IMG/VR virus record: IMGVR_UViG_3300017909_004140
Span: 43,338 to 107,337 of that record
Source: a virus
Lineage: Duplodnaviria > Caudoviricetes
Length of the DNA stretch: 64,000 nucleotides
Reading direction: 5' to 3' (one strand)
Shown here: piece after piece, positions 1 to 64,000 of the stretch
Layout: each line of letters opens with the position of its first letter
How positions within the stretch are numbered: position 1 is the stretch's first letter
Notes under the pieces: model-generated
The model's database searches: none
What the model saw: the letters and a program-made list of their open reading frames with translations, nothing else
What the model was told of the DNA's origin: nothing
Position numbers and translations under genes: made by a program

Positions 1-128
1 ACATAAACTTTTGCTTGTATTTCTACAAAAGGGCCTACAAATACATCATCGTCTAAATGACAGCCATAAATATTAACTTCGTCAAATATATTTACATTTT
101 TACCGAGAACAACATTATCTTCAACCAT
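1..128 (-). CDS. Hexapeptide-repeat sugar N-acetyltransferase (WxcM/FdtC-like), N-terminal part, truncated by window edge
   Basis: Manual translation from ATG at 128: MVEDNVVLGKNVNIFDEVNIYGCHLDDDVFVGPFVEIQAKVY, a left-handed beta-helix pattern; overlaps the stop of the upstream GT. Confidence 0.7.
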   Translation of the reverse strand, partial: MVEDNVVLGKNVNIFDEVNIYGCHLDDDVFVGPFVEIQAKVY

Positions 129-984
129 TTTTTAAAGCTTTTAGTCTTTCTATCATTTTATCCATCATAATACCGATATCTAAGTGATCAAACGCTTTCC
201 TAGTATCATTTAAGTCTAAAACTGGAGTATTATCCCAAGTTTCTTTTAAAACTCTTTTGAAATCTTCATAGTCATCATATTTAAAATAGATTCCTCTATC
301 TCCTAAGTAATCTTTAGCACCCATATAAGGAGAATCACTAACTATACAAGGCTTGCCGTGATAATATCCTTCTAGTAAGGTTAAGCCTCCTGTTGATGCC
401 TCATAGTACTCGCATACCGTAAAAGCACACTCTAGTAATACTTTTTGAAACTCTCTTTCTCCAAAAGTATGAACTGTTTCAACATAAGGAATATCTAATT
501 CTTGACAAGCTCTTTTAGTCCACCCATAATTTGGATCATTATAGTATTGTCTGAGCGGATTATAAACATACCTTTTATCTATTATTTGATCATCGTTTGC
601 GTCAAATTTTCTAAACCATGTTAAAATAATTTTACACTTATCTCCGATACCGAAGTACTCTTCCATACGTTTAACAACTTCTTCAGAAGGACACCATAGT
701 TCTACGCATTTTTCTAAATATTCTCCGTATCCTTTCCAATCATAAACTCCTCTTTTATCTTCCCATGCCCATTTATAAAAGTCCCATGTATAGTTTATCA
801 TCGGAATATTAGGAAATTTTTTGTGTGCTGCTTTCCACCATTCTAATCTGGCTTGCCCTGTGCACACGATAAAATCACAATCTTCACTAACTTCATTTAA
901 GAGTACTTCTACTCCTTTTTCTCTTAATACAGGAATCCACGGTTCAACATTTTGTGATGGAGGAGTAATTAAACAAATTTTCAT
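121..984 (-). CDS. Glycosyltransferase, GT-B fold (GT4-like)
   Basis: C-terminal EASTGGLTLLEGYYHGKPCIVSD matches the GT4 E-x7-E/KP-x-I-x-SD motif; lies in the sugar operon. Confidence 0.7.
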   Translation of the reverse strand: MKICLITPPSQNVEPWIPVLREKGVEVLLNEVSEDCDFIVCTGQARLEWWKAAHKKFPNIPMINYTWDFYKWAWEDKRGVYDWKGYGEYLEKCVELWCPSEEVVKRMEEYFGIGDKCKIILTWFRKFDANDDQIIDKRYVYNPLRQYYNDPNYGWTKRACQELDIPYVETVHTFGEREFQKVLLECAFTVCEYYEASTGGLTLLEGYYHGKPCIVSDSPYMGAKDYLGDRGIYFKYDDYEDFKRVLKETWDNTPVLDLNDTRKAFDHLDIGIMMDKMIERLKALKNG

Positions 985-2015
985 CTTACAAACCAGCCTT
1001 TCTTCGCTCTATCATAATCTTCTTTTGCCATCGAAATTACCAATTCTTCAAATGACATTTTTGGTTTCCAGTTAAGTAATTCAGTTGCTTTAGAGTAGTC
1101 TCCAAGTAAGGTATCTACTTCTGCCGGTCTAAAATGTATAGGATTTACTTTTGCTATTACTTTATTGGTTACTTCATTAACTGCGATTTTTCCCAAACCT
1201 TCTCCCTGAATACTAATTTTCATATCTAGAAACTCAGCAGTTTTTAGTAAGAACTCTTCAACAGAGTGTTCAATACCTGTAGCAACTACATAGTCTTCCG
1301 CTTTATCGTGTTGCAACATTAAATGCATTGCTTCAACAAAATCTCCTGCAAAGCCCCAGTCTCTTTTAGCTTCAAAATTACCTAATTCTAATACTAAGTC
1401 TTCTCCTGTTGCCATTCTAGCTAAATGAGTAGAAATTTTTCTGGTAACAAACTCTTCTCCTCTTAAAGGAGACTCGTGATTAAATAATATACCACAAGAA
1501 CCAAATATATCATAAGATTCTCTGTAATTTATAGTGATGTTGTGAGCAAATACTTTAGCACAAGCGTAGGGACTTCTAGGATAAAACTTAGTCGTTTCTT
1601 TCTGTACTTTTTCTTGTATTAGTCCAAACATTTCAGAAGAAGATGCTTGATAAAATTTAATTTTAGGGTTAATAATTCGTATTGCTTCAAGTATTTTTAA
1701 CGTAGAAAGTGCTGTTACTTCAGATGTATATATTGGCTGATCAAAACTAGCCCTTACAAAGCTCTGCGCTCCTAAATTATATATCTCATCTGGTTCGATG
1801 GAAGAAATAGTTTTTATTATATTGCTTTGTTCTAATAATTCTAAAGATACTAAATTAATTTCTTTATCTATCTCTAACTCTTTTAATCTCCATATGTTTC
1901 CTGTACTTGATCTACGAACAGCCCCATAAACATCATATCCTTTTTCTAATAAAAGTTTTGCTAAATACGCACCGTCTTGTCCAGTAATACCAGTAACTAA
2001 AGCTTTTTTAGTCAT
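981..2015 (-). CDS. gmd: GDP-mannose 4,6-dehydratase
   Basis: ALVTGITGQDGAYLA, YQASSSEMFG, PRSPYACAK, LFNHESPLRG, RDWGFAGD. Confidence 0.97.
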   Translation of the reverse strand: MTKKALVTGITGQDGAYLAKLLLEKGYDVYGAVRRSSTGNIWRLKELEIDKEINLVSLELLEQSNIIKTISSIEPDEIYNLGAQSFVRASFDQPIYTSEVTALSTLKILEAIRIINPKIKFYQASSSEMFGLIQEKVQKETTKFYPRSPYACAKVFAHNITINYRESYDIFGSCGILFNHESPLRGEEFVTRKISTHLARMATGEDLVLELGNFEAKRDWGFAGDFVEAMHLMLQHDKAEDYVVATGIEHSVEEFLLKTAEFLDMKISIQGEGLGKIAVNEVTNKVIAKVNPIHFRPAEVDTLLGDYSKATELLNWKPKMSFEELVISMAKEDYDRAKKGWFVR

Positions 2016-3202
2016 ATATGTGTCTCCATCATTCTAAAAAAGTAGTCAATTTGTTCATACATCTTACTAGGATTATTACCGATAAAGAATCCTTGAGTAT
2101 CAAGAATATCAGACCCTTCATAACCTTTAATATTTTGCTTTGTATTCAGCCTTCTAATAACAGGGTTGTTCATAAAATTACCTGCTACAATTGGCCTGCA
2201 CTCAATACCGTTTTCTATTAATTTATCTACTATTTTATCTCTATTTAGACCTGATCTTAATACTATACCAAAACCAAACCAACTACTGTATGTTGTGTTT
2301 TTAAATCCATCTTCTTCTTCTCTTTGCAAATAAAAATCAGGGTTACCACTAACTCCTAATCTTTCTTTAAAGTAAGCTGCATTTTCTCTTCTGGCAAGAG
2401 TCATATCTTCCATTTTTCTAAGCTGCGCTTGCCCTATGGCTCCACTCATTTCTAAGGGTCTAACGCTATAACCAGGTAGTGCAAAACGAAAACTATCTTT
2501 GAAAGGATTTCCAATTTTATTACACACTGTGTTTTCTTTTGGAAGCTCTCTCATCCAACCGTGTGCTCTTAAACTTTTACAATATTCTGCTAATTTTAAA
2601 TCATCTGTTAGGATCATTCCTCCTTCCATCGTTTGCATATGATGACTAAAGAAAAAAGAATAAGTACCCATTAGACCAATACTGCCTAAGTATCTTCCTT
2701 TATATTTTGCTCCTAAGCTTTCACAGTTGTCTTCTATTAAAATTAAATTATGTCTATGGCACAGCTCTATTAATTGAGCATATTCACAAGAATTGCCTAA
2801 TAGATTAACAGCAAAAATAGCTTTTGTTTTTTCTGATATATTTTCTTCAATATCATTAACGTCTATATTAAAAGTGTGCGGGTTGACATCTACAAATTTC
2901 ATTGTTAACCCGTATTGATGAACCGGAAAAAAAGTAGTACTCCAACTAACAGCAGGTACAATGACTTCGTCTCCAGGATTTAAATCAATATCCTCATTAA
3001 GAACTAAACTAGCAATCATCAACAAGTTTGCAGAACTGCCACTATTTACCATAACTGCATGTTTTTTACCCATACTAGTTGCAAACTGCTTTTCAAATTT
3101 TTCTACTTCTGGTCCCATAGTGAACCTATTACTATTTATTACTTTTTGGATCATACCTAACTCTTCATGATCCCACGTTTCACATGCTAGTGGATATCTC
3201 AT
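2012..3202 (-). CDS. colD: PLP-dependent DegT-family enzyme, ColD type (GDP-4-keto-6-deoxymannose 3-dehydratase)
   Basis: VNSGSSANL, EDNCES, and SFFFSHHMQTMEGG with His at the position of the usual Schiff-base Lys, as in ColD/E1 dehydratases; adjacent to gmd. Confidence 0.8.
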   Translation of the reverse strand: MRYPLACETWDHEELGMIQKVINSNRFTMGPEVEKFEKQFATSMGKKHAVMVNSGSSANLLMIASLVLNEDIDLNPGDEVIVPAVSWSTTFFPVHQYGLTMKFVDVNPHTFNIDVNDIEENISEKTKAIFAVNLLGNSCEYAQLIELCHRHNLILIEDNCESLGAKYKGRYLGSIGLMGTYSFFFSHHMQTMEGGMILTDDLKLAEYCKSLRAHGWMRELPKENTVCNKIGNPFKDSFRFALPGYSVRPLEMSGAIGQAQLRKMEDMTLARRENAAYFKERLGVSGNPDFYLQREEEDGFKNTTYSSWFGFGIVLRSGLNRDKIVDKLIENGIECRPIVAGNFMNNPVIRRLNTKQNIKGYEGSDILDTQGFFIGNNPSKMYEQIDYFFRMMETHI

Positions 3203-4115
3203 TAACTTTCTCTTTCACTTCTGAATATGTTATACGGTTTATATTTATTGGGTTGAAAATGTATGTTCCTTTTTTATTTGGAGGTATAAATGCTGTGGCG
3301 TTTTTGTTATGATTAGCTTGCCAATAAGAAGCCAGCACTATAGTTGGGTGTTCATAAGCAGACATGATCCACATAGAACCACTGTCTGTCCCTATACTAA
3401 TATCACAAGCTAAGGCTGCCTTTATTTGAGTAAAAAACTCATAACTAGTTAAGTTGTGGTAATTATCACTTTCCGATAAGACAGGTTCTCCCACCCATCC
3501 AAAATGGTATATAGTATATCCATCAGAAATTAAGCTAGCAACGGCAGAAACCCACCAATCTTTACTAGGAGACCTTCCATTATTGCTTCCATAACCAGCG
3601 AAAGGCCAAATGGCTAATGACTTATCTGCAATGGTTACAAAGCTTTCTCTCTTTCTAGAATACCCATGCTGCGCATAGTTATCTGGTAAAGAAGGAGTAA
3701 ACCATTTGTACAACTTAGGAATTTGTTCGTCTTCTGTTAATACTTCTGTTAAATCTTCTATTTGATTTGCTTTTGCTGTATTTTCTATACAGCCCCAATA
3801 ATTATACCAATCAGATACTTTATGGTTTTGTTTTAATACAATTTTATTTTCGTGATCTAGTCTCATAGTAGAAAAATCACAAGAAGCAGCAATTTTATAA
3901 TCTTCTTTGTCAAATCCGTCCCATGCAGTAATTTTTATTCTGTCAATAAGAGGATGATTGAAAAATAAAGGAGCTGATTGTGAACATCTTTCTACTATAC
4001 CAAAATATTTGTAACTACCTGGATATTTTTTTTCAAAATAAGTAAGTTGTGGTAAGGACATAACTAAATCTCCTATAATACCAAAACTTGTTCCCCAAAT
4101 TTTATACATTATCAA
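3180..4115 (-). CDS. GT9 (heptosyltransferase-like) glycosyltransferase
   Basis: GIIGDLVMSLP near the N-terminus and IGTDSGSMWIMSA in the C-terminal domain. Confidence 0.7.
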   Translation of the reverse strand: MIMYKIWGTSFGIIGDLVMSLPQLTYFEKKYPGSYKYFGIVERCSQSAPLFFNHPLIDRIKITAWDGFDKEDYKIAASCDFSTMRLDHENKIVLKQNHKVSDWYNYWGCIENTAKANQIEDLTEVLTEDEQIPKLYKWFTPSLPDNYAQHGYSRKRESFVTIADKSLAIWPFAGYGSNNGRSPSKDWWVSAVASLISDGYTIYHFGWVGEPVLSESDNYHNLTSYEFFTQIKAALACDISIGTDSGSMWIMSAYEHPTIVLASYWQANHNKNATAFIPPNKKGTYIFNPININRITYSEVKEKVNEISTSM

Positions 4116-4920
4116 TATAATCCAGAATATTTTTCCAAGAAATATTTACGTGATTTTCTAATTCAGTTATATTTGCTTTAGTAAATTTTTGGTATTGCTT
4201 TTTTAAATTTTCAGGCATTGGTATATATTTAATCTGTACATTGTATTTTTTAGCTATCTTACGTCCTATAGCTTCAAAACTTGTAGGATTACCTGTTCCT
4301 ACATTAAATATACCGTTTTCTGACTTACTCAGCATTTGTTTATGTACTTCGCAAACATCTTCTACACAAACAAAATCTCTTTTAAAATTCTCACTATCTT
4401 CAAATAAAGTAATCTCTTTTTTATTTATCGCCTGATCAGTAAATTTGGTGTAAGGACTTGCCATATCTTTTTTATGTTCTTCTCCTTTTTTACCGTAAAC
4501 GTTAAAATATCTAAAGCCTTGTACTGTAATATCTTTACCATAATCTGTTTCACGAATGTGCCTATCAAACAAGTATTTTGTCCACGCATAGGGAGACTGA
4601 GGATTTAAAGACTTGTTTTCTGTAAAATGATTTGTATTACCGTATACGCTAGCACTTGATGCATATTGAAAAATTTTAACTTTTTGTGCTATTGCCTCTT
4701 TTAATAAAGACTTACTAAAATCATAGTTTTGAAGTACTATCTGATCTACGTCTGAATAAGTTGTAGAGCTTATCGCCCCAAGATGAATAACTGCGTCTAT
4801 ATTTTTTAGTAAAGGAAATCCGTTTGACCACTCCCAGCCCGTTACTTCATGTTCGTTTTTTAAATACTCATAAAGATTACTACCAATAAATCCTTTGTGT
4901 CCTGTAATCAGTATTTTCAT
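4102..4920 (-). CDS. hldD: ADP-L-glycero-D-manno-heptose 6-epimerase (extended SDR)
   Basis: ITGHKGFIGSNL, HLGAISST, YASSASVYG, YAWTK, FRYFNVYG, EEHK, RDFVCVED. Confidence 0.85.
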   Translation of the reverse strand: MKILITGHKGFIGSNLYEYLKNEHEVTGWEWSNGFPLLKNIDAVIHLGAISSTTYSDVDQIVLQNYDFSKSLLKEAIAQKVKIFQYASSASVYGNTNHFTENKSLNPQSPYAWTKYLFDRHIRETDYGKDITVQGFRYFNVYGKKGEEHKKDMASPYTKFTDQAINKKEITLFEDSENFKRDFVCVEDVCEVHKQMLSKSENGIFNVGTGNPTSFEAIGRKIAKKYNVQIKYIPMPENLKKQYQKFTKANITELENHVNISWKNILDYIDNV

Positions 4921-5762
4921 TTTACTGTCTCTATTATTGTTTTAGCCCAATTATCAGTAGAATATTTTTGAACTGTTTTTCTTCCGTGTTCAGCTATCTC
5001 ATGTCTTTCTTTTGCGTTTTTCAAATAGTATGAAATTTTATCTTTACAGTCTTCTACACTATCAAACGTAATAAAATCTTTTCCTACTTCCCAATCGTTT
5101 TCCATCAATTCCCATTTTTCAGTCAAGAAAAAACTTCCACAAGCTAATACTTTATATACTCTATCTGAGGTTCCTTCTTTATTAGTGGTAAATCCTAAAT
5201 TGATTTTTGACTGATTTACTACTTTAGTATACTCATGTCCATAAGAATTATTAAAGTTTTTAAAACCTACTTGTTGAAAATAACCTCCTCGATGATCTTT
5301 TAAATATCCAACAAAGCTTGAGTCATAAATTTTTTCAAGTTTCATAGGGCGGTGTAATGTAGGGTGAAAACCTTCTTGCAAATAGTAACTGTTTGGGTTT
5401 GTTTCTTTGAAAATATTTGATAGTTTTTCATACGCGGAAAAAATATAATTGCTATGTTTTACTTTTTCCATCCACTCACTATCAGCATTCACTAGCGGGT
5501 CCATATACCAACACGCAACTTTACAATACTCTTTTGCCTTTTTTATAACATCAATATTTATTGTATTACCTTTACTGATTAATAGTAAATCAGGAGTATC
5601 ACTTTTTATTATATTTATAATAGCCTCATCTCTTTGTTTTAAAGAATAAGACCCTATATCTCTCATATCAAAAGTACTAAGATCAGATACTTTATCAAGG
5701 GCTTCTGCTTGCCCTATATTAGTAGAGTTATTTGTAAACACTCCTACATATAAGATTTTCAT
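4917..5762 (-). CDS. Glycosyltransferase (CgeB/Glyco_trans_1_2-like)
   Basis: SKINLG...SDRVYKVLACGSFFLT...KISYYL...RHEIAEHG motif. Confidence 0.75.
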   Translation of the reverse strand: MKILYVGVFTNNSTNIGQAEALDKVSDLSTFDMRDIGSYSLKQRDEAIINIIKSDTPDLLLISKGNTINIDVIKKAKEYCKVACWYMDPLVNADSEWMEKVKHSNYIFSAYEKLSNIFKETNPNSYYLQEGFHPTLHRPMKLEKIYDSSFVGYLKDHRGGYFQQVGFKNFNNSYGHEYTKVVNQSKINLGFTTNKEGTSDRVYKVLACGSFFLTEKWELMENDWEVGKDFITFDSVEDCKDKISYYLKNAKERHEIAEHGRKTVQKYSTDNWAKTIIETVK

Positions 5763-6676
5763 TTCAGAAAACTCTTTACTCTTTCTATAACGTAGTCAGT
5801 ATCAGGATTCCAACCTCCTTCATGAATAACTTCTCTTTTACTATTAAAAGGATTCCAATCTGTGGCGTATCTATGAATATTTTGTGGTATAGTCATTACT
5901 ACCATATCTGTATCACATAGAGAAGCTAAATGTGCTGGACCACTACAAGTAGTTACTAAAAACTTGCATTTATTTAGATACGAAACCGTATCTTCTATTG
6001 ATATGCCTCGTAAGTCATCACAGTAGTTTGGTACTACAGATTCGTGTTTTGTACCGATAGCTCCTAGTTTGTAACCTTCTTTATGAAGAAACGAACAAAG
6101 CTTATCCCAAGACTGCCCAGGCCAGTTTTTATTACTAGTTCCGTGATGAAAAGCTTTTCTTGCGTGAATCAGTGCTTTATAGGGAGACTTTTTTATTGTT
6201 TTGCTTTTATATTTGTGAAATAGTTGAGAGCTAAGAAATTTTGGTAGTCTTTCTTCTCTGCCTGGTCCATCAGCATGATAGTCAACTAAAAAAGTATGAG
6301 ATGGTATATATAAACAGTTATCTTCTGTTAACCCTAACTTTTCCATAACGTTATTTTTTATATCCTTCGGCTGAATATCGGAATGCGGAGTAGGCCAGTC
6401 TTGACAAAGTGCTCCGGTAATATTCTCTCCTGGACAGTTGAATTCAATATATGAATCGCAGAAATCCTCGTAGATAAAACTTCTTCCCGTTCTGCTAATT
6501 ATGTTAAATGTTTTTAGGTGTGGGTTATCTCTTCTCATTTTTCTCAAATAACCCTGACAGCCGAATAACTCCCAACCGAATTCTCCTACCCAAGGACCAA
6601 ATAATACGTGCTCTACATTTTTGACTTTTTCACTCATTTCATTATGATTTAAATGCATATTAACCCTCGATATCAA
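5759..6676 (-). CDS. GT9-like glycosyltransferase
   Basis: GEFGWEL near the N-terminus, KNWP, DLRG and SGPAHLASLC GT9-type motifs. Confidence 0.6.
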   Translation of the reverse strand: MISRVNMHLNHNEMSEKVKNVEHVLFGPWVGEFGWELFGCQGYLRKMRRDNPHLKTFNIISRTGRSFIYEDFCDSYIEFNCPGENITGALCQDWPTPHSDIQPKDIKNNVMEKLGLTEDNCLYIPSHTFLVDYHADGPGREERLPKFLSSQLFHKYKSKTIKKSPYKALIHARKAFHHGTSNKNWPGQSWDKLCSFLHKEGYKLGAIGTKHESVVPNYCDDLRGISIEDTVSYLNKCKFLVTTCSGPAHLASLCDTDMVVMTIPQNIHRYATDWNPFNSKREVIHEGGWNPDTDYVIERVKSFLK

Positions 6677-7364
6677 TACTGTTCCATAAATTATCCCAAT
6701 TTACTACAGGACTCATATGAAATGGTGTTAGATGTGTAGAACAACCAGGTACAGGAGATATACAAGGGTGTGTTTGGAACATTTCTTTTGTTGGGTTATG
6801 TGGAGCAGTTTCATTTATAAGATCCCAACACTCTAACCAAGTTTTTGTTTTACCAGCAAAAGTATATGTTGTTGAGGGATTGGTTCTCCAGTGTCTGTCT
6901 GTATCTACCATTAAAAAACAAGGAGTCTTATCTTTGGTATACCTATCAGGGTAATCCATTGTAGTAACCCAGTTATTCCATTTTGTAAAAATTAGTTTCA
7001 TAGCAGAGATTGCGTCTGGAGTATGTAGGTAATCATCTTCAACTACGTAATGAACCTCTTCTGGATCGCTCATATCTAACTGTGTTTTTAAAAATTCTAA
7101 CATTTTAAAGGTGTGAAGCCTGTCGTGAATATCGTGTTTAGGAATTTCTAAAAAAGTTGTGTTCTCATAAGAATTTTTTTCTATAAAATCCATTGTTTCT
7201 TGTGTTACATCATCATGCAATATGAAAACTTCATCAGACTCTTCAATTCCATCATAAATAGATTTCCAACATTTGCGAACAGTTTTCCACTTAGGAATTT
7301 CATCCCACCTAGGAACTCCACTAACACTTTCTTGTTTTTCACAGCATCGAAAGTAAATTTTCAT
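6660..7364 (-). CDS. Putative GT-A fold glycosyltransferase
   Basis: YVVEDDYLH (DxD-like) motif, YPDRY; operon context. Confidence 0.55.
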   Translation of the reverse strand: MKIYFRCCEKQESVSGVPRWDEIPKWKTVRKCWKSIYDGIEESDEVFILHDDVTQETMDFIEKNSYENTTFLEIPKHDIHDRLHTFKMLEFLKTQLDMSDPEEVHYVVEDDYLHTPDAISAMKLIFTKWNNWVTTMDYPDRYTKDKTPCFLMVDTDRHWRTNPSTTYTFAGKTKTWLECWDLINETAPHNPTKEMFQTHPCISPVPGCSTHLTPFHMSPVVNWDNLWNSIDIEG

Positions 7365-8079
7365 CTATAACTACTCCTAACCCACAACTACCATAAAAAC
7401 CAAGATGTTTGTAGTTGTCTTCTTTATATTCATCTTCAAAAGCTTTTCTCTCCCAAAATTGTTTTATCCATTCTGGTCTAGAAATAAATTTTAACTCCTC
7501 TTCTTCTGCATTTACAGAGAAAGACCATTCATGATATACAATTGTCGCTTTTGGGTATTTTTTCTTAATTTCTTTTGCGATAGCATAACAAAATATCTGT
7601 CTATGATCTGCATCAACAAATATTAAATCATACTCATCTTCTGAGTCTTTTATAAACTCTATTGCGTCCCCTTTGTAAAAAGAGATATTTTCATTTTCTA
7701 GGTATTCTTTGTACTTATCACACATTCTATGAGGTACTTTAACATCTACCCCGTCAAACTGGGAATCTTCCGGTAAAGCTTCTCTAATTAGGCTTCCGCT
7801 GATTCCTTGAGCTACTCCTATCTCTAGTACTTTTTGTGGTTTAAGTTTTTTAAGTAGTGTATAAAAAACTCTGGCCTCGTTGTAATCAAGAGTGCCAGAG
7901 CCTGCCCATTCTCCTCCATAGTCTGCGTGTGCTTCTATAGATTGCTTTAAAAACCAACTATCCCACATTTCATTAAAATTTTCTGTCTCTTCTTCCCATG
8001 AAGAGAAACAGTTATTTAATTGAGAAATAAAGGTAAGGCTAGTTTCGGAATAACTTTTTGTATCTTTTTGTTTAATCAT
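7339..8079 (-). CDS. Class I SAM-dependent methyltransferase (Methyltransf_24-like)
   Basis: VLEIGVAQGISG, GDA, YDLIFVDADH; start moved to the ATG at 8079 (AAGGAAG RBS). Confidence 0.8.
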   Translation of the reverse strand: MIKQKDTKSYSETSLTFISQLNNCFSSWEEETENFNEMWDSWFLKQSIEAHADYGGEWAGSGTLDYNEARVFYTLLKKLKPQKVLEIGVAQGISGSLIREALPEDSQFDGVDVKVPHRMCDKYKEYLENENISFYKGDAIEFIKDSEDEYDLIFVDADHRQIFCYAIAKEIKKKYPKATIVYHEWSFSVNAEEEELKFISRPEWIKQFWERKAFEDEYKEDNYKHLGFYGSCGLGVVIDENLLSML

Positions 8080-8098
8080 TTTTCTTCCTTTAAATAGT

Positions 8099-8126
8099 AT
8101 TATACACAAATTGTAAAAATTTTCAA
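8099..8126 (-). promoter_or_regulatory. Sigma70-type promoter of the sugar operon
   Basis: Minus strand TTGAAA-N16-TATAAT. Confidence 0.55.
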
Positions 8127-8157
8127 GTTACTAGATTGGTGGGTAAACTGTGAAATT

Positions 8158-8185
8158 AAAAAAAGGGAGGTGAAATCACCTCCCT
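8158..8185 (-). terminator. Intrinsic terminator after the outer-membrane protein gene
   Basis: Minus strand AGGGAGGTGA-TT-TCACCTCCCT followed by a T run. Confidence 0.75.
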
Positions 8186-8209
8186 CTCATAGAGTATCTT
8201 ATGTGTTAA

Positions 8210-8533
8210 TTAAAACTTGATTTTTCCGCCGATAACAGTTTCAGAGTGTTTGAAGCCATCATCAAAATCATTTTTCATATATAAAGTAACATTTCCTACA
8301 GGCTGAGCAAAATCTACTTCGTATTTAGAAATATTAAATTTCATGTTATCTGCTGTAGTATCTTTCATTGTTACACCAAAAGAAGCCATTCCATAACCGA
8401 CAGAGCCGTATACAGAGTTAATTTCTGCTTCTAATTCTCTCTCTGTTCCAATAGTTAGATTAGGTTTAAGACCTTCTGCTAATACCGTAAGGGGGGTAGC
8501 TGCTAAAATAGTAGCAATAATTATTTTTTTCAT
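8210..8533 (-). CDS. Small exported, outer-membrane beta-barrel-like protein
   Basis: Signal peptide MKKIIIATILAATPLTVLA, amphipathic beta strands, C-terminal GGKIKF (terminal Phe). Confidence 0.55.
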   Translation of the reverse strand: MKKIIIATILAATPLTVLAEGLKPNLTIGTERELEAEINSVYGSVGYGMASFGVTMKDTTADNMKFNISKYEVDFAQPVGNVTLYMKNDFDDGFKHSETVIGGKIKF

Positions 8534-8551
8534 TATGTAACCTTTCATCTC

Positions 8552-8586
8552 ATAAAAATACACTTAATAGTTTTCTATTAAGTGTT
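8552..8586 (-). terminator. Terminator downstream of tmRNA
   Basis: ACACTTAATAG-4 nt-CTATTAAGTGT perfect hairpin followed by ATTTTT on the minus strand. Confidence 0.65.
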
Positions 8587-8589
8587 AAT

Positions 8590-9035
8590 AGTTGTGGCCC
8601 GTTCTGTTGCTAGGTGGTGCCATACCCCATTAGACTATGCCGCTAAGGGCATATCCATAGGTGCAAAATTATCGTTTGCAATTGTTTTATTCTTGCGGTT
8701 AAGGTCGCTTGCGCACCTGTCTCTCGATTTGATTTTTATTGAGTCTGTCGATCCTATTTCGCCCCCATCATAAAAGCACGCGTATCAAACAAAATTGCTC
8801 ATAGTTTTCTTCAAATCCTGTTTCATAATCTGCAAGAGGAGCTCCATTACTTCCAGAAACCCAGAGTCTTCTGAAATATCCGTCATAGGAATCTTCTACT
8901 TGCTGAGGAGTTACTTTACGAAGGTCTCCCTTAACCATATAGTAAACTCTACATTTTTCTTTGAATGTTACCATGCGTTTATGGTGGAGGCGCCGGGTAC
9001 CGCCCCCGGGTCCAGTCCGCCTATTCTATCTCTTC
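8590..9035 (-). ncRNA. ssrA: Two-piece (circularly permuted) tmRNA: acceptor piece ~9035-8982 ending in CCA; coding piece 8766-~8590; tag ANDNFAPMDMPLAA
   Basis: GACCCGGGGGCGGTACCCGGCGCCTCCACCA lies upstream of GGGGGCGAAATAGGATCGAC; GGGGGCG/CGCCTCC acceptor stem with G3-U70; tag reading frame 8679-8635. Confidence 0.95.
8768..8974 (-). CDS. 68-aa hypothetical protein filling the tmRNA intervening sequence
   Basis: ATG 7 nt after the acceptor CCA; stop 1 nt before the coding-piece 5' end. Confidence 0.55.
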   Translation of the reverse strand: MVTFKEKCRVYYMVKGDLRKVTPQQVEDSYDGYFRRLWVSGSNGAPLADYETGFEENYEQFCLIRVLL

Positions 9036-9049
9036 TCAAACGAGACAAT

Positions 9050-9400
9050 TTATTCCTTGAAAAATAGCTCTAGTTCGTCTAATATCCAAGTACTAATTTC
9101 TAAAGTACCAAATAATATAATTAGCATAAAAGGCACTATTATAAATAAAAATATAGTTAGCACTATTTTTTGCCAGCGATTACATTTTTCTACATAAAAA
9201 TGAGCAAATAGTCTTAATCCGGCTTTAATTTTTTCTTTTAACCAATCTCCGAAGAAATTACGAAAAAGTCGCATTACTATTAATATAGGAGAAGTTATAA
9301 CATCCCATACAAGTAATACTACGTCTACTATTAGATCAATAATATGATCTATTGTAAACCAGTTTTTTATTCTGTTTTTGAAATTATTTTTGTAAACCAA
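9050..9400 (-). CDS. Hypothetical membrane protein
   Basis: Two hydrophobic segments. Confidence 0.6.
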   Translation of the reverse strand: MVYKNNFKNRIKNWFTIDHIIDLIVDVVLLVWDVITSPILIVMRLFRNFFGDWLKEKIKAGLRLFAHFYVEKCNRWQKIVLTIFLFIIVPFMLIILFGTLEISTWILDELELFFKE

Positions 9401-9657
9401 CGAGATTTGCCTAACTGTTCTTCTAGTTTGGCAGCTTGCACTCTAGCTTTAGAAAACGAATCAAATTTTGTGGGGTGTTGAACACCGTCTATTTCGTCAC
9501 ACATGAGTCCTATTTCGTCTGATTCAATACTGTGTATTTCTACTAAATAATAAACTTCTGTCATTTTAACTTCTTCTTTTAATTTTTTAAAGTCTACTGT
9601 TTCTGTTTCTATTAAAACATGGATAGATTTAATAGACCAAGTTAGCTCATCAGACAC
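9367..9657 (-). CDS. Hypothetical protein
   Basis: ORF in the minus-strand operon. Confidence 0.55.
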   Translation of the reverse strand: MSDELTWSIKSIHVLIETETVDFKKLKEEVKMTEVYYLVEIHSIESDEIGLMCDEIDGVQHPTKFDSFSKARVQAAKLEEQLGKSRWFTKIISKTE

Positions 9658-9659
9658 GA

Positions 9660-9860
9660 CTATAACGACATTTCTTCTTTTTTACGTTCTAGTCTTTTAA
9701 TTCTAGCTACCGCTTCTTTGTGTTTGATACGTCTTTTTTCGCCTTTAGTAATATGGTATCTTTTTTCTTTTAGCTTTTTAAAAATACCTTCTGTGTTTAA
9801 TTTTCTACTAAGAATTTTGTAGGCTTTTCCCACATCATTATTTCGTACTTTAATATACAT
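9660..9860 (-). CDS. rpsU: Ribosomal protein bS21
   Basis: 66 aa, basic; IKVRNNDVGKAYKILSRKLNTEGIFKKLKEKRYH..KGEKRR matches alphaproteobacterial-type S21. Confidence 0.88.
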   Translation of the reverse strand: MYIKVRNNDVGKAYKILSRKLNTEGIFKKLKEKRYHITKGEKRRIKHKEAVARIKRLERKKEEMSL

Positions 9861-10111
9861 TATAAACCCAATTTTTGTAATGATTCCTTAATTGTTAGTT
9901 TAGACTCCAACTTCTTGTGTAGAGTATCATTTTTGTATACCATTACGCAAGGAAAAAGTGTGATATTTAACTCACTAGCTTTTTCCGACTGATAATCGTA
10001 TATCTCTGACTGTGTAATAGAGGGATGACGTTTTTTAATTTGACTAAATAATCGACTAATGTAGTCAAAATTATGTGGATTTTTATAGAATCCTACTAGT
10101 TTGTAATTCAT
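9860..10111 (-). CDS. Thioredoxin-fold-like small protein without CxxC
   Basis: ASELNITLFPCVMVYKND resembles the thioredoxin cis-Pro strand. Confidence 0.4.
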   Translation of the reverse strand: MNYKLVGFYKNPHNFDYISRLFSQIKKRHPSITQSEIYDYQSEKASELNITLFPCVMVYKNDTLHKKLESKLTIKESLQKLGL

Positions 10112-10195
10112 ATTCGCTCTTGCCTATATGATAAGTTTTTGTTATTATATATTTAATGAGTTTTCTCTCTTTATTTTTAACTCAAATCTTAAATC

Positions 10196-10224
10196 ATTAT
10201 AGTATATTGATAACTAGCTGTCAA
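10196..10224 (-). promoter_or_regulatory. Consensus sigma70 promoter for the bS21/tmRNA operon
   Basis: Minus strand TTGACA-N17-TATAAT. Confidence 0.8.
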
Positions 10225-10307
10225 TAACTTTCTTGATTAAAACAAAAAATACGCTTTTATCGTTGCTAGAAGCTTAAAAACAATATATAATAGGATTATA
10301 AAATAAA

Positions 10308-10499
10308 ATGTCAAAGTATTTAGAAGCAAAAACATACTTCAGAGATTTATCTAATAAAGGTATAGCACAAGCAGATGAATTATTTGAAGAAGCAGAACAA
10401 ATTAGAAGCTCATTGGGAGATATAGCATATGCCCATTTTATTATGAATTGCTATGACGATCTTTTCAATGTTCAATTACCGAATATCAAAAATAATTAG
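10308..10499 (+). CDS. Hypothetical protein
   Basis: ORF downstream of a TTGCTA promoter at ~10262. Confidence 0.55.
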   Translation: MSKYLEAKTYFRDLSNKGIAQADELFEEAEQIRSSLGDIAYAHFIMNCYDDLFNVQLPNIKNN

Positions 10500-10508
10500 A
10501 GTAAATAA

Positions 10509-11642
10509 ATGAGACTAGAAGAAGACCTTAAATTAGACTATAAAGATGTATTAATTCGTCCAAAAAGATCTGTACTTGGTAGTCGTAAAGAGGTAGATCT
10601 AAAAAGAGGATTTACTTTTCGTAACTATAACGGCAGTAAAAAAAATGATAGACACTGGCGCGGTATTCCTTTAATGGCAGCAAATATGGACGGTGTTGGT
10701 ACATTTGAAATGGCAGATACTTTGTCTGAGCATTACATTTTTACCTGTCTGAAAAAAACTTATTCTGTTAGTGATCTCGTTATGTTTTTTGACACCAATA
10801 CTTATTTGCGTACCGAGTATGTTGCGATGAGTATTGGTATCACAGAGAGCGACCATCAAAAGTTTCGTGATGTGTATGAACAAGCTGATACTAGTCTAAA
10901 ATATGTTTGTATTGATGTGGCAAATGGATATAGTCAGAGATTTCTAGACTTTGTTAAGAATTTCAGAAAACTATACCCTAATATTGTAATTATTGCTGGT
11001 AATGTTGTTACAGCAGATCAAACACAGGAGTTAATTTTAAATGGAGCCGATATTGTTAAAGTGGGCATTGGCCCTGGGTCTGTTTGTACTACTAGGATTC
11101 AAACGGGTGTTGGTTATCCTCAGCTTAGTGCTGTTATTGAGTGTGCTGATGCCGCACACGGTCTTGGAGGTCACATCATTGCTGATGGCGGATGTACATG
11201 CCCTGGTGATGTGGCTAAAGCCTTCGCTGGCGGAGCAGATTTTGTAATGCTGGGTGGTATGCTTGCCGGACACGATGAAGGCGGTGGCGAAGTAATTACT
11301 AAAATTTATGAAACTAATGAAGTAACAAAAACTAATGACGGATTCTTTGAATCGGTTTATGAAGAACGTAAGTTTGTACAGTTCTATGGAATGAGTTCTA
11401 AAGCAGCTAATGAAAAGCATTTTGGAGGACTAAAAGAATACAGGTCTTCTGAAGGCAGAGAAGTGCTAATTCCATATAAAGGAGCAGTGTCTAGTACTAT
11501 TCAAAACATATTAGGAGGAATTAGATCTGCTTGCACATATGCTGGAGCTGTTAGGCTAAAGCATTTATCGTTGTGTACTACGTTTGTTCGGTGTACACAA
11601 ACTCATAATTCTGTTTATGAGAGTAGTACTATTGGTGATTAA
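10509..11642 (+). CDS. guaC: GMP reductase
   Basis: [56 protein letters not shown]. Confidence 0.95.
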
Positions 11643-11664
11643 CCCATTTATAATAGGAGATAAA

Positions 11665-11940
11665 ATGGTAAAAAGTAAAGGGTTAGTATTTAAAGGTTTT
11701 TATTCTTTCAATGCATTAGTAGAAAATGCACCTTATCTAGTTAAATGGAATGCAAAAGAAGCATTATCCTGGCTAGAAGAGGCACGTATGCTAGTAGAAA
11801 CTGAGATTCAAGAAAAATCATATAACAAAGCAGTAGAACAAGTTAACAATTTTCTTGACTCTTACGAAAAAAAATCTTATTATGATAAAAAAGAAGTTTG
11901 GGGAATCTATCCTTCTGACAGAGCAATTCCTTATTTTTAA
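11665..11940 (+). CDS. Hypothetical protein
   Basis: GGAG RBS before the ATG at 11665. Confidence 0.6.
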   Translation: MVKSKGLVFKGFYSFNALVENAPYLVKWNAKEALSWLEEARMLVETEIQEKSYNKAVEQVNNFLDSYEKKSYYDKKEVWGIYPSDRAIPYF

Positions 11941-11955
11941 TGCGGAGAACTATAA

Positions 11956-12318
11956 ATGATTAATCCTTATGAGTTTGCTTTTAGAAAAGTAAAGAAAATA
12001 GTAAACTATGATGCTACTGAAGACGAGAAACTAGAAGCAGTAGATAAAACTATGGCTATTCTAGCTACCAAGGTTACTAGTAAGAGCTGGTTTTACTCTC
12101 ATCCTTCTTTTAATGATAAATTTTATTCTGATAGAGGAACCTCAAAAACAGGAGATACTCTTAATATGAATAATCCTTGGCATATTTTCTTTACTAATCT
12201 TCTTTTTAATATTAGCTCTATCACTGATGTGAAAAAAGAAATATGGTATCTAGAAAATAGTGTTAATTATAGAGATTGGATTGTAGAGAATGTCCGAAAA
12301 AAGAGAGTCGCATCATAA
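11956..12318 (+). CDS. Hypothetical protein
   Basis: GGAG RBS, operon packing. Confidence 0.6.
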   Translation: MINPYEFAFRKVKKIVNYDATEDEKLEAVDKTMAILATKVTSKSWFYSHPSFNDKFYSDRGTSKTGDTLNMNNPWHIFFTNLLFNISSITDVKKEIWYLENSVNYRDWIVENVRKKRVAS

Positions 12319-12547
12319 TTTTATGATGAGAAAACTTAGAGAAATGTGGTCTACAGAAGAAGAGAACAAACGTTCTCTTCTAGGAGTTAATTTTAGAGGA
12401 GAACCAGAAAGTTTACTAAACTATGAAGTACCTCAATTAAGAGCAAAAATAGGAGAGCTTCGTGCAGAAGTAGAAGCTCTCAAAGCCGATAACGCTGAAC
12501 TAACAAAATGTTATTATGAAGTTTTAAGGAAAATTGACGATGCCTGA
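12290..12547 (+). CDS. Hypothetical coiled-coil protein
   Basis: Heptad-rich C-terminus. Confidence 0.55.
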   Translation: MSEKRESHHNFMMRKLREMWSTEEENKRSLLGVNFRGEPESLLNYEVPQLRAKIGELRAEVEALKADNAELTKCYYEVLRKIDDA

Positions 12548-13400
12548 AGGACCAGAATGCACTATTGTAGCAAAACAACTTCATTCTTTTTCGGCTAATA
12601 AAAAATTAGAGAAAATTGAAATATTAACAGGCAGGTACACTAGAAAATTGCCTGATGGATATGAAGAGTTTTGTAAGAGATTACCAGAAACAGTTGCAGG
12701 AGTTTCTAATAAAGGCAAGTTTATTTATCTTATGACTGATGAAGGCTCTACTATTTTTATCACTTTAGGTATGTCAGGTACTTTTAAGGTTCAAGATAAT
12801 AAATACGCCCGTGTAAAGTTCTCTTTTGATGATAAATCAGAACTTTTCTATTCAGATATGAGAAATTTTGGAACATTAAAGTTTTTCACACCGGATAACG
12901 CAGAGGTTGCTCTAAAGAAAAAACTTTCTGAAATTGGCCCAGACATGCTAAATGATCCATGCCAATCCTCAGAATGGTTAAAAATTTGTCATAGACGGAA
13001 AACAAATTCTATGGTAAAATTCTTAATGAATCAAAAAAATATTTCAGGTGTAGGAAATATTTATAAAAGCGAAGCACTGTTTTTAGCAGGTATTGATCCT
13101 AGAAAAACTATTGGTGCTTGTACTGATGATGAACTGCTAAAACTTTATAATGCAGTTAAGAAAGTACTCAAGACAAGTTTTGAGTCTGGGGGAGCAACTA
13201 TTAGAAATTATAGTGACTTACATAACAATCATGGAAATTACATTCGATTTCCTTCTAACCCTAAAGAAATGTTGGAAGCCAGAAAAGAAGGTAAAGTAAT
13301 GATTTATGGTAGAAAACAGGACATATATGGGAATGATGTAGTTAGACTACGATTAGATGATGATAGAACTACATTTTTTTCTCCTAAAGTACAAAAATGA
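12540..13400 (+). CDS. Fpg/Nei family DNA glycosylase, zincless-finger type
   Basis: N-terminal PEGPE, KGKF, LGMSG, DMRNFG, H2TH motif NQKNISGVGNIYKSEALF; C-terminal RTTFF without the four Cys. Confidence 0.9.
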   Translation: MPEGPECTIVAKQLHSFSANKKLEKIEILTGRYTRKLPDGYEEFCKRLPETVAGVSNKGKFIYLMTDEGSTIFITLGMSGTFKVQDNKYARVKFSFDDKSELFYSDMRNFGTLKFFTPDNAEVALKKKLSEIGPDMLNDPCQSSEWLKICHRRKTNSMVKFLMNQKNISGVGNIYKSEALFLAGIDPRKTIGACTDDELLKLYNAVKKVLKTSFESGGATIRNYSDLHNNHGNYIRFPSNPKEMLEARKEGKVMIYGRKQDIYGNDVVRLRLDDDRTTFFSPKVQK

Positions 13401-13834
13401 ACTATAAAACCCTAAAAAATAAAATTGCAGAAATACTTTTGGATACTCCTGCTGACTTGTATGATGATGAGAAAGGTATGCTATTTCAAACAGATACCTG
13501 GGAACTAGTGCAAGATAGAGAGAATCTAGAAGAAATAGATATCGAAGACGAAGACGAGGAGTTAGATTTAAAAGCAGTAGGCTCTGCTAATTTAATTGTA
13601 GCAAACACTCTTTTTAAAAAAGCTTTAAGTCAAAATGTAAGTATACTTGAAGAGCTAAAAAGAGTTTCGTCTAATAATATTATCTATGAAGCTAAAGAAT
13701 CAGCAGACGAGCTATTCGAGCTAATTATGACTGATTTAGAAAATGAACGAGTAATTAGAAAAAAACCAGAAATTGTCAGACAAGGATTTAAAGTAGTAGG
13801 GGGAACTGATGTCGGAGTCAATAGTCCAGCTTGA
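13397..13834 (+). CDS. Hypothetical acidic protein
   Basis: ORF coupled to its neighbours. Confidence 0.6.
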   Translation: MNYKTLKNKIAEILLDTPADLYDDEKGMLFQTDTWELVQDRENLEEIDIEDEDEELDLKAVGSANLIVANTLFKKALSQNVSILEELKRVSSNNIIYEAKESADELFELIMTDLENERVIRKKPEIVRQGFKVVGGTDVGVNSPA

Positions 13835-14057
13835 TAAAGCTGAAGTAAGAAAAGCTATTAATAACATTGTTGATGTAATGTATGAGATTGAATCAGCTAG
13901 AGAAACCATTAACGAAACTGTTAAGGAGCTTAAAGCTGAATATGGATTGAACCCTTCAGTGGTTAGAGCAGCAGCGTCAGCAATTCATAAAAGAAATAAA
14001 GAAGAGCTTGAAGAGAAAAATCAAGCAGTTCTTGAACTGGTTAGTCTATTTGATTAA
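13809..14057 (+). CDS. Small dsDNA-binding protein (T4 DsbA/GapR-like)
   Basis: 82-aa helical protein; INETVKELKAEYGLNPSVVRAAA pattern. Confidence 0.55.
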   Translation: MSESIVQLDKAEVRKAINNIVDVMYEIESARETINETVKELKAEYGLNPSVVRAAASAIHKRNKEELEEKNQAVLELVSLFD

Positions 14058-14065
14058 CTATATCT

Positions 14066-14182
14066 TGGCATAACCCATGCCTAAAAAGTGGTAGCGTCGG
14101 GGAGAGACCCGAGGTATTGCTTTCCTCAAGCAAATATATAAATAAATAGGCCTGTGACATCTTGTCGCAGAGCCTATTTGCG
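14066..14182 (+). other. Structured intergenic RNA element (hairpins plus possible pseudoknot)
   Basis: GGCAT/ATGCC, TCGGG/CCCGA, GAGG/CCTC with loop TTGCTT complementary to the following AAGCAA, and a long AAATAGGC..CTGTGACA/TGTCGCAG..GCCTATTT stem. Confidence 0.45.
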
Positions 14183-14224
14183 CGTGTGCGTGTTTAACTA
14201 AATAATAATTTTTGCGAGGTAAAA

Positions 14225-14386
14225 ATGCTTAATAAACTAAAAGAACTTATGTCACTTAGTACATACACATACAAAGATGACCTTAAAACTTGGGCACAAT
14301 TAGAATATGGAAAAGACTGGAGATTTGCCTACAATTTTTTGGTAGATAATAACGGAAAACCGCCTAGAAAAGGAGAACACTACTAA
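14225..14386 (+). CDS. 53-aa hypothetical protein (not in ORF track)
   Basis: GAGG RBS; MLNKLKELMSLSTYTYKDDLKTWAQLEYGKDWRFAYNFLVDNNGKPPRKGEHY. Confidence 0.65.
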   Translation: MLNKLKELMSLSTYTYKDDLKTWAQLEYGKDWRFAYNFLVDNNGKPPRKGEHY

Positions 14387-14387
14387 C

Positions 14388-14540
14388 ATGAACAACCTAC
14401 TACAAACACTGAAAAACATTTTTAAACCTAGAAACCATTTACATATGTTAATGATAGAAAAATACTTAGCAGAATCAACAGATTTAGTTGATTTAGAGCA
14501 AAGACAACAACAACTTGCAAGGAAAGGAATTTGGCTATGA
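14388..14540 (+). CDS. 50-aa DUF3563-like protein (not in ORF track)
   Basis: AGGAG RBS; EKYLAESTDLVDLEQRQQQL motif. Confidence 0.6.
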   Translation: MNNLLQTLKNIFKPRNHLHMLMIEKYLAESTDLVDLEQRQQQLARKGIWL

Positions 14541-14737
14541 CTACACTAGTATGGAATACTACATGTGCTTTTTGTGAAGCTGTTGCACACTATTTAAACC
14601 TTTTTATTAAAAAAAGTAACAGCTTTTTCATTTCCGTAGGGTATGCTCGCGCAGCTTCACATTTAGCTGCTCAAGGATATCATAAAGAAGCTAAAGAACT
14701 TATGATGTATAAAAAAGAGGAGATCTCAAAACTATGA
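14537..14737 (+). CDS. Hypothetical small protein
   Basis: ATGA overlap with the previous stop; GYARAASHLAAQGYHKEA. Confidence 0.6.
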   Translation: MTTLVWNTTCAFCEAVAHYLNLFIKKSNSFFISVGYARAASHLAAQGYHKEAKELMMYKKEEISKL

Positions 14738-15162
14738 AAACACTTACCTTTTATTTAGCAGCTTTCAGTTTAGTATTTGCAGTTAGCTCTGCTAACGCAA
14801 TGACAATTGAAATGCTTAATAAAGACGATGCTGGAAACAAGATGGTTTACAGCAAAGAATTGACAAGAGTAGACGTAGGTGAAACAATCACCTGGATTCC
14901 AACTTCAAAAGGTCACAATGTCGAAATGATTGCGGGACCGGATGGAGCTGAACTTCCTAAAAAGTCTAAGAATGGTAAAGAAGTTTCTATGACTTTTGAA
15001 GTGCCAGGCATCTATTACTATTGGTGTACACCACACAAAGGCATGGGCATGATTGGCCTTGTCGTAGTGGGAGATGATACTTCAAATAAAAATGCAATCG
15101 CTAAGGCAAAAGCTTTAGGTAAGTCAAAGAAAAAACTTAAAACACTTTTAGGAGAACTATAA
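14734..15162 (+). CDS. Pseudoazurin (type-1 blue copper protein)
   Basis: Signal peptide; GHNV and YWCTPHKGMGM supply the His/Cys/His/Met ligands. Confidence 0.9.
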   Translation: MKTLTFYLAAFSLVFAVSSANAMTIEMLNKDDAGNKMVYSKELTRVDVGETITWIPTSKGHNVEMIAGPDGAELPKKSKNGKEVSMTFEVPGIYYYWCTPHKGMGMIGLVVVGDDTSNKNAIAKAKALGKSKKKLKTLLGEL

Positions 15163-15199
15163 TGTGGCCGTATACTGAAGAAGAAAATGAACAACTATC

Positions 15200-15227
15200 G
15201 GGGCGCCTATAAAGGCGCCCTTTCTTT
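15200..15227 (+). terminator. Intrinsic terminator
   Basis: GGGCGCCT-ATAA-AGGCGCCC followed by TTTCTTT. Confidence 0.75.
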
Positions 15228-15237
15228 AATAAAATCC

Positions 15238-15266
15238 TTGCTAAAAAAACAAAATTACGGTATACT
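15238..15266 (+). promoter_or_regulatory. Promoter predicted to give a leaderless mRNA
   Basis: TTGCTA-N17-TATACT, then 6 nt, then ATG 15273; no SD sequence. Confidence 0.65.
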
Positions 15267-15272
15267 AACAGT

Positions 15273-15950
15273 ATGATAAATTTACATAAATACGACTACA
15301 AAACAACTATTAAAGCTGAGACGCTTACTACTGGAAGAACCTACTTTACTCCTGATGGAGACTACGCAAGTATAACCACTCTTTTAGGCAAAACTGCTGA
15401 TAAAGCATGGTTACAGGCTTGGATAGATAAAGTAGGTGAAGAAGAAGCTAGACGCGTATCAAAAGAAGCCACTGATAGAGGTACAATTGTACATGAAATA
15501 GCCGAACACTATTTTAACGGAGAAGATGTCACAGAAGAACTAGCAAAGCAAGAGCTTGTTACAGCTCAAATGACTCGTAATCTAATTCGTGCTGTGTCTA
15601 CAGGGATAGAAGAAATTTGGGGTCAAGAAGCTGTATTATGGAGTAAAAAACTAAAATACGCAGGAAGATCAGATATGATTGGAATTTGGAAAGGCAAACC
15701 ATCAATCGTTGATTTTAAAACTTCTCGCCGTAAGAAATATGTGAAACAGATTAAAGACTATTTTTTACAAGGAACTGCCTATGCTTTTGCCCATAATGAA
15801 ATGTATGGGACTAACATTCGTAATTTAGCCATTGTTATTACTGTAGAAAATGGAGAACCACAAATATTTGAATCAAATGCGGTTCATCATTTCCCTGACT
15901 TGAAAAATCGTATCCTTCAATTTCATAAAATGCAAAAAAATAAAAGTTGA
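15273..15950 (+). CDS. PD-(D/E)XK exonuclease (Cas4-like phage exonuclease)
   Basis: SITTLL, RGTIVHEIAE, YAGRSD, IVDFKTS, YFLQGTAY. Confidence 0.85.
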   Translation: MINLHKYDYKTTIKAETLTTGRTYFTPDGDYASITTLLGKTADKAWLQAWIDKVGEEEARRVSKEATDRGTIVHEIAEHYFNGEDVTEELAKQELVTAQMTRNLIRAVSTGIEEIWGQEAVLWSKKLKYAGRSDMIGIWKGKPSIVDFKTSRRKKYVKQIKDYFLQGTAYAFAHNEMYGTNIRNLAIVITVENGEPQIFESNAVHHFPDLKNRILQFHKMQKNKS

Positions 15951-16156
15951 CAAAGATGTGGAAAAAAGGTAAAAATTATATAGACAGAAAATTAGAAACT
16001 TATTTTATGAGTCGTCCAAATTTGACAGAGGCAGATGAGCGATTGATTCGTAGCTTAATCAAAGATCAGATGCGTTATGGCAAACTAACTACTAATAAAT
16101 GGAATCTAGTTAAAAAACTATACGATCAGTATCAAGAAAAAGGAAGATATGGCTAG
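15947..16156 (+). CDS. Hypothetical protein
   Basis: ORF coupled to its neighbours. Confidence 0.5.
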   Translation: MTKMWKKGKNYIDRKLETYFMSRPNLTEADERLIRSLIKDQMRYGKLTTNKWNLVKKLYDQYQEKGRYG

Positions 16157-16499
16157 TGTACTTGAGCACCTACAAACTAAAAAGCTAACTTCGCTTGTAA
16201 CTTTAACTGACACCGCAAAAGAGTATTTAACCACTGTAACCGATTTTGAAGATAAAAAATATGTTCATCTAACAGTTAACGGTGGAGGTTGTTCTGGTTT
16301 TCAGTATAAGTGGACTATGGTAGATGAGGTCGTAGAAGGAACCTTAATTGACAACATTTTAGTCTTAGATCAAATGGCTGAGATGTTTGTTTTAGGATGT
16401 ACAATTGATTATGTAAAGGAATTAGGAGGATCATACCTCAAAGTGATCAATCCTAACGCTACAGCATCATGTGGTTGTGGTGAAAGTTTTGCAGTGTGA
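16149..16499 (+). CDS. iscA: IscA/HesB A-type Fe-S carrier
   Basis: GGGCSGFQY and NPNATASCGCGESF. Confidence 0.92.
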   Translation: MASVLEHLQTKKLTSLVTLTDTAKEYLTTVTDFEDKKYVHLTVNGGGCSGFQYKWTMVDEVVEGTLIDNILVLDQMAEMFVLGCTIDYVKELGGSYLKVINPNATASCGCGESFAV

Positions 16500-17551
16500 C
16501 TACACAAAAATTATCAACAAAAACAATAGATGTTTCTTCTCTTACTTCAGACGATGATGGTAAAAGAGTAACTGTTGACACTAATAATGCATTAGCGTTA
16601 ATCGCAAGTGATAGTCCTTTTTTTGACCTCCCTAAATTTACCTATACAGGGAGTGTTGCAGGCTATACAGCAGGAGGTCGTGCTCCTCCTACTATGTACA
16701 ATACAGTAGACAAATACCCTTTCAGTTCAGATACTAATGCTACTGACGTAGGAGATCTAACAATTGCGCGTAACTACTACGCTGGGCAATCTTCTACTAC
16801 ACATGGATATGAAACTGGGGGACTAACTTCTGGCAGCCAAGAGACGCAAAAATTTCCTTTTTCTTCTGATGAAAACGCTACTGGAAATCTTTTTGATCTA
16901 TCTATAAAACGATATGGAGGAGCAGGCTGTTCTTCTAGCACTCATGGATATCATGCAGGAGGCTACACTGTTCCAGGGCAACCAGTACCCGTAACCCAAC
17001 AAAACATCATTGATAAGTTTCCTTTCTCTTCAGATGAGAATGCAACAGATGTAGGAGATTTAACAGTAGCTAGAGGAGAGGCAGGTGCTGGTTTTTCTTT
17101 TGCCGAAACTGCGTATGCTGCCGGAGGAAGCCCTGCTACTGATGTGATAAATCGTTGGTCAACTGTATCAGATGGAAATGCTACAGACGTCGGAGAACTA
17201 TTGGTCGCAGTCAATGGGGGTTCTGGATCTAGTAGTGGAACTCACGGGTATCACTGTGGAGGAGATGATGGTTCTATTTCGCGTGATGAAATTTCAAAAT
17301 TTTCGTTTACTTCAAACTCTCCTGCTACAGACATAGCAGAGCTAAGTAGAAGCGCAAGTTTTATAGGAGGAGGAACCTCATCTACTACAAACGGTTATAG
17401 TGTCGGAGGACGACCTAGACCAAGTGTTGGAACTGATATTATAGATAAGTTTCCTTTTTCAAGCGATTCTCCTGCATCAGACATAGGAAATCTTACTGTA
17501 GCAAGGATAGAAGTAGCATCTAACCAATCAGGAATAACTCCAATAGCATAA
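16496..17551 (+). CDS. Putative virion repeat protein (beta-propeller-like), paralog 1
   Basis: About six 45-50 aa repeats: GY.AGG...IDKFPFSSD.NATDVGDL. Confidence 0.65.
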   Translation: MTTQKLSTKTIDVSSLTSDDDGKRVTVDTNNALALIASDSPFFDLPKFTYTGSVAGYTAGGRAPPTMYNTVDKYPFSSDTNATDVGDLTIARNYYAGQSSTTHGYETGGLTSGSQETQKFPFSSDENATGNLFDLSIKRYGGAGCSSSTHGYHAGGYTVPGQPVPVTQQNIIDKFPFSSDENATDVGDLTVARGEAGAGFSFAETAYAAGGSPATDVINRWSTVSDGNATDVGELLVAVNGGSGSSSGTHGYHCGGDDGSISRDEISKFSFTSNSPATDIAELSRSASFIGGGTSSTTNGYSVGGRPRPSVGTDIIDKFPFSSDSPASDIGNLTVARIEVASNQSGITPIA

Positions 17552-17562
17552 AAGGTACTTAC

Positions 17563-18729
17563 ATGGCAGAACAAAAAATTCCAATTCATAATATTTCAGC
17601 TCCTGCAAGCGCAGTAGACGGCGATAAAATGGCCGTTGATCACTGGGCAGGAGGAGCCATTAGAATGGCTACTGATACTTTTGATACCCAGCCTTTACCT
17701 GCTATGCAAGGACAATCTATAAGTTATCAAACTTTTGGTGGATCAAATCCTCCTGTTTATCCAACACAAAACGCGCAAATTACCAAATTTCCATTTGCTA
17801 CTCATTCTCCTACGGCTGTAGGGCAAGAACCTACATGGGACTATACAAATCAAAGATGGAGACAAGCACATACAACTGTGAGCGGTAGAGAGTATCTTTA
17901 TAATATCGGAGCGGCTAGACCCATAAGCGCTCCTTACAATTCTAAAGCTGAATTTACTTCTTATCTTCAGTTCTCTAATGACTCAATGGGTACAGGCTCT
18001 AGATGGCCTGGTCACGCAGCAAGATATAGTGCAGGAAGTTCTTCTACAACAAAAGGTTACATATACGGAGGAGACTACTACGAGACTGGTCCTTATACAA
18101 CTGCGTTTCCTCAAAGTGGAACATATGATAAAGTTTCTTCATTTCCTTTTGCTGATGCTACTATCCCTAACACTGATGTAACTGAATTAGGAGCTAGCCT
18201 AACTTACTTGCATGGAACAGGCAATGACGATACAGCTTTTCTGTTTAACGGAACTACTGGTAATCTATTTAGTCCTGGTATTCCGTCAGGATTACCTACA
18301 ACTGTTCGTACAATGCCTTACGCTTCTGAAACTATATCTACTTCTCCCCAATCGATAGAGTATGGATATGCTTTTGGTGCTACTTCTAGTTCTCCAACAC
18401 ATGGATATAGGCAAGGAGGGCAGCTAGGTTCTCCTTCACCTTCTCTAGCCGGACCTGGCAGAACTCAGATAGTAAAATTTGCTTTTACCAATGACACATT
18501 CGGAGCATTTGCTGCCAATTTAGGAACAGCTGTAAAACAAAATGCAGGAACTAGTTCTGGAACAGATGGATATTCTACAGGAGGCCATACAGGTCCTGCT
18601 TTTGCTAACTCTGTTGATCACATTCAAAAATTTCCCTTTGCTGCTGATGCTGACTCAACAGATGTTGGAGAAATATCTACTTGGGGTAATACAGGAAACA
18701 GATACCTACATTCAGCAGGACAAGTTTAA
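17563..18729 (+). CDS. Putative virion repeat protein, paralog 2
   Basis: Same KFPF/TDVGE repeats, more diverged; ends in GQV. Confidence 0.6.
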   Translation: MAEQKIPIHNISAPASAVDGDKMAVDHWAGGAIRMATDTFDTQPLPAMQGQSISYQTFGGSNPPVYPTQNAQITKFPFATHSPTAVGQEPTWDYTNQRWRQAHTTVSGREYLYNIGAARPISAPYNSKAEFTSYLQFSNDSMGTGSRWPGHAARYSAGSSSTTKGYIYGGDYYETGPYTTAFPQSGTYDKVSSFPFADATIPNTDVTELGASLTYLHGTGNDDTAFLFNGTTGNLFSPGIPSGLPTTVRTMPYASETISTSPQSIEYGYAFGATSSSPTHGYRQGGQLGSPSPSLAGPGRTQIVKFAFTNDTFGAFAANLGTAVKQNAGTSSGTDGYSTGGHTGPAFANSVDHIQKFPFAADADSTDVGEISTWGNTGNRYLHSAGQV

Positions 18730-18743
18730 CATAGGAGAATACT

Positions 18744-19088
18744 ATGGCAAAATATGAAAGACTGCCTTCAGGAAAAATTAAATATGCAGGACGCACTTTC
18801 GACGGCTTTAACAAGCCGCGTCGTAGTGACCGGGAAGGTAAAAAAGGAATGGTTCTTGCAAAAGATGGTGACAACATCAAATTAATTCATTTTGGAGATG
18901 CCAATATGGGACATAACTACTCTCCTGAGGCTAGACGCTCTTTTAAGGCTCGTCACGCAAAAAATATTGCAAAAGGCAAGATGAGTGCAGCATACTGGGC
19001 AGATAAAGTATACTGGGCAGGACCTAGCGGCTCTAAAAAGTCTCCTCCAAAATCTCAAAAATACACTAGAGGATTGAACAGAAAGTAA
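18744..19088 (+). CDS. Basic hypothetical phage protein
   Basis: LIHFGD...RRSFKARH...SAAYWA motif; GGAG RBS. Confidence 0.6.
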   Translation: MAKYERLPSGKIKYAGRTFDGFNKPRRSDREGKKGMVLAKDGDNIKLIHFGDANMGHNYSPEARRSFKARHAKNIAKGKMSAAYWADKVYWAGPSGSKKSPPKSQKYTRGLNRK

Positions 19089-19089
19089 G

Positions 19090-20094
19090 ATGGGAACTAA
19101 AAAGGTAGACATAGCAAACATTGATCTTACAGGAGTGAGCGTAGGAGCCAACGCTACCTATGTGGCTGCTAATGCACGCTTTGAATGGGTAAGTGGAACT
19201 TATTCAGCGGGCGGAGGAAGTAGTACTCCAAACGCGCAAGGAACCTCTTTTGGTTATCAAGCAAGCGGTATATCACAGATAAACGTTGTAGCTACTACTA
19301 CAGATAAATACTCTTATACTTCAGATGCTAATGCTACAAATCCAGGAACTACCATAAGAAGTACTGCGTCTTATCAAGCAGCCGGAGCCTCTTCTTCAAC
19401 TGATGGATATATACACGGTGGACGAGTTCTACCTTCATCAGCAGGAACTACTACTATTGAAAAATTTGATTTTGCCTCAGAATCAAATGGGGGAGATGGT
19501 GGGGAATTAAGTGTTGCCAGAACCTTACATGCAGGGGTTAGTGGTCCTACACATGCCTATTCTGCAGGAGCAGTGCCTGTTGTTAACAGTATTGAAAAAT
19601 TTCCTTTTTCGTCTGATCAAGTAGGCACTGATGTTGGAGATTTAATATCCACTATGGGGTATACTGCAGCGGGGCACTCTTCAACGTCTCACGGTTACAT
19701 ATCAGGAGGGGGTTTTCCAAATCGCGATAGTATAGAGAAGTTTCCTTTTAGTTCAGATACTAACGCAACTGATGTAGGAGAGTTAGTATATTCTGCTTAT
19801 TACGTGTCAGGTACTAATAGTTCTACTCACGGATATACATTAGGAGGAGTTACTCCTACTATTATTGATCATATGCAAAAATTTCCTTTTAGTTCAGATT
19901 CTTCAGCAACGAACATAGGAGAATTAGCATCAACTTTTCCATTAGGTGGAGGATCAACTTCTTCTACTACAAATGGGTATGTTCATAAGAGGGCTACACT
20001 ATTAAAACATTCGTTTTCTTCAGATAGCCCTGCTGCTTCAATTGGAACCACTCCTCTTGATTTAAATCAGGTTAGTAGCGGAATACAGGTATAA
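19090..20094 (+). CDS. Putative virion repeat protein, paralog 3
   Basis: IEKFPFSSD..ATDVGEL repeats; ends in IQV. Confidence 0.65.
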   Translation: MGTKKVDIANIDLTGVSVGANATYVAANARFEWVSGTYSAGGGSSTPNAQGTSFGYQASGISQINVVATTTDKYSYTSDANATNPGTTIRSTASYQAAGASSSTDGYIHGGRVLPSSAGTTTIEKFDFASESNGGDGGELSVARTLHAGVSGPTHAYSAGAVPVVNSIEKFPFSSDQVGTDVGDLISTMGYTAAGHSSTSHGYISGGGFPNRDSIEKFPFSSDTNATDVGELVYSAYYVSGTNSSTHGYTLGGVTPTIIDHMQKFPFSSDSSATNIGELASTFPLGGGSTSSTTNGYVHKRATLLKHSFSSDSPAASIGTTPLDLNQVSSGIQV

Positions 20095-20096
20095 GA

Positions 20097-20267
20097 ATGA
20101 TAGCCTATAAAAGCAATAACAAAAAAACTTGTAACTCTTGTGGACACGACTGCCACTGTAAATGGGATGCTTGCGATTGCGGCTGTGATGTTTGTGACTG
20201 TGGAACAGTTTATGACGATTTACCAAGCGATGTAGAACCAAAAGCCGAAGAAAGGATGTTAGCATGA
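20097..20267 (+). CDS. 56-aa Cys-rich metallothionein-like protein (not in ORF track)
   Basis: MIAYKSNNKKTCNSCGHDCHCKWDACDCGCDVCDCGTVYDDLPSDVEPKAEERMLA; fills the gap and its stop overlaps the next ATG. Confidence 0.6.
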   Translation: MIAYKSNNKKTCNSCGHDCHCKWDACDCGCDVCDCGTVYDDLPSDVEPKAEERMLA

Positions 20268-20479
20268 CTGATAAACAACTAAGGTATATCAAAGTACGCA
20301 TTGACCAGCTAAAAGACGATCAAGCAAAAGCACATGATGCATATGATAAACAGTGGTATAATAGATGTATTCAAGAACTAGACTGGGTTTTACAAATGGA
20401 TTCTAAACCTACTCATAATTGTTATATGTCGGGGGAAATTACTTCGGATGCAGCAGGATTTAAACTAAGCAACTTTTGA
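20264..20479 (+). CDS. Hypothetical protein
   Basis: AGGA RBS, ATGA coupling. Confidence 0.6.
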   Translation: MTDKQLRYIKVRIDQLKDDQAKAHDAYDKQWYNRCIQELDWVLQMDSKPTHNCYMSGEITSDAAGFKLSNF

Positions 20480-20494
20480 TTATAAGGAGTATTT

Positions 20495-20938
20495 ATGAAC
20501 ATTGATAAATTAAGAGAGGAATTAGCTTATGACGAAGGTGTCGTACATAAAGTTTATTTGGACCATCTCGGTCTGCCTACTTTTGGTATTGGTCATCTTA
20601 TTCGCGAGTCGGACCCAGAGTATGGAGCCGAGGTTGGAACGCCCATTAGTGACGATAGAGTCGTTGAAGCCTTCGAGCAGGATATCCAAACAGTCTTGTC
20701 AGATTGCGACAAGCTATACTCAGACTTTAGCAGTTTGCCAGAAGAAGCTCAACTAATTATTGCTAATATGATGTTTAATTTAGGATATCCGAGACTGTCT
20801 AAGTTTAAAGGCATGAAACGTGGAGTTGATGCTCGTGATTGGAATGCTGCAGCTGACGAAATGGTAGACTCTCGTTGGTATCGTCAAGTTACAAAACGAG
20901 CTGATAGGCTTGTTGATAGAATGAGAGCGCTTGCCTAA
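20495..20938 (+). CDS. Lysozyme/endolysin (GH24, T4-lysozyme-like)
   Basis: DEG..YLDHLGLPTFGIGHL catalytic E-D-T triad; NMMFNLG; EMVDSRWYRQV..RA. Confidence 0.9.
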   Translation: MNIDKLREELAYDEGVVHKVYLDHLGLPTFGIGHLIRESDPEYGAEVGTPISDDRVVEAFEQDIQTVLSDCDKLYSDFSSLPEEAQLIIANMMFNLGYPRLSKFKGMKRGVDARDWNAAADEMVDSRWYRQVTKRADRLVDRMRALA

Positions 20939-21443
20939 GATGTTAAAGATATATGCGTTAGTTGTAGTCATTGCTGTGTTAGGAGGCATTGGATACAGTG
21001 CAAAATACTACTATGACACTACACAAGCTACAATTTCTACTCTTAAAGAAAATAACGCAAAGCTAGAAGTAGCTATACAAACAGCAACAGAAAGTGTTAA
21101 AACTCTTCAACAAGATATGGCACGACTAGGAGAACTAAACTCTGAGCTACAAGCCTCTCTACAAAAAGCTGAGGCATATGGAGACGAGCTTAGACAAAAA
21201 TTAAATAAAATGAATCTTGTAATAGAAGCACTTAGAGATTCTAAACAACTAGAAGGAAAAATGAATGGCGCTACAGCAAACCTATGGCGTGAGTTTATGG
21301 ACGATACTGGTAATGATAGGGAGTATCCTCTTCCTCAGTGGTTGCAGCCGATTCCAGCCGGAACCGGAGATCAAGGTAGTGACCCAGATAGAGAAGGTTC
21401 AGATACCAACAGTAGCGCGTCCGAAACCTCTCCAACTCAATGA
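20931..21443 (+). CDS. Putative inner-membrane spanin (Rz-like)
   Basis: N-terminal TM helix plus long coiled coil, directly after the endolysin. Confidence 0.65.
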   Translation: MPKMLKIYALVVVIAVLGGIGYSAKYYYDTTQATISTLKENNAKLEVAIQTATESVKTLQQDMARLGELNSELQASLQKAEAYGDELRQKLNKMNLVIEALRDSKQLEGKMNGATANLWREFMDDTGNDREYPLPQWLQPIPAGTGDQGSDPDREGSDTNSSASETSPTQ

Positions 21444-21666
21444 TACTCGTGTTTTTGTAGTAACAAAAAAGAACTTTGAGGAGTTTGAAAAAGAATTTGT
21501 AGAAGCATATGGAGAGTTTGCTTTTGTAGCTCTTAGTATGAAAGACTATGAAAATCTTGCATTAAATATTGCAGATATTCGTAGATTCTTGAATCAACAA
21601 GAAGAAATCATACTATACTATGAAAAAGCTGTGACAACTCCTGCGGAGGATACTGATGGCAATTAG
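21265..21666 (+). CDS. Putative outer-membrane lipoprotein spanin (Rz1-like)
   Basis: Lipobox LSGC, Pro-rich segment, overlaps the 3' end of the Rz-like gene in another frame; exact start uncertain. Confidence 0.65.
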   Translation: MALQQTYGVSLWTILVMIGSILFLSGCSRFQPEPEIKVVTQIEKVQIPTVARPKPLQLNDTRVFVVTKKNFEEFEKEFVEAYGEFAFVALSMKDYENLALNIADIRRFLNQQEEIILYYEKAVTTPAEDTDGN

Positions 21667-22681
21667 AAAAGTAGATATAAGAAATATTGACACAACAGGC
21701 GCAAAAGTTGGAGCTAACTTAGTATATAGTCACGGTAATACCTCTTTTGAGTGGGTAAGTGGGACTTTTACGCCAACGGTAGCTCCCTCAAATTTAGCTG
21801 GTTATGTTGCAGGCAGCTCATACGGATATGATGTGGGGGGTAATGTAACTAATGCAGGTATTAATCGATACCCTTTTTCTTCAGATACTGATGCTACAGA
21901 TGTGGGAGAAGTAATAAGTTCTAGTCATACTCAATTTGAGGGCACAGGTACTTGTTCTACTACTTATGGGTATACTGCAGGAGGACAGCAACCAACCAGT
22001 ACTCCTTCTCCTTCAAACAATATTTTACGTTTTCCCTTTACTTCTCCTGAGGGCGTTGCTTCAGATGTTGGACAGTTAACAGCAACTACTAGGTTATGTT
22101 GTGGGGGCATCTCAGATCTCGCTAATGATCGTGGATATAATGTAGGCGACATTACAGATAAAACTATGATGAATCGCTATCCAACAGTGTCTCCTGGAAA
22201 CGCAACAGATGTAGGAAATTTAGCTACTCCTAGATTTTGGGGAGCTGGTTCTTCTAGTGAGACTGATGGATATGTTATTGGTGGCGAGACTCCTGCAGAT
22301 ACAAATAAAATTGAAAAATTTCCTTTTGCTTCTGAGTCTTCTTCTAACCAACCTGCTACTATACTTGCAGTTAATAGATCACAGCACGGTCATCAAGGAG
22401 AAACTCACATATATGTGAGTGGAGGTATTAGTAACGCTGATGTAATACAGAAGTTTACCTATGCTGCTGACACTCCTGCTACAGACGTAGGAGAACTAGC
22501 AACCCCTAACTCGATGCACGGAGGAACTAGTGCCACAACAGGATATGGCTATCTAACATCAGGATACCCATTAAATAGAAGAATTGAAAAATTTTCAATG
22601 ATATCTGATGGAGGATCAACTTCTGTAGGAAATCTTACAGGATCAAACAGATATAGAACTCAAGGTAACATACAAGTATAA
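21656..22681 (+). CDS. Putative virion repeat protein, paralog 4
   Basis: N-terminus closely matches 19090 (KVDI.NID.TG..VGAN..Y...N..FEWVSGT); same repeats; ends in IQV. Confidence 0.65.
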   Translation: MAIRKVDIRNIDTTGAKVGANLVYSHGNTSFEWVSGTFTPTVAPSNLAGYVAGSSYGYDVGGNVTNAGINRYPFSSDTDATDVGEVISSSHTQFEGTGTCSTTYGYTAGGQQPTSTPSPSNNILRFPFTSPEGVASDVGQLTATTRLCCGGISDLANDRGYNVGDITDKTMMNRYPTVSPGNATDVGNLATPRFWGAGSSSETDGYVIGGETPADTNKIEKFPFASESSSNQPATILAVNRSQHGHQGETHIYVSGGISNADVIQKFTYAADTPATDVGELATPNSMHGGTSATTGYGYLTSGYPLNRRIEKFSMISDGGSTSVGNLTGSNRYRTQGNIQV

Positions 22682-22700
22682 AATAAGGATGACATAAATA

Positions 22701-22988
22701 ATGTGGTTTTTTCTAATTAAAGCTATAGCAGGATCTATCATAGGAGCTGCTACAGAATCGTGGTTTAGAGATACAAAAATAGGAGTTTGGTTTTATGCTA
22801 AAGTGGATTCGCTCTATACTTGGGCATCAAAAAGATACGGAGTTAAAATACTCACAGACGAGCAGAAAAGACTTAAAAAATTCCCCGAACTGTCAAGAAG
22901 ACTCGAGAGTCTCGAATCTCGTGTTAAAGTACTCGAAAGACAAAAACCTGACGGATACTCAGGTAATGGATATCAGGACTCGTTTTAA
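22701..22988 (+). CDS. Hypothetical membrane-anchored protein
   Basis: Hydrophobic N-terminus, coiled-coil C-terminus. Confidence 0.55.
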   Translation: MWFFLIKAIAGSIIGAATESWFRDTKIGVWFYAKVDSLYTWASKRYGVKILTDEQKRLKKFPELSRRLESLESRVKVLERQKPDGYSGNGYQDSF

Positions 22989-23037
22989 CACTTGGGAAAA
23001 AGATGGCAGAGAAATAGACTTTTGAAAGGATTGAAAA

Positions 23038-23382
23038 ATGGCTGATGAAAAGATTGTCAAAACAGTTGACCCTGAAGTAGCTGCAAAAGACATGAACGGA
23101 GATGGACACATCTCTCGAGAAGAAGTTGAGATGAACCTAGAATTTAGACGCAAAGAGCTAGAAGACGCCGATGCTCGTAGAGATGCTATGAGAAAAATGA
23201 CTTGGTTTGCATTACTAGGAATGTTACTCTATCCAGCAGGAATTTTTGTAACATCTTTCTTAGGACAAGAAAAAGCAGCAGTAATTATTGGTGATATTGC
23301 TCCTACATATTTTGTTGCTATTTCAGCACTAGTTGCAGCATATTTTGGTGCAAACGCCTATGCAGATAAAAAGAGTAAGTAA
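23038..23382 (+). CDS. Two-TM holin-like protein with an N-terminal EF-hand loop
   Basis: DMNGDGHISREE loop; two TM helices; basic C-terminus. Confidence 0.55.
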   Translation: MADEKIVKTVDPEVAAKDMNGDGHISREEVEMNLEFRRKELEDADARRDAMRKMTWFALLGMLLYPAGIFVTSFLGQEKAAVIIGDIAPTYFVAISALVAAYFGANAYADKKSK

Positions 23383-24129
23383 ATGGATAAAAGAACATTA
23401 GAAAGAGCAGAATTTTGCTCTATGCTTTCTACTATGGTGTATACTAATGCTCAAAAAATCAGAAGCAGATTTTTAGGTACAGTAGAAGATATAAATAATT
23501 TTGTTTTTATCTCTGAGGGAGGCACAGAAGTTGTGCTTTTTACTCAAAGAGGAGTCAAATATATCGTATTTAGAGGCACCGAACCTAATAAGTTTGAAGA
23601 TATTAAGGCAGATCTAAAAGCGTACAGAAGACGTTCAGATACTAAAGGACGTGTTCATGCTGGATTTAAAGATGCACTAGATTTAGTTTGGCAAAAAATT
23701 GAAGCATGGCATAAAAAGTTTCCACTTCAAGGACACACTATTATCTGTGGTCATTCTTTAGGAGGAGCCTTAGCTACTCTTGCAGGATCAAGAATCAAAC
23801 ATAGTGAGGTGTATACTTTTGGATCGCCTAGAGTGGGAAATAGAAAATGGTGTAAACACCAAAACTTCCAACACTATAGGTTTGTAAACAATAACGATAT
23901 TGTTACTAAAGTACCTTTTTTCTTGCTAGGATACAAACATTATGGTAATCTACAGTATATTAATTATTATGGAAATGTAAGAAAAGCAACTTACTGGCAA
24001 AGAACTAAAGACCAGTGGAGAGGAAGATATAAAGCCTTTCAAAAAAGACAGTGGTTTGATGGTATATATGACCATAATATTTCAGATTATCATAAGAAAA
24101 TAAGTAATGTATTACGTAGCAGTAGTTAA
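23383..24129 (+). CDS. Lipase class 3
   Basis: VFRGT, VHAGF, GHSLGG nucleophile elbow, TFGSPRVGN, NDIVTKVP. Confidence 0.9.
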   Translation: MDKRTLERAEFCSMLSTMVYTNAQKIRSRFLGTVEDINNFVFISEGGTEVVLFTQRGVKYIVFRGTEPNKFEDIKADLKAYRRRSDTKGRVHAGFKDALDLVWQKIEAWHKKFPLQGHTIICGHSLGGALATLAGSRIKHSEVYTFGSPRVGNRKWCKHQNFQHYRFVNNNDIVTKVPFFLLGYKHYGNLQYINYYGNVRKATYWQRTKDQWRGRYKAFQKRQWFDGIYDHNISDYHKKISNVLRSSS

Positions 24130-24301
24130 ATGCCCTCATTGTGAAACAAAACAAAATACATTTGTAGGACAAGGTTCTTTTTTTCCTACAGATGTACTAC
24201 ACTGTATAAACTGTAATCATATGTTCGATCAAAGTGCCGAGCTTTATGAAATTCCTTATCTTTCTGTATTCAATAAAAGTAATAATCACCTTGCTACTTA
24301 G
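24107..24301 (+). CDS. Zinc-ribbon protein
   Basis: CPHC...CINC. Confidence 0.55.
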   Translation: MYYVAVVKCPHCETKQNTFVGQGSFFPTDVLHCINCNHMFDQSAELYEIPYLSVFNKSNNHLAT

Positions 24302-24343
24302 TGCTCTTTTTGTTATACTTAGTTATAAATCAAAGAGGAGACA

Positions 24344-24622
24344 GTGATGGCAAAAGGTAAAAAATCTTCCGGTAAAAAATATCAATCAAAAGGTGAGCGT
24401 CAGTCTGTATCCCAAAAAACTATTTTGGGTATGAGACGCGATCGCTCATCTTATTGGAAAGACTCTAATATTGTTAAAAGCTGGAGAAAAGGTGAAAATC
24501 CTTGGATTACGGTTATGAATCCTAATAAAGAAGAGACGAATAAGCGTATGATTCGAGTTCGTACTAATGATTTTTGGGGATTTCCTAAATCTGCTCAAAT
24601 TAAAATGAGAACCTTTTCATGA
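24344..24622 (+). CDS. Basic hypothetical phage protein
   Basis: GAGGAG RBS; TTGCTA-N17-TATACT promoter at 24291. Confidence 0.65.
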   Translation: MMAKGKKSSGKKYQSKGERQSVSQKTILGMRRDRSSYWKDSNIVKSWRKGENPWITVMNPNKEETNKRMIRVRTNDFWGFPKSAQIKMRTFS

Positions 24623-24945
24623 GCATTGACTATAAATATAATGAGCCTGAGATTTTAGCAGAGATATCTGACTATATAGATAGCACTTATGATCAACACT
24701 ACTCTCTAAATAAATTTCAGGCTACTGAATTTATTATAGACTCAGGGCAAGGAGAAGGTTTTTGTCTTGGTAATATACTAAAATATGCACAACGCTATGG
24801 AAAAAAGAGTGGTAAAAATAGAAAAGATCTGTTGAAGATCATTCATTATGGTGTTATGGCGCTACACAATCATGATCTAGTAGAAGAAGGAAAAAATAAT
24901 GCAAGTAAGGCTGATAAGCTATACCCAGGCAGCAGAGTCCTCTGA
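24619..24945 (+). CDS. DUF3310-like phage protein
   Basis: HY...GFCLGNILKYAQRYGKK...DLLKIIHY. Confidence 0.75.
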   Translation: MSIDYKYNEPEILAEISDYIDSTYDQHYSLNKFQATEFIIDSGQGEGFCLGNILKYAQRYGKKSGKNRKDLLKIIHYGVMALHNHDLVEEGKNNASKADKLYPGSRVL

Positions 24946-25558
24946 TTTAGAAGACGGAAATGCACAAGATCTCATTGCATACTGTGCTAGAGTATCAAAC
25001 CCCTCTAACCAGATGAATAGTGAAACAAGTGCTAAACTGATTAAATACCTAATAAATAATCAGCACTGGTCTCCGCTAGAGATGGTAAATGTTTGTTTAG
25101 AGATTGAGACTACACGAGATATTGCGCATCAGATTGTACGCCATCGCTCATTTTCTTTTCAAGAGTTTTCTCAAAGGTACGCTGATCCAAAAGAGTTTGG
25201 TGATCAGTTTGTAAGACGAGAAGCACGACTTCAAGATAGAAAGAACCGACAAAACTCTATTGAAACTGATGATGAAGAGCTACAAAAACAGTGGTTGATT
25301 CAACAAGATCAGGTGATTTTAGCAGCAGACAAAGCTTATAACTGGGCTATTGAGAATGGAATTGCTAAAGAACAGGCTCGTGTAGTTCTTCCAGAAGGCC
25401 TTACTAAAACTCGTTTATATATGAATGGTACTATTAGAAGCTGGGTACACTATATTCAACTACGCGGAGCAAATGGTACACAAAAAGAACATATGGATAT
25501 CGCTCATGAGTGCGCCAAAGTCATAGCTAATGTTTTTCCAATGGCTGAGTATCTATAA
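24899..25558 (+). CDS. thyX: Flavin-dependent thymidylate synthase
   Basis: ARVS, HWSPLE, QIVRHRSFSFQEFSQRY ThyX motif, EQARVVLP. Confidence 0.95.
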   Translation: MQVRLISYTQAAESSDLEDGNAQDLIAYCARVSNPSNQMNSETSAKLIKYLINNQHWSPLEMVNVCLEIETTRDIAHQIVRHRSFSFQEFSQRYADPKEFGDQFVRREARLQDRKNRQNSIETDDEELQKQWLIQQDQVILAADKAYNWAIENGIAKEQARVVLPEGLTKTRLYMNGTIRSWVHYIQLRGANGTQKEHMDIAHECAKVIANVFPMAEYL

Positions 25559-26197
25559 ACAAGAAAGGTCTCTCATCTCAAAGTGAAATGGAAATAGATA
25601 GCGTTTTACTTTTAAAACACTTTTATCTTCTTCTGTATAAGTAATCCCGTAGCATTTAGTTGCGGGATTTTCTATAGGTTCTTCAATTTCTGGAACCCAA
25701 TCTCCCCAGTACGATTGTACGATAAAATCATGAGAGTTAAAAAAGTAAACATCTCTATAGTTCTTATCTAGTCCATGACTTCTTCCAATGCCAAACTGAT
25801 TACCTATAGCTGATTTATAGGGAAGTTGAGGCAATTCATACTTATACATGTCTGCATCATAAGTTTTTAGCACTCTTTTTTTACTGCTTAGATAGTATTT
25901 TATTGCATAAAAGTCTAGTGAGTTAAAGTTCTCTACTTCAAACTCTTCTCTTAAATAGTGTGGACATTTTTCATCAAAAACAACAACTATTGCGTCTTCT
26001 TCATAAGTAGTGTTATTTTTTGAGTGATAACTAATCATATCATAAGAAAAACATAAATCTTTATTAACCTCTTCACTGAAGTAAGTAAATAGTTTATTTT
26101 TTAATTCTAACACATCAGAATCATTTGAATTACCTTTGTAAACATATTCTACAATATTATCAGAGTCATATTGAATTTCTACAAATTTATCAGTCAT
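25553..26197 (-). CDS. Hypothetical protein, last gene of the radical SAM operon
   Basis: Coupled ORF; overlaps the thyX stop tail-to-tail. Confidence 0.6.
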   Translation of the reverse strand: MTDKFVEIQYDSDNIVEYVYKGNSNDSDVLELKNKLFTYFSEEVNKDLCFSYDMISYHSKNNTTYEEDAIVVVFDEKCPHYLREEFEVENFNSLDFYAIKYYLSSKKRVLKTYDADMYKYELPQLPYKSAIGNQFGIGRSHGLDKNYRDVYFFNSHDFIVQSYWGDWVPEIEEPIENPATKCYGITYTEEDKSVLKVKRYLFPFHFEMRDLSCL

Positions 26198-26873
26198 ATC
26201 CTTGTTCTACCTTTTCTTTTATAAACTTTGCTAGCCTGTTAATCCAGAAATAACGAGTCCAATGAACTATTATGCTTACAGGATTTTTACCATTTAATAC
26301 GGCTCCTCCTATGAGAAGTCTACAATAGTACCATCTTTTGTATTTTCGACCAAAACAGTGGTTCCAGTTTTCAGTTTCTTTTTCGATAACCTCTTTAGGT
26401 ATCTCTTCTCCTGCTTTTGTAAAGTATAGCTTGTCTTCAATCTTAAACCAATTTTGGGTTTCATCCATAGTTGGGTCGTCCATTACTTCGTGATAATCAT
26501 TAAAAGGATCATATAAATTTATATTAGTTTGAGATTCTTGATAAAAAACTCTATACTGCGGTAATTTTGCTTTGACTACTTGTTTAGCAAAAGCATCTCT
26601 CGATTTTTTAGACCCAAAACAAATAACAACAAAAGATTCTTCCATCCAATCATGCCCTTCGCAAGAAGAACAGGTTAAATATCCTTTTTTGTTAAGTATC
26701 TCCACTAGAGGCCAAATACCAGGATCTACTTGAGATTTAAACTCTTTCATGTATGGAGAGACAGATACGCCAACCCAATTATTACCTGTAACTGTGGCAT
26801 TGACTCGTCCGTTATCGTGTAGCCAGTTTTTCTTTGTAAAATGCTCTTTTCTATAAAAATCTTTTTTATTCAT
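26190..26873 (-). CDS. Hypothetical protein with an LTCSSCEGH motif
   Basis: VDPGIWPLVEILNKKGYLTCSSCEGH, weakly reminiscent of the Tyw3 N-terminus. Confidence 0.5.
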   Translation of the reverse strand: MNKKDFYRKEHFTKKNWLHDNGRVNATVTGNNWVGVSVSPYMKEFKSQVDPGIWPLVEILNKKGYLTCSSCEGHDWMEESFVVICFGSKKSRDAFAKQVVKAKLPQYRVFYQESQTNINLYDPFNDYHEVMDDPTMDETQNWFKIEDKLYFTKAGEEIPKEVIEKETENWNHCFGRKYKRWYYCRLLIGGAVLNGKNPVSIIVHWTRYFWINRLAKFIKEKVEQGYD

Positions 26874-27382
26874 CTAGGCGTAATTCCTGTAATACACAAG
26901 TTAAAAGTATCAGTTAGTAAAGGAGTTGTTCCATGTACCCACTCTTTATTTATCTGATCACATATGATTACTAGCCCTGTATAAGGAGTTATTTTTTTAA
27001 TATTATTTTTTGTTCCGTATAAAAAGTCTCTACCTTTCATGTCTTTTTCAATATAGTAAATCATAATTTGAACTAATCCACCAAAAGCATTGTCTGTGTG
27101 TAGGTCTACATACTCATTTTTATCTGTTTTATACGCTTCAAAAGTTTCTAATTTATCTAGAAGCTTTTGTAGATACAAATCTACTTTTGTATATAGTTGT
27201 TTGATGAAGAATTGATTAAGATAAGGAGGCATGCCTAGTGTAGACCAACTTACTTCTTTTCCTAGTTGCTTATCTTCATTTGGATAAAAAGTTAATGATT
27301 TTAGTTCTGTTTTTATATTTTTAGGTATTGTAATGCTATCAAAAGCAAAACCATTTTCTATAACTTCTTTGTATGTAATCAT
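26870..27382 (-). CDS. 2OG-Fe(II) oxygenase
   Basis: HTD...WVHG facial triad on a DSBH-like pattern. Confidence 0.65.
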   Translation of the reverse strand: MITYKEVIENGFAFDSITIPKNIKTELKSLTFYPNEDKQLGKEVSWSTLGMPPYLNQFFIKQLYTKVDLYLQKLLDKLETFEAYKTDKNEYVDLHTDNAFGGLVQIMIYYIEKDMKGRDFLYGTKNNIKKITPYTGLVIICDQINKEWVHGTTPLLTDTFNLCITGITPR

Positions 27383-28035
27383 TTTACTAGTATAACTCCT
27401 ACAAAGTTGTATGCTTTCCAGAATACTTCATACTTTTTAAAACCTATTTCTTCTATTTCTTGTAAGATATCTTCCCAAGATCTTATATTCATAGAGGCTC
27501 TTAACTCTTTTTCTTTGAGCATAATATCATCATATCTAAAGAATTTAGCTTTATAATCATAGTTTGCAAAAGTAAACACTTCTTGTAACATTGAGTCGCT
27601 AGAATACGTTTTTTCACAGAGTATTAAGGCTCCGTTAGGTATTAAAGAATCATATATATTTTTTAATACTGTTACTCTATCAGCAGTAGGTAAAAATTGA
27701 AGAGTAAACATAGAGACAGCCAAAGAAACATCAGTGCCAAACTCTAGCTTTCTCACATCTTCAATTTTAAACTCTATATCATTATCTTCCCAGTGAGAAC
27801 AAAAAGCTGTTTCATTATCTATTCCAATATATGAAACATTTTTAGCATGTGATGCTTTTTTTATTTTTCTTAAATTTTTACCAGTAGAACATCCTAAGTC
27901 ATACACTATAGTGTTATCTTGTATAAAAAAACCTGCAATAGTAGTTATCATAGTGCTTAGAGTTTTATATGAAATAATACTTTTTGATATATGATTATCA
28001 AACCCAAACGAGTGTTTTGCAAAGCTAAAACGCAT
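27379..28035 (-). CDS. CmoA-like class I SAM methyltransferase / carboxy-SAM synthase
   Basis: FDNHISKSI..Y, VYDLGCSTG, GIDN, FTLQFL, LILCEK. Confidence 0.75.
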   Translation of the reverse strand: MRFSFAKHSFGFDNHISKSIISYKTLSTMITTIAGFFIQDNTIVYDLGCSTGKNLRKIKKASHAKNVSYIGIDNETAFCSHWEDNDIEFKIEDVRKLEFGTDVSLAVSMFTLQFLPTADRVTVLKNIYDSLIPNGALILCEKTYSSDSMLQEVFTFANYDYKAKFFRYDDIMLKEKELRASMNIRSWEDILQEIEEIGFKKYEVFWKAYNFVGVILVK

Positions 28036-28939
28036 TTTTATACCTGCTTAGTAAATTTATGTACCCATTACAGCTGTTTTTTAAGTCTTTTACAAAACGA
28101 TAGTGTTCTGTTAGGCAGTGTCCTTTCCAAGAGCAATTTTGACAAACAGTAGAGAGAGACTTTTTTTCTTGCCACGCCCATTGTTCATATGTGTTGTAGT
28201 TAGTAAACTCTAAGAAATACTCTTTATCGTTTTTGTCAAAGTCTAGTACTGCATATTTACCATTAGGAGTTATATAGATGTGATCATCTGAAAAAGCATT
28301 ATACTCTTTTGTTAACGATCTTTTAATTCTTGCTTTATTTTCAAAATGAAATTTCTTCTTTATTTTAGATTCCATCCATTTCACAACAAAGTTTTCAAAA
28401 TCTCTATGACTTACTGCGTCTGCATTAGCTTGGTTTATACTATAGGGTTTTATTTCAACAGACTTAACAGCTTTACACATATTTAATTTAGATATCATCA
28501 TATCAACATCTAAATTTAGAACTCTTTTAGAAGCCAGAATTAGAACCGCTATAGGTTTAGAACTCATTAACATATTATTAAAAACTATGTCTGATTTTTC
28601 TCTTGCTGAAAAATCATATGAGACGGAAAGAGTGACATCATCCTCGAAGAATCTGTCGTCAAGCATAGAAAAATTAGTATTAATATTGATGTAATCATGA
28701 TAATGTTTGCGTATAACGGATTTAATTTCTTTGTAGTATTCTTTTTTAAGTGCGCCAATCTCTCCTCCGTATAAGTCTACGTGATCTATTTTTGGAATAT
28801 TTGATAATAGTAGGTCTAGTTTTTCTGGGCTAATTCTTTTTTGATTTCCTAACTGTTCTGGAGTTAAATAACAAAAGTCACATCTGAAATTACAAAAATA
28901 ACTAGGATTTATTGAGACTGAAAATATTTTATCCACCAT
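28025..28939 (-). CDS. Radical SAM enzyme with C-terminal Cys cluster (rSAM 4)
   Basis: CNFRCDFCY, YGGE, C-terminal CQNC..GHC..EH...C. Confidence 0.88.
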   Translation of the reverse strand: MVDKIFSVSINPSYFCNFRCDFCYLTPEQLGNQKRISPEKLDLLLSNIPKIDHVDLYGGEIGALKKEYYKEIKSVIRKHYHDYININTNFSMLDDRFFEDDVTLSVSYDFSAREKSDIVFNNMLMSSKPIAVLILASKRVLNLDVDMMISKLNMCKAVKSVEIKPYSINQANADAVSHRDFENFVVKWMESKIKKKFHFENKARIKRSLTKEYNAFSDDHIYITPNGKYAVLDFDKNDKEYFLEFTNYNTYEQWAWQEKKSLSTVCQNCSWKGHCLTEHYRFVKDLKNSCNGYINLLSRYKNAF

Positions 28940-29334
28940 CTATACTCTTTTCCATTTATAGTTTCATAGTCTTTAGGCTCAAATCCAAATTTTTTTAATA
29001 ATGTGTCTACTCTTTTATGACGACTTAATCCCCAAAGCGGGTTTCCGTTTTCTGGGGTTACAGCATAATTACCCAGTTTATATATTGCGTCAGTGCCTTG
29101 ATATTTTTTATCTATTAAGATAGTTTCAAGATACTCTCCTCTATCAATAGAAACTACTGTATAGTATCCTATAGGTTTATTTTCTAGATAAAGTAGATGT
29201 GCTCTTTGTTTTTGTATTAACTCAATAAAATCATCTTTTTCATCACGTTCTTCTTTTGTCATGTTATAAGATAGAGCAATTAGTATTGGTAAATCATTGA
29301 TGCTAGCTTTTTTAGTTTTGTATATCAAGAACAT
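28909..29334 (-). CDS. GNAT-fold acyltransferase
   Basis: PIGY..., LETILIDKKYQGT (motif A), LLKKFGF. Confidence 0.6.
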   Translation of the reverse strand: MFLIYKTKKASINDLPILIALSYNMTKEERDEKDDFIELIQKQRAHLLYLENKPIGYYTVVSIDRGEYLETILIDKKYQGTDAIYKLGNYAVTPENGNPLWGLSRHKRVDTLLKKFGFEPKDYETINGKEYRWWIKYFQSQ

Positions 29335-30109
29335 CTCCTAATATTCTAATGTCTTGTTCGTGATGCATATTGTGTTCTCTTTTTATCATTGGAGTAATTC
29401 TTGTATCCCAAGATATGCTTATTCTAGGCATTTTAGACTGGTTAGGCTCTACTTCGTGCCAAACCCACGAGGGAAATAGAATGAATTTACCTATTTCAGG
29501 CTTTATGGTAATGTTAGTTGGATTAACTGATTTTGTAGGTTTATCAAAGGTATCGACATAATCACCAAATAAACCAGAAAACTCTAAAGTACTATTATTC
29601 ATCTGTCTACCGTATTCATTATATCTAGAAGTATGATTATGTCTAATAGCATCACTACTTGTTTCGTCACCTGCTTTAGTCAGCATCTCTAAATCTAAAT
29701 ATCCAAAATCCATCATATTAGAATTACCTTTTGGATCTACCATGAGTAGATGACTGTCATGGTCGTTTAACCAAATAGTCCCACTAATATGGTTATTAGG
29801 GTGGTTGTGAATTCCAACATTTTGACTTTGGGGAAGCACATGCGCCCAGGCATAAGACTTTATATCATATTGATCGGACTCAAATAAGTTATTTTTTATA
29901 TACTCTTTTATTGCAGGTACTAAATTATCGTGGTAAAGTGTTTGTAGTAAAGGCTCATCTAAACTAAACAAGTTAAATACCTCTGTCACTTCATCAGGAT
30001 TGTGATATTTATTCAATATATAGTTGAATAAATTTTTAGCTAATTGTTTGTCTACTGTGCCTAAAAGTATAGGAGTTGGCCATAAGTGTCTATGTGTATA
30101 CTGATTCAT
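29312..30109 (-). CDS. 2OG-Fe(II) oxygenase (TIGR02466-like)
   Basis: HNHPNNHISG, LFPSWVWHEV.PN, RISISWD. Confidence 0.8.
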   Translation of the reverse strand: MNQYTHRHLWPTPILLGTVDKQLAKNLFNYILNKYHNPDEVTEVFNLFSLDEPLLQTLYHDNLVPAIKEYIKNNLFESDQYDIKSYAWAHVLPQSQNVGIHNHPNNHISGTIWLNDHDSHLLMVDPKGNSNMMDFGYLDLEMLTKAGDETSSDAIRHNHTSRYNEYGRQMNNSTLEFSGLFGDYVDTFDKPTKSVNPTNITIKPEIGKFILFPSWVWHEVEPNQSKMPRISISWDTRITPMIKREHNMHHEQDIRILGDVLDIQN

Positions 30110-31163
30110 TTACATACTCCGTTGGTATTGCGTCTAGTTTACATATATCTATAATATCAGGTGCTAAAGATTTCATTTTTTTACAATGAATTTCTGTTAA
30201 ATTTAGTCTTTTTAGATCACTGATAGTTTTTCTACATCCATTACATATTTTAAACATTGGACAGGTTAAGCATGATTGTTTTAACACCATTAAGTTAAAA
30301 TCGTTTTGCAATGGGGTTTCTATTTCTTTTTGTGACATCTCTTTGTCAAAATCAATTTTATACTCTTTATCATCTCCAAAAGCTCCACAAGAATAATAGT
30401 CTCCTCCAGGATTTAAGTTTCTAATACTTTCATCACAACGTCTATTTTGTGGGCAGGTAGTATTCGAAGAAAATCTTTTCAATAGCTGAGTAGTATTATA
30501 CTCCCACTCTGAAAGACCTAGTTTGTATATCTGTAAATATTTTTCATATATATCTGCTAGCAAATATGTGTAGTTTTCTAGCCCCATTTTTATACCATTT
30601 AAGAATTTTATTTCAGGCCCGCTCGCTACAGCATAGTTTAACTTACAAACTACTCCCATTTTTTTAGCTAGTAGCACATTATCAATCGCTTTATCCTCGT
30701 TTTCTTTTGTAATTACGGATATGAAATCTGGACGGTAGCCTACTAATTCTTTCATTTTATTTGAAACATTCCAAAAATCTTCTTCACTAAACTCTGTGAA
30801 GTCCCCTTTTAAGCGTCCTCCTCCATATTGAAATGAGGTACATACTCCGACTCTAGGATGCTTAAATAGATTTAACCATTTGTTAGGATTTTTATAAAAA
30901 GGCCAAAGATTAGTAGTTAATGAAATAGTTGTTTCTAAAGCATGCTCCTCTAAATATTCAATTATTTTCCAGTAGTAGTCAGGAGACATCATTAGAGGAT
31001 CACCACCATTTACTATAATAGTGTTTGTATAAGGAAATCTTTTTAGAAACTGAAATATTTTATCATGAGAGAGTTCTACTGTCTTGGAGTCTGCTATTTT
31101 TGTACTTGAGCAAAAAGTACATTTAAAGTTGCAGCGCTCTGTAGGTTTAATTATTAATTCCAT
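30090..31163 (-). CDS. Radical SAM/SPASM enzyme (rSAM 3)
   Basis: IIKPTERCNFKCTFC, GGDP; SPASM CPQNRRC..YSC..CLTCPMFKICNGC..HC. Confidence 0.92.
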   Translation of the reverse strand: MELIIKPTERCNFKCTFCSSTKIADSKTVELSHDKIFQFLKRFPYTNTIIVNGGDPLMMSPDYYWKIIEYLEEHALETTISLTTNLWPFYKNPNKWLNLFKHPRVGVCTSFQYGGGRLKGDFTEFSEEDFWNVSNKMKELVGYRPDFISVITKENEDKAIDNVLLAKKMGVVCKLNYAVASGPEIKFLNGIKMGLENYTYLLADIYEKYLQIYKLGLSEWEYNTTQLLKRFSSNTTCPQNRRCDESIRNLNPGGDYYSCGAFGDDKEYKIDFDKEMSQKEIETPLQNDFNLMVLKQSCLTCPMFKICNGCRKTISDLKRLNLTEIHCKKMKSLAPDIIDICKLDAIPTEYVNESVYT

Positions 31164-32136
31164 CTAAAAACCCCCAATAGTCTTTCAACCAGCAATGCTC
31201 CATAGTAGCTTTTTCTGGTAGTATGTGATTTTCTTGGAAACAACCTAAGCCACACTTACTAAAATAATCACACATTAAACAATTGAATCCTTCTATCCAT
31301 TTTGCTTCCATTTTTTCTCTACTATCGTGGGTCATAGCTCTATAGTTACCTCCTACTAGTAGATTACAATGACCTATTTCTCCATCAGCAGCTATTACAC
31401 TTGTTCTCTGACAGGTTAAATTTTTTCTAGTATCTCCTAATAAATACTTATCTATAGGACTGACTTTAGGATAATTGATACTTAAAAATTTAAACATATC
31501 TAGCAGTTCTGTATCACTAGGGCAGTTTATACTAGCATTTTTTTCAGGAGTGTAGTAGTCAAAATATATATTAAAATTCTCATATAGATAGTCAAATCCA
31601 GTAACTTCTTTGTTTAAAAACTTATAAATATTGGGAGCTGTTAATATGATGTTTACTGTTTGAATATACTCTTTAAAATATCTCACATTATCCATAAAAA
31701 CATCTAACTGGTTAGTATTAAAGCGCCCAGCTGGATCATAACTAACAGCAAGATTTATATTAAGCCTATCTAATAAATTTTTTACTCTGACTCTATCATT
31801 CCATATCATATTAGAAGTAATAAGAAATTCACTATTTTCAAACGATTTTTGGCACCTAAGAATTAAAGACTCAATTTTACTTAAAATTTGATTTGAAATT
31901 TCATCACTCAGAATCTCTCCTCCCATAAAATGAAAGGAAAATTGTTCTTTATTTTGTGCGCGTAAGTTTTCGTAGACGCTTTTTATCGCAAAGTATTTTT
32001 CTGGGATGGAGTTCACACCCTCAAATGAATTATGATTTTGAGAACAAAAACTACACGCAAGATTACAGTGTTCGAATAGGGTAACAATAACCTCTCCTAG
32101 ATTAGACGATTTTTTATCTATTACACTACTGTACAT
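31147..32136 (-). CDS. Radical SAM/SPASM-like enzyme (rSAM 2)
   Basis: CNLACSFC, MGGE; C..GHC..CLMCDYFSKCGLGC..HC. Confidence 0.9.
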   Translation of the reverse strand: MYSSVIDKKSSNLGEVIVTLFEHCNLACSFCSQNHNSFEGVNSIPEKYFAIKSVYENLRAQNKEQFSFHFMGGEILSDEISNQILSKIESLILRCQKSFENSEFLITSNMIWNDRVRVKNLLDRLNINLAVSYDPAGRFNTNQLDVFMDNVRYFKEYIQTVNIILTAPNIYKFLNKEVTGFDYLYENFNIYFDYYTPEKNASINCPSDTELLDMFKFLSINYPKVSPIDKYLLGDTRKNLTCQRTSVIAADGEIGHCNLLVGGNYRAMTHDSREKMEAKWIEGFNCLMCDYFSKCGLGCFQENHILPEKATMEHCWLKDYWGFLDGINN

Positions 32137-33265
32137 AACCTTCTCTGAAACTATGGTGATCTGTTAGTTGCCAACTTCTTACTTTTTTAGTATTTCTTTC
32201 TTTATTATTTACAAAAGGTTTAAACTTATCTCTTTTTTCTTCTAGTGAGTATTCTAACAACTTATCATATCTTTTTTCTTTACAAAGTAGGTAAAAATAT
32301 CTTAGCAAATAGTGGGTTGTTTTGTCTTGGTGTTGATACTCTCCTATGTTACCTCCTGCATATATGGTATTGATATCTATATCAATAATTTTTCTTAAGC
32401 CAATCTCTCCCGTAATGAATAGTTCCATTAACTGCTCGCTGTCAAAAAACCCATTATGTCCATACTTCATCACTGATTTACGATATAACTTAAAAATAGT
32501 TTTCATATCGTAGTTGTTTTTAACATATTCTAAACTAGGATAAGCTTTTATATTCTCATCCATTAGCCAACTATATTCATCAGGTAGTTTTAAATCTGCA
32601 TACTCTGCGGTTTCATATAAGTGAGATCCATAATCAACATTTTCTAATAAGTCTCCTAGTTCGAACAGCTGACACATTACATTCATTTTCCAGTAGGTAA
32701 GTTCGTTCAGCACTGTATCTGCAACTATACCATATAGTTTTTTATACAAAATATCTTTATGTGCATATTTTGTGTTAGATAAATAACTAGCTAAGTGTAG
32801 CTCTGTGCAAGCTCCTTTTATATAACTACTATTTAACTCATGTTTATTACACTGTTCATATACTTTATTGAACTCCTCAAAAGATAATAGTTTTAAAGAA
32901 TCCCAAGGAGACCGTAAATTTATAGAACCATCGTCGTGTGATAAGCATGATTTTCCATGAAGATATATATGCTTTTGTAATACTAGCTTATAAAAGTGAT
33001 AAATAGATAAGGGAGAGTGGTTAGGCAGGATAGATTTTAGATATGTAGTAAGTATTTTTACATAAGTTTCTTCTTCTGCTAAAACTATAAGTTCAGTATC
33101 TTTTTTGATGTTTTTGAAAGCATCGTTACCAAACAAGTCATCAGCATCTTTAAAATAATTCCAAGTGCTAGGAATAGGTGCTTCATACCCAACTAAGAAT
33201 TTAGGAGTGTCCGGAGGGTAACAAAAGCTAAAATCTAGATAAACATTATTTATTAGGTTGAACAC
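32126..33265 (-). CDS. Hypothetical protein in the radical SAM operon
   Basis: 379-aa coupled ORF, no recognised motif. Confidence 0.65.
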   Translation of the reverse strand: MFNLINNVYLDFSFCYPPDTPKFLVGYEAPIPSTWNYFKDADDLFGNDAFKNIKKDTELIVLAEEETYVKILTTYLKSILPNHSPLSIYHFYKLVLQKHIYLHGKSCLSHDDGSINLRSPWDSLKLLSFEEFNKVYEQCNKHELNSSYIKGACTELHLASYLSNTKYAHKDILYKKLYGIVADTVLNELTYWKMNVMCQLFELGDLLENVDYGSHLYETAEYADLKLPDEYSWLMDENIKAYPSLEYVKNNYDMKTIFKLYRKSVMKYGHNGFFDSEQLMELFITGEIGLRKIIDIDINTIYAGGNIGEYQHQDKTTHYLLRYFYLLCKEKRYDKLLEYSLEEKRDKFKPFVNNKERNTKKVRSWQLTDHHSFREGYVQ

Positions 33266-33944
33266 CGGCTGCTATCCCTGATACAAATACTAAAAGTGGC
33301 ACATTATGTTCAAGCATCCAGCCGTATAAATTTTGTTCGTCATAGATATATTCTTCAGAATAGTGTTTAAAATACCTTTTTCTAGAACCAGAGGTTTCGT
33401 ATATTTCAAATATAAAAGGGTTATTAATTAGGTTAATAACATTTTTACCTAATATTTCTGGGTCATCTACTACTTCATAATTTTTTAACTCTTCGTTTAC
33501 AAAATCACTCAGAGAAGATACAAAAGAAAGAGTTGTAATAGGAAGTGACTCTAAGAAATCTGTAGTGTTTAACAGTTCATTATAAAATTCGTCAATAAAC
33601 TTATCTGTCCATTCCTCAGTTAAAAGACTCATAGAGTATAAATCATCAACATCTATATTATTATATTTAAGTACAATGTAGGTTAGCCCTAGCTCAAGCT
33701 CTTTACAGGTGATTAAATTGTTAGATGTAAAGTATAGCCTTAATAGTTCATACTTTTCTTCTTGTGTAGTGTTGTATAGATTAAGTTTAAAATCAATATC
33801 TAGATTAGATACATAATTAAAAAACGTTCTACCACTGATATCACTATCATAATACATTATTTCAAACTGTATTTTTTCTTCTTCCATAAAATATTGTTGT
33901 AAAAGCTCTACGTCAATAGGTGCTTTTGTTTTTATAACTCTCAT
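33246..33944 (-). CDS. Hypothetical acidic protein in the radical SAM operon
   Basis: ATGA-coupled to the candidate substrate gene. Confidence 0.65.
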   Translation of the reverse strand: MRVIKTKAPIDVELLQQYFMEEEKIQFEIMYYDSDISGRTFFNYVSNLDIDFKLNLYNTTQEEKYELLRLYFTSNNLITCKELELGLTYIVLKYNNIDVDDLYSMSLLTEEWTDKFIDEFYNELLNTTDFLESLPITTLSFVSSLSDFVNEELKNYEVVDDPEILGKNVINLINNPFIFEIYETSGSRKRYFKHYSEEYIYDEQNLYGWMLEHNVPLLVFVSGIAAGVQPNK

Positions 33945-34540
33945 CTTCTTCCTCTTGAACTATGACAGTTACTATGACAGCTTGCGTGGCAAGTATCTAC
34001 AAATATAGTAACTTGATTTTCTTTTAAAGTATTCCACTGACTATATAGATTAGCTATATAATCTTCAAAATTAGAGGCGTCTATAACATCTCCTTCTTGA
34101 ATATCATATGTAGCGCTATTATCTGTAACAGTTTGTTTATACGCAGAACCATCTAAGTGAATAAAATCAGTAGTGGTTCTTTGTTGTACATTATTTCCAT
34201 TACCGCTAGGATATCCCGTTCTGTTAAAACGCAGTCTCCAGTTTAGTTTTCTAACTCCTGTATAGTCTCTCGTTAGGTTACGTAAATAAGTTGCTAACTG
34301 TGCCGCATCTACTACTGCGTCTAGTCCCCCGCTAACTGCGGGGGCTACAGTGGGAGTTCCTACTACTGAAAAAGGCACTCCTCCTTTAGGCGCGTTAGTT
34401 AGATTTGAATATGTTCCTGAAGAGAAAGGTGTTCCTGTTCCTACATCAATAACGGGGTTTATAGCATCTCTCATTACTTCGTTAAATCGGTTAACAACTA
34501 GTGCTTTGCTTACTTCATCTCCTGCATTAATAGTCGGCAT
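33941..34540 (-). CDS. Candidate modification substrate: virion-like protein with a C-terminal (C-H-x-S/N)3-RGRR core
   Basis: Ends in DTCHASCHSNCHSSRGRR; Gly/Thr/Ala-rich body; strong AGGAG RBS. Confidence 0.6.
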   Translation of the reverse strand: MPTINAGDEVSKALVVNRFNEVMRDAINPVIDVGTGTPFSSGTYSNLTNAPKGGVPFSVVGTPTVAPAVSGGLDAVVDAAQLATYLRNLTRDYTGVRKLNWRLRFNRTGYPSGNGNNVQQRTTTDFIHLDGSAYKQTVTDNSATYDIQEGDVIDASNFEDYIANLYSQWNTLKENQVTIFVDTCHASCHSNCHSSRGRR

Positions 34541-35564
34541 AATATTCTCCTTGCTTTAATACCTGTATGGGGGTATTTTTTATTAGTTTAAATAGTTCTT
34601 TTGGCGAAGGACAGTGTGATTCATCCCACTCTAATTGATGACATCCGCTACCACACAAATCAAATACTTCGCATTTATAACATCTTTCGTCTCTAGCTGC
34701 TTCACAAGCTATTAGTTCCATTCTTTTAGGTTTGAAAATTAATTCCCAAATCTCTTCATTTATATTACCATAAACTTCTTCAGGAGCAGCATTAGGACAT
34801 CCGCTTATACTACCATCTGCATTTATAGTAAATAATTTTTGTTCACAGTCTCTACAAAAAGTAGCCGCTTGAGTTCCATTTGTTCTTGTTTTGACCATAG
34901 AGTTTATAAATGAATCAGTCCAGTTTTTAGGAGTGGTGTCTTTGTAAATTTCTAAAAACCAATCAGCCTGTTCTTTATTACTGGGAAATATCTCAGGATG
35001 TTTTTTAGCATTTCCATGATCTGTAAGTCTTTCAAAATCTACTACATCTACGTTCAATGAGTTAAAATACTCTATAATTTCTTTAGGTTTAGTATTACAA
35101 AGTTCCTTGGTAACACTCACAAACATCGTTATAAAACAATCTAGCTCTTTTAATCTTTTTACATTTTTCTCCCAAAGAGTTTTTTGTTTTTCATTAGAAA
35201 ACCGTATACTTTTATCCCAAGAAGTTCCAATAACTCCTTTTAAGTCTTCAGTAATAAATTTAATTTTTTCTTCACTTAAATTAAAAGTTAAGTTACTAGT
35301 AATACCAAATGAGACGTTATCATCATACTTCATACTATCAACTACATATTTCATATCTTTAACAGGAGCAAGAAAAGGCTCTCCTCCGTGAAACTCAAAA
35401 TGAATATGATTCGTTTTATAGTGCTTTCTTAATTTTTTTATCCAATCTACTGTTCTTTTAGGATTAAAGTATATTTTTCTACCGTTTATTCCGTTTGTAA
35501 AACAGTGTTTACAATTGAGCTGACAAGTTTCCGTGGTTTTCAGATAAACTGTTATAGGATGCAT
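34527..35564 (-). CDS. Radical SAM/SPASM peptide-maturase-like enzyme (rSAM 1)
   Basis: YLKTTETCQLNCKHC, FHGGEP; SPASM CRDC..GCP..CYKCEVFDLCGSGC..HC. Confidence 0.92.
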   Translation of the reverse strand: MHPITVYLKTTETCQLNCKHCFTNGINGRKIYFNPKRTVDWIKKLRKHYKTNHIHFEFHGGEPFLAPVKDMKYVVDSMKYDDNVSFGITSNLTFNLSEEKIKFITEDLKGVIGTSWDKSIRFSNEKQKTLWEKNVKRLKELDCFITMFVSVTKELCNTKPKEIIEYFNSLNVDVVDFERLTDHGNAKKHPEIFPSNKEQADWFLEIYKDTTPKNWTDSFINSMVKTRTNGTQAATFCRDCEQKLFTINADGSISGCPNAAPEEVYGNINEEIWELIFKPKRMELIACEAARDERCYKCEVFDLCGSGCHQLEWDESHCPSPKELFKLIKNTPIQVLKQGEYYADY

Positions 35565-36123
35565 CGTTTTCCATCTGTAGTGTCTGTAATTTTAAATCAA
35601 TATACTTGTAGTATTTTCTTATACCAAAACTTAATGAAACATTTTCTGTAAGATTGTCTGCATAATGAGCTTTTTCTCCTGGTATAAACACAGACTCGCC
35701 TGCTTTAAGAACAACTTCTTCCTTATGGTCTGGAAATACCATCTTTTTAGTTCCAGAAAGAAGTAGTATTACTACATCATAAGGATCTACGTGAGCAATA
35801 AAACTCGACTTTCCTTCTTTTCCCCAGTATAAGTGACAATCTATATATTCTTCTTCAGTTTTGAAGTTACATATCGTTGAAATGAACTCATCGTATTTTT
35901 CAAACCCTTCTACTTTAAATGTGTTCTTGCTCTTTGCTTTTATTTTTGTTAAAGTATTTTTATAAGAGTTCGGAAATACCATATTTTCTTCAGCATTTTC
36001 AATGTAGAATACTTTTCCATCTCTTATGAAATGATAATTAGTTATCAATTCTATAGGTTTTATATTATGATATTTTTCGTACAATTCATGCGAAAAAGTT
36101 TTTATATGGTTAGATAAATTCAT
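35509..36123 (-). CDS. JmjC/cupin 2OG oxygenase (RoxA/YcfD-like protein hydroxylase)
   Basis: SFIAHVDPYDV...GTKK...LKAGESVFIP...HYA...SLSFG. Confidence 0.75.
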   Translation of the reverse strand: MNLSNHIKTFSHELYEKYHNIKPIELITNYHFIRDGKVFYIENAEENMVFPNSYKNTLTKIKAKSKNTFKVEGFEKYDEFISTICNFKTEEEYIDCHLYWGKEGKSSFIAHVDPYDVVILLLSGTKKMVFPDHKEEVVLKAGESVFIPGEKAHYADNLTENVSLSFGIRKYYKYIDLKLQTLQMENDASYNSLSENHGNLSAQL

Positions 36124-36342
36124 ATGGCTATGATACCACTAAACAAGAATTTTAGCAAGAAAAATTTTACTGCAATTTGTACAGAATGTGGAGAAGACTA
36201 CTCTACTAAAAGAAAAGCATTAGGTTATGATACGTGTTTAGATTGTGGAGAAGATAAGCGAATATTTCCAACAGCTCCAGCTTTTAATAAAGGAGCTTAC
36301 ACTATAGTAACAATGAACAACGTAAGGGATATAGGTAAATGA
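36124..36342 (+). CDS. DksA/TraR-like C4 zinc-finger protein
   Basis: CTECGEDYSTKRKALGYDTCLDC. Confidence 0.65.
   Translation: MAMIPLNKNFSKKNFTAICTECGEDYSTKRKALGYDTCLDCGEDKRIFPTAPAFNKGAYTIVTMNNVRDIGK
36130..36158 (-). promoter_or_regulatory. Promoter of the radical SAM operon (predicted leaderless)
   Basis: Minus strand TTGCTA-N17-(TGn)TATCAT, then 6 nt, then ATG 36123. Confidence 0.65.
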
Positions 36343-36887
36343 ATCGTAGATATTGGAATGAATTGGCAGACGATTATATTAATAAAATTGAAAAATGGTT
36401 AAACACTCATTGTCAAATTTCTAGTGCTAGCAAGTTTGCTCTGATTGAGGCTAAGCTTGACTGGTCTAAACGTCGTCGTTGCTCTCGTGGTGGTTGGAGA
36501 CACGGAGGTCCTATTGTTTCTATTGCAATGAATGTTGCTATACCTGATGATAATTTTGACACGCCCCGTAGAGTTTATGAGTATGCATCGTTTGATAGTG
36601 ATCCTATTATTGGAGGCTTTTACACTAACAACTTAGAGCATAAATTGTTACATCATCTTACACACGAAATGGCTCATGCAGCTCAATATAATCATAAAAA
36701 CTTTCATAAGATGTATAGAATCAAGCCTCATGGGAATGAGTTTAAAATGTTCTATAAAGAGTTGCGAGAAGTATTTTTAAATCCTTTTTTACCAGATCAA
36801 GAACTCATGGAAAAGGAATTTAGAAAGCACAAAAAACTGGCATATAGTGTTGAGATACCTAACATGATAGCCGCAAGTAAAGTTTGA
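36339..36887 (+). CDS. SprT-like zinc metalloprotein
   Basis: HEMAH...PHGNEFK. Confidence 0.7.
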   Translation: MNRRYWNELADDYINKIEKWLNTHCQISSASKFALIEAKLDWSKRRRCSRGGWRHGGPIVSIAMNVAIPDDNFDTPRRVYEYASFDSDPIIGGFYTNNLEHKLLHHLTHEMAHAAQYNHKNFHKMYRIKPHGNEFKMFYKELREVFLNPFLPDQELMEKEFRKHKKLAYSVEIPNMIAASKV

Positions 36888-37023
36888 TATCGAATGGAGC
36901 AAAATAAATGAAAACCTTCTTGCTAATTATATTCATTTTTGTTATACTTCTTCATATGGTCGCTTTATATGATTACACTTATAGCGTGACTAAAAAACTT
37001 TATGATTGGTCTAAGGAGTGAAA

Positions 37024-37236
37024 ATGGTCAATAAACGAGAAATGCTATTAAGAGCTACTAGAAAATACTTAGAAGGTAATCTTGACAAGCACCTAGCTAA
37101 TATTGAAATTTACCTAGAGAACCCAGCAGGTATCGGTGAGCATAGCGATATTATTGAAGCTATTGAACAAGAGCTTGAGCAGGCTTCTAAGTACGATGAC
37201 ATGATTAGTACTCTAGATGATTATATTGAGGAATAA
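37024..37236 (+). CDS. Hypothetical phage protein
   Basis: YLENPAGIGEHSDIIEAIE; AGGAG RBS. Confidence 0.65.
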   Translation: MVNKREMLLRATRKYLEGNLDKHLANIEIYLENPAGIGEHSDIIEAIEQELEQASKYDDMISTLDDYIEE

Positions 37237-37402
37237 GCTATGTTAATGCCTCACGAAGTAGATAACTTAAAAGAAAAGCTAGTCGCTATACGTGAGGTTA
37301 TAACTGACGACTCTGATATAGTGCATTTACAAGAACAAATTGATAAAATAGCAGAAATACTAGATGAAATTGAAGAAGAAGTACTAGAATTCGACGATTA
37401 AA

Positions 37403-37479
37403 GGTTGCGTAGCTCAACAGGATAGAGCAACGGCCTTCTAAGCCGTAGGTTGAGGGTTCGAGTCCTTCCGCAATCGCCA
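37403..37479 (+). tRNA. tRNA-Arg(UCU)
   Basis: Cloverleaf; ACGGC-CTTCTAA-GCCGT anticodon arm; TTCGA T-loop; encoded CCA. Confidence 0.95.
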
Positions 37480-37481
37480 AT

Positions 37482-37556
37482 GCGGGTATAGTATAACGGC
37501 TATTACTACAGCCTTCCAAGCTGAAGATCGGAGTTCGATTCTCCGTACCCGCTCCA
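37482..37556 (+). tRNA. tRNA-Gly(UCC)
   Basis: GCGGGTA/TACCCGC stem, CAGC-CTTCCAA-GCTG, U73, CCA. Confidence 0.95.
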
Positions 37557-37571
37557 ATAAAAGGTAATCAT

Positions 37572-38378
37572 ATGACAAAAAAATATATTGCAGTAAGTGG
37601 TGGATTTGATCCAGTACATAAAGGTCATTTAGAGATGATTGAAGAAGCAGCAGAGCATGGTGATGTTGTTGTGCTTCTTAATTCTGATAAATGGCTAGCT
37701 AGTAAAAAAGGCAAAGCTTTTATGGACGAAGAGCAACGCTCTTATATTATGTCGTCTATTAAAGGAGTCGTTAATGTTATTATTGGGGATGACTCTGATG
37801 GAACTGTTTTAGACGCACTAAAACAGTTTAAAGAACAATATTCTGATGAAGAGGTAGAACTTTGCTTTGCTAATGGCGGAGATAGAAAAAATGATAATGT
37901 TCCTGAGGTTGAGTACTGCTTAGTAAATGACATTCAATTACTTTGGAATATTGGGGGAGAAAAAACACAATCTTCTTCTCATTTATTATCTAATTGGGCA
38001 GGGGAGCACTGTGTTAGAGATTGGGGGACTTGGACAGTTCTAAAAGATTATGGATCAGTAAAAGTAAAAGAGCTACATGTGCTACCAGATAAAGAATTAT
38101 CTTTTCAAAAACATGAACATCGTTCTGAACATTGGTATGTTGTAAAAGGCACAGCGTATATTTATAATGGTAAAGTTATTCCAGGGGAGGTTGTAAAACA
38201 ACATAATACAGTAGACATTCCTCAAGGGGCTTGGCACCAGTTGTGTAACTATTCAACTACTGAACCTCTTTTTATTTTAGAGGTACAACAAGGAGAAAAG
38301 TGTATTGAAGAAGATATTGAGCGTATTGATGCTCCTCGCCACGATTGGAGAGGCAAACGCGACGGAAAATCTATCTAA
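37572..38378 (+). CDS. Nucleotidyltransferase (HldE/RfaE-like) fused to a mannose-6-phosphate-isomerase-type cupin
   Basis: SGGFDPVHKGH, NSD, FANGGDR, KTQSSS; C-terminal RDWG..LSFQKHEHRSEHW..EVQQG...EEDIER. Confidence 0.85.
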   Translation: MTKKYIAVSGGFDPVHKGHLEMIEEAAEHGDVVVLLNSDKWLASKKGKAFMDEEQRSYIMSSIKGVVNVIIGDDSDGTVLDALKQFKEQYSDEEVELCFANGGDRKNDNVPEVEYCLVNDIQLLWNIGGEKTQSSSHLLSNWAGEHCVRDWGTWTVLKDYGSVKVKELHVLPDKELSFQKHEHRSEHWYVVKGTAYIYNGKVIPGEVVKQHNTVDIPQGAWHQLCNYSTTEPLFILEVQQGEKCIEEDIERIDAPRHDWRGKRDGKSI

Positions 38379-48164: not shown

Positions 48165-48432
48165 GGTATATAAGCTATTTGATGATCTATCAGTGGAACC
48201 AGATACTACTATTCTATCTGCGGCTTATGGTGTTCGAGACTCTATACCTTTTAGAGTAGAAGAGTGGTCTTGGGATGGTATACAAGGTAAAACAATAGTT
48301 TTACACTCTGAACACTGCCCTGCGCTAGTAATTACAGAAGAAGATCTTAAAAAGAAGTTTGATGTTGAAGGCAGCACTACTTTTAGAAAAACAGGGCAAT
48401 ACTATTTTTTGAACTATGACTTCTCTATTTAA
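48148..48432 (+). CDS. Hypothetical protein
   Basis: Coupled ORF. Confidence 0.55.
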   Translation: MLKKTEVYKLFDDLSVEPDTTILSAAYGVRDSIPFRVEEWSWDGIQGKTIVLHSEHCPALVITEEDLKKKFDVEGSTTFRKTGQYYFLNYDFSI

Positions 48433-48895
48433 AGGCACAGCAAACGCTGAACAACTATTTATATTAACCTATGCTGAGTTAGATAAGCATCAGATTGTTA
48501 ATAAAATTTCTCGTGACGAAACCTGGTATCGAGAAAGGCATGAAGGATGGACCTACATTCTCAATAAACTGATAAACAGTTTTAATGCAGAAGGCATGAA
48601 ATATCCTATCTGCATTATGTTTAAAGAGGGTAGCTATAATTGTTGTCATGGAGGACAACGACTAGCTGCAGCAATGAAATCAAATCTTACTACAGTACCT
48701 TGTATTATTGCATGGAGAAATTATGATATCGACAAAATTCCAGCTGACTCCCACTTCATTTCTGATTTACGAGAATTGGATTCTCTTAATCACGGTGATG
48801 TTGAGCGTATACATCTGAGTGGTGGCGGGTTCGAGATTTTAGTTAAGGATAGAAAGCATTGGGATCCAAATGACTATATGGACAAAACTACTTAG
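48416..48895 (+). CDS. ParB/Srx-like domain protein
   Basis: LINSFNAEGMKYPI...HGGQRLAAAMK...VPC. Confidence 0.6.
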   Translation: MTSLFKGTANAEQLFILTYAELDKHQIVNKISRDETWYRERHEGWTYILNKLINSFNAEGMKYPICIMFKEGSYNCCHGGQRLAAAMKSNLTTVPCIIAWRNYDIDKIPADSHFISDLRELDSLNHGDVERIHLSGGGFEILVKDRKHWDPNDYMDKTT

Positions 48896-49217
48896 TACAG
48901 TAGCAGCTACAGTGTTGCTATCGAACTCTGCTCTAGCTGAACTAGAGTGGAGACAGAAGCCTGTACAGTGTGGTCCTAAAGATAGTTTTTTGAACCTAAT
49001 ACTACAGGCTGATGAAATAGCACTAATGGCAGGGCTAGGACAAATAAAAGTACAAGGTTCTTATTATCGTGTTCCGATCTATATTTTTGCTAATACAGAG
49101 ACAGGCACTTTTACTATTGCAGAGATGCATATTGAGAATGATGAAATTTGTGTTTTAGCTTTTGGAGCCAACACAACTTTTGATGTAGAAACTCCTAACT
49201 TAACAGAGAGATGGTAA
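48870..49217 (+). CDS. Exported hypothetical protein (paralog of 61498)
   Basis: Signal peptide, KPVQCG...ICV. Confidence 0.6.
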   Translation: MTIWTKLLSTVAATVLLSNSALAELEWRQKPVQCGPKDSFLNLILQADEIALMAGLGQIKVQGSYYRVPIYIFANTETGTFTIAEMHIENDEICVLAFGANTTFDVETPNLTERW

Positions 49218-49390
49218 TGGAAAAATTTAACAAACGCCCCTTGAGGTTTGATTCTACTCCTAACTCTCCTATTTTACAGGAGATGCGCAAACCTCAACTA
49301 ATGCTGGTGAAGTATAATGACTATGGAGTACGTAAGTTGAAAAAAAGACTTAAAGACGCAGAAGAGTATAGTAAAAGAAAGTTTCGTTAA

Positions 49391-50050
49391 ATGAATATTT
49401 ACATCGGTTATGATCCAAAATACCCTAAAGTGTACGAAGCCTGCACTAATTCTATTTTTAGAAGCACTAACAGTCCTTCTTTCTACACTGTAACTCCTCT
49501 TGATCAACAAAAACTAAGAGACTCTAAAGTTTACTGGAGAGAAGAAGATGATAGAGCTTCTACTCCTTTTTCGCTTACTCGTTTTTTAGTTCCTCTATTG
49601 AACGGATATAATGGATGGGCGCTATACTGCGATAGCGACTTTATATTCTTAGATGATATTAGCAATCTACTTGCTCTAAAAGATGATACTAAAGCAGTGA
49701 TGGTAGTGCAACACGACTATGAACCAAAACTTGGTTTTAAAATGAACAGAAAGGTTAATCATACATATAGACGAAAGAATTGGTCTTCTCTTATGTTGTT
49801 TAACTGTTCTCATATTGCCTGTAAAGGATTAACTCCAGAGATAGTTAATGGTTTTGATCCTGCTGATTTACACCAGCTTGCTTGGTGCGATGAACATGAG
49901 ATAGGAGAGTTACCAACAAAATGGAATCATCTTGTGGGATACTATGATGATCCTAATCCTAGCGCAATTCATTTTACTGATGGAGGTCCGTGGTTATTAG
50001 GATATGAGAATGAACCTTTCGCAGATAAATGGAGAGAATATTGCTCATAG
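49391..50050 (+). CDS. GT8-like glycosyltransferase
   Basis: IYIGYD, STPFSLTRFLVP, YCDSDF, RKNWSS, WNHLVG, HFTDGGPW. Confidence 0.85.
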   Translation: MNIYIGYDPKYPKVYEACTNSIFRSTNSPSFYTVTPLDQQKLRDSKVYWREEDDRASTPFSLTRFLVPLLNGYNGWALYCDSDFIFLDDISNLLALKDDTKAVMVVQHDYEPKLGFKMNRKVNHTYRRKNWSSLMLFNCSHIACKGLTPEIVNGFDPADLHQLAWCDEHEIGELPTKWNHLVGYYDDPNPSAIHFTDGGPWLLGYENEPFADKWREYCS

Positions 50051-50589
50051 ATATTCTCAACTTTATTGATGATAGAGATGTTTATATCATTTCTTCTGGA
50101 GTTCCTCTACAAGACGTTAAGATTGAGGGAGCCCCTGTCTTAGTACGGCTTAACTCTAGTCGTCGGTGGGGAGACTGTGATATTTGGTTTAATAATCAGT
50201 CTCAAGATCCAAGATTTCAACGAGACTCTCGAGGCTCTGGTAATGAAAAATACATTATTCGTGCTAATGGAGATAATGATGGTGCAAATATGCGCCGTAA
50301 CTATCCAGAAGAGTTTTTACCACATACATACTTTTGGGATGTTGAAAACTGGAAAAATATGACAAAAGAGATGCAAATAGATAGACCTCTTACAGGAACT
50401 ATTGCTGCATACTGGTTTCACAAGTATACAGAATCTACTATACACTTAATAAACTATGACTTTTATGAACAAAACAAAATACACACTGTGAGAAATATTC
50501 CACAGCCTGCCCCTGTTCACAAGCCTTGGCTCGATAAGGCATTTCTAAATACTTTAGATAGAATACAGTATGGATGGATTATTCCATGA
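50029..50589 (+). CDS. Hypothetical protein, possibly glycosyltransferase-related (GT29-like)
   Basis: LVRLN...DIW...RPLTGTIA...YDFY..H pattern. Confidence 0.4.
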   Translation: MERILLIDILNFIDDRDVYIISSGVPLQDVKIEGAPVLVRLNSSRRWGDCDIWFNNQSQDPRFQRDSRGSGNEKYIIRANGDNDGANMRRNYPEEFLPHTYFWDVENWKNMTKEMQIDRPLTGTIAAYWFHKYTESTIHLINYDFYEQNKIHTVRNIPQPAPVHKPWLDKAFLNTLDRIQYGWIIP

Positions 50590-51548
50590 TTAAACACGCA
50601 TCAGTCGAAATAAATGGTGGGTGCAACTATGCTTGTCCTATGTGTCCTCAAGCAGAAGGGAGAGAAAAAGCATTTCTCAAAAAGTTACCACTAGAGACCT
50701 ATAGAAATATTATATCTCAACTAGCCGACCTTGGCTGTAAAGAGATAAATCTTCAAGGAAGTGGCGAGCCTTTATTAAATAAGAACATTGACGAGTATAT
50801 TAGATATGCTTTTAAAAATGGTATAGATTGTAATATTGTAACAAACGGTCATAATCTAACTGATGATATGTCAAGTAAATTGATTGACGCTGGGTTGAAA
50901 AACATCAGAGTTAGTGTAATTGGATATACACCTTCTCTCTATAAACAGTGGATGAGTAAAGATGCTTTTTCTACCGTCTACATGAACGTACATAAATTTA
51001 TGAAAAAAGCAAAAAGTTCTTACACAACTATTTCATCTTATCACTTAATTTTAGATAACGATAAAAAAGAAGAGGAAATACTAGCCTACAAACAGTCTTG
51101 GATTGATCCTCTACAAATTGAAGCAGAGATATGGGAAATGCATAATTGGGGAGGACAGTATGATACTCCATACTCTCGTGAAACTTTACAAAAACGTTCT
51201 TGTGGTAGACCTTTTGCTCCTTATCTAAATGTAAGAGCAGGAGGACTTGATGGAAAACATGGAGCAGTAGTTCCCTGTTGTTATGTGTTAGGGCAAGATT
51301 CAAAAGCAGTGCTAGGACATCTAGACACACAAACTATTGAAGAAGTATGGAACTCTGCTGAGTATGAACAATTACGTGCTGCTCATAGAGAAGAACAATT
51401 CGATTCTATAGACTACTGTAAAGACTGTGATCAACTCTATGACGCTCCTGATTCTTTAGTGTGGACTAATATAAAAGGCAAGAAATACGGACAACATAAG
51501 ATAGACAAATCATTTGACTTTAGGGATTTTGTTAAAGATGCGCGGTAA
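50574..51548 (+). CDS. Radical SAM enzyme with a SPASM/twitch domain
   Basis: CNYACPMCP, GSGEPLL, CGRPF...VPCC...LG...IEEVWN...CKDC. Confidence 0.9.
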   Translation: MDYSMIKHASVEINGGCNYACPMCPQAEGREKAFLKKLPLETYRNIISQLADLGCKEINLQGSGEPLLNKNIDEYIRYAFKNGIDCNIVTNGHNLTDDMSSKLIDAGLKNIRVSVIGYTPSLYKQWMSKDAFSTVYMNVHKFMKKAKSSYTTISSYHLILDNDKKEEEILAYKQSWIDPLQIEAEIWEMHNWGGQYDTPYSRETLQKRSCGRPFAPYLNVRAGGLDGKHGAVVPCCYVLGQDSKAVLGHLDTQTIEEVWNSAEYEQLRAAHREEQFDSIDYCKDCDQLYDAPDSLVWTNIKGKKYGQHKIDKSFDFRDFVKDAR

Positions 51549-52122
51549 GAAAATAAACTACAAACTACTAGATAGTGAAGTTCCAGCTTTTTCTGATACT
51601 AGCATTGAGTTTTTAGAGAAGGCTGTACGAAAAAATCATGTAGTTTTTGAGTGGGGATCAGGAGCTTCTACTTTTTGGTTCGCTGATAGGTGTCATACTA
51701 TTTGGAGTGTAGAGTACTTTAAATTATTTTATGATGAACTCGTTGAAAGAGCTGAAAATAGAATAAATGTTAACTTGATACTAAAAGAGCCTGATGAAAC
51801 AAAACAAGAAGTTGAGTATATAGCTAAAAACTCTTCAGCATCAGGATACTCTTTTAAAGCTTTTGCTCATTCAATTGATACTTTTAAAGATAGATATTTT
51901 GATTGGATAGTAATTGACGGTCGAGCCAGACCCAAATGTTTAGAGCTAGCTCTTCCTAAACTACGACTTGGAGGAAGTATCATTTTTGATGATTCTGAGC
52001 GAGGAGCTTATTTTGAAGCTATGATGAAGCACTCTCATCATTTTGACGGCATAATGCAGTTTTCAGGAGTTACTGTAGATAAAAAGAGAAATACCACTTC
52101 AATACTCTATAAGAAAAAATAG
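51538..52122 (+). CDS. Class I SAM methyltransferase
   Basis: VFEWGSGAST, SVE, FDWIVIDGRAR, GGSIIFDDSER. Confidence 0.8.
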   Translation: MRGKKINYKLLDSEVPAFSDTSIEFLEKAVRKNHVVFEWGSGASTFWFADRCHTIWSVEYFKLFYDELVERAENRINVNLILKEPDETKQEVEYIAKNSSASGYSFKAFAHSIDTFKDRYFDWIVIDGRARPKCLELALPKLRLGGSIIFDDSERGAYFEAMMKHSHHFDGIMQFSGVTVDKKRNTTSILYKKK

Positions 52123-52160
52123 TTCTTGCATTCTCAGCATTTTTTTGATATATTGTAATT

Positions 52161-52221
52161 GTAAGATTTGCCTAAGAGGGAGTCTTACTTTAATTCTTGC
52201 TTAATAAGGAGATATGCAATG
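52161..52221 (+). promoter_or_regulatory. ROSE-like RNA thermometer in the hsp20 5' UTR
   Basis: 5' hairpin GTAAGATT/AGTCTTAC, then TCTTGCTT-AAT-AAGGAGA with UUGCU paired to the SD and a bulged G; promoter TTGCAT-N17-TATATT at 52126-52154. Confidence 0.65.
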
Positions 52222-52650
52222 ACACATCTAACTACTATTGATTTAAATAGAATCACACCTTTTGCTGTAGGTTTTGATAGAATCTTTAACGATATGCATC
52301 GTTATATGGAACATCAATCCTCTTCCACAGCGTTTCCACCGTATAACATTATTAAAGATGGTAATAATTTTCAAATTGAGATAGCACTAGCTGGTGTTAA
52401 GAAAGAAGATTTGAAGATGGAAATGGCTGATGGCGTTTTAACTATTGAACACACTCCTGAGACTATTGAAGAGTCTAAAAAATGGGAGTGGTTACATCGC
52501 GGAATTTCACAACGTAAGTTTCGTCGTAAGTTTACTCTTGCTGATGATATTGTTGTGAACTCAGCTGCTATGGAAAACGGTATGTTGTATATTAATTTAG
52601 AACGTATCATTCCAGAAGAGAAAATGCCGAAGCTCATTGAGATCAAGTGA
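52219..52650 (+). CDS. Small heat shock protein (Hsp20/IbpA family)
   Basis: VGFDRIF, FPPYNI, IEIALAG, LHRGISQRKF.R.FTLAD, ENGML, IPEEK.PKLIEI. Confidence 0.95.
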   Translation: MTHLTTIDLNRITPFAVGFDRIFNDMHRYMEHQSSSTAFPPYNIIKDGNNFQIEIALAGVKKEDLKMEMADGVLTIEHTPETIEESKKWEWLHRGISQRKFRRKFTLADDIVVNSAAMENGMLYINLERIIPEEKMPKLIEIK

Positions 52651-52674
52651 TTTAGTCTTGACATATCAAATTTC

Positions 52675-52700
52675 AAGGGAGCTTATGGGCTCCCTTTTTT
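52675..52700 (+). terminator. Intrinsic terminator after hsp20
   Basis: AAGGGAGC-TTATGG-GCTCCCTT followed by a T run. Confidence 0.8.
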
Positions 52701-53315
52701 GTTTTCTGCTTGCCAATAGCCATAATATTTGATATTATAGGTTATAACTTTGAAAAGAGGTAAAAAGTGAAACACGAAATCGTATTTCAGCTTTATGCGA
52801 CAAGAATAAAAAACGTAGATAAAGTAATAGAGTCTTCCTATCCTGGGTCGTGGGCGAAGAAGTACTGGTCACTTGTTAAACGTAAACTCGAATTCAACTT
52901 ACAGACCTATATGATTGATCAGGGAGTAGTTACTTTATGCGACAAGCAGGATTAAAACCAAAAAATCACAGTAGCGGTGTTTACTGGGTTAGAGCATCGT
53001 CTGGTACTTCAGCAGGCGGAAAACAAGAAGAAAGCGAAGGACTAGGTTTTATAGGGGTATTATTTTTGATTATAGTATCTCCTATTTGGCTTACTCTGGT
53101 ACTAATTGATAGGTTGAATAAATGACTTGGCCACTACATATCCTACCTAAAAAATACGTAACTCCTTACTTAACTAGGATGTTCGTAGTGCTGTTTTTAC
53201 TTCCATATTTTATGGGGGTATATATGACAGAGCTGGGATTTTTGTTTTGCTTTGTGTTGTTTGATTTGTTAGAATATATCAGAGTTAAAGGATTGATACG
53301 AGAAGGGGCTTTGTA

Positions 53316-53615
53316 ATGGGTAAAGTTGGACAACTAGTGCTTGAAGCACAACTGTTTGCACAAGATCACTACAATATGGATCGCGATGAGTTTTATAAAC
53401 ACGCCGCTAACTATCAGTGGCAGTATCCGATTCAGTTACGCGAGGCTGTCTCTCACTGGGAAGAGATTCAGACTGATATGAAGCTGTTTGGTGATGATAT
53501 GGATGCATACTATGATGATCCTGAGTCACCACTATATGCTGACAGTGATCTTTCTCCAGAGGAGTTTTGTACTAGGATTGAAGAAGGTCGTAGTATAGAA
53601 AAGCCTCCTTACTAA
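53316..53615 (+). CDS. Hypothetical protein
   Basis: Last of a run of small coupled ORFs (52767-53615). Confidence 0.55.
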   Translation: MGKVGQLVLEAQLFAQDHYNMDRDEFYKHAANYQWQYPIQLREAVSHWEEIQTDMKLFGDDMDAYYDDPESPLYADSDLSPEEFCTRIEEGRSIEKPPY

Positions 53616-53624
53616 GATTACATT

Positions 53625-53711
53625 GCCCCTGTGGTGGAATTGGTAGACACACAGGACTTAAAATCCTGAGACCACTAGGTCGTGCGAGTTCGAGTCTCGC
53701 TGGGGGCACCA
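53625..53711 (+). tRNA. tRNA-Leu(UAA)
   Basis: CAGGA-CTTAAAA-TCCTG, long variable arm, CCA. Confidence 0.95.
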
Positions 53712-53715
53712 AATC

Positions 53716-53809
53716 AGTCCTGTAGTTTAACGGTAAAACACCCGGTTTATATTCGGCACAGTCTCCAGATTAGAGAGCGATGTGGGTTCGATTCCCGCCA
53801 GGACTACCA
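53716..53809 (+). tRNA. Atypical tRNA with UAU anticodon (nominally Ile) and a 24-nt variable arm
   Basis: AGTCCTG/CAGGACT-ACCA acceptor; GTTT/AAAC D stem; CCGG-TTTATAT-TCGG anticodon arm; GTGGG-TTCGATT-CCCGC T arm. Confidence 0.75.
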
Positions 53810-53811
53810 AA

Positions 53812-53885
53812 GCAGGAATGGTGTAGTGGTAACATGACAGTCTCCAAAACTGTAGACTGAGGTTCGATTCCTTGTTCCTGTGCCA
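53812..53885 (+). tRNA. tRNA-Trp(CCA)
   Basis: ACAGT-CTCCAAA-ACTGT, G73, CCA. Confidence 0.93.
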
Positions 53886-53888
53886 AAT

Positions 53889-53964
53889 GTGGGTGTGTCC
53901 GGAATGGTTACGGACCGGATTGCAAATCCGTGTTATAGGAGTTCGAGTCTCCTCACCCACTCCA
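53889..53964 (+). tRNA. tRNA-Cys(GCA)
   Basis: CGGA-TTGCAAA-TCCG, U73, CCA. Confidence 0.93.
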
Positions 53965-53969
53965 AAATA

Positions 53970-54053
53970 GCGCCTGTGGTGAAATTGGTAGACACGCAGG
54001 TTTTAGGTACCTGTGCTTATGGCATGGGGGTTCAAGTCCCTCCAGGCGCACCA
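53970..54053 (+). tRNA. tRNA-Leu(UAG)
   Basis: CAGGT-TTTAGGT-ACCTG, variable arm, CCA. Confidence 0.93.
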
Positions 54054-54065
54054 TATGAGGTAGTA

Positions 54066-54563
54066 ATGTATAAAGTAACGGCATACTTCGATAAAGAAAA
54101 GATTATCAAAAAGTTTTATGATATTTATGATGCCATTGATTTTAGAGATAATGCTGATGCACATTATCCTACAAGAGTAACATTTGAACAGGAGTTTAGT
54201 ATGAAGGAACTAGTTTATGATTCATGGAACGGTGTTATGAATGCCGACATCAATCCTTTAAAACACATACCTGACCTACAAGTTAGACACATGGTACTGC
54301 AAGTACTAGCGTGGATGTGGTGTATTGTATTTTCAATGTATGTTGGTAGCTTCTTTGTTATGGGAGTTTCAATGATTGCACATGCTATCCTACTAGCAGC
54401 AATCGTTGCTACTGTAGGCACTTTTAAAGTAGCAAAAGATAAGCCTGAGTTTTTTCTGAAAGGAAATGGATACCATAGCTATCCAAGAGCTAGGCAGCAT
54501 ATGTGGATTAACGGACAAAAAGTAGTACTAGATAAAAACGATCCTGGAGGTGAGCATGAGTAA
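54066..54563 (+). CDS. Hypothetical membrane protein (second in-frame start at 54201)
   Basis: GAGG RBS before 54066 and AGGAG before 54201; two TM segments. Confidence 0.65.
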   Translation: MYKVTAYFDKEKIIKKFYDIYDAIDFRDNADAHYPTRVTFEQEFSMKELVYDSWNGVMNADINPLKHIPDLQVRHMVLQVLAWMWCIVFSMYVGSFFVMGVSMIAHAILLAAIVATVGTFKVAKDKPEFFLKGNGYHSYPRARQHMWINGQKVVLDKNDPGGEHE

Positions 54564-54867
54564 AGGGTTTACATTTATTGCATCTGGCGACCGTCTGTCT
54601 TATGATGTTAAAGTTACACTAGATGAAGATGCTTCGTTAGAAGAAGTGTTAAACGCGTTTGAACATTTTCTACGCGCTTCTGGCTTTTACATTAGCATGG
54701 ATGATTATATTAGCATTGAAGAAGGTTTGGAGATTGATTTTACTCCAGAAGAGTCTTTTGATGATGATAAATTTAGTACACTACTAAAAGATGTTGATAA
54801 AATAATTCATAAAAGTAGTAATGTAGTTTCTTTACACAATAAGGAGGGTCAAGACAATGATGATTAA
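54556..54867 (+). CDS. Hypothetical protein
   Basis: GGAGG RBS; LEEVLNAFEHFLRASGF. Confidence 0.6.
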   Translation: MSKGFTFIASGDRLSYDVKVTLDEDASLEEVLNAFEHFLRASGFYISMDDYISIEEGLEIDFTPEESFDDDKFSTLLKDVDKIIHKSSNVVSLHNKEGQDNDD

Positions 54868-55048
54868 AGATAAACTGGCTACAGTTAACGATTCGCTTAC
54901 TATTTATCGTTATGATAATGGTTATATGGTAGAAGTAGGAGGCCGTGACTCAAAAGATGAATGGAAAAACGCTCGTATCTCTGTATCTTCAGTTAATGAG
55001 GCTATTGATCTTGTAACTGAGTTTTCTGAATTACCTATCAATGAATGA
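54857..55048 (+). CDS. Hypothetical protein
   Basis: YDNGYMVEVGGRD; AGGAGG RBS. Confidence 0.6.
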   Translation: MMIKDKLATVNDSLTIYRYDNGYMVEVGGRDSKDEWKNARISVSSVNEAIDLVTEFSELPINE

Positions 55049-55197
55049 TGGATCGAGCACTTAGAATTTCACGATCTACTTTTGCTAGAAAAAGAAGGCG
55101 TAAAGTAAAAGCTCTTCGTGAACACAGGTTGAGTTTGCTTTTTTCTAAGTTAAGAAAAGCAAGAAAAAAAGGAGGTTCTGCTCCCTCCGAAAAATGA
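55045..55197 (+). CDS. Very basic ~50-aa protein (not in ORF track)
   Basis: MMDRALRISRSTFARKRRRKVKALREHRLSLLFSKLRKARKKGGSAPSEK; ATGA coupling. Confidence 0.5.
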   Translation: MMDRALRISRSTFARKRRRKVKALREHRLSLLFSKLRKARKKGGSAPSEK

Positions 55198-55264
55198 GCA
55201 GATGGTGCCACCTGGGTAGGGTCGCAGCTTAATATGCGCGCGAGGAGCCACGGTTAGCTCCTCA
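55171..55264 (+). other. H-type pseudoknot plus hairpin RNA element
   Basis: GGAGG/CCTCC stem whose loop TCTGCTC pairs with GAGCAGA (55196-55202); GAGGAGC/GCTCCTC hairpin. Confidence 0.5.
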
Positions 55265-55284
55265 ACTTATCTATAGAGAGACAA

Positions 55285-55524
55285 ATGAGTGAATTTAGAT
55301 ACGGTATATTCAAACTATTAAGCAAGATACTAGGAGGTAATAGTCTAGTATTAGCAGTGGTTTATACTATTGGACATATAGCAATTGCAATGACTTGCAA
55401 TCGTATTATTACAGGAGCTGATTGGGCTCTTGCTGGAGTAGACGCTGTTATTGAGCCTTGTATAAACGGCGTCTGGTTTTACATACTACATAATATTTGG
55501 AGGAAATATAATGAAGCTAAATGA
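55285..55524 (+). CDS. DUF2061-like small membrane protein
   Basis: YTIGHIAIA...IEPCINGVWFYILH. Confidence 0.6.
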   Translation: MSEFRYGIFKLLSKILGGNSLVLAVVYTIGHIAIAMTCNRIITGADWALAGVDAVIEPCINGVWFYILHNIWRKYNEAK

Positions 55525-55753
55525 TATTAAAAAAGCGATTGGTGAAGGTACTGATTGGGATTTAGATTATGGAAAGCTACTAATTATTGCTTTGTGTATC
55601 TATATTGCAGTACAGGTGTCTTAATGCGTAAAACAAAATTTATAGAAGCGTGGAATAATACTGATAGTATTGAGATTGTTCTCTTTGCGTCTCTAGCTTT
55701 TTGCTTGGGATGGGGAGTTTACCATGTAACTATTGCCGCAGTGGAGAGATTTT

Positions 55754-55954
55754 TTGGCTAAGAAAAATAAATTAGATAAAGTATGGATGGTTCCAGAAGG
55801 CGAGTCTCGTTCTAGCGCCAGCTACCATTTTATACATCCTAAAACTCTATCTCAGATACGTAACGGTGTTAAACTGCGTATGAGAAAGTATCATCCTGTA
55901 AAAAGGCAGCACGTTTGGTTTGTAGAAACTCGTATGCCTCCACACAGTAAATAA
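55754..55954 (+). CDS. rpmG: Ribosomal protein bL33 (zinc-free, divergent)
   Basis: MAKK...KLRMRKYHPVKRQHVWFVE; GGAGAG RBS before TTG 55754. Confidence 0.75.
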   Translation: MAKKNKLDKVWMVPEGESRSSASYHFIHPKTLSQIRNGVKLRMRKYHPVKRQHVWFVETRMPPHSK

Positions 55955-56017
55955 ACACTTTACTTGCATATTGGTCGTATATCTGTTATTATATATTATA
56001 ATAATGGAGGATGACCA

Positions 56018-56659
56018 ATGGCAACTGCTTTTAACTTGATAAAGAACACTGCAAAGGCAGGCAATACAGTACTTGGAGTAGGATGTTATTCTGCTGTATT
56101 GATGAAAAAATCAAACGAAGCTCAAGTTATTAAGATTGGTACGTGCATGGAAGATCCGTGGTTGACGTACTACCATGAGATCATTGCACATAATCAGGAT
56201 AATCCTTTTGTTCCAAAAGTTTATTCTTTTAGACAGTTTGATGATTATTATGTTGCTATTATGGAGCATCTAGAACCAGCTATCAACGATGAGGGTGAGT
56301 GTGTTCGTGAGTATATGCACGGTACTCTAGGTTGGAGTGAGCCTGACTTTATAGATTGTTTTATAGGGTATGGCTACTCTACTAAAGAGTGTAACCAGTT
56401 GCTAGATCTGGTTACTAAAATTCACGAACTCACTGACTGCTATACAGAAGAAGATTGTAATCATGTTGAGGCAGTTCATAGTGGGGAGATATGGGGATAT
56501 AATAAATTAGACTTACACTATAATAATTTCATGACAAGAGATGGTATGAAGCTAGTTATTATTGATCCGTGGTGTAATGTAAATGTGGAAGATGTGCCTA
56601 GCGCAGAAGATTGGTATGAAAGAAGGGATAGTAAAGAATGGCGGAGGATAGAGAACTAA
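56018..56659 (+). CDS. Ser/Thr protein kinase-like protein
   Basis: LGVGCYSAV (Gly loop), VIKI, IMEHL, DLHYNNFM (catalytic loop), IIDP. Confidence 0.75.
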   Translation: MATAFNLIKNTAKAGNTVLGVGCYSAVLMKKSNEAQVIKIGTCMEDPWLTYYHEIIAHNQDNPFVPKVYSFRQFDDYYVAIMEHLEPAINDEGECVREYMHGTLGWSEPDFIDCFIGYGYSTKECNQLLDLVTKIHELTDCYTEEDCNHVEAVHSGEIWGYNKLDLHYNNFMTRDGMKLVIIDPWCNVNVEDVPSAEDWYERRDSKEWRRIEN

Positions 56660-56821
56660 CACAAAAACTAACTGTTGTTTTAACGGAGTTAGGAGACTTG
56701 ATGAAAGAACGCAAAGATAAAATAGAGTCTTTGCGTAGTGAGATTACTATGATAGAAAATGAGAACGAAGATCTCGAAAAAAAGATACAAGAGATCATGA
56801 TGGGCTTTTAAAGGAGAGAAT

Positions 56822-57109
56822 ATGCTAGGTAAAGATTTTTGGGAAGATTTAGACATAGATGCTTACGAGGTAGACACACAACTTGAAGAAGTAGCAAAAG
56901 TGCTAGTCGATCAGTGGGGTAAATCTCTTACTGAAGCTGACCTACTAAAACTTAATGCCTATAGTAGTGCAGCTGAGGTAACTACTGAAACTATCATTGC
57001 AAAGCATGCACTAGCATACTATAATACTCAAGGTTATACTCCAGATTTTATCCATCAACATAAAACATCTACCAAAACGCCTTGGTGGAAATTCTGGAAA
57101 AGGAAATAG
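56822..57109 (+). CDS. Hypothetical protein
   Basis: AGGAG RBS; C-terminal KTPWWKFWKRK amphipathic motif. Confidence 0.6.
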   Translation: MLGKDFWEDLDIDAYEVDTQLEEVAKVLVDQWGKSLTEADLLKLNAYSSAAEVTTETIIAKHALAYYNTQGYTPDFIHQHKTSTKTPWWKFWKRK

Positions 57110-57110
57110 T

Positions 57111-57476
57111 ATGGAGTTGTTATTCTTTTTTGCTTTGAGTGTTAAGCACGCATTAGCAGACTTATATTTACAATCTAAGTTACCTTTTGGAAACTTAAAA
57201 CTAGATTTAAAAAATCCTAAAGGATATCGTCACGCCCTTGATCATGGAGCACTTACTTTTGTAGTAGCTCTATTGTTCACTGGGCGTTTTGACATTTCAA
57301 TTAGTTTAGCTATGCTAGACTTCTTGTTACACTTTTTTATTGACTATGTTAAAGCAGTTGTAGCAAATAAACTAAAGCTAGAAACCTACTCTGAAAAGTG
57401 GTGGATGCTGACTACTCTTGATCAGATACTTCATACAAGTTGTTATCTGATGTACACATACATATTGTTCTTTTAG
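57111..57476 (+). CDS. DUF3307 family membrane protein
   Basis: KHALADLYLQ...H...HG...HFFIDYVK...DQILH. Confidence 0.8.
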   Translation: MELLFFFALSVKHALADLYLQSKLPFGNLKLDLKNPKGYRHALDHGALTFVVALLFTGRFDISISLAMLDFLLHFFIDYVKAVVANKLKLETYSEKWWMLTTLDQILHTSCYLMYTYILFF

Positions 57477-57544
57477 TCTTGCTAATTGGGCTTTTTTCTG
57501 TTATTCTATTTACATGATAAAAATTTATGTGATGGAGAGTGTAA

Positions 57545-58216
57545 ATGCCTAACTGGTGTCAAAATAGCGTTAAACTGGTAGCTCCAGATACTCAAGTGTT
57601 TGATAAATTTGTTGAACACATGGAGACTCATTGTAACTATGTACCTCCTGCATCTACTTCTTTGATCGCAGAAGATAAAGACGAACCTGCAGGATTTTGT
57701 GGTTATTTTATTCCAGAACCAAACTATGATCTTGCAGAGATTGACCCTGCTCACCCAGATCTTCATAAAGATACTACTTATCGTATGCCTGGCTGGTGGG
57801 ACTTTCGTGTTGGTAACTGGGGTACAAAGTGGGAGATTAATTGTGACTTAGAGATGCTCGACGTTGATGACGAGGAGTTGTCTATCACTATGCATTTTGA
57901 TTCTGCTTGGTCTCCTCCTACAGGCGTTTATGAGGCTGCTGTTGATCAAGGATGGAAAGTAGACGCTACCTATTGTGAGCCTGGCTGTGATTTCATTGGG
58001 TACTTTAATAACGAGGAATATGAAATGACTTTTGCACTTGGAGATCGAACAAGCACCGACGCTCCTGAGTGGTTAATTGACGACTACTCTTATGAGTATG
58101 ATTGTATTGAAGAGTATCAGCGAGAGTGTGATGTTGAAGAGCTATCTCGAGAAGAGTTCGTTAAAAAGTGGGGCGAAGACTACGCGCAAGACTGGGACAA
58201 CGCGAAGCAAGCCTAG
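57545..58216 (+). CDS. DUF1281/YubB-like ferredoxin-fold protein
   Basis: MPNWCQN...WGTKW...FDSAWSPP...Y.EPG. Confidence 0.75.
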   Translation: MPNWCQNSVKLVAPDTQVFDKFVEHMETHCNYVPPASTSLIAEDKDEPAGFCGYFIPEPNYDLAEIDPAHPDLHKDTTYRMPGWWDFRVGNWGTKWEINCDLEMLDVDDEELSITMHFDSAWSPPTGVYEAAVDQGWKVDATYCEPGCDFIGYFNNEEYEMTFALGDRTSTDAPEWLIDDYSYEYDCIEEYQRECDVEELSREEFVKKWGEDYAQDWDNAKQA

Positions 58217-58247
58217 TTAACCAAAACAATTTATAAAAGTTCTGGAC

Positions 58248-58281
58248 TTACACAGTAATTAGTGATATAATTACTGTGTAA
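58248..58281. repeat. Perfect 14-bp inverted repeat over a promoter
   Basis: TTACACAGTAATTA-GTGATA-TAATTACTGTGTAA, overlapping TGGACT-N17-TATAAT. Confidence 0.7.
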
Positions 58282-58303
58282 TTAAAGTTATATGAGGTGA
58301 CTA

Positions 58304-59029
58304 ATGAAACTACTAAAAGAAATTTATGATGAAATGCTAGATGAGAACTTTACTGGTCTAGATAAGTGGGAGCATCATCTAGAAATTTATGATGAACTTC
58401 TTCCAAAAGTTAAACCTGCTGAAGATGACACACTCGGTATCGTTAATGTTAGCGAGAGTGTTGATTCTTCTATTTTATTTCATAGATATATTCAGAATTG
58501 GAATATTCATCCTGATAATCTCAGGTTTATTCATGTACACAAAAATCCAAAAGATACAGCCAGTCTTACTAGTCTTGGAATCAAAGTCATGCAAGGCAAT
58601 GTAGAAGATGATGCTTTTTTGAGAAAAGTTGCTTCTTCTGCTGGAGCATTTAATATCTTAATTGATGATACTTGGTATACAAACTCTCAAAGATCTATTC
58701 TACTGAGACTGTATCCTCGCATGAGCGAGTCTGGATTACTTTTTGTAGAAGATACTTATCTGAACTACAGAAAGCAATATGTAACTTCCAAACCGTCTTT
58801 TGTTGAGTATATTCAAACTGCTTATAGAAACTTAGATGATTGGTATAGTAACGCTATGCAAGATAAGCAGTTTCAACTACCAATGGTTCGTAGAGATAAA
58901 GATTTTTCAGACTATCGTCAGATGACTCCTTTTGGTCTTACTACTAAGAGTATCAATCTTTATAGTGGTATGGTAGTTATTGAAAAAGCAGATATCCAAC
59001 CTCCTTATCAAAAAGTCAGAAAGTGGTAA
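58304..59029 (+). CDS. Degenerate class I methyltransferase-like protein
   Basis: DKWEHHLEIY, ILIDD, GLLFVED present; the Gly-rich SAM motif is missing. Confidence 0.5.
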   Translation: MKLLKEIYDEMLDENFTGLDKWEHHLEIYDELLPKVKPAEDDTLGIVNVSESVDSSILFHRYIQNWNIHPDNLRFIHVHKNPKDTASLTSLGIKVMQGNVEDDAFLRKVASSAGAFNILIDDTWYTNSQRSILLRLYPRMSESGLLFVEDTYLNYRKQYVTSKPSFVEYIQTAYRNLDDWYSNAMQDKQFQLPMVRRDKDFSDYRQMTPFGLTTKSINLYSGMVVIEKADIQPPYQKVRKW

Positions 59030-59761
59030 AATGAATAAAAATCTTCATGTTCCTGTTAAAATAACTTACAAATGTAAGCAGTGTAAGCAACATGCTATTC
59101 GTCCAGAGATTACTAAAGAAAACTGGATGTATGAGACTTGGCATGACTGTGCTAATAATGTTTGGAAAAAAGAAGAGAAACCTCAATCTGTAAAGGAAGC
59201 TGCATAATGGAAGAGTACTCATTTGGACAAAAGGTAGGACCTATTCGAACTGATGATAGAGATGGTCCTCTTAAAACCGCTTTTTTTGCTCCTACTGCAG
59301 GAGTGTTACGTCAAGAATTAATAACTTATAGAATGATTAGTGGTAAACTTCATAGAGAAACTGTGACACGCATTTACTCTACTGACGGAGACTATACTGA
59401 TTCTACATCAACTACGATGCTCCATAGAGGATCATCAGTTTAAAGGAGAAATATATGGAACTTGCTTTAGCATTTATAATAGCTCTTGGAACCTACGAAT
59501 GGATTAAAACAGATGACTTTGATCCTAATAAACATAAAGTGGTTTCTGGAACGGTAATTACAACCAGCTATGATAGTGGTGATTATTATCATAATATGGT
59601 TAAGCAATCTAAAAGTTCTGTAAAATGGGTAATAGACGCTCAGTCTTAAGTAGTAGTTGGAAAAACTATGAACAAGCGAGAGCGAAAAAAATACTAGAAA
59701 ATCCTGGTTGGGAAGAACCTTATCAGGATACTGAACCTTTAGATACGGAAGGAGAAGAACT

Positions 59762-60835
59762 ATGCCCCCAAGAAACTATAAAGCATGGACAAAAAAACCA
59801 GCCATAGAGCATGTAAGTAGCAAAATTTATTCAGATTATGCTATTTATGAACAAGAAGAAAAACTTATATTTTCTAAGGTTTGGGTTCCGATGTGTCACA
59901 TTAGTGAGATGAGAAATAAGGGTGACTATCGAACTATTCAAATTGCAGGAAAACGTGTAATCGCAATTAATATTGATGGTGAAAACGTACAAGCATACTA
60001 TAACACTAATGACATTGACTTTCGTCGACCTGCTGGAAATATCTCATATGATGGGTGGGCAACCGTAGAAGAACCCCTGCATTGTGAAGTTAAATATGGA
60101 CAGATGGTTTGGGTAACCTTAAACCCTGATCCTATGCCACTCGATACATGGTTAGGCGGTGCATTTGATTGTATTATTGATGCAATTGATACTGAAGAGC
60201 TAGAAGTATTTCACTACCATAAAGCAGTGATTGATACTAATTATAAACTATGGCATGATACTAATAGTGAGTTTTATCACGACTTTATGCACTACTTCAA
60301 TCGTGTGTCAGGATTTAATGATGAGTACTTTGCAAGAAAAAATATTCCTTTTAATAACGGCCATGTCAATGTTAGCTCATTTACTGTCAATTACACTGAG
60401 TATGAAGGATTCGAAGATAGAGGAGAGTTATCTTTCCCTAATTTACCTCCTAATCAATGGTACATGGTTGATCTCTTCCCAGGCTTTAACTTCAACCTTC
60501 GTGGTAGTGCCTATCGTTCAGATATCGTAACTCCTCTTGGACCTAACAAAGTTTTAATTGAGTTTCGTGGGTATGGCTTAAAGAAAGATACAAAAGAAGA
60601 GCGTACAAAACGTATTAAGGCTCATAATTCTATTTGGGGACCTTTTGGTCGTAACCTACATGAGGATCTTATTGGAGTTGCAGGACAAGGAACCACGATG
60701 CGCGAAGGAAGCGATACTCGTAATATTTTGCATGGTCGCCATGAAAACGGTACTATTCATGACGAGATTGGTATGAGACACTACTATGAAGAATGGGGTC
60801 GTTTTATGGAGCTAGATCCTGCTAGAGCTGCATGA
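59762..60835 (+). CDS. Ring-hydroxylating oxygenase alpha-subunit homolog lacking Rieske ligands
   Basis: E.KLIFSKVW...H.SE...GDY.T, NYKLWHDTNSEFYHDFMH, FPGFNF, EDL; no CxH...CxxH. Confidence 0.75.
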   Translation: MPPRNYKAWTKKPAIEHVSSKIYSDYAIYEQEEKLIFSKVWVPMCHISEMRNKGDYRTIQIAGKRVIAINIDGENVQAYYNTNDIDFRRPAGNISYDGWATVEEPLHCEVKYGQMVWVTLNPDPMPLDTWLGGAFDCIIDAIDTEELEVFHYHKAVIDTNYKLWHDTNSEFYHDFMHYFNRVSGFNDEYFARKNIPFNNGHVNVSSFTVNYTEYEGFEDRGELSFPNLPPNQWYMVDLFPGFNFNLRGSAYRSDIVTPLGPNKVLIEFRGYGLKKDTKEERTKRIKAHNSIWGPFGRNLHEDLIGVAGQGTTMREGSDTRNILHGRHENGTIHDEIGMRHYYEEWGRFMELDPARAA

Positions 60836-61023
60836 TGCAGTTCATCTGGCATATATTACTAACTGTTTGTTTAGATAATCAGTGTGTCACACAAGACGTG
60901 CAGTGGTTTGATAAGCAAGAGCAATGTTTAGAAATGTTGCCTATCTATAGATCTATCCCACAAGACGGTGAATGGGATTCTGTAACCTACATCTGCAAAC
61001 CATTACATAGCGAAAGCACATAA
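60832..61023 (+). CDS. Small Cys-containing exported protein
   Basis: Hydrophobic N-terminus, four Cys. Confidence 0.5.
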   Translation: MMQFIWHILLTVCLDNQCVTQDVQWFDKQEQCLEMLPIYRSIPQDGEWDSVTYICKPLHSEST

Positions 61024-61138
61024 TATTGAAACATTACTGGGCATGGTATAGAAAACTGCGTAAGAATTATGGAATTTTTACGAGTCTATACTGTGCTTTT
61101 TACAACTGTAAACACTATAACTTAGATGGAACATACAA

Positions 61139-61501
61139 ATGAAAACTATCATATGCGATATTGACGGAACTATTTTTGAATATGTAAAGAACGGTCATCA
61201 TGATGTAATACATAAAGAGCCTGTACTACTTCCTGGAGTAGCAGAGAAATTTAAAATTTGGGAGTTTAAAGGTTGTAGAATTATTCTTATAACAGGCAGA
61301 CGAGAAAGTGTACGAGAAGCTACTGAAACAGCACTTAGAAACGCTGGTATTCCTTTTGATGTACTACTGATGGGGTATGCTGATACTGGTCGCGTGCTTA
61401 TCAATGATATTAACTGGAAAGGTAAAGTAAAAGCTCATGCTGTGAATATGCAGCGAGATGAAGGCTGGGAAAATATAAACTGGGAGGAGTATGAGCTATG
61501 A
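61139..61501 (+). CDS. HAD-superfamily phosphatase
   Basis: CDIDGTI, ITGR, LIND. Confidence 0.8.
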   Translation: MKTIICDIDGTIFEYVKNGHHDVIHKEPVLLPGVAEKFKIWEFKGCRIILITGRRESVREATETALRNAGIPFDVLLMGYADTGRVLINDINWKGKVKAHAVNMQRDEGWENINWEEYEL

Positions 61502-61890
61502 TGAGAAAGTTTGATAAAGAACTGTTAGCAGCTTTTCTAGCTGGAATTGCTATCATCTTAGTAGCCCTAGTATGGCCAAATGAGTCGTTCAGTGAGCCTA
61601 CTCTTCGTTCTAAGCCTATACAGTGTGCTGAACCAGAAGAGATTTTTGAATTTTATGTTGAAAGAGCTGATCTTAAAGTAGAGTTTATTGCGGTAGCACA
61701 AGTTAGAACTCAACAAGGAGACGTAACTCCTCAAGCTGTGGTGTTCTTTTACAATGAGGAATCAGGTAAGTGGCTGTTTATTGAAGGAGATAAAGACTTT
61801 GCTTGTGTTGTTGGTGTAGGAGAAAAACTTGATTCTAACGTTGATCACGATACTATCATTTCATTATTCACTGGCGAGATAAAAACATGA
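61498..61890 (+). CDS. Exported or membrane-anchored hypothetical protein (paralog of 48870)
   Basis: TM/signal segment, KPIQCA...ACV. Confidence 0.6.
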   Translation: MMRKFDKELLAAFLAGIAIILVALVWPNESFSEPTLRSKPIQCAEPEEIFEFYVERADLKVEFIAVAQVRTQQGDVTPQAVVFFYNEESGKWLFIEGDKDFACVVGVGEKLDSNVDHDTIISLFTGEIKT

Positions 61891-62159
61891 AAACATTTGA
61901 TGATTTAACTTTTGAAAATAGTCCAGAAGGTATTAAAAGAGCTAAGATGAAGTTTGGAAACTATACTCTTAGTGTAATCTTAGAACCTCCTAAATCTTTA
62001 TACGAAGTTGCAATTTTTAACGATGAAGGTAGGTTTATTCAGTTACCTGGTATTCACAGAGTTCCACAAGAGGAAGAAGACTGGATTGATGATGTTATTC
62101 CTTATCTTTCTCCAGAGGCAGTTACAGGAATAATGAAAAAGCTTCAGAGTTTACGATGA
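61887..62159 (+). CDS. Hypothetical phage protein
   Basis: F.NYTLSVI...LYEVAI...DDVIPYL. Confidence 0.6.
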   Translation: MKTFDDLTFENSPEGIKRAKMKFGNYTLSVILEPPKSLYEVAIFNDEGRFIQLPGIHRVPQEEEDWIDDVIPYLSPEAVTGIMKKLQSLR

Positions 62160-62722
62160 CAGACATTACTTCAGACTGGGAACTACAGGCAAATACTTGG
62201 ATCGACATTGCATACTCTTGCATGAATACACCTCTATTACCAAAGTATCAGTATCATGTATTAGACCGTTGTTTACGGGGAGCTTCTGATATTATATCTT
62301 GTGAGACTACAGCAGTTCATTCTAATACTGCTTCCCTAATTCAATGGTGTAAGCAGTGGAGTGATCGCGCACTTGATCGGTACTGGCAGATTAGAGAATG
62401 GAAAACTGTAGAGCGTGATGGTAAACCTCCAACTCATCGTCAAATTTGTAATGCACGAATGAATACAGGCAAGCGCTGGTTTACCTGTGAACATGAGTAT
62501 CCTATTATCATTCCAAAAAAAGGAGTACGTGATGGCGGTTGGACACTACAACAGCTACGTGATTGGATGTGGGAATATTCAAAAGTGACTATTATCTTGA
62601 ACTCAGAAAACGATGAGTTGCTCCCCTTTACAGAAGACATGGATCTAGCAGCTAAAAGATACTCTGACGCGGGCATAGTTATTTGCCATCATCCTCACCA
62701 CTCAGAAGAAGATACTACTTGA
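62156..62722 (+). CDS. Hypothetical protein (possible HNH-like)
   Basis: CEHEYP...ILNSEND...RY..AGI pattern. Confidence 0.45.
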   Translation: MTDITSDWELQANTWIDIAYSCMNTPLLPKYQYHVLDRCLRGASDIISCETTAVHSNTASLIQWCKQWSDRALDRYWQIREWKTVERDGKPPTHRQICNARMNTGKRWFTCEHEYPIIIPKKGVRDGGWTLQQLRDWMWEYSKVTIILNSENDELLPFTEDMDLAAKRYSDAGIVICHHPHHSEEDTT

Positions 62723-63365
62723 CTACTTCGTGTTATTATGCTAATATATAAAAAATAGAAAAGCACTTGTTAGGAGAAGGGTAATGGATCCGAGAGATTT
62801 TTGGTATGGAGCATTTATAGCGGGATTACCGCTATTCGTAATTCTTATACTTCACTTCTTGATAACTGCTGATTTACTTCCATCATGGGCATACACACAA
62901 TGAAAAAACCAGGCTACTACTCTATAGGAGACTCAATTTTAACTCGTCACGGAGTGGCTCACATTACTGAGATTGAAAAAACTACTCCTGAAGAGCCTAA
63001 ATATGGGTTTGCTGTATACGAGATACCAGTTGGCTATCTTGGTATGTGGGTGGTATCTATGGACAACGGTCATTGGACATATGGTCATTCAGTCATGGGC
63101 CATGCAGAGGAGATATATCATGAGTCTAGTTCCATACATTGAGGTTTACCCTTTTGTAAATTCTAACTTTCCTACATATCCTAGGAATATGTGGCAAGTT
63201 GTAGAAAAAGACGTACAGGGTAATATTATCAAAGCTCTTACAGCTAAAACAGAAAAAGAAGCTGAAGTTATCAAATATCAGTTCCAACAAAGTAAGTAAC
63301 CTTACTCTTGCCTTTTACCTATTTTTATGAGATAATAACTCATAATCAGAAAAAAGGAGCATAGG

Positions 63366-63566
63366 ATGAACTACGACGAGTGGATGAAAGAAGTAGACAA
63401 AATCATGATCTCGGTCTTTGGTCTTGCACATGATGATTTGCCAGATGCTTTGTGGAGAGATAAGTTTGAAGATGGTCTGTCTCCACACGACGCTATCGAC
63501 TGCACAATGGAAGATGAGTGGGCAGACGAACCGATGGCAGATATTTGGTTTGGTGACGTAGAATGA
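63366..63566 (+). CDS. Hypothetical protein
   Basis: AGGAG RBS; DDLPD..WRD.FEDG.SP. Confidence 0.6.
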   Translation: MNYDEWMKEVDKIMISVFGLAHDDLPDALWRDKFEDGLSPHDAIDCTMEDEWADEPMADIWFGDVE

Positions 63567-63751
63567 TGTTAGAAGAGGAAGAAGCGATGTCTGGAGATGC
63601 TATTGTAAAGATGCTTGACAAAGGGCGTATCCGTGAAATGGTTGAGCAACATGGTCATGAGTGGGTGCAAGAAACACTAACAACCATTTGTTGGGATATC
63701 GCAGATGAGAAGCGTAAGCAAAAAGAACTAGAAAAGTATGTATGGGGGTAG
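63563..63751 (+). CDS. Hypothetical protein
   Basis: ATGA coupling. Confidence 0.55.
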   Translation: MMLEEEEAMSGDAIVKMLDKGRIREMVEQHGHEWVQETLTTICWDIADEKRKQKELEKYVWG

Positions 63752-64000
63752 AAGTGGCTAAATGTAGTTGTGGTAGATCGCCAACTGGTAACTGTATTGG
63801 ATGGCATAAATTGAGTGAGGCTGAGTATCAGCTAAGAAAACAAGCGTATGAAGAAGCTAAGAAAGATAGGAAGGATGGAAGAAATGTATGAAGGTGTGAC
63901 TCTCGATAATGGACTGATTGTAAAAAACGGAGTAATTCAAAATGTCGCTAGTTTTGATGCAGAAGCTCTGAAGAAAAAAGTTGAGGCTCTTCAAGTTCCA

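Follow-up and report, generated by a model that had tools for sequence, protein, structure and literature searches.

Radical SAM/SPASM enzymes paired with a Cys/His-tailed protein in large phages: a putative viral protein-modification pathway

Results

Organization of the operon

The window, a 64,000-nt stretch of phage DNA, contains 14 minus-strand open reading frames running from 36123 to 25553, with every junction overlapping or abutting (Table 1). This agrees with the single, tightly overlapping 14-gene operon described in an earlier reading made from the sequence alone (the sequence-only reading). The end of the last gene, p214, overlaps the convergent thyX gene (PF02511, 150.7 bits) by 6 nt.

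Table 1. Positions in the window of the operon genes, the Cys/His tail and the Fe-S carrier gene.
Feature	Position	Strand	Length (aa)	Family match or basis
Cupin, JmjC_2-like metal enzyme	35509..36123	-	204	PF08007, 37.1 bits (cut-off 22); phrog_8014, 77 bits
rSAM1, radical SAM/SPASM, core	34527..35564	-	345	TIGR04085, 35.7 bits; phrog_1802, 208 bits
Tail protein, candidate substrate	33941..34540	-	199	phrog_35144 (C-terminus only)
Tail C-H-A-S-C-H-S-N-C-H-S-S-R-G-R-R, residues 184-199	33944..33991	-	16	Alignment of homologs
p232, acidic, core	33246..33944	-	232	phrog_20767, 116 bits; pI 4.3
p379, core	32126..33265	-	379	phrog_36207, E 5.5e-7
rSAM2, radical SAM with SPASM-like Cys cluster	31147..32136	-	329	phrog_1802, 134 bits
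rSAM3, radical SAM/SPASM, core	30090..31163	-	357	PF04055, 40.1 bits; SPASM, 26.3 bits; phrog_1802, 176 bits
2OG-Fe(II) oxygenase	29312..30109	-	265	PF13759 (2OG-FeII_Oxy_5), 67.3 bits; phrog_81
p141, possible acetyltransferase, clade-specific	28909..29334	-	141	phrog_1249 only, 20.9 bits, E 5e-4
rSAM4, radical SAM with 4-Cys C-terminal cluster	28025..28939	-	304	phrog_1802, 92.6 bits
CmoA-like SAM-dependent enzyme, clade-specific	27379..28035	-	218	TIGR00740, 121.9 bits (cut-off 193.3); phrog_4752, 180.6 bits
p170, clade-specific	26870..27382	-	170	HxD...H pattern by eye only
p227, occasional accessory	26190..26873	-	227	No family match
p214, last gene	25553..26197	-	214	No family match
A-type Fe-S carrier (IscA/ErpA-like), outside operon	16149..16500	+		TIGR00049, 78.3 bits (cut-off 58.8)

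Four radical SAM enzymes had been claimed, and all four proteins carry a CxxxCxxC motif near the N-terminus (Cys 14/18/21 in rSAM1, 24/28/31 in rSAM2, 11/15/18 in rSAM3 and 16/20/23 in rSAM4) and match phrog_1802, 'radical SAM domain-containing protein'. The Pfam PF04055 cut-off (29.5 bits) was passed by rSAM3 alone, the other three scoring 27-29 bits (rSAM1, 28.3). With the SPASM profile TIGR04085 (cut-off 27 bits), rSAM1 passed, rSAM3 came just below, rSAM2 scored 17.6 bits and rSAM4 gave no match. C-terminal Cys clusters could be read directly from the sequence in all four, with Cys at 242-315 in rSAM2 and at 266/269/275/290 in rSAM4. In rSAM1, C14, C18, C21 and nine Cys of the SPASM region were invariant in 28 sequences. 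Judged by these comparisons, the four are full-length, deeply diverged SPASM-class enzymes.

The highest family scores of the radical SAM enzymes were to the maturases DynA (64.9 bits), DarE (61.6), anSME (59.5), CbpB (58.2) and PapB (57.9), and matches to MoaA, QueE and NrdG were confined to the N-terminal core. The best matches were thus peptide and protein maturases, and the sequence-only reading, against which a grouping with known cofactor or DNA/tRNA base-modification enzymes would have told, was not refuted on this point. None of the radical SAM enzymes reached a characterized-family cut-off, so any specific chemistry is tentative. A search for an RRE/PqqD-like recognition domain found none, and the radical SAM enzymes have no N-terminal RRE because their motif begins at residues 11-24. 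The structural model of p232, considered as a recognition protein, was confident (pLDDT 90.8, pTM 0.87) but had no recognizable fold and no match in the PDB.

Among the remaining genes, three 2OG/Fe(II) oxygenases had been proposed, of which those at 35509 and 29312 held. H111, D113 and H153 of the 35509 cupin were invariant in 21 homologs, and its profile weakly matched MINA53, JMJD5 and YcfD-type hydroxylases. The 29312 oxygenase corresponds to a family present in most loci (hhalign probability 100%). For the third, p170 at 26870, the oxygenase label was not supported: searches of Pfam, NCBIfam, PHROGs and PDB sequences and comparison by hhalign all came back empty. A GNAT label for the gene at 28909 was likewise not supported by its single PHROG match, and the assignments of the CmoA-like enzyme (below its TIGR00740 cut-off) and of the IscA-type gene stood. 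The latter carrier could possibly supply clusters to the operon enzymes. For p379, hhalign gave a probability of 98.9% against the family occupying the same position in other phages, and its homologs share an N-terminal LF(N/D)xxYL motif.

A conserved Cys/His tail

The gene directly downstream of rSAM1, and overlapping it, encodes the tail protein, whose C-terminus reads CHASCHSNCHSSRGRR. It matched no family in Pfam or NCBIfam, and its homologs at E ≤ 1e-3 form 839 clusters (50% identity). Conserved positions occur in the body as well, and part of it is confidently folded in the structural model (overall pLDDT 73.5), for which no fold match was found in the PDB. The tail itself was modelled at pLDDT 44-58, a low confidence compatible with a flexible, accessible end.

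Within the tail, the three Cys and three His alternate as C, H, C, H, C, H and are invariant, with conservation of 90% or more at S187, S195, R196, R198 and R199. The body is 21-35% identical once the window's own clade is left aside, with the six Cys and His residues unchanged. The CHxxCHxxCH pattern was kept in 141 of the 149 best metagenomic representatives, each taken from a separate 50%-identity cluster. The invariant residues are encoded by mixed synonymous codons (TGC/TGT, 15/16; CAC/CAT, 16/15), and Ser occurs in both AGY and TCN forms; by this measure the Cys, His and Ser of the tail are held by selection through synonymous codon changes. A six-frame search of the 107-kb genome found CHxxCH nowhere but in this tail, and the conservation of the tail elsewhere is far beyond chance. 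Fusions in the family add N-terminal domains and never alter the position of the tail.

Co-occurrence in large phages

The pairing with a tailed gene, which the sequence-only reading had singled out for checking, was the opposite of absent: the tailed protein was encoded in 44 of 44 related viral loci extending past rSAM1, nearly always by the next gene. Homologs of rSAM1 were 46-54% identical across 48 viral loci. The most conserved enzyme was rSAM3 (56-69% identity between loci), with 1454 clusters at E ≤ 1e-10, all generically named. Nine metagenome-assembled contigs filed under bacteria encode the tail and, where long enough, the radical SAM set too. The cultured jumbo phages Atu_ph07, RSF1/RSL2 and FLC6 carry the system, annotated as hypothetical. 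The pairing is shared by large phages of which hundreds are uncultured and several cultured. We found no published description of the system.

The 14 genes did not hold together as the unit of the system; locus comparison instead gave a five-gene core (rSAM1, the tail protein, p232, p379 and rSAM3) and a three-gene module that tracks the RxRR ending. In loci with at least 8 kb downstream (41 in total; 36 with RxRR tails and 5 with others), rSAM1, rSAM3 and p232 were present in 41/41. With tails ending S-R-x-R-R, rSAM2 was found in 36/36, rSAM4 in 33/36 and the cupin in 34/36, and each was found in 0/5 loci with GSI, GDGPGNGGGV or CHHR tails, a side of the comparison that comprises few lineages (three). 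The CmoA-like methyltransferase, p141, p170 and p214 were restricted to close relatives of the window phage, homologs of p141 occurring in three loci only and the CmoA-like enzyme in just two of these. Homologs of p227 lie between rSAM3 and rSAM4 in three loci, with another in a fourth. One further locus has three additional rSAM1-like genes.

Genomic neighborhood

In the T4-like relatives the genes ahead of the cluster encode a gp8-like baseplate wedge protein, a giant DUF4815 protein, a structural protein of the virion and a tail-fibre-like protein; those behind it encode a tail-fibre-assembly-like protein and a second fibre-like one. The window has a tail-fibre gene at 38911; the gp8 and DUF4815 neighbors are absent from its own phage. 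The tail-protein family is recurrently fused to Gly_rich_2, a Pfam domain that we take to be linked to gp38 and that has a weak match to a 'tail fiber assembly' PHROG. From this neighborhood and the one recurrent fusion, the product may be attached to, or located in, the virion. Counted against virion residence were the deposited RSF1 and Atu_ph07 annotations, where the tail protein is 'hypothetical' and its neighbors are virion structural proteins. The sequence-only reading had seen no transporter or protease in the operon, and Pfam or PHROGs scans of the cluster genes and recurrent neighbor families found no protease or exporter, which fits a product that remains a protein.

Discussion

The gene set is co-inherited and the tail is under selection, and comparison strongly supports the view that the Cys/His-tailed protein belongs to a single system with the radical SAM enzymes. 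As a whole, the sequence-only reading was partly supported: its link between the enzymes and the 33941 protein stood, and the modification itself is something we infer. We give a probability of roughly 0.6 to the reading that the rSAM-SPASM enzymes cross-link or oxidize the C-terminal CHxS repeats of an intact protein that is probably associated with the tail fibre.

On this reading the pathway would be specific to phages and would introduce post-translational modifications into a single protein, the ~190-aa product of 33941, on its exposed C-terminal 16 residues, that is, three C-H-x-S/N units followed by R-x-R-R. In the putative core step, rSAM1 and rSAM3 would act on the Cys/His repeats together with p232 and p379, probably by abstracting hydrogen and then forming cross-links within the molecule (Cys thioethers or His-to-residue+2 cyclophanes), or by oxidizing Cys. 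A second module of rSAM2, rSAM4 and the JmjC-like cupin, possibly an Arg or His hydroxylase, may target the terminal S-R-x-R-R or require it. Further decoration might come from the 2OG oxygenases and, in the window clade, from the CmoA-like enzyme and small proteins. The product, perhaps a cross-linked, metal-binding Cys/His knob, would be neither excised nor exported and would stay a protein, probably with the tail fibre or baseplate.

Whole proteins are known as substrates of SPASM enzymes, with CrpC on CrpA (PMC13692751) and HxsB/C on HxsA (PMC13128918) as precedents. As in CrpC/CrpA, with its ranthionine cross-links (PMC13692751), the anaerobic sulfatase maturase and QhpD, the enzyme would act on Cys of a neighboring whole protein and could do so with neither a leader protease nor an exporter. 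The sulfatase maturase anSME is among the top matches of the radical SAM enzymes (59.5 and 57.7 bits), and in the last tail unit, C-H-x-S-R, Cys and Arg are spaced as in the sulfatase C-x-(A/P)-x-R motif. However, the scores lie far under the 349 set as cut-off for anSME, the tail has G, S or N where the motif has A/P, four distinct enzymes serve three Cys, and the system is phage-borne apart from the nine contigs filed under bacteria. His-C2 cyclophanes made by radical SAM enzymes are known (PMC11499958). With the triceptide or three-residue cyclophane enzymes (XyeB, YhhB, FxsB, HaaB, HtkB; PMC11499958) and the Cys-repeat maturases (TIGR04115 CXXX-repeat, PapB), the system shares SPASM-class enzymes, which give full-length but weak matches (YhhB 48.8, PapB 57.9 bits), and repeated short motifs, H-x-S fitting aromatic-X-X and C-x-x-x fitting the CXXX repeat. 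Those enzymes act on short secreted peptides with variable cores, in contrast to the ~190-aa protein and invariant end seen here, and no score reaches a cut-off of these families. The tail-fibre setting, the glycine-rich fusion and the His/Cys-rich terminal motif also recall phage fibre and spike metal tips (T4 gp37 HxH iron sites; gp38-type Gly-rich adhesins, PMC12032242 for gp38), but comparisons of sequence and fold linked none of them to the tail protein. The T4 gp37-type metal sites and gp38-type tips, to our knowledge, form without enzymatic maturation.

RiPPs seldom have an invariant 'core', which would suit a cofactor or a metal site just as well, and this counts against the reading preferred here. 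So do the failure to find an RRE/PqqD-like domain, the missing gp8 and DUF4815 neighbors in the window phage, the small number of non-RxRR lineages and the locus with three additional rSAM1-like genes. It is unlikely that the tailed protein acts as a helper that binds metal or Fe-S (scaffold, electron donor or chaperone) and that the enzymes modify something else, for example tail-fibre proteins, DNA, tRNA or a small molecule. With three Cys and three His at i, i+4 and i+8, the tail might provide ligands for Zn, Fe or a cluster, the phage has its own A-type Fe-S carrier, thyX abuts the operon, DHFR genes lie within the RSF1 cluster, and the window clade has the tRNA-type, CmoA-like enzyme. Yet S187, S195 and the R-x-R-R end are as strongly conserved as the metal-type ligands, enzyme content tracks the tail ending as expected of enzyme and substrate, and peptides and proteins are the usual substrates of SPASM enzymes. 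The known phage DNA-modifying radical SAM enzyme (PMC8989533) is SPL-like and accompanied by kinase and transferase genes, which are absent here.

Quite unlikely, too, is a tail that serves as the core of a small peptide-derived product (cofactor, metallophore or toxin) cut from a ~180-aa carrier after modification. An invariant 16-residue end on a divergent body is the pattern of cofactor precursors, PQQ and mycofactocin being made from invariant precursor motifs (PqqA, MftA), and sets of several SPASM enzymes and oxygenases are typical of such pathways. The lack of any peptidase or transporter family among the scanned cluster genes and recurrent neighbor families, the conserved, partly folded body and the N-terminal placement of the fused domains speak against excision. 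There is only a slim chance that the system is a phage counterpart of the bacterial HXS defense (HxsA, HxsB, HxsC, HxsD; TIGR03976-9), its matured, Arg-rich HxS-repeat protein binding nucleic acid and blocking competitor DNA entry (superinfection exclusion), or counteracting host HXS. HxsA is an HxS-repeat protein that is matured by two radical SAM enzymes, with +8 Da on an S-H-R-S-S motif, and blocks phage DNA entry (PMC13128918). Both systems thus have a full-size H-x-S repeat protein and more than one radical SAM maturase; the HXS modification maps to a basic Ser/His motif, the phage tail has H-x-S units and a basic end, and HXS belongs to phage-bacterium conflict. But HXS is bacterial and defensive, with five HxS repeats, no Cys, and a peptidoglycan-binding domain and N-terminal processing in HxsA, whereas the window system is encoded by a phage and combines exactly three C-H-x-S units at the very end of the protein with four SPASM paralogs, a cupin and 2OG enzymes. 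No peptidoglycan-binding domain was detected in the tail protein because it matches no Pfam family. The weak matches of rSAM1 and rSAM3 to HxsB (37.9 against a cut-off of 370) and HxsC (35 against 267.9) reach about one-tenth of the family cut-offs and are exceeded by other families; HxsD is absent, PADLOC gave generic viperin-core matches only, and the setting is one of tail-fibre genes, not early or moron genes.

Modification of an intact, fibre-associated protein is the reading preferred here, and the pairing in this marine phage appears to be a viral pathway of protein modification that is widespread and unstudied.

Organization of the radical SAM operon

The source record has 107,337 bp and a completeness of 91% (CheckV), and several studies of sea-water, marine and estuary samples have metagenomes that contain DNA near-identical to the window. 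The operon had been read from sequence alone as a 14-gene unit; 14 minus-strand ORFs were indeed found between 36123 and 25553, with every junction overlapping or abutting, but the unit conserved among relatives is a 5-gene core. The far end of the operon overlaps the convergent thyX by 6 nt. At its other end the cupin gene (−) and a plus-strand ORF are called back to back at 36123/36124 with zero intergenic bases. Unless one of the two starts has been placed too early, coding sequence must contain the promoters for both directions. A scan for promoters and terminators gave nothing above shuffled expectation. A second tightly packed operon in the window holds nine genes, including a nucleotide-sugar epimerase (phrog_540) and an aminotransferase (phrog_3139), and from its gene content looks like a sugar-modification pathway.

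Features of the window discussed in the text (p-names give protein length in residues)
Feature	Position	Strand	Basis
JmjC_2-type cupin	35509	−	PF08007, invariant HxD...H
rSAM1	34527	−	CxxxCxxC, C-terminal Cys cluster, phrog_1802, TIGR04085
Tail protein, 199 aa	33941–34540	−	
rSAM2	31147	−	CxxxCxxC, C-terminal Cys cluster, phrog_1802
rSAM3	30090	−	CxxxCxxC, C-terminal Cys cluster, phrog_1802, PF04055
2OG-FeII_Oxy_5 oxygenase	29312	−	Family search
p141	28909	−	
rSAM4	28025	−	CxxxCxxC, 4-Cys C-terminal cluster, phrog_1802
CmoA-like enzyme	27379	−	TIGR00740, below equivalog cut-off
p170	26870	−	
Plus-strand ORF	36124–36342	+	
Tail-fibre gene	38911–41073		
953-aa ORF	41073–43934	+	
A-type Fe-S carrier	16149		Family search
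Second operon, nine genes	121–8109	−	

The gene assignments of the sequence-only reading fared unequally. All four radical SAM enzymes (rSAM1 to rSAM4, in gene order) carry an N-terminal CxxxCxxC motif and match phrog_1802 with 93–208 bits, and the family search confirmed the A-type Fe-S carrier. The JmjC/RoxA-like gene encodes a JmjC-type cupin (PF08007, 37.1 against a cut-off of 22, the match spanning residues 93–127 only) with H111, D113 and H153 as its invariant iron triad, but the specific RoxA-like assignment was not established; its profile matched MINA53 (26 bits), JMJD5 and YcfD-type proteins weakly. The methyltransferase is CmoA-like by a full-length TIGR00740 match, but its score of 121.9 against the equivalog cut-off of 193.3 does not identify it as CmoA itself. 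Family searches supported neither p170 as a third oxygenase nor p141 as a GNAT, the latter being without Pfam or NCBIfam match and scoring 20.9 bits on phrog_1249 (E 5e-4). The operon proteins p232 and p379 had no Pfam match, and PDB sequence searches with rSAM3, p170, p141, a single cupin sequence and a Gly-rich fusion gave nothing informative.

The radical SAM enzymes are most similar to peptide and protein maturases

The SPASM domain lies at the C-terminus, has seven Cys and binds two auxiliary 4Fe-4S clusters. With the TIGR04085 SPASM model (cut-off 27), rSAM1 scored 35.7 and is placed in this class. Membership is probable for rSAM3 (26.3) and rSAM2 (17.6), whose Cys patterns fit SPASM despite scores below the cut-off, while rSAM4 had no match to the model and carries its 4-Cys cluster only. 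On PF04055, rSAM3 reached 40.1, above the 29.5 cut-off, and the other three scored 27.2–29.0. Pairwise identity among the four is at most 26%, indicating old, distinct lineages rather than recent copies.

The nearest, though distant, family matches were the peptide and protein maturases DarE, DynA, anSME, PapB and CbpB. Scores stayed far from the cut-offs for anaerobic sulfatase maturase (TIGR03942; rSAM1 59.5 and rSAM3 57.7 vs 349.45), CXXX-repeat peptide maturase (TIGR04115; rSAM1 31.5 and rSAM2 21.2 vs 350) and the cyclophane maturases YhhB, XyeB, FxsB, AmcB and GrrM (best YhhB, 48.8 vs 445). Since the cut-off of no characterised family was reached, the enzymes are filed only as radical SAM/SPASM. 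An H-x-S motif, to be compared with the aromatic-X-X substrate motif of cyclophane maturases, is present in the tail sequence. The radical SAM motif begins at residues 11–24, leaving no room for an N-terminal, PqqD-like RRE, and PADLOC returned only weak viperin-core matches, to the radical SAM domains.

A protein with an invariant Cys/His tail accompanies rSAM1 in phages

The tail protein, so called for its Cys/His C-terminal end, terminates in C-H-A-S-C-H-S-N-C-H-S-S-R-G-R-R and matched no Pfam or NCBIfam family; CHxxCH is unique to it across all frames of the genome. An IMG/VR scan with rSAM1 found 48 loci, and in line with the sequence-only reading the tailed gene is kept in homologous clusters: all 44 loci reaching past rSAM1 encode a homolog, almost always as the next gene, with CHxxCHxxCH followed by x-S-R-x-R-R or G-S-I. 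The same arrangement was found in cultured jumbo phages, namely Agrobacterium phage Atu_ph07 (gp172–gp165), Ralstonia phages RSF1 and RSL2, Burkholderia phages FLC6, FLC8 and SURPRISE13, Sinorhizobium phage Phosso and Pseudomonas phage pPa_SNUABM_DT01; the tail reads ...CHSSCHSSCHGSRGRR in RSF1 and ...CHSSCHASCHNSRSRR in Atu_ph07. The records of these phages annotate the genes as hypothetical, cupin, or radical SAM/Fe-S oxidoreductase (PMC8066314).

Against phage GenBank records, megablast with the operon and tblastn with the tail protein found nothing; rSAM1 and p232 do find homologs there, which suggests that the tail protein is too diverged or of too low complexity for tblastn. Its profile matched 839 clusters at E ≤ 1e-3 (570 at E ≤ 1e-10) among 1.84 billion cluster representatives, and the three-unit motif stands at the end of 141 of the 149 best cluster representatives. 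Only 9 contigs matched in 185,579 species genomes, all from metagenome-assembled genomes (MAGs), and those long enough also carry the radical SAM set. No source gave a functional name to any of these homologous proteins. The search for related loci with variant tails gave one locus for the four-repeat variant (L062) and none for a GSL variant.

Two further forms were seen. A 208-kb gut-derived contig filed under an uncultured Gemella MAG (L057) has a divergent version: it encodes p232, rSAM3 and three rSAM1-like proteins but no cupin, rSAM2 or rSAM4, and its tail finishes in CHSSCHSNCHHR; the system thus reaches beyond marine and soil phages. Some contigs (L055, 6062–6879; L058, 9195–10030) encode two tandem tail-protein paralogs of 134–140 aa, each ending CHxxCHxxCHxSRGRR.

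In an alignment of 31 homologs, C184, H185, C188, H189, C192 and H193 are invariant and S187, S195, R196, R198 and R199 at least 90% conserved, with the body 21–35% identical to the window protein outside the window's own clade. Both codons are used about equally for the invariant Cys and His, and AGY and TCN families both serve the conserved Ser; with synonymous codons mixed in this way, selection acts on the peptide rather than on a nucleic-acid motif. In C-H-x-S-R of the tail, the A/P position of the sulfatase-type motif (C/S-x-A/P-x-R) is occupied by G, S or N.

The structural model of the tail protein is a partly confident alpha/beta fold (pLDDT 73.5, pTM 0.74), and the body has conserved positions. 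Comparison with the PDB gave nothing at E ≤ 0.001 by Foldseek and a best Z of 3.8 by VIA-align, and BFVD returned uncharacterised homologs only. For p232, Foldseek found nothing and the best VIA-align Z was 5.3 over 57 residues; ESM Atlas had no usable match to p232 or p379. The predicted complex of rSAM1, tail protein, three clusters and SAM (score 0.02, mark 0.32) counts neither way.

Two salt-marsh metatranscriptome runs held a few 150–250-nt contigs on rSAM1 and the tail gene; with shares of 0.05–0.06 and DNA carry-over possible, these were not counted as evidence of expression. One 215-nt contig matches solely 51 tail-coding nucleotides (33941–33991), its flanks being unlike the window, so that the tail-coding stretch is recognisable at the DNA level across different phages.

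Enzyme content varies with the tail ending

Per-family HMMs were scored on all loci, and p379 was tied to its distant counterparts by hhalign (98.9% probability).

Loci encoding each component, by tail ending (loci counted have 8 kb or more of sequence on the downstream side of the tail gene; many are close relatives, and counts are not independent events)
Tail ending	Loci	rSAM1	p232	rSAM3	p379	rSAM2	rSAM4	cupin
S-R-x-R-R	36	36	36	36	34	36	33	34
Other	5	5	5	5	4	0	0	0

The fetched stretch stops soon after rSAM3 in the three loci with the S-R-x-R-R (RxRR) ending where rSAM4 was not found. The remaining five fall into three lineages: three loci end in G-S-I, one is the four-repeat GDGPGNGGGV locus L062, and one is the gut contig L057 with CHHR, which also has three extra rSAM1-like genes. 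L062 is the smallest system, consisting of rSAM1, the tail protein, p232, p379, rSAM3 and one 2OG oxygenase. The most conserved component is rSAM3, at 56–69% identity where the tail-protein body has 22–35%, and in metagenomes it forms more than 1,400 clusters at 90% identity.

Four genes, those for the methyltransferase, p141, p170 and p214, are confined to the three closest relatives of the window phage. Other lineages add a B12-binding radical SAM enzyme, a fifth, SPASM-like one, and extra 2OG or Asp/Arg-hydroxylase-like genes. The B12-binding enzyme has ~570 aa (L009, 16259–18016, and 15 other loci) and the SPASM-like one ~355 aa (L037, 15977–17035); many related clusters have one or both, and some phages thus have six radical SAM genes in one cluster. 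In RSF1 (L002, 15673–16789), two dihydrofolate reductase genes and an HNH endonuclease lie between rSAM2 and rSAM3.

Probable fate of the product and possible links to the virion

The cluster had been likened to the usual tailoring set of RiPP pathways. A candidate precursor adjoins its maturase, as the tail protein follows rSAM1 in 44/44 loci that extend far enough. The sequence-only reading saw no transporter or protease in the operon, and family searches covering the operon and the neighbour families that recur likewise turned up no leader peptidase or exporter of the canonical set. This, together with the conserved body and the partly confident alpha/beta model, makes an intact modified protein the likelier product.

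Evidence for a virion (tail-fibre) location is circumstantial. In T4-like marine relatives the cluster is preceded by genes for a gp8-like baseplate wedge protein, a DUF4815 protein of ~2,000 aa, a structural component of the virion and a tail-fibre-like protein; behind it come a gene resembling those for tail-fibre assembly and a second fibre-like gene. Of these, gp8 and DUF4815 are missing from the window's own genome. The cluster adjoins genes annotated as virion structural or baseplate in RSF1 and Atu_ph07, and the window has a tail-fibre gene whose start is 2.8 kb away. Several independent clusters have an N-terminal Pfam Gly_rich_2 domain fused to the tail-protein family (in frame in the representatives P0054, P0303 and P0304), with a weak match to a 'tail fiber assembly' PHROG. 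Against this location, the cultured-phage records do not list the tail protein as a virion component.

The 953-aa ORF right after the window's tail-fibre gene has no Pfam or PHROG match. In four related loci (L005–L008, ~11001–12369) the tail-protein gene is split into a 308-aa ORF, comprising the N-terminal helix and an inserted Gly_rich_2, and a separate 140-aa ORF with the remaining body and the CH tail.

A proposed modification pathway and its alternatives

A maturase gene overlaps the gene of a protein whose Cys-rich end is exposed and invariant, enzyme content follows the tail-end sequence, and the SPASM-class enzymes have maturases as their closest, if remote, kin; these observations suggest that the tail protein is the substrate. 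We favour a pathway in which the CHxS repeats would be the target of rSAM1 and rSAM3, aided by p232 and p379; the S-R-x-R-R end would be acted on, or needed, by rSAM2, rSAM4 and the cupin. More tentatively, at a probability of about 0.3, we propose that large tailed phages of sea water, soil and gut share this as a dedicated, modular radical pathway. It would equip a protein associated with the tail fibre with a cross-linked, probably metal-binding Cys/His knob at its C-terminus and would be needed for adsorption or infection. PapB, CrpC and QhpD make Cys thioether cross-links, and such links are one candidate reaction. Others are cyclophanes from His-C2 to residue +2, as H-x-S agrees with the triceptide motif (PMC11499958); formylglycine formation by oxidation of Cys, as the last unit has the sulfatase Cys-to-Arg spacing; and Arg or His hydroxylation by the JmjC-like cupin.

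The Cys/His spacing would also suit a metal or Fe-S helper for enzymes with another substrate, and the phage IscA, the thyX and DHFR neighbours and the CmoA-like gene point that way; conservation of Ser and Arg and the co-variation of tail and enzymes speak against it, and we regard it as unlikely. Cleavage of the tail as a peptide-derived cofactor or metallophore would explain the invariant core but fits poorly with a conserved body and with the lack of protease and exporter among the genes and neighbour families scanned, and appears quite unlikely. A modification of DNA (hypermodification) was also considered and set aside (PMC8989533).

In bacterial HXS defence, an HxS-repeat protein matured by two radical SAM enzymes blocks phage DNA entry (PMC13128918). 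That the present cluster is its phage counterpart is very unlikely: the resemblance is one of logic only, the scores being about one tenth of the cut-offs (HxsB 37.9 vs 370, HxsC 35.0 vs 267.9), with no match to the HxsD and HxsA models. We continue to favour the modified tail protein.

Implications for phage biology

A marine T4-like genome with 12 radical SAM genes and an A-type carrier was counted only as having 'Fe-S related' auxiliary genes (PMC5332604), and for FLC6 and RP12 there are annotation lists only (PMC8066314, PMC5468394). Full-text literature searches returned gene counts and generic annotation, and no description of the tail protein or the system.

As a kind of system, SPASM radical SAM enzymes that mature a Cys/His motif in a protein encoded next to them are already known. 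What is new is the occurrence in phages, a triple CH motif that does not vary, two proteins with no fold match in the PDB, and a modular relation between enzymes and motif. The known targets of radical SAM/SPASM maturation are peptides of bacteria and archaea and a handful of proteins; in phages such genes had either been tallied as 'Fe-S related' or left as hypothetical.

The family is large and almost entirely phage-borne, with at least 839 tail-protein clusters at 50% identity, and it offers a clear candidate for the substrate and a minimal core of five genes. For each part of the motif, the enzymes that would serve it are predicted. Being carried by the cultured phages Atu_ph07, RSF1/RSL2, FLC6, Phosso and pPa_SNUABM_DT01, the system is experimentally accessible. 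It may reveal radical reactions on Cys/His motifs that are new, as well as a virion or infection factor of a new kind, in parallel to the recently described HXS defence of bacteria. If the more tentative proposal is true, this would be the first radical SAM modification enzymatically installed on a virion component, with a modular logic in which the CHxS repeats fall to rSAM1 and rSAM3 and the RxRR end to rSAM2, rSAM4 and the cupin.

What the first reader, a model, noticed from the sequence alone, without database searches (positions are those of the whole stretch)
33941..34540. Candidate precursor: virion-like scaffold with a C-terminal CHAS-CHSN-CHSS-RGRR core
Seen: all three Cys and three of the four His lie in the last 16 residues, in a strict 4-residue period followed by RGRR. 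The body has three loosely repeated G-x-x-(V/I)-x-A-helix segments (NAGDEVSKA, GLDAVVDAA, QEGDVIDAS) and a Gly/Thr/Ala-rich composition like the structural genes. Established: rSAM-SPASM enzymes form Cys thioether crosslinks (sacti/ranthipeptides) and aromatic-X-X cyclophanes (triceptides), and His-Xaa-Ser repeat peptides are associated with rSAM maturases. Inference: H-A-S, H-S-N and H-S-S or the Cys residues are the crosslink sites. A ~180-aa 'leader' is unusually long, which suggests a modified fibre tip or a metal-binding host-recognition element.
Basis: partly seen in the sequence, partly recalled or inferred. Interest (0 to 1): 0.85.

Follow-up and report, generated by a model that had tools for sequence, protein, structure and literature searches.

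The report
Radical-SAM-linked Cys-His tail on phage protein
This small folded phage protein ends in a nearly invariant 16-residue Cys-His-x-Ser tail and is always encoded among the same four radical-SAM enzymes, and a relative is found in purified phage particles, so it is probably a virus-particle protein whose tail is chemically modified, a step that no paper I could find describes.

Summary
Window 33941-34540 (minus strand) encodes a 199-aa protein ending CHAS-CHSN-CHSS-RGRR. All 3 Cys and 3 of its 4 His lie in the last 16 residues.

It belongs to a large unnamed family: 202 clusters at 50% identity. In 131 of 157 members read, the protein ends exactly in (C-H-x-S/N)x3-R-x-R-R. Bodies diverge to 22-35% identity.

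In every locus with enough flank, the gene lies in one cassette. These loci are 27 viral contigs, 4 cultured jumbo phages and several MAG contigs. The cassette holds a JmjC cupin, rSAM/SPASM A, this protein, two unknown proteins and rSAM B, C and D.

The Agrobacterium phage Atu_ph07 homologue gp170 was detected in purified virions. It was most abundant in the top gel band, far above its 31.9 kDa. The enzymes were not listed.

The body is a confident alpha/beta fold with no match in the PDB.

Best reading (about 0.6): a virion-associated protein whose tail is the substrate of the co-encoded radical-SAM enzymes. The chemistry is untested. His-to-Ser cyclophane, Cys thioether and Cys oxidation are all possible.

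The closest analogue is the bacterial HXS system, but membership tests fail.

This scan has met the same family on other DNA many times, with the same reading. Novelty: a new variant of a known kind.

The parts
33941..34540 (-). The finding: a 199-aa protein with an alpha/beta body (residues 1-183) and the tail C184-H-A-S-C-H-S-N-C-H-S-S-R-G-R-R199.
   Evidence: ORF and sequence. Family and tail conservation. AF2 pLDDT 81.8, pTM 0.80. No Pfam or NCBIfam hit; phrog_35144 (unknown function) matches residues 126-199 only.
33941..33991 (-). DNA that encodes the 16-residue tail plus the stop codon. The stop overlaps the ATG of the next gene by 4 nt (ATGA).
34527..35564 (-). rSAM/SPASM enzyme A, 345 aa, with no N-terminal RRE domain. 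It lies directly upstream of the target in almost all loci.
   Evidence: The CxxxCxxC motif is at residues 14-21. SPASM TIGR04085 E 8.9e-9. Full-length but sub-threshold hits to DarE, anSME, PapB and YhhB. The closest solved structure is anSME 4K36-4K39. Synteny.
35509..36123 (-). JmjC-type cupin (PF08007 JmjC_2), the first gene of the cassette.
   Evidence: Found upstream of rSAM A in most loci.
33246..33944 (-). Conserved unknown protein (232 aa, phrog_20767), always just downstream of the target.
   Evidence: AF2 pLDDT 90.1. No convincing PDB fold match: Foldseek found none, and the best VIA Z was 5.3 over 57 residues.
32126..33265 (-). Conserved unknown protein (379 aa, phrog_36207). It is the same family as the 350-390-aa gene that follows unk232 in distant loci.
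   Evidence: hhalign probability 98%, E 2.5e-13.
31147..32136 (-). rSAM enzyme B (329 aa, weak SPASM signal).
30090..31163 (-). rSAM/SPASM enzyme C (357 aa), the most conserved gene of the cassette (55-68% identity in loci where the target is 24-33% identical).
28025..28939 (-). rSAM enzyme D (304 aa), a core member of the cassette.
25553..30109 (-). Variable accessory genes interleaved with rSAM D in the same overlapping operon: a 2OG-Fe(II) oxygenase (29312-30109), a GNAT-like protein (28909-29334), a SAM methyltransferase (27379-28035) and three unknowns.
   Evidence: They are present only in close relatives or scattered among distant loci.

Best explanation
The gene encodes a folded, structural-type phage protein that is the dedicated protein substrate of a conserved maturation cassette. 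The cassette consists of a JmjC-type oxygenase, four radical-SAM enzymes (at least two with SPASM auxiliary-cluster domains) and two unknown helper proteins.

Proposed mechanism:
- The flexible 16-residue tail, (Cys-His-x-Ser/Asn)x3-Arg-Gly-Arg-Arg, protrudes from the last beta-strand of the body and is the modification site.
- The minimal, RRE-less rSAM/SPASM enzymes act on it as anSME acts on sulfatases or HxsB/HxsC on HxsA.
- Each C-H-x-S unit is one site. The Cys probably docks on the SPASM auxiliary cluster or is itself cross-linked or oxidised.
- H-x-S/N fits the three-residue motif in which His C2 is joined to the beta-carbon of the third residue.
- The JmjC enzyme, from the family that hydroxylates His and Arg in proteins, may add hydroxyl groups.
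- The matured protein is then built into the virus particle, near the tail, baseplate or fibre apparatus. There the rigid, basic, possibly cross-linking tail serves assembly, stability or cell attack.

Shown: the family, the invariance of the tail, the universal gene linkage, the fold, and virion presence of a homologue.
Inferred: that the tail is modified, which chemistry is used, and the role in the particle.
For: (1) Tail invariance against a fast-evolving body. Nine invariant and two more than 90% conserved tail positions in 97 sequences with 19% mean column identity. The strict motif sits at the very C-terminus in 131 of 157 members.

(2) Linkage. The cupin, rSAM A, target, unk232, rSAM B, C and D were found in all 27 viral loci and in the MAG loci with enough flank. 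Co-occurrence holds even where gene order is shuffled (L032, L039). The same arrangement is in cultured phages RSF1, Atu_ph07, pPa_SNUABM_DT01 and Phosso.

(3) The enzymes are 40-68% identical where the target is 24-33% identical. That is the pattern expected for conserved enzymes acting on a conserved tail attached to a diversifying body.

(4) rSAM A and C are full-length, RRE-less SPASM enzymes. Their nearest named relatives are all peptide or protein maturases: DynA, DarE, anSME, PapB and YhhB. The nearest solved structure is anSME.

(5) Virion presence. Atu_ph07 gp170 (calculated 31,894 Da, against 31.89 kDa in the table) was detected with 8 unique peptides and 35% coverage. It ran in gel bands 1-9 and was most abundant in band 1, where 127-kDa gp20 runs. 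No entry for gp165, 168, 169, 171 or 172 appears in that supplementary file (PMC6102473 Table S5).

(6) The target has the strongest ribosome-binding site of the operon and a fibre-like composition. One family member is fused to a glycine-rich domain (PF21722, Gly_rich_2).

(7) Precedents. rSAM enzymes mature a full-size HxS-repeat protein, with +8 Da on SHRSS (PMC13128918). rSAM cyclophane synthases join His C2 to the beta-carbon of residue 3 in the HAA, HTK and HNR motifs (PMC11499958).
Against: - No modification has been observed for any family member. The published Atu_ph07 table does not say whether the tail peptide was seen.
- Gene linkage in phages can reflect inheritance of a module rather than a shared pathway.
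- Three Cys plus three His could simply bind a metal.
- All rSAM hits are far below the curated family cut-offs, so the chemistry cannot be assigned.
- The oxygen-dependent JmjC and 2OG enzymes sit oddly beside oxygen-sensitive rSAM enzymes.
- The high gel position of gp170 could be aggregation, since many proteins in that table smear over many bands.
- Virion presence is shown for a 296-aa homologue in a distant jumbo phage, not for this phage.
- An earlier check of a similar claim on other DNA was recorded as 'part of it fell', without saying which part.
Confidence: 0.6

Rival explanations
1. The tail is an unmodified metal site (Zn, Fe, Ni, or an Fe-S cluster shared between subunits) on a structural protein. 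The radical-SAM cassette acts on something else, such as the neighbouring fibres, a sugar or a nucleotide.
For: There are three Cys-His pairs with a period of 4, and the tail is flexible in the monomer model. Cys/His-rich C-terminal tails on metal-handling proteins are established knowledge. The cassettes lie in regions rich in fibre and sugar-enzyme genes.
Against: A plain metal site does not explain the near-invariant Ser at the fourth place of each unit or the invariant R-x-R-R end. It also does not explain why the gene keeps its place between rSAM A and unk232, or why co-occurrence survives rearrangement. No other candidate substrate is conserved in the cassette.
Confidence: 0.15
2. The protein is a helper of the enzymes rather than their substrate. 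It might be an Fe-S or iron donor, a scaffold, or an electron-transfer partner that docks through its Cys-His tail.
For: The cassette encodes up to seven iron enzymes that need cofactor loading. The tail is rich in iron ligands. The gene is translationally coupled to its neighbours.
Against: The Atu_ph07 homologue is in virions while the enzymes are not listed. The body evolves much faster than the enzymes, which is unusual for a docking partner. It has a structural composition and the strongest ribosome-binding site of the operon. It has no known ferredoxin, flavodoxin or scaffold fold.
Confidence: 0.1
3. It is a classical RiPP precursor. The 16-residue tail is modified, cut off and released as a small bioactive peptide (a metallophore, toxin or signal), and the body is a long leader.
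For: There is a C-terminal core with a repeated motif next to rSAM/SPASM maturases. Weak similarity to cyclophane, sacti- and ranthipeptide maturases.
Against: No peptidase or exporter is conserved in the cassette. The body is a confident folded domain with its own conserved residues. The enzymes lack RRE domains. The homologue is a virion protein.
Confidence: 0.07

Closest known systems
HXS antiphage system (HxsA effector matured by rSAM enzymes HxsB and HxsC with HxsD; Li et al., Nat Commun 2026, PMC13128918)
   Same: Radical-SAM enzymes mature a full-size folded protein, not a short peptide, that carries tandem His-x-Ser units. His and Ser of the modified unit are essential, and more than one rSAM enzyme plus a small helper is needed.
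   Different: - HXS is bacterial and defensive. This cassette is phage-borne, and the protein is virion-associated.
- HxsA has five contiguous HxS repeats inside the protein plus a peptidoglycan-binding domain. Here there are three C-H-x-S units with a period of 4 at the extreme C-terminus, followed by RGRR.
- No family member hits the HxsA models.
- The rSAM enzymes score 35-38 bits against cut-offs of 268-370.
Anaerobic sulfatase-maturating enzyme (anSME, TIGR03942, PDB 4K36-4K39) and its sulfatase substrate
   Same: It is a minimal rSAM/SPASM enzyme without an RRE that acts on a short Cys/Ser motif of a whole protein. It is the nearest solved structure to rSAM A over the full length. The last unit, C-H-[G/S]-S-R, shares Cys and Arg at +4 with the C/S-x-P/A-x-R motif.
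   Different: There is no Pro or Ala at +2. The scores are 58-60 bits against a cut-off of 349. There is no sulfatase domain, and there are four enzymes and three repeated units.
Triceptide (three-residue cyclophane) RiPPs with His as the first residue: HaaB, HtkB, YhhB (PMC11499958)
   Same: H-A-S, H-S-N and H-S-S fit the aromatic/His-X-X motif, in which His C2 is joined to the beta-carbon of residue 3. The maturases are rSAM/SPASM enzymes. rSAM A aligns with YhhB over its full length (E 4.7e-13).
   Different: Those substrates are short leader-core peptides and natural products. The score here is 48.8 bits against a cut-off of 445. The invariant Cys before each His has no counterpart.
CXXX-repeat rSAM target system (maturase TIGR04115; target PF27846)
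   Same: A Cys at every fourth residue in a protein encoded next to rSAM maturases. It is the nearest named cluster in the protein atlas (score 0.80, a lead only).
   Different: The maturase hits are 21-31 bits against a cut-off of 350. No model hit was found for the target. Here His and Ser are as invariant as Cys, and there are only three units.
QhpD/QhpC (rSAM/SPASM enzyme installing Cys-to-Asp/Glu thioethers in a dehydrogenase subunit)
   Same: rSAM/SPASM cross-linking of Cys residues in a protein that stays part of a larger assembly (established knowledge). There is a weak hit of rSAM A to TIGR03906.
   Different: The hit covers only the N-terminal rSAM core (33 bits against 453). There are no Asp or Glu acceptors in the tail.

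Membership tests
HXS system (HxsA/B/C/D) | The effector matches the HxsA models (His-Xaa-Ser repeat protein). | tested here: not met
   0 NCBIfam families for the window protein. None of 97 family members hits an Hxs model at E <= 0.1.
HXS system (HxsA/B/C/D) | The rSAM enzymes are HxsB and HxsC equivalogs. | tested here: not met
   HxsB 37.9 bits (cut-off 370) for rSAM A. HxsC 35.0 bits (cut-off 267.9) for rSAM C, over the N-terminal core only.
HXS system (HxsA/B/C/D) | A peptidoglycan-binding domain and contiguous internal HxS repeats. | tested here: not met
   No Pfam domain. The repeats are C-H-x-S with a period of 4 at the C-terminus.
Triceptide cyclophane RiPPs | An aromatic/His-X-X motif in the substrate. 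| tested here: met
   H-A-S, H-S-N and H-S-S. The third residue is Ser or Asn in more than 90% of members.
Triceptide cyclophane RiPPs | The maturase belongs to a cyclophane-forming rSAM/SPASM family (YhhB, XyeB, FxsB, GrrM). | tested here: not met
   Best score 48.8 bits against a cut-off of 445 (YhhB). The others are lower.
Triceptide cyclophane RiPPs | A C-C cross-link (minus 2 Da per motif) in the product. | not testable with these tools
   Needs mass spectrometry or NMR of the matured protein.
anSME / sulfatase maturation | The enzyme is an anSME equivalog (TIGR03942). | tested here: not met
   59.5 and 57.7 bits against a cut-off of 349.45, although anSME is the closest solved structure.
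anSME / sulfatase maturation | The substrate motif C/S-x-P/A-x-R. | tested here: not met
   The last unit is C-H-[G/S]-S-R. Cys and Arg fit, but position +2 is Gly or Ser in 107 of 131 members and never Pro.
CXXX-repeat rSAM target system | The maturase matches TIGR04115. | tested here: not met
   31.5 bits (rSAM A) and 21.2 bits (rSAM B) against a cut-off of 350.
CXXX-repeat rSAM target system | The target matches the CXXX-repeat target model (PF27846). | tested here: inconclusive
   Only a feature-similarity lead of 0.80 in the protein atlas. There was no hit in the local Pfam copy, and that copy may not hold this model.
Sacti-/ranthipeptides | The maturase is an equivalog of PapB, CteB or a similar enzyme, and the precursor is a short leader-core peptide. 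| tested here: not met
   PapB 57.9 bits against 340. The substrate is a 199-aa folded protein.
Phage virion (structural) proteins | Detected in purified particles. | tested here: inconclusive
   Met for the homologue Atu_ph07 gp170 (8 peptides, 35% coverage; PMC6102473 Table S5). Not tested for this uncultured phage.

The most novel reading that the evidence does not exclude
Radical-SAM chemistry is used to build a virus particle. The enzymes would convert the (Cys-His-x-Ser)x3 tail into a rigid or reactive cross-linking handle that covalently rivets this protein to itself or to another tail, baseplate or fibre protein. That would explain why the 32-kDa Atu_ph07 homologue runs in the top gel band after boiling in SDS. 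It would be a previously unknown, widespread class of enzymatic covalent virion maturation, shared with fibre-bearing predatory bacteria.
Probability: 0.25. Interest if true: 0.9.

Novelty: new variant of a known kind. Interest (0 to 1): 0.78.

Why it matters
If the tail is modified as proposed, this would be the first case of radical-SAM post-translational chemistry applied to a virion protein. The system is widespread: marine T4-like phages and jumbo phages of Ralstonia, Burkholderia, Pseudomonas, Agrobacterium and Sinorhizobium. It is directly testable, because cultured phages carry it. It would explain why many large phages carry clusters of radical-SAM genes, which genome papers list without comment. 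It would add a new substrate motif and probably new chemistry to the rSAM/SPASM maturases. It would also give a phage-side counterpart to the bacterial HXS defence, which uses the same kind of His-x-Ser protein maturation.

Tried and rejected
- Family libraries. Pfam, NCBIfam and PHROGs give the protein no name. Only phrog_35144 (unknown function) matches, on residues 126-199.
- tblastn against the phage collection found nothing, with either the window protein or a typical member. The low-complexity filter probably masks the tail. The cultured-phage homologues were reached through rSAM C instead.
- Fold searches of the body. Foldseek against the PDB gave nothing at E <= 0.001. The VIA wide search gave a best Z of 3.8. 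BFVD returned only uncharacterised family members. A profile search of PDB sequences gave nothing. This does not prove a new fold.
- unk232 folds confidently but has no match either.
- Glycyl-radical site at R-G-R-R: rejected, because the Gly is replaced in 25 of 131 members.
- c-type haem attachment (CxxxCH occurs twice): considered unlikely. The motifs overlap and there is no haem lyase in the cassette. I also saw no signal peptide by reading the N-terminus, but ran no predictor.
- The RP12/RP31 jumbo-phage rSAM cluster is a different cluster and gives no information here.
- Sigma-70-like promoters, terminators and the T4 late-promoter word are not enriched around the operon.
- Literature searches found no paper that describes this family or cassette. 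Genome papers only list the genes.

Full report
**What is there**

The window is part of a 107-kb uncultured virus record. On the minus strand, 33941-34540 encodes a 199-aa protein. It starts at an ATG preceded by AAGGAG, the best ribosome-binding site among the 14 genes of a tightly overlapping operon, 25553-36123. The protein ends VDT-CHAS-CHSN-CHSS-RGRR. All three Cys and three of the four His are in the last 16 residues. Its Gly/Ala/Thr/Ser content (0.33) resembles the neighbouring fibre genes (0.38-0.48), not the enzymes around it (0.17-0.21).

**The family**

A word-indexed search found nine close relatives of 44-86% identity, all with the same tail. An exhaustive HMMER search of 1.84 billion representatives found 202 clusters at E <= 0.001. 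Almost all matches run to the last residue of both proteins.

Of 157 members read, 131 end exactly in C-H-x-[S/N]-C-H-x-[S/N]-C-H-x-S-R-x-R-R. A few have four or five units, or one extra residue before the Arg block.

In a 97-sequence alignment the mean column identity is 19%. Even so, C, H, C, H, C, H, R, R, R are invariant and two Ser are more than 90% conserved. The tail carries 3.75 bits per column against 1.0-1.8 for the body. In the body only R97 is nearly invariant.

No Pfam or NCBIfam model matches any of the 97 members in a meaningful way. Only phrog_35144, of unknown function, matches, and only on residues 126-199.

**The fold**

With the 97-sequence alignment, AlphaFold2 gives a confident alpha/beta domain (pLDDT 81.8, pTM 0.80). 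It has three long helices, each followed by strands. The tail emerges from the last strand at low confidence.

Profile-profile alignment of the three thirds puts them in register, with P between 0.002 and 3e-5. The domain thus looks like a weak threefold repeat.

Fold searches found no relative:
- Foldseek against the PDB found nothing.
- An all-against-all structural scan of 48,161 chains gave a best Z of 3.8.
- A profile search of PDB sequences found nothing.
- Viral models matched only uncharacterised relatives, among them the Atu_ph07 protein.

So the body is a real domain, not a long disordered leader.

**The gene context is the strongest evidence**

In all 27 viral contigs recovered with the family profile, the same neighbours recur in nearly the same order:
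- a JmjC-type cupin;
- rSAM/SPASM enzyme A;
- the tail protein;
- a 232-aa unknown;
- a 350-390-aa unknown, shown by hhalign to be the family of the window's 379-aa gene (probability 98%);
- rSAM B;
- rSAM C;
- rSAM D.

The target is only 24-33% identical in the distant loci, while rSAM C is 55-68% and rSAM A 39-52% identical.

The ten hits in prokaryote genome assemblies show the same set wherever the flank is long enough. This includes two loci where the order is scrambled.

Four cultured phage lineages carry it, with the tail protein directly after rSAM A:
- Ralstonia phage RSF1, ORF069-081 (and, by their rSAM C matches only, its Burkholderia and Ralstonia relatives, whose tail protein I did not check);
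- Agrobacterium phage Atu_ph07, gp165-172;
- Pseudomonas phage pPa_SNUABM_DT01;
- Sinorhizobium phage Phosso.

The genome papers on these phages list the cupin, radical-SAM and 2OG genes as accessory genes and offer no function. A pelagimyophage study mentions radical-SAM cassettes in the host-recognition cluster only in passing.

**The enzymes**

rSAM A and C have the CxxxCxxC motif at the extreme N-terminus, so there is no RRE domain, and a SPASM domain at the C-terminus. Their best named hits are all peptide or protein maturases (DynA, DarE, anSME, PapB, YhhB, CbpB), aligned over the full length. All are five- to ten-fold below the curated cut-offs. The closest solved structure to rSAM A is the anaerobic sulfatase maturase. 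The cupin is a JmjC_2 family member. It follows from established knowledge of that family (YcfD, NO66, MINA53) that it hydroxylates Arg or His side chains of proteins.

**Virion evidence**

The Atu_ph07 paper reports ESI-MS/MS of purified particles. Its Table S5 lists gp170 (31.89 kDa) with 8 unique peptides and 35% coverage. It ran in gel bands 1-9 and was most abundant in band 1. The protein translated from the locus weighs 31,894 Da and ends CHSSCHASCHNSRSRR, so gp170 is the family member.

Band 1 is the top of the gel: 127-kDa gp20 runs there, while 30-kDa proteins peak in bands 7-8. The neighbouring gp165, 168, 169, 171 and 172 do not occur in that supplementary file.

So the homologue is particle-associated and the enzymes are not. 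It also migrates far above its mass after heating in SDS. That suggests a very stable or covalent assembly, but smearing is common in that table, so I treat it as a hint only.

In the four cultured lineages and in this window the cassette lies within a few kb to about 13 kb of tail, baseplate, spike or fibre genes. One family member carries an N-terminal glycine-rich domain (PF21722, Gly_rich_2).

**Interpretation**

The most economical reading is that the tail is the substrate of the co-encoded enzymes and that the product is a virion component. There are two published precedents.
- The bacterial HXS defence system uses two rSAM enzymes and a helper to mature a full-size protein with His-x-Ser repeats. 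It installs +8 Da on an SHRSS motif whose His and Ser are essential (PMC13128918).
- rSAM cyclophane synthases join His C2 to the beta-carbon of the third residue in the HAA, HTK and HNR motifs (PMC11499958).

H-A-S, H-S-N and H-S-S fit that motif. The invariant Cys before each His could ligate the SPASM auxiliary cluster, form a thioether, or be oxidised as in sulfatase maturation. None of this chemistry is shown here.

The family fails the membership tests for HXS, triceptides, anSME, sacti- and ranthipeptides and the CXXX-repeat system. It works like them but is not one of them.

**Rivals**

- A plain metal-binding tail is possible, but it does not explain the invariant Ser and Arg or the gene linkage.
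- A helper role for the enzymes is hard to square with virion presence and the fast-evolving body.
- A cleaved RiPP is unlikely without a peptidase or exporter and with a folded, conserved body.

**Distribution**

The family is mainly viral. Among one genome per prokaryote species, a pattern scan gave ten confirmed loci, five of them labelled as Bdellovibrio-like MAGs.

One locus lies on a 299-kb contig next to ABC phosphonate-transporter genes. Beside it is a pilin-like protein with a tail-fibre chaperone domain, so the locus looks chromosomal. Only that one of 121 sampled genomes of its order has the family, which points to sporadic acquisition.

**Earlier work of this scan**

This scan has noted the same family on other DNA many times (57 notes in at least 35 genomes) and reached the same reading. 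One related claim was later recorded as having partly fallen, without detail, so the chemistry and the role in the particle should be regarded as open.

**Limits**

Trimer and partner predictions and expression data are therefore missing.

Noticed in passing
L039:17624-18670 (Pseudobdellovibrio MAG, 299-kb contig): Next to the cassette there is a 348-aa protein with an N-terminal prepilin methylation motif and a C-terminal Peptidase_S74 (tail-fibre chaperone) domain. ABC phosphonate-transporter genes lie about 8 kb from the tail-protein gene on the other side. The cassette therefore seems chromosomal in a predatory bacterium and linked to a fibre-like protein.
   Followed up: partly
L039:7180-8907; also ORFs of 567-592 aa in L007, L008, L020 and L036: A roughly 575-aa protein with weak B12-binding and radical-SAM signals (a class B rSAM type) sits inside the cassette in several distant loci. 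It is absent from this window.
   Followed up: partly
window 36121-36126: The first gene of the minus-strand operon (start 36123) and the plus-strand DksA-like zinc-finger gene (start 36124) abut back to back with no intergenic base. Both promoters must lie inside coding sequence. No convincing promoter was found by the consensus scan.
   Followed up: partly
window 37572-38820: A fused cytidylyltransferase and mannose-6-phosphate-isomerase cupin gene overlaps a cell-wall hydrolase (Hydrolase_2) gene by 74 nt. This lies just upstream of a 720-aa fibre with a Peptidase_S74 chaperone end and a 953-aa glycine-rich protein with no Pfam match.
   Followed up: no
L029:10861-11977 (Ralstonia phage RSF1): Two dihydrofolate-reductase genes and an HNH endonuclease are inserted between rSAM B and rSAM C of the cassette. 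In this window a ThyX gene (24899-25558) abuts the end of the operon.
   Followed up: no
BFVD hits A0A8S5USJ8, A0A8S5USJ7 and A0A8S5USV2 (Myoviridae sp. ctijX18): Three paralogous proteins of 504-660 aa from one phage share the body fold of the tail protein (TM 0.46-0.50). The domain may also occur inside larger structural proteins.
   Followed up: no
L035 (contig of a MAG labelled Gemella, human gut): This is a reduced version of the cassette: a tail protein with rSAM A-like and rSAM C-like genes only. It hints at the minimal enzyme set.
   Followed up: no
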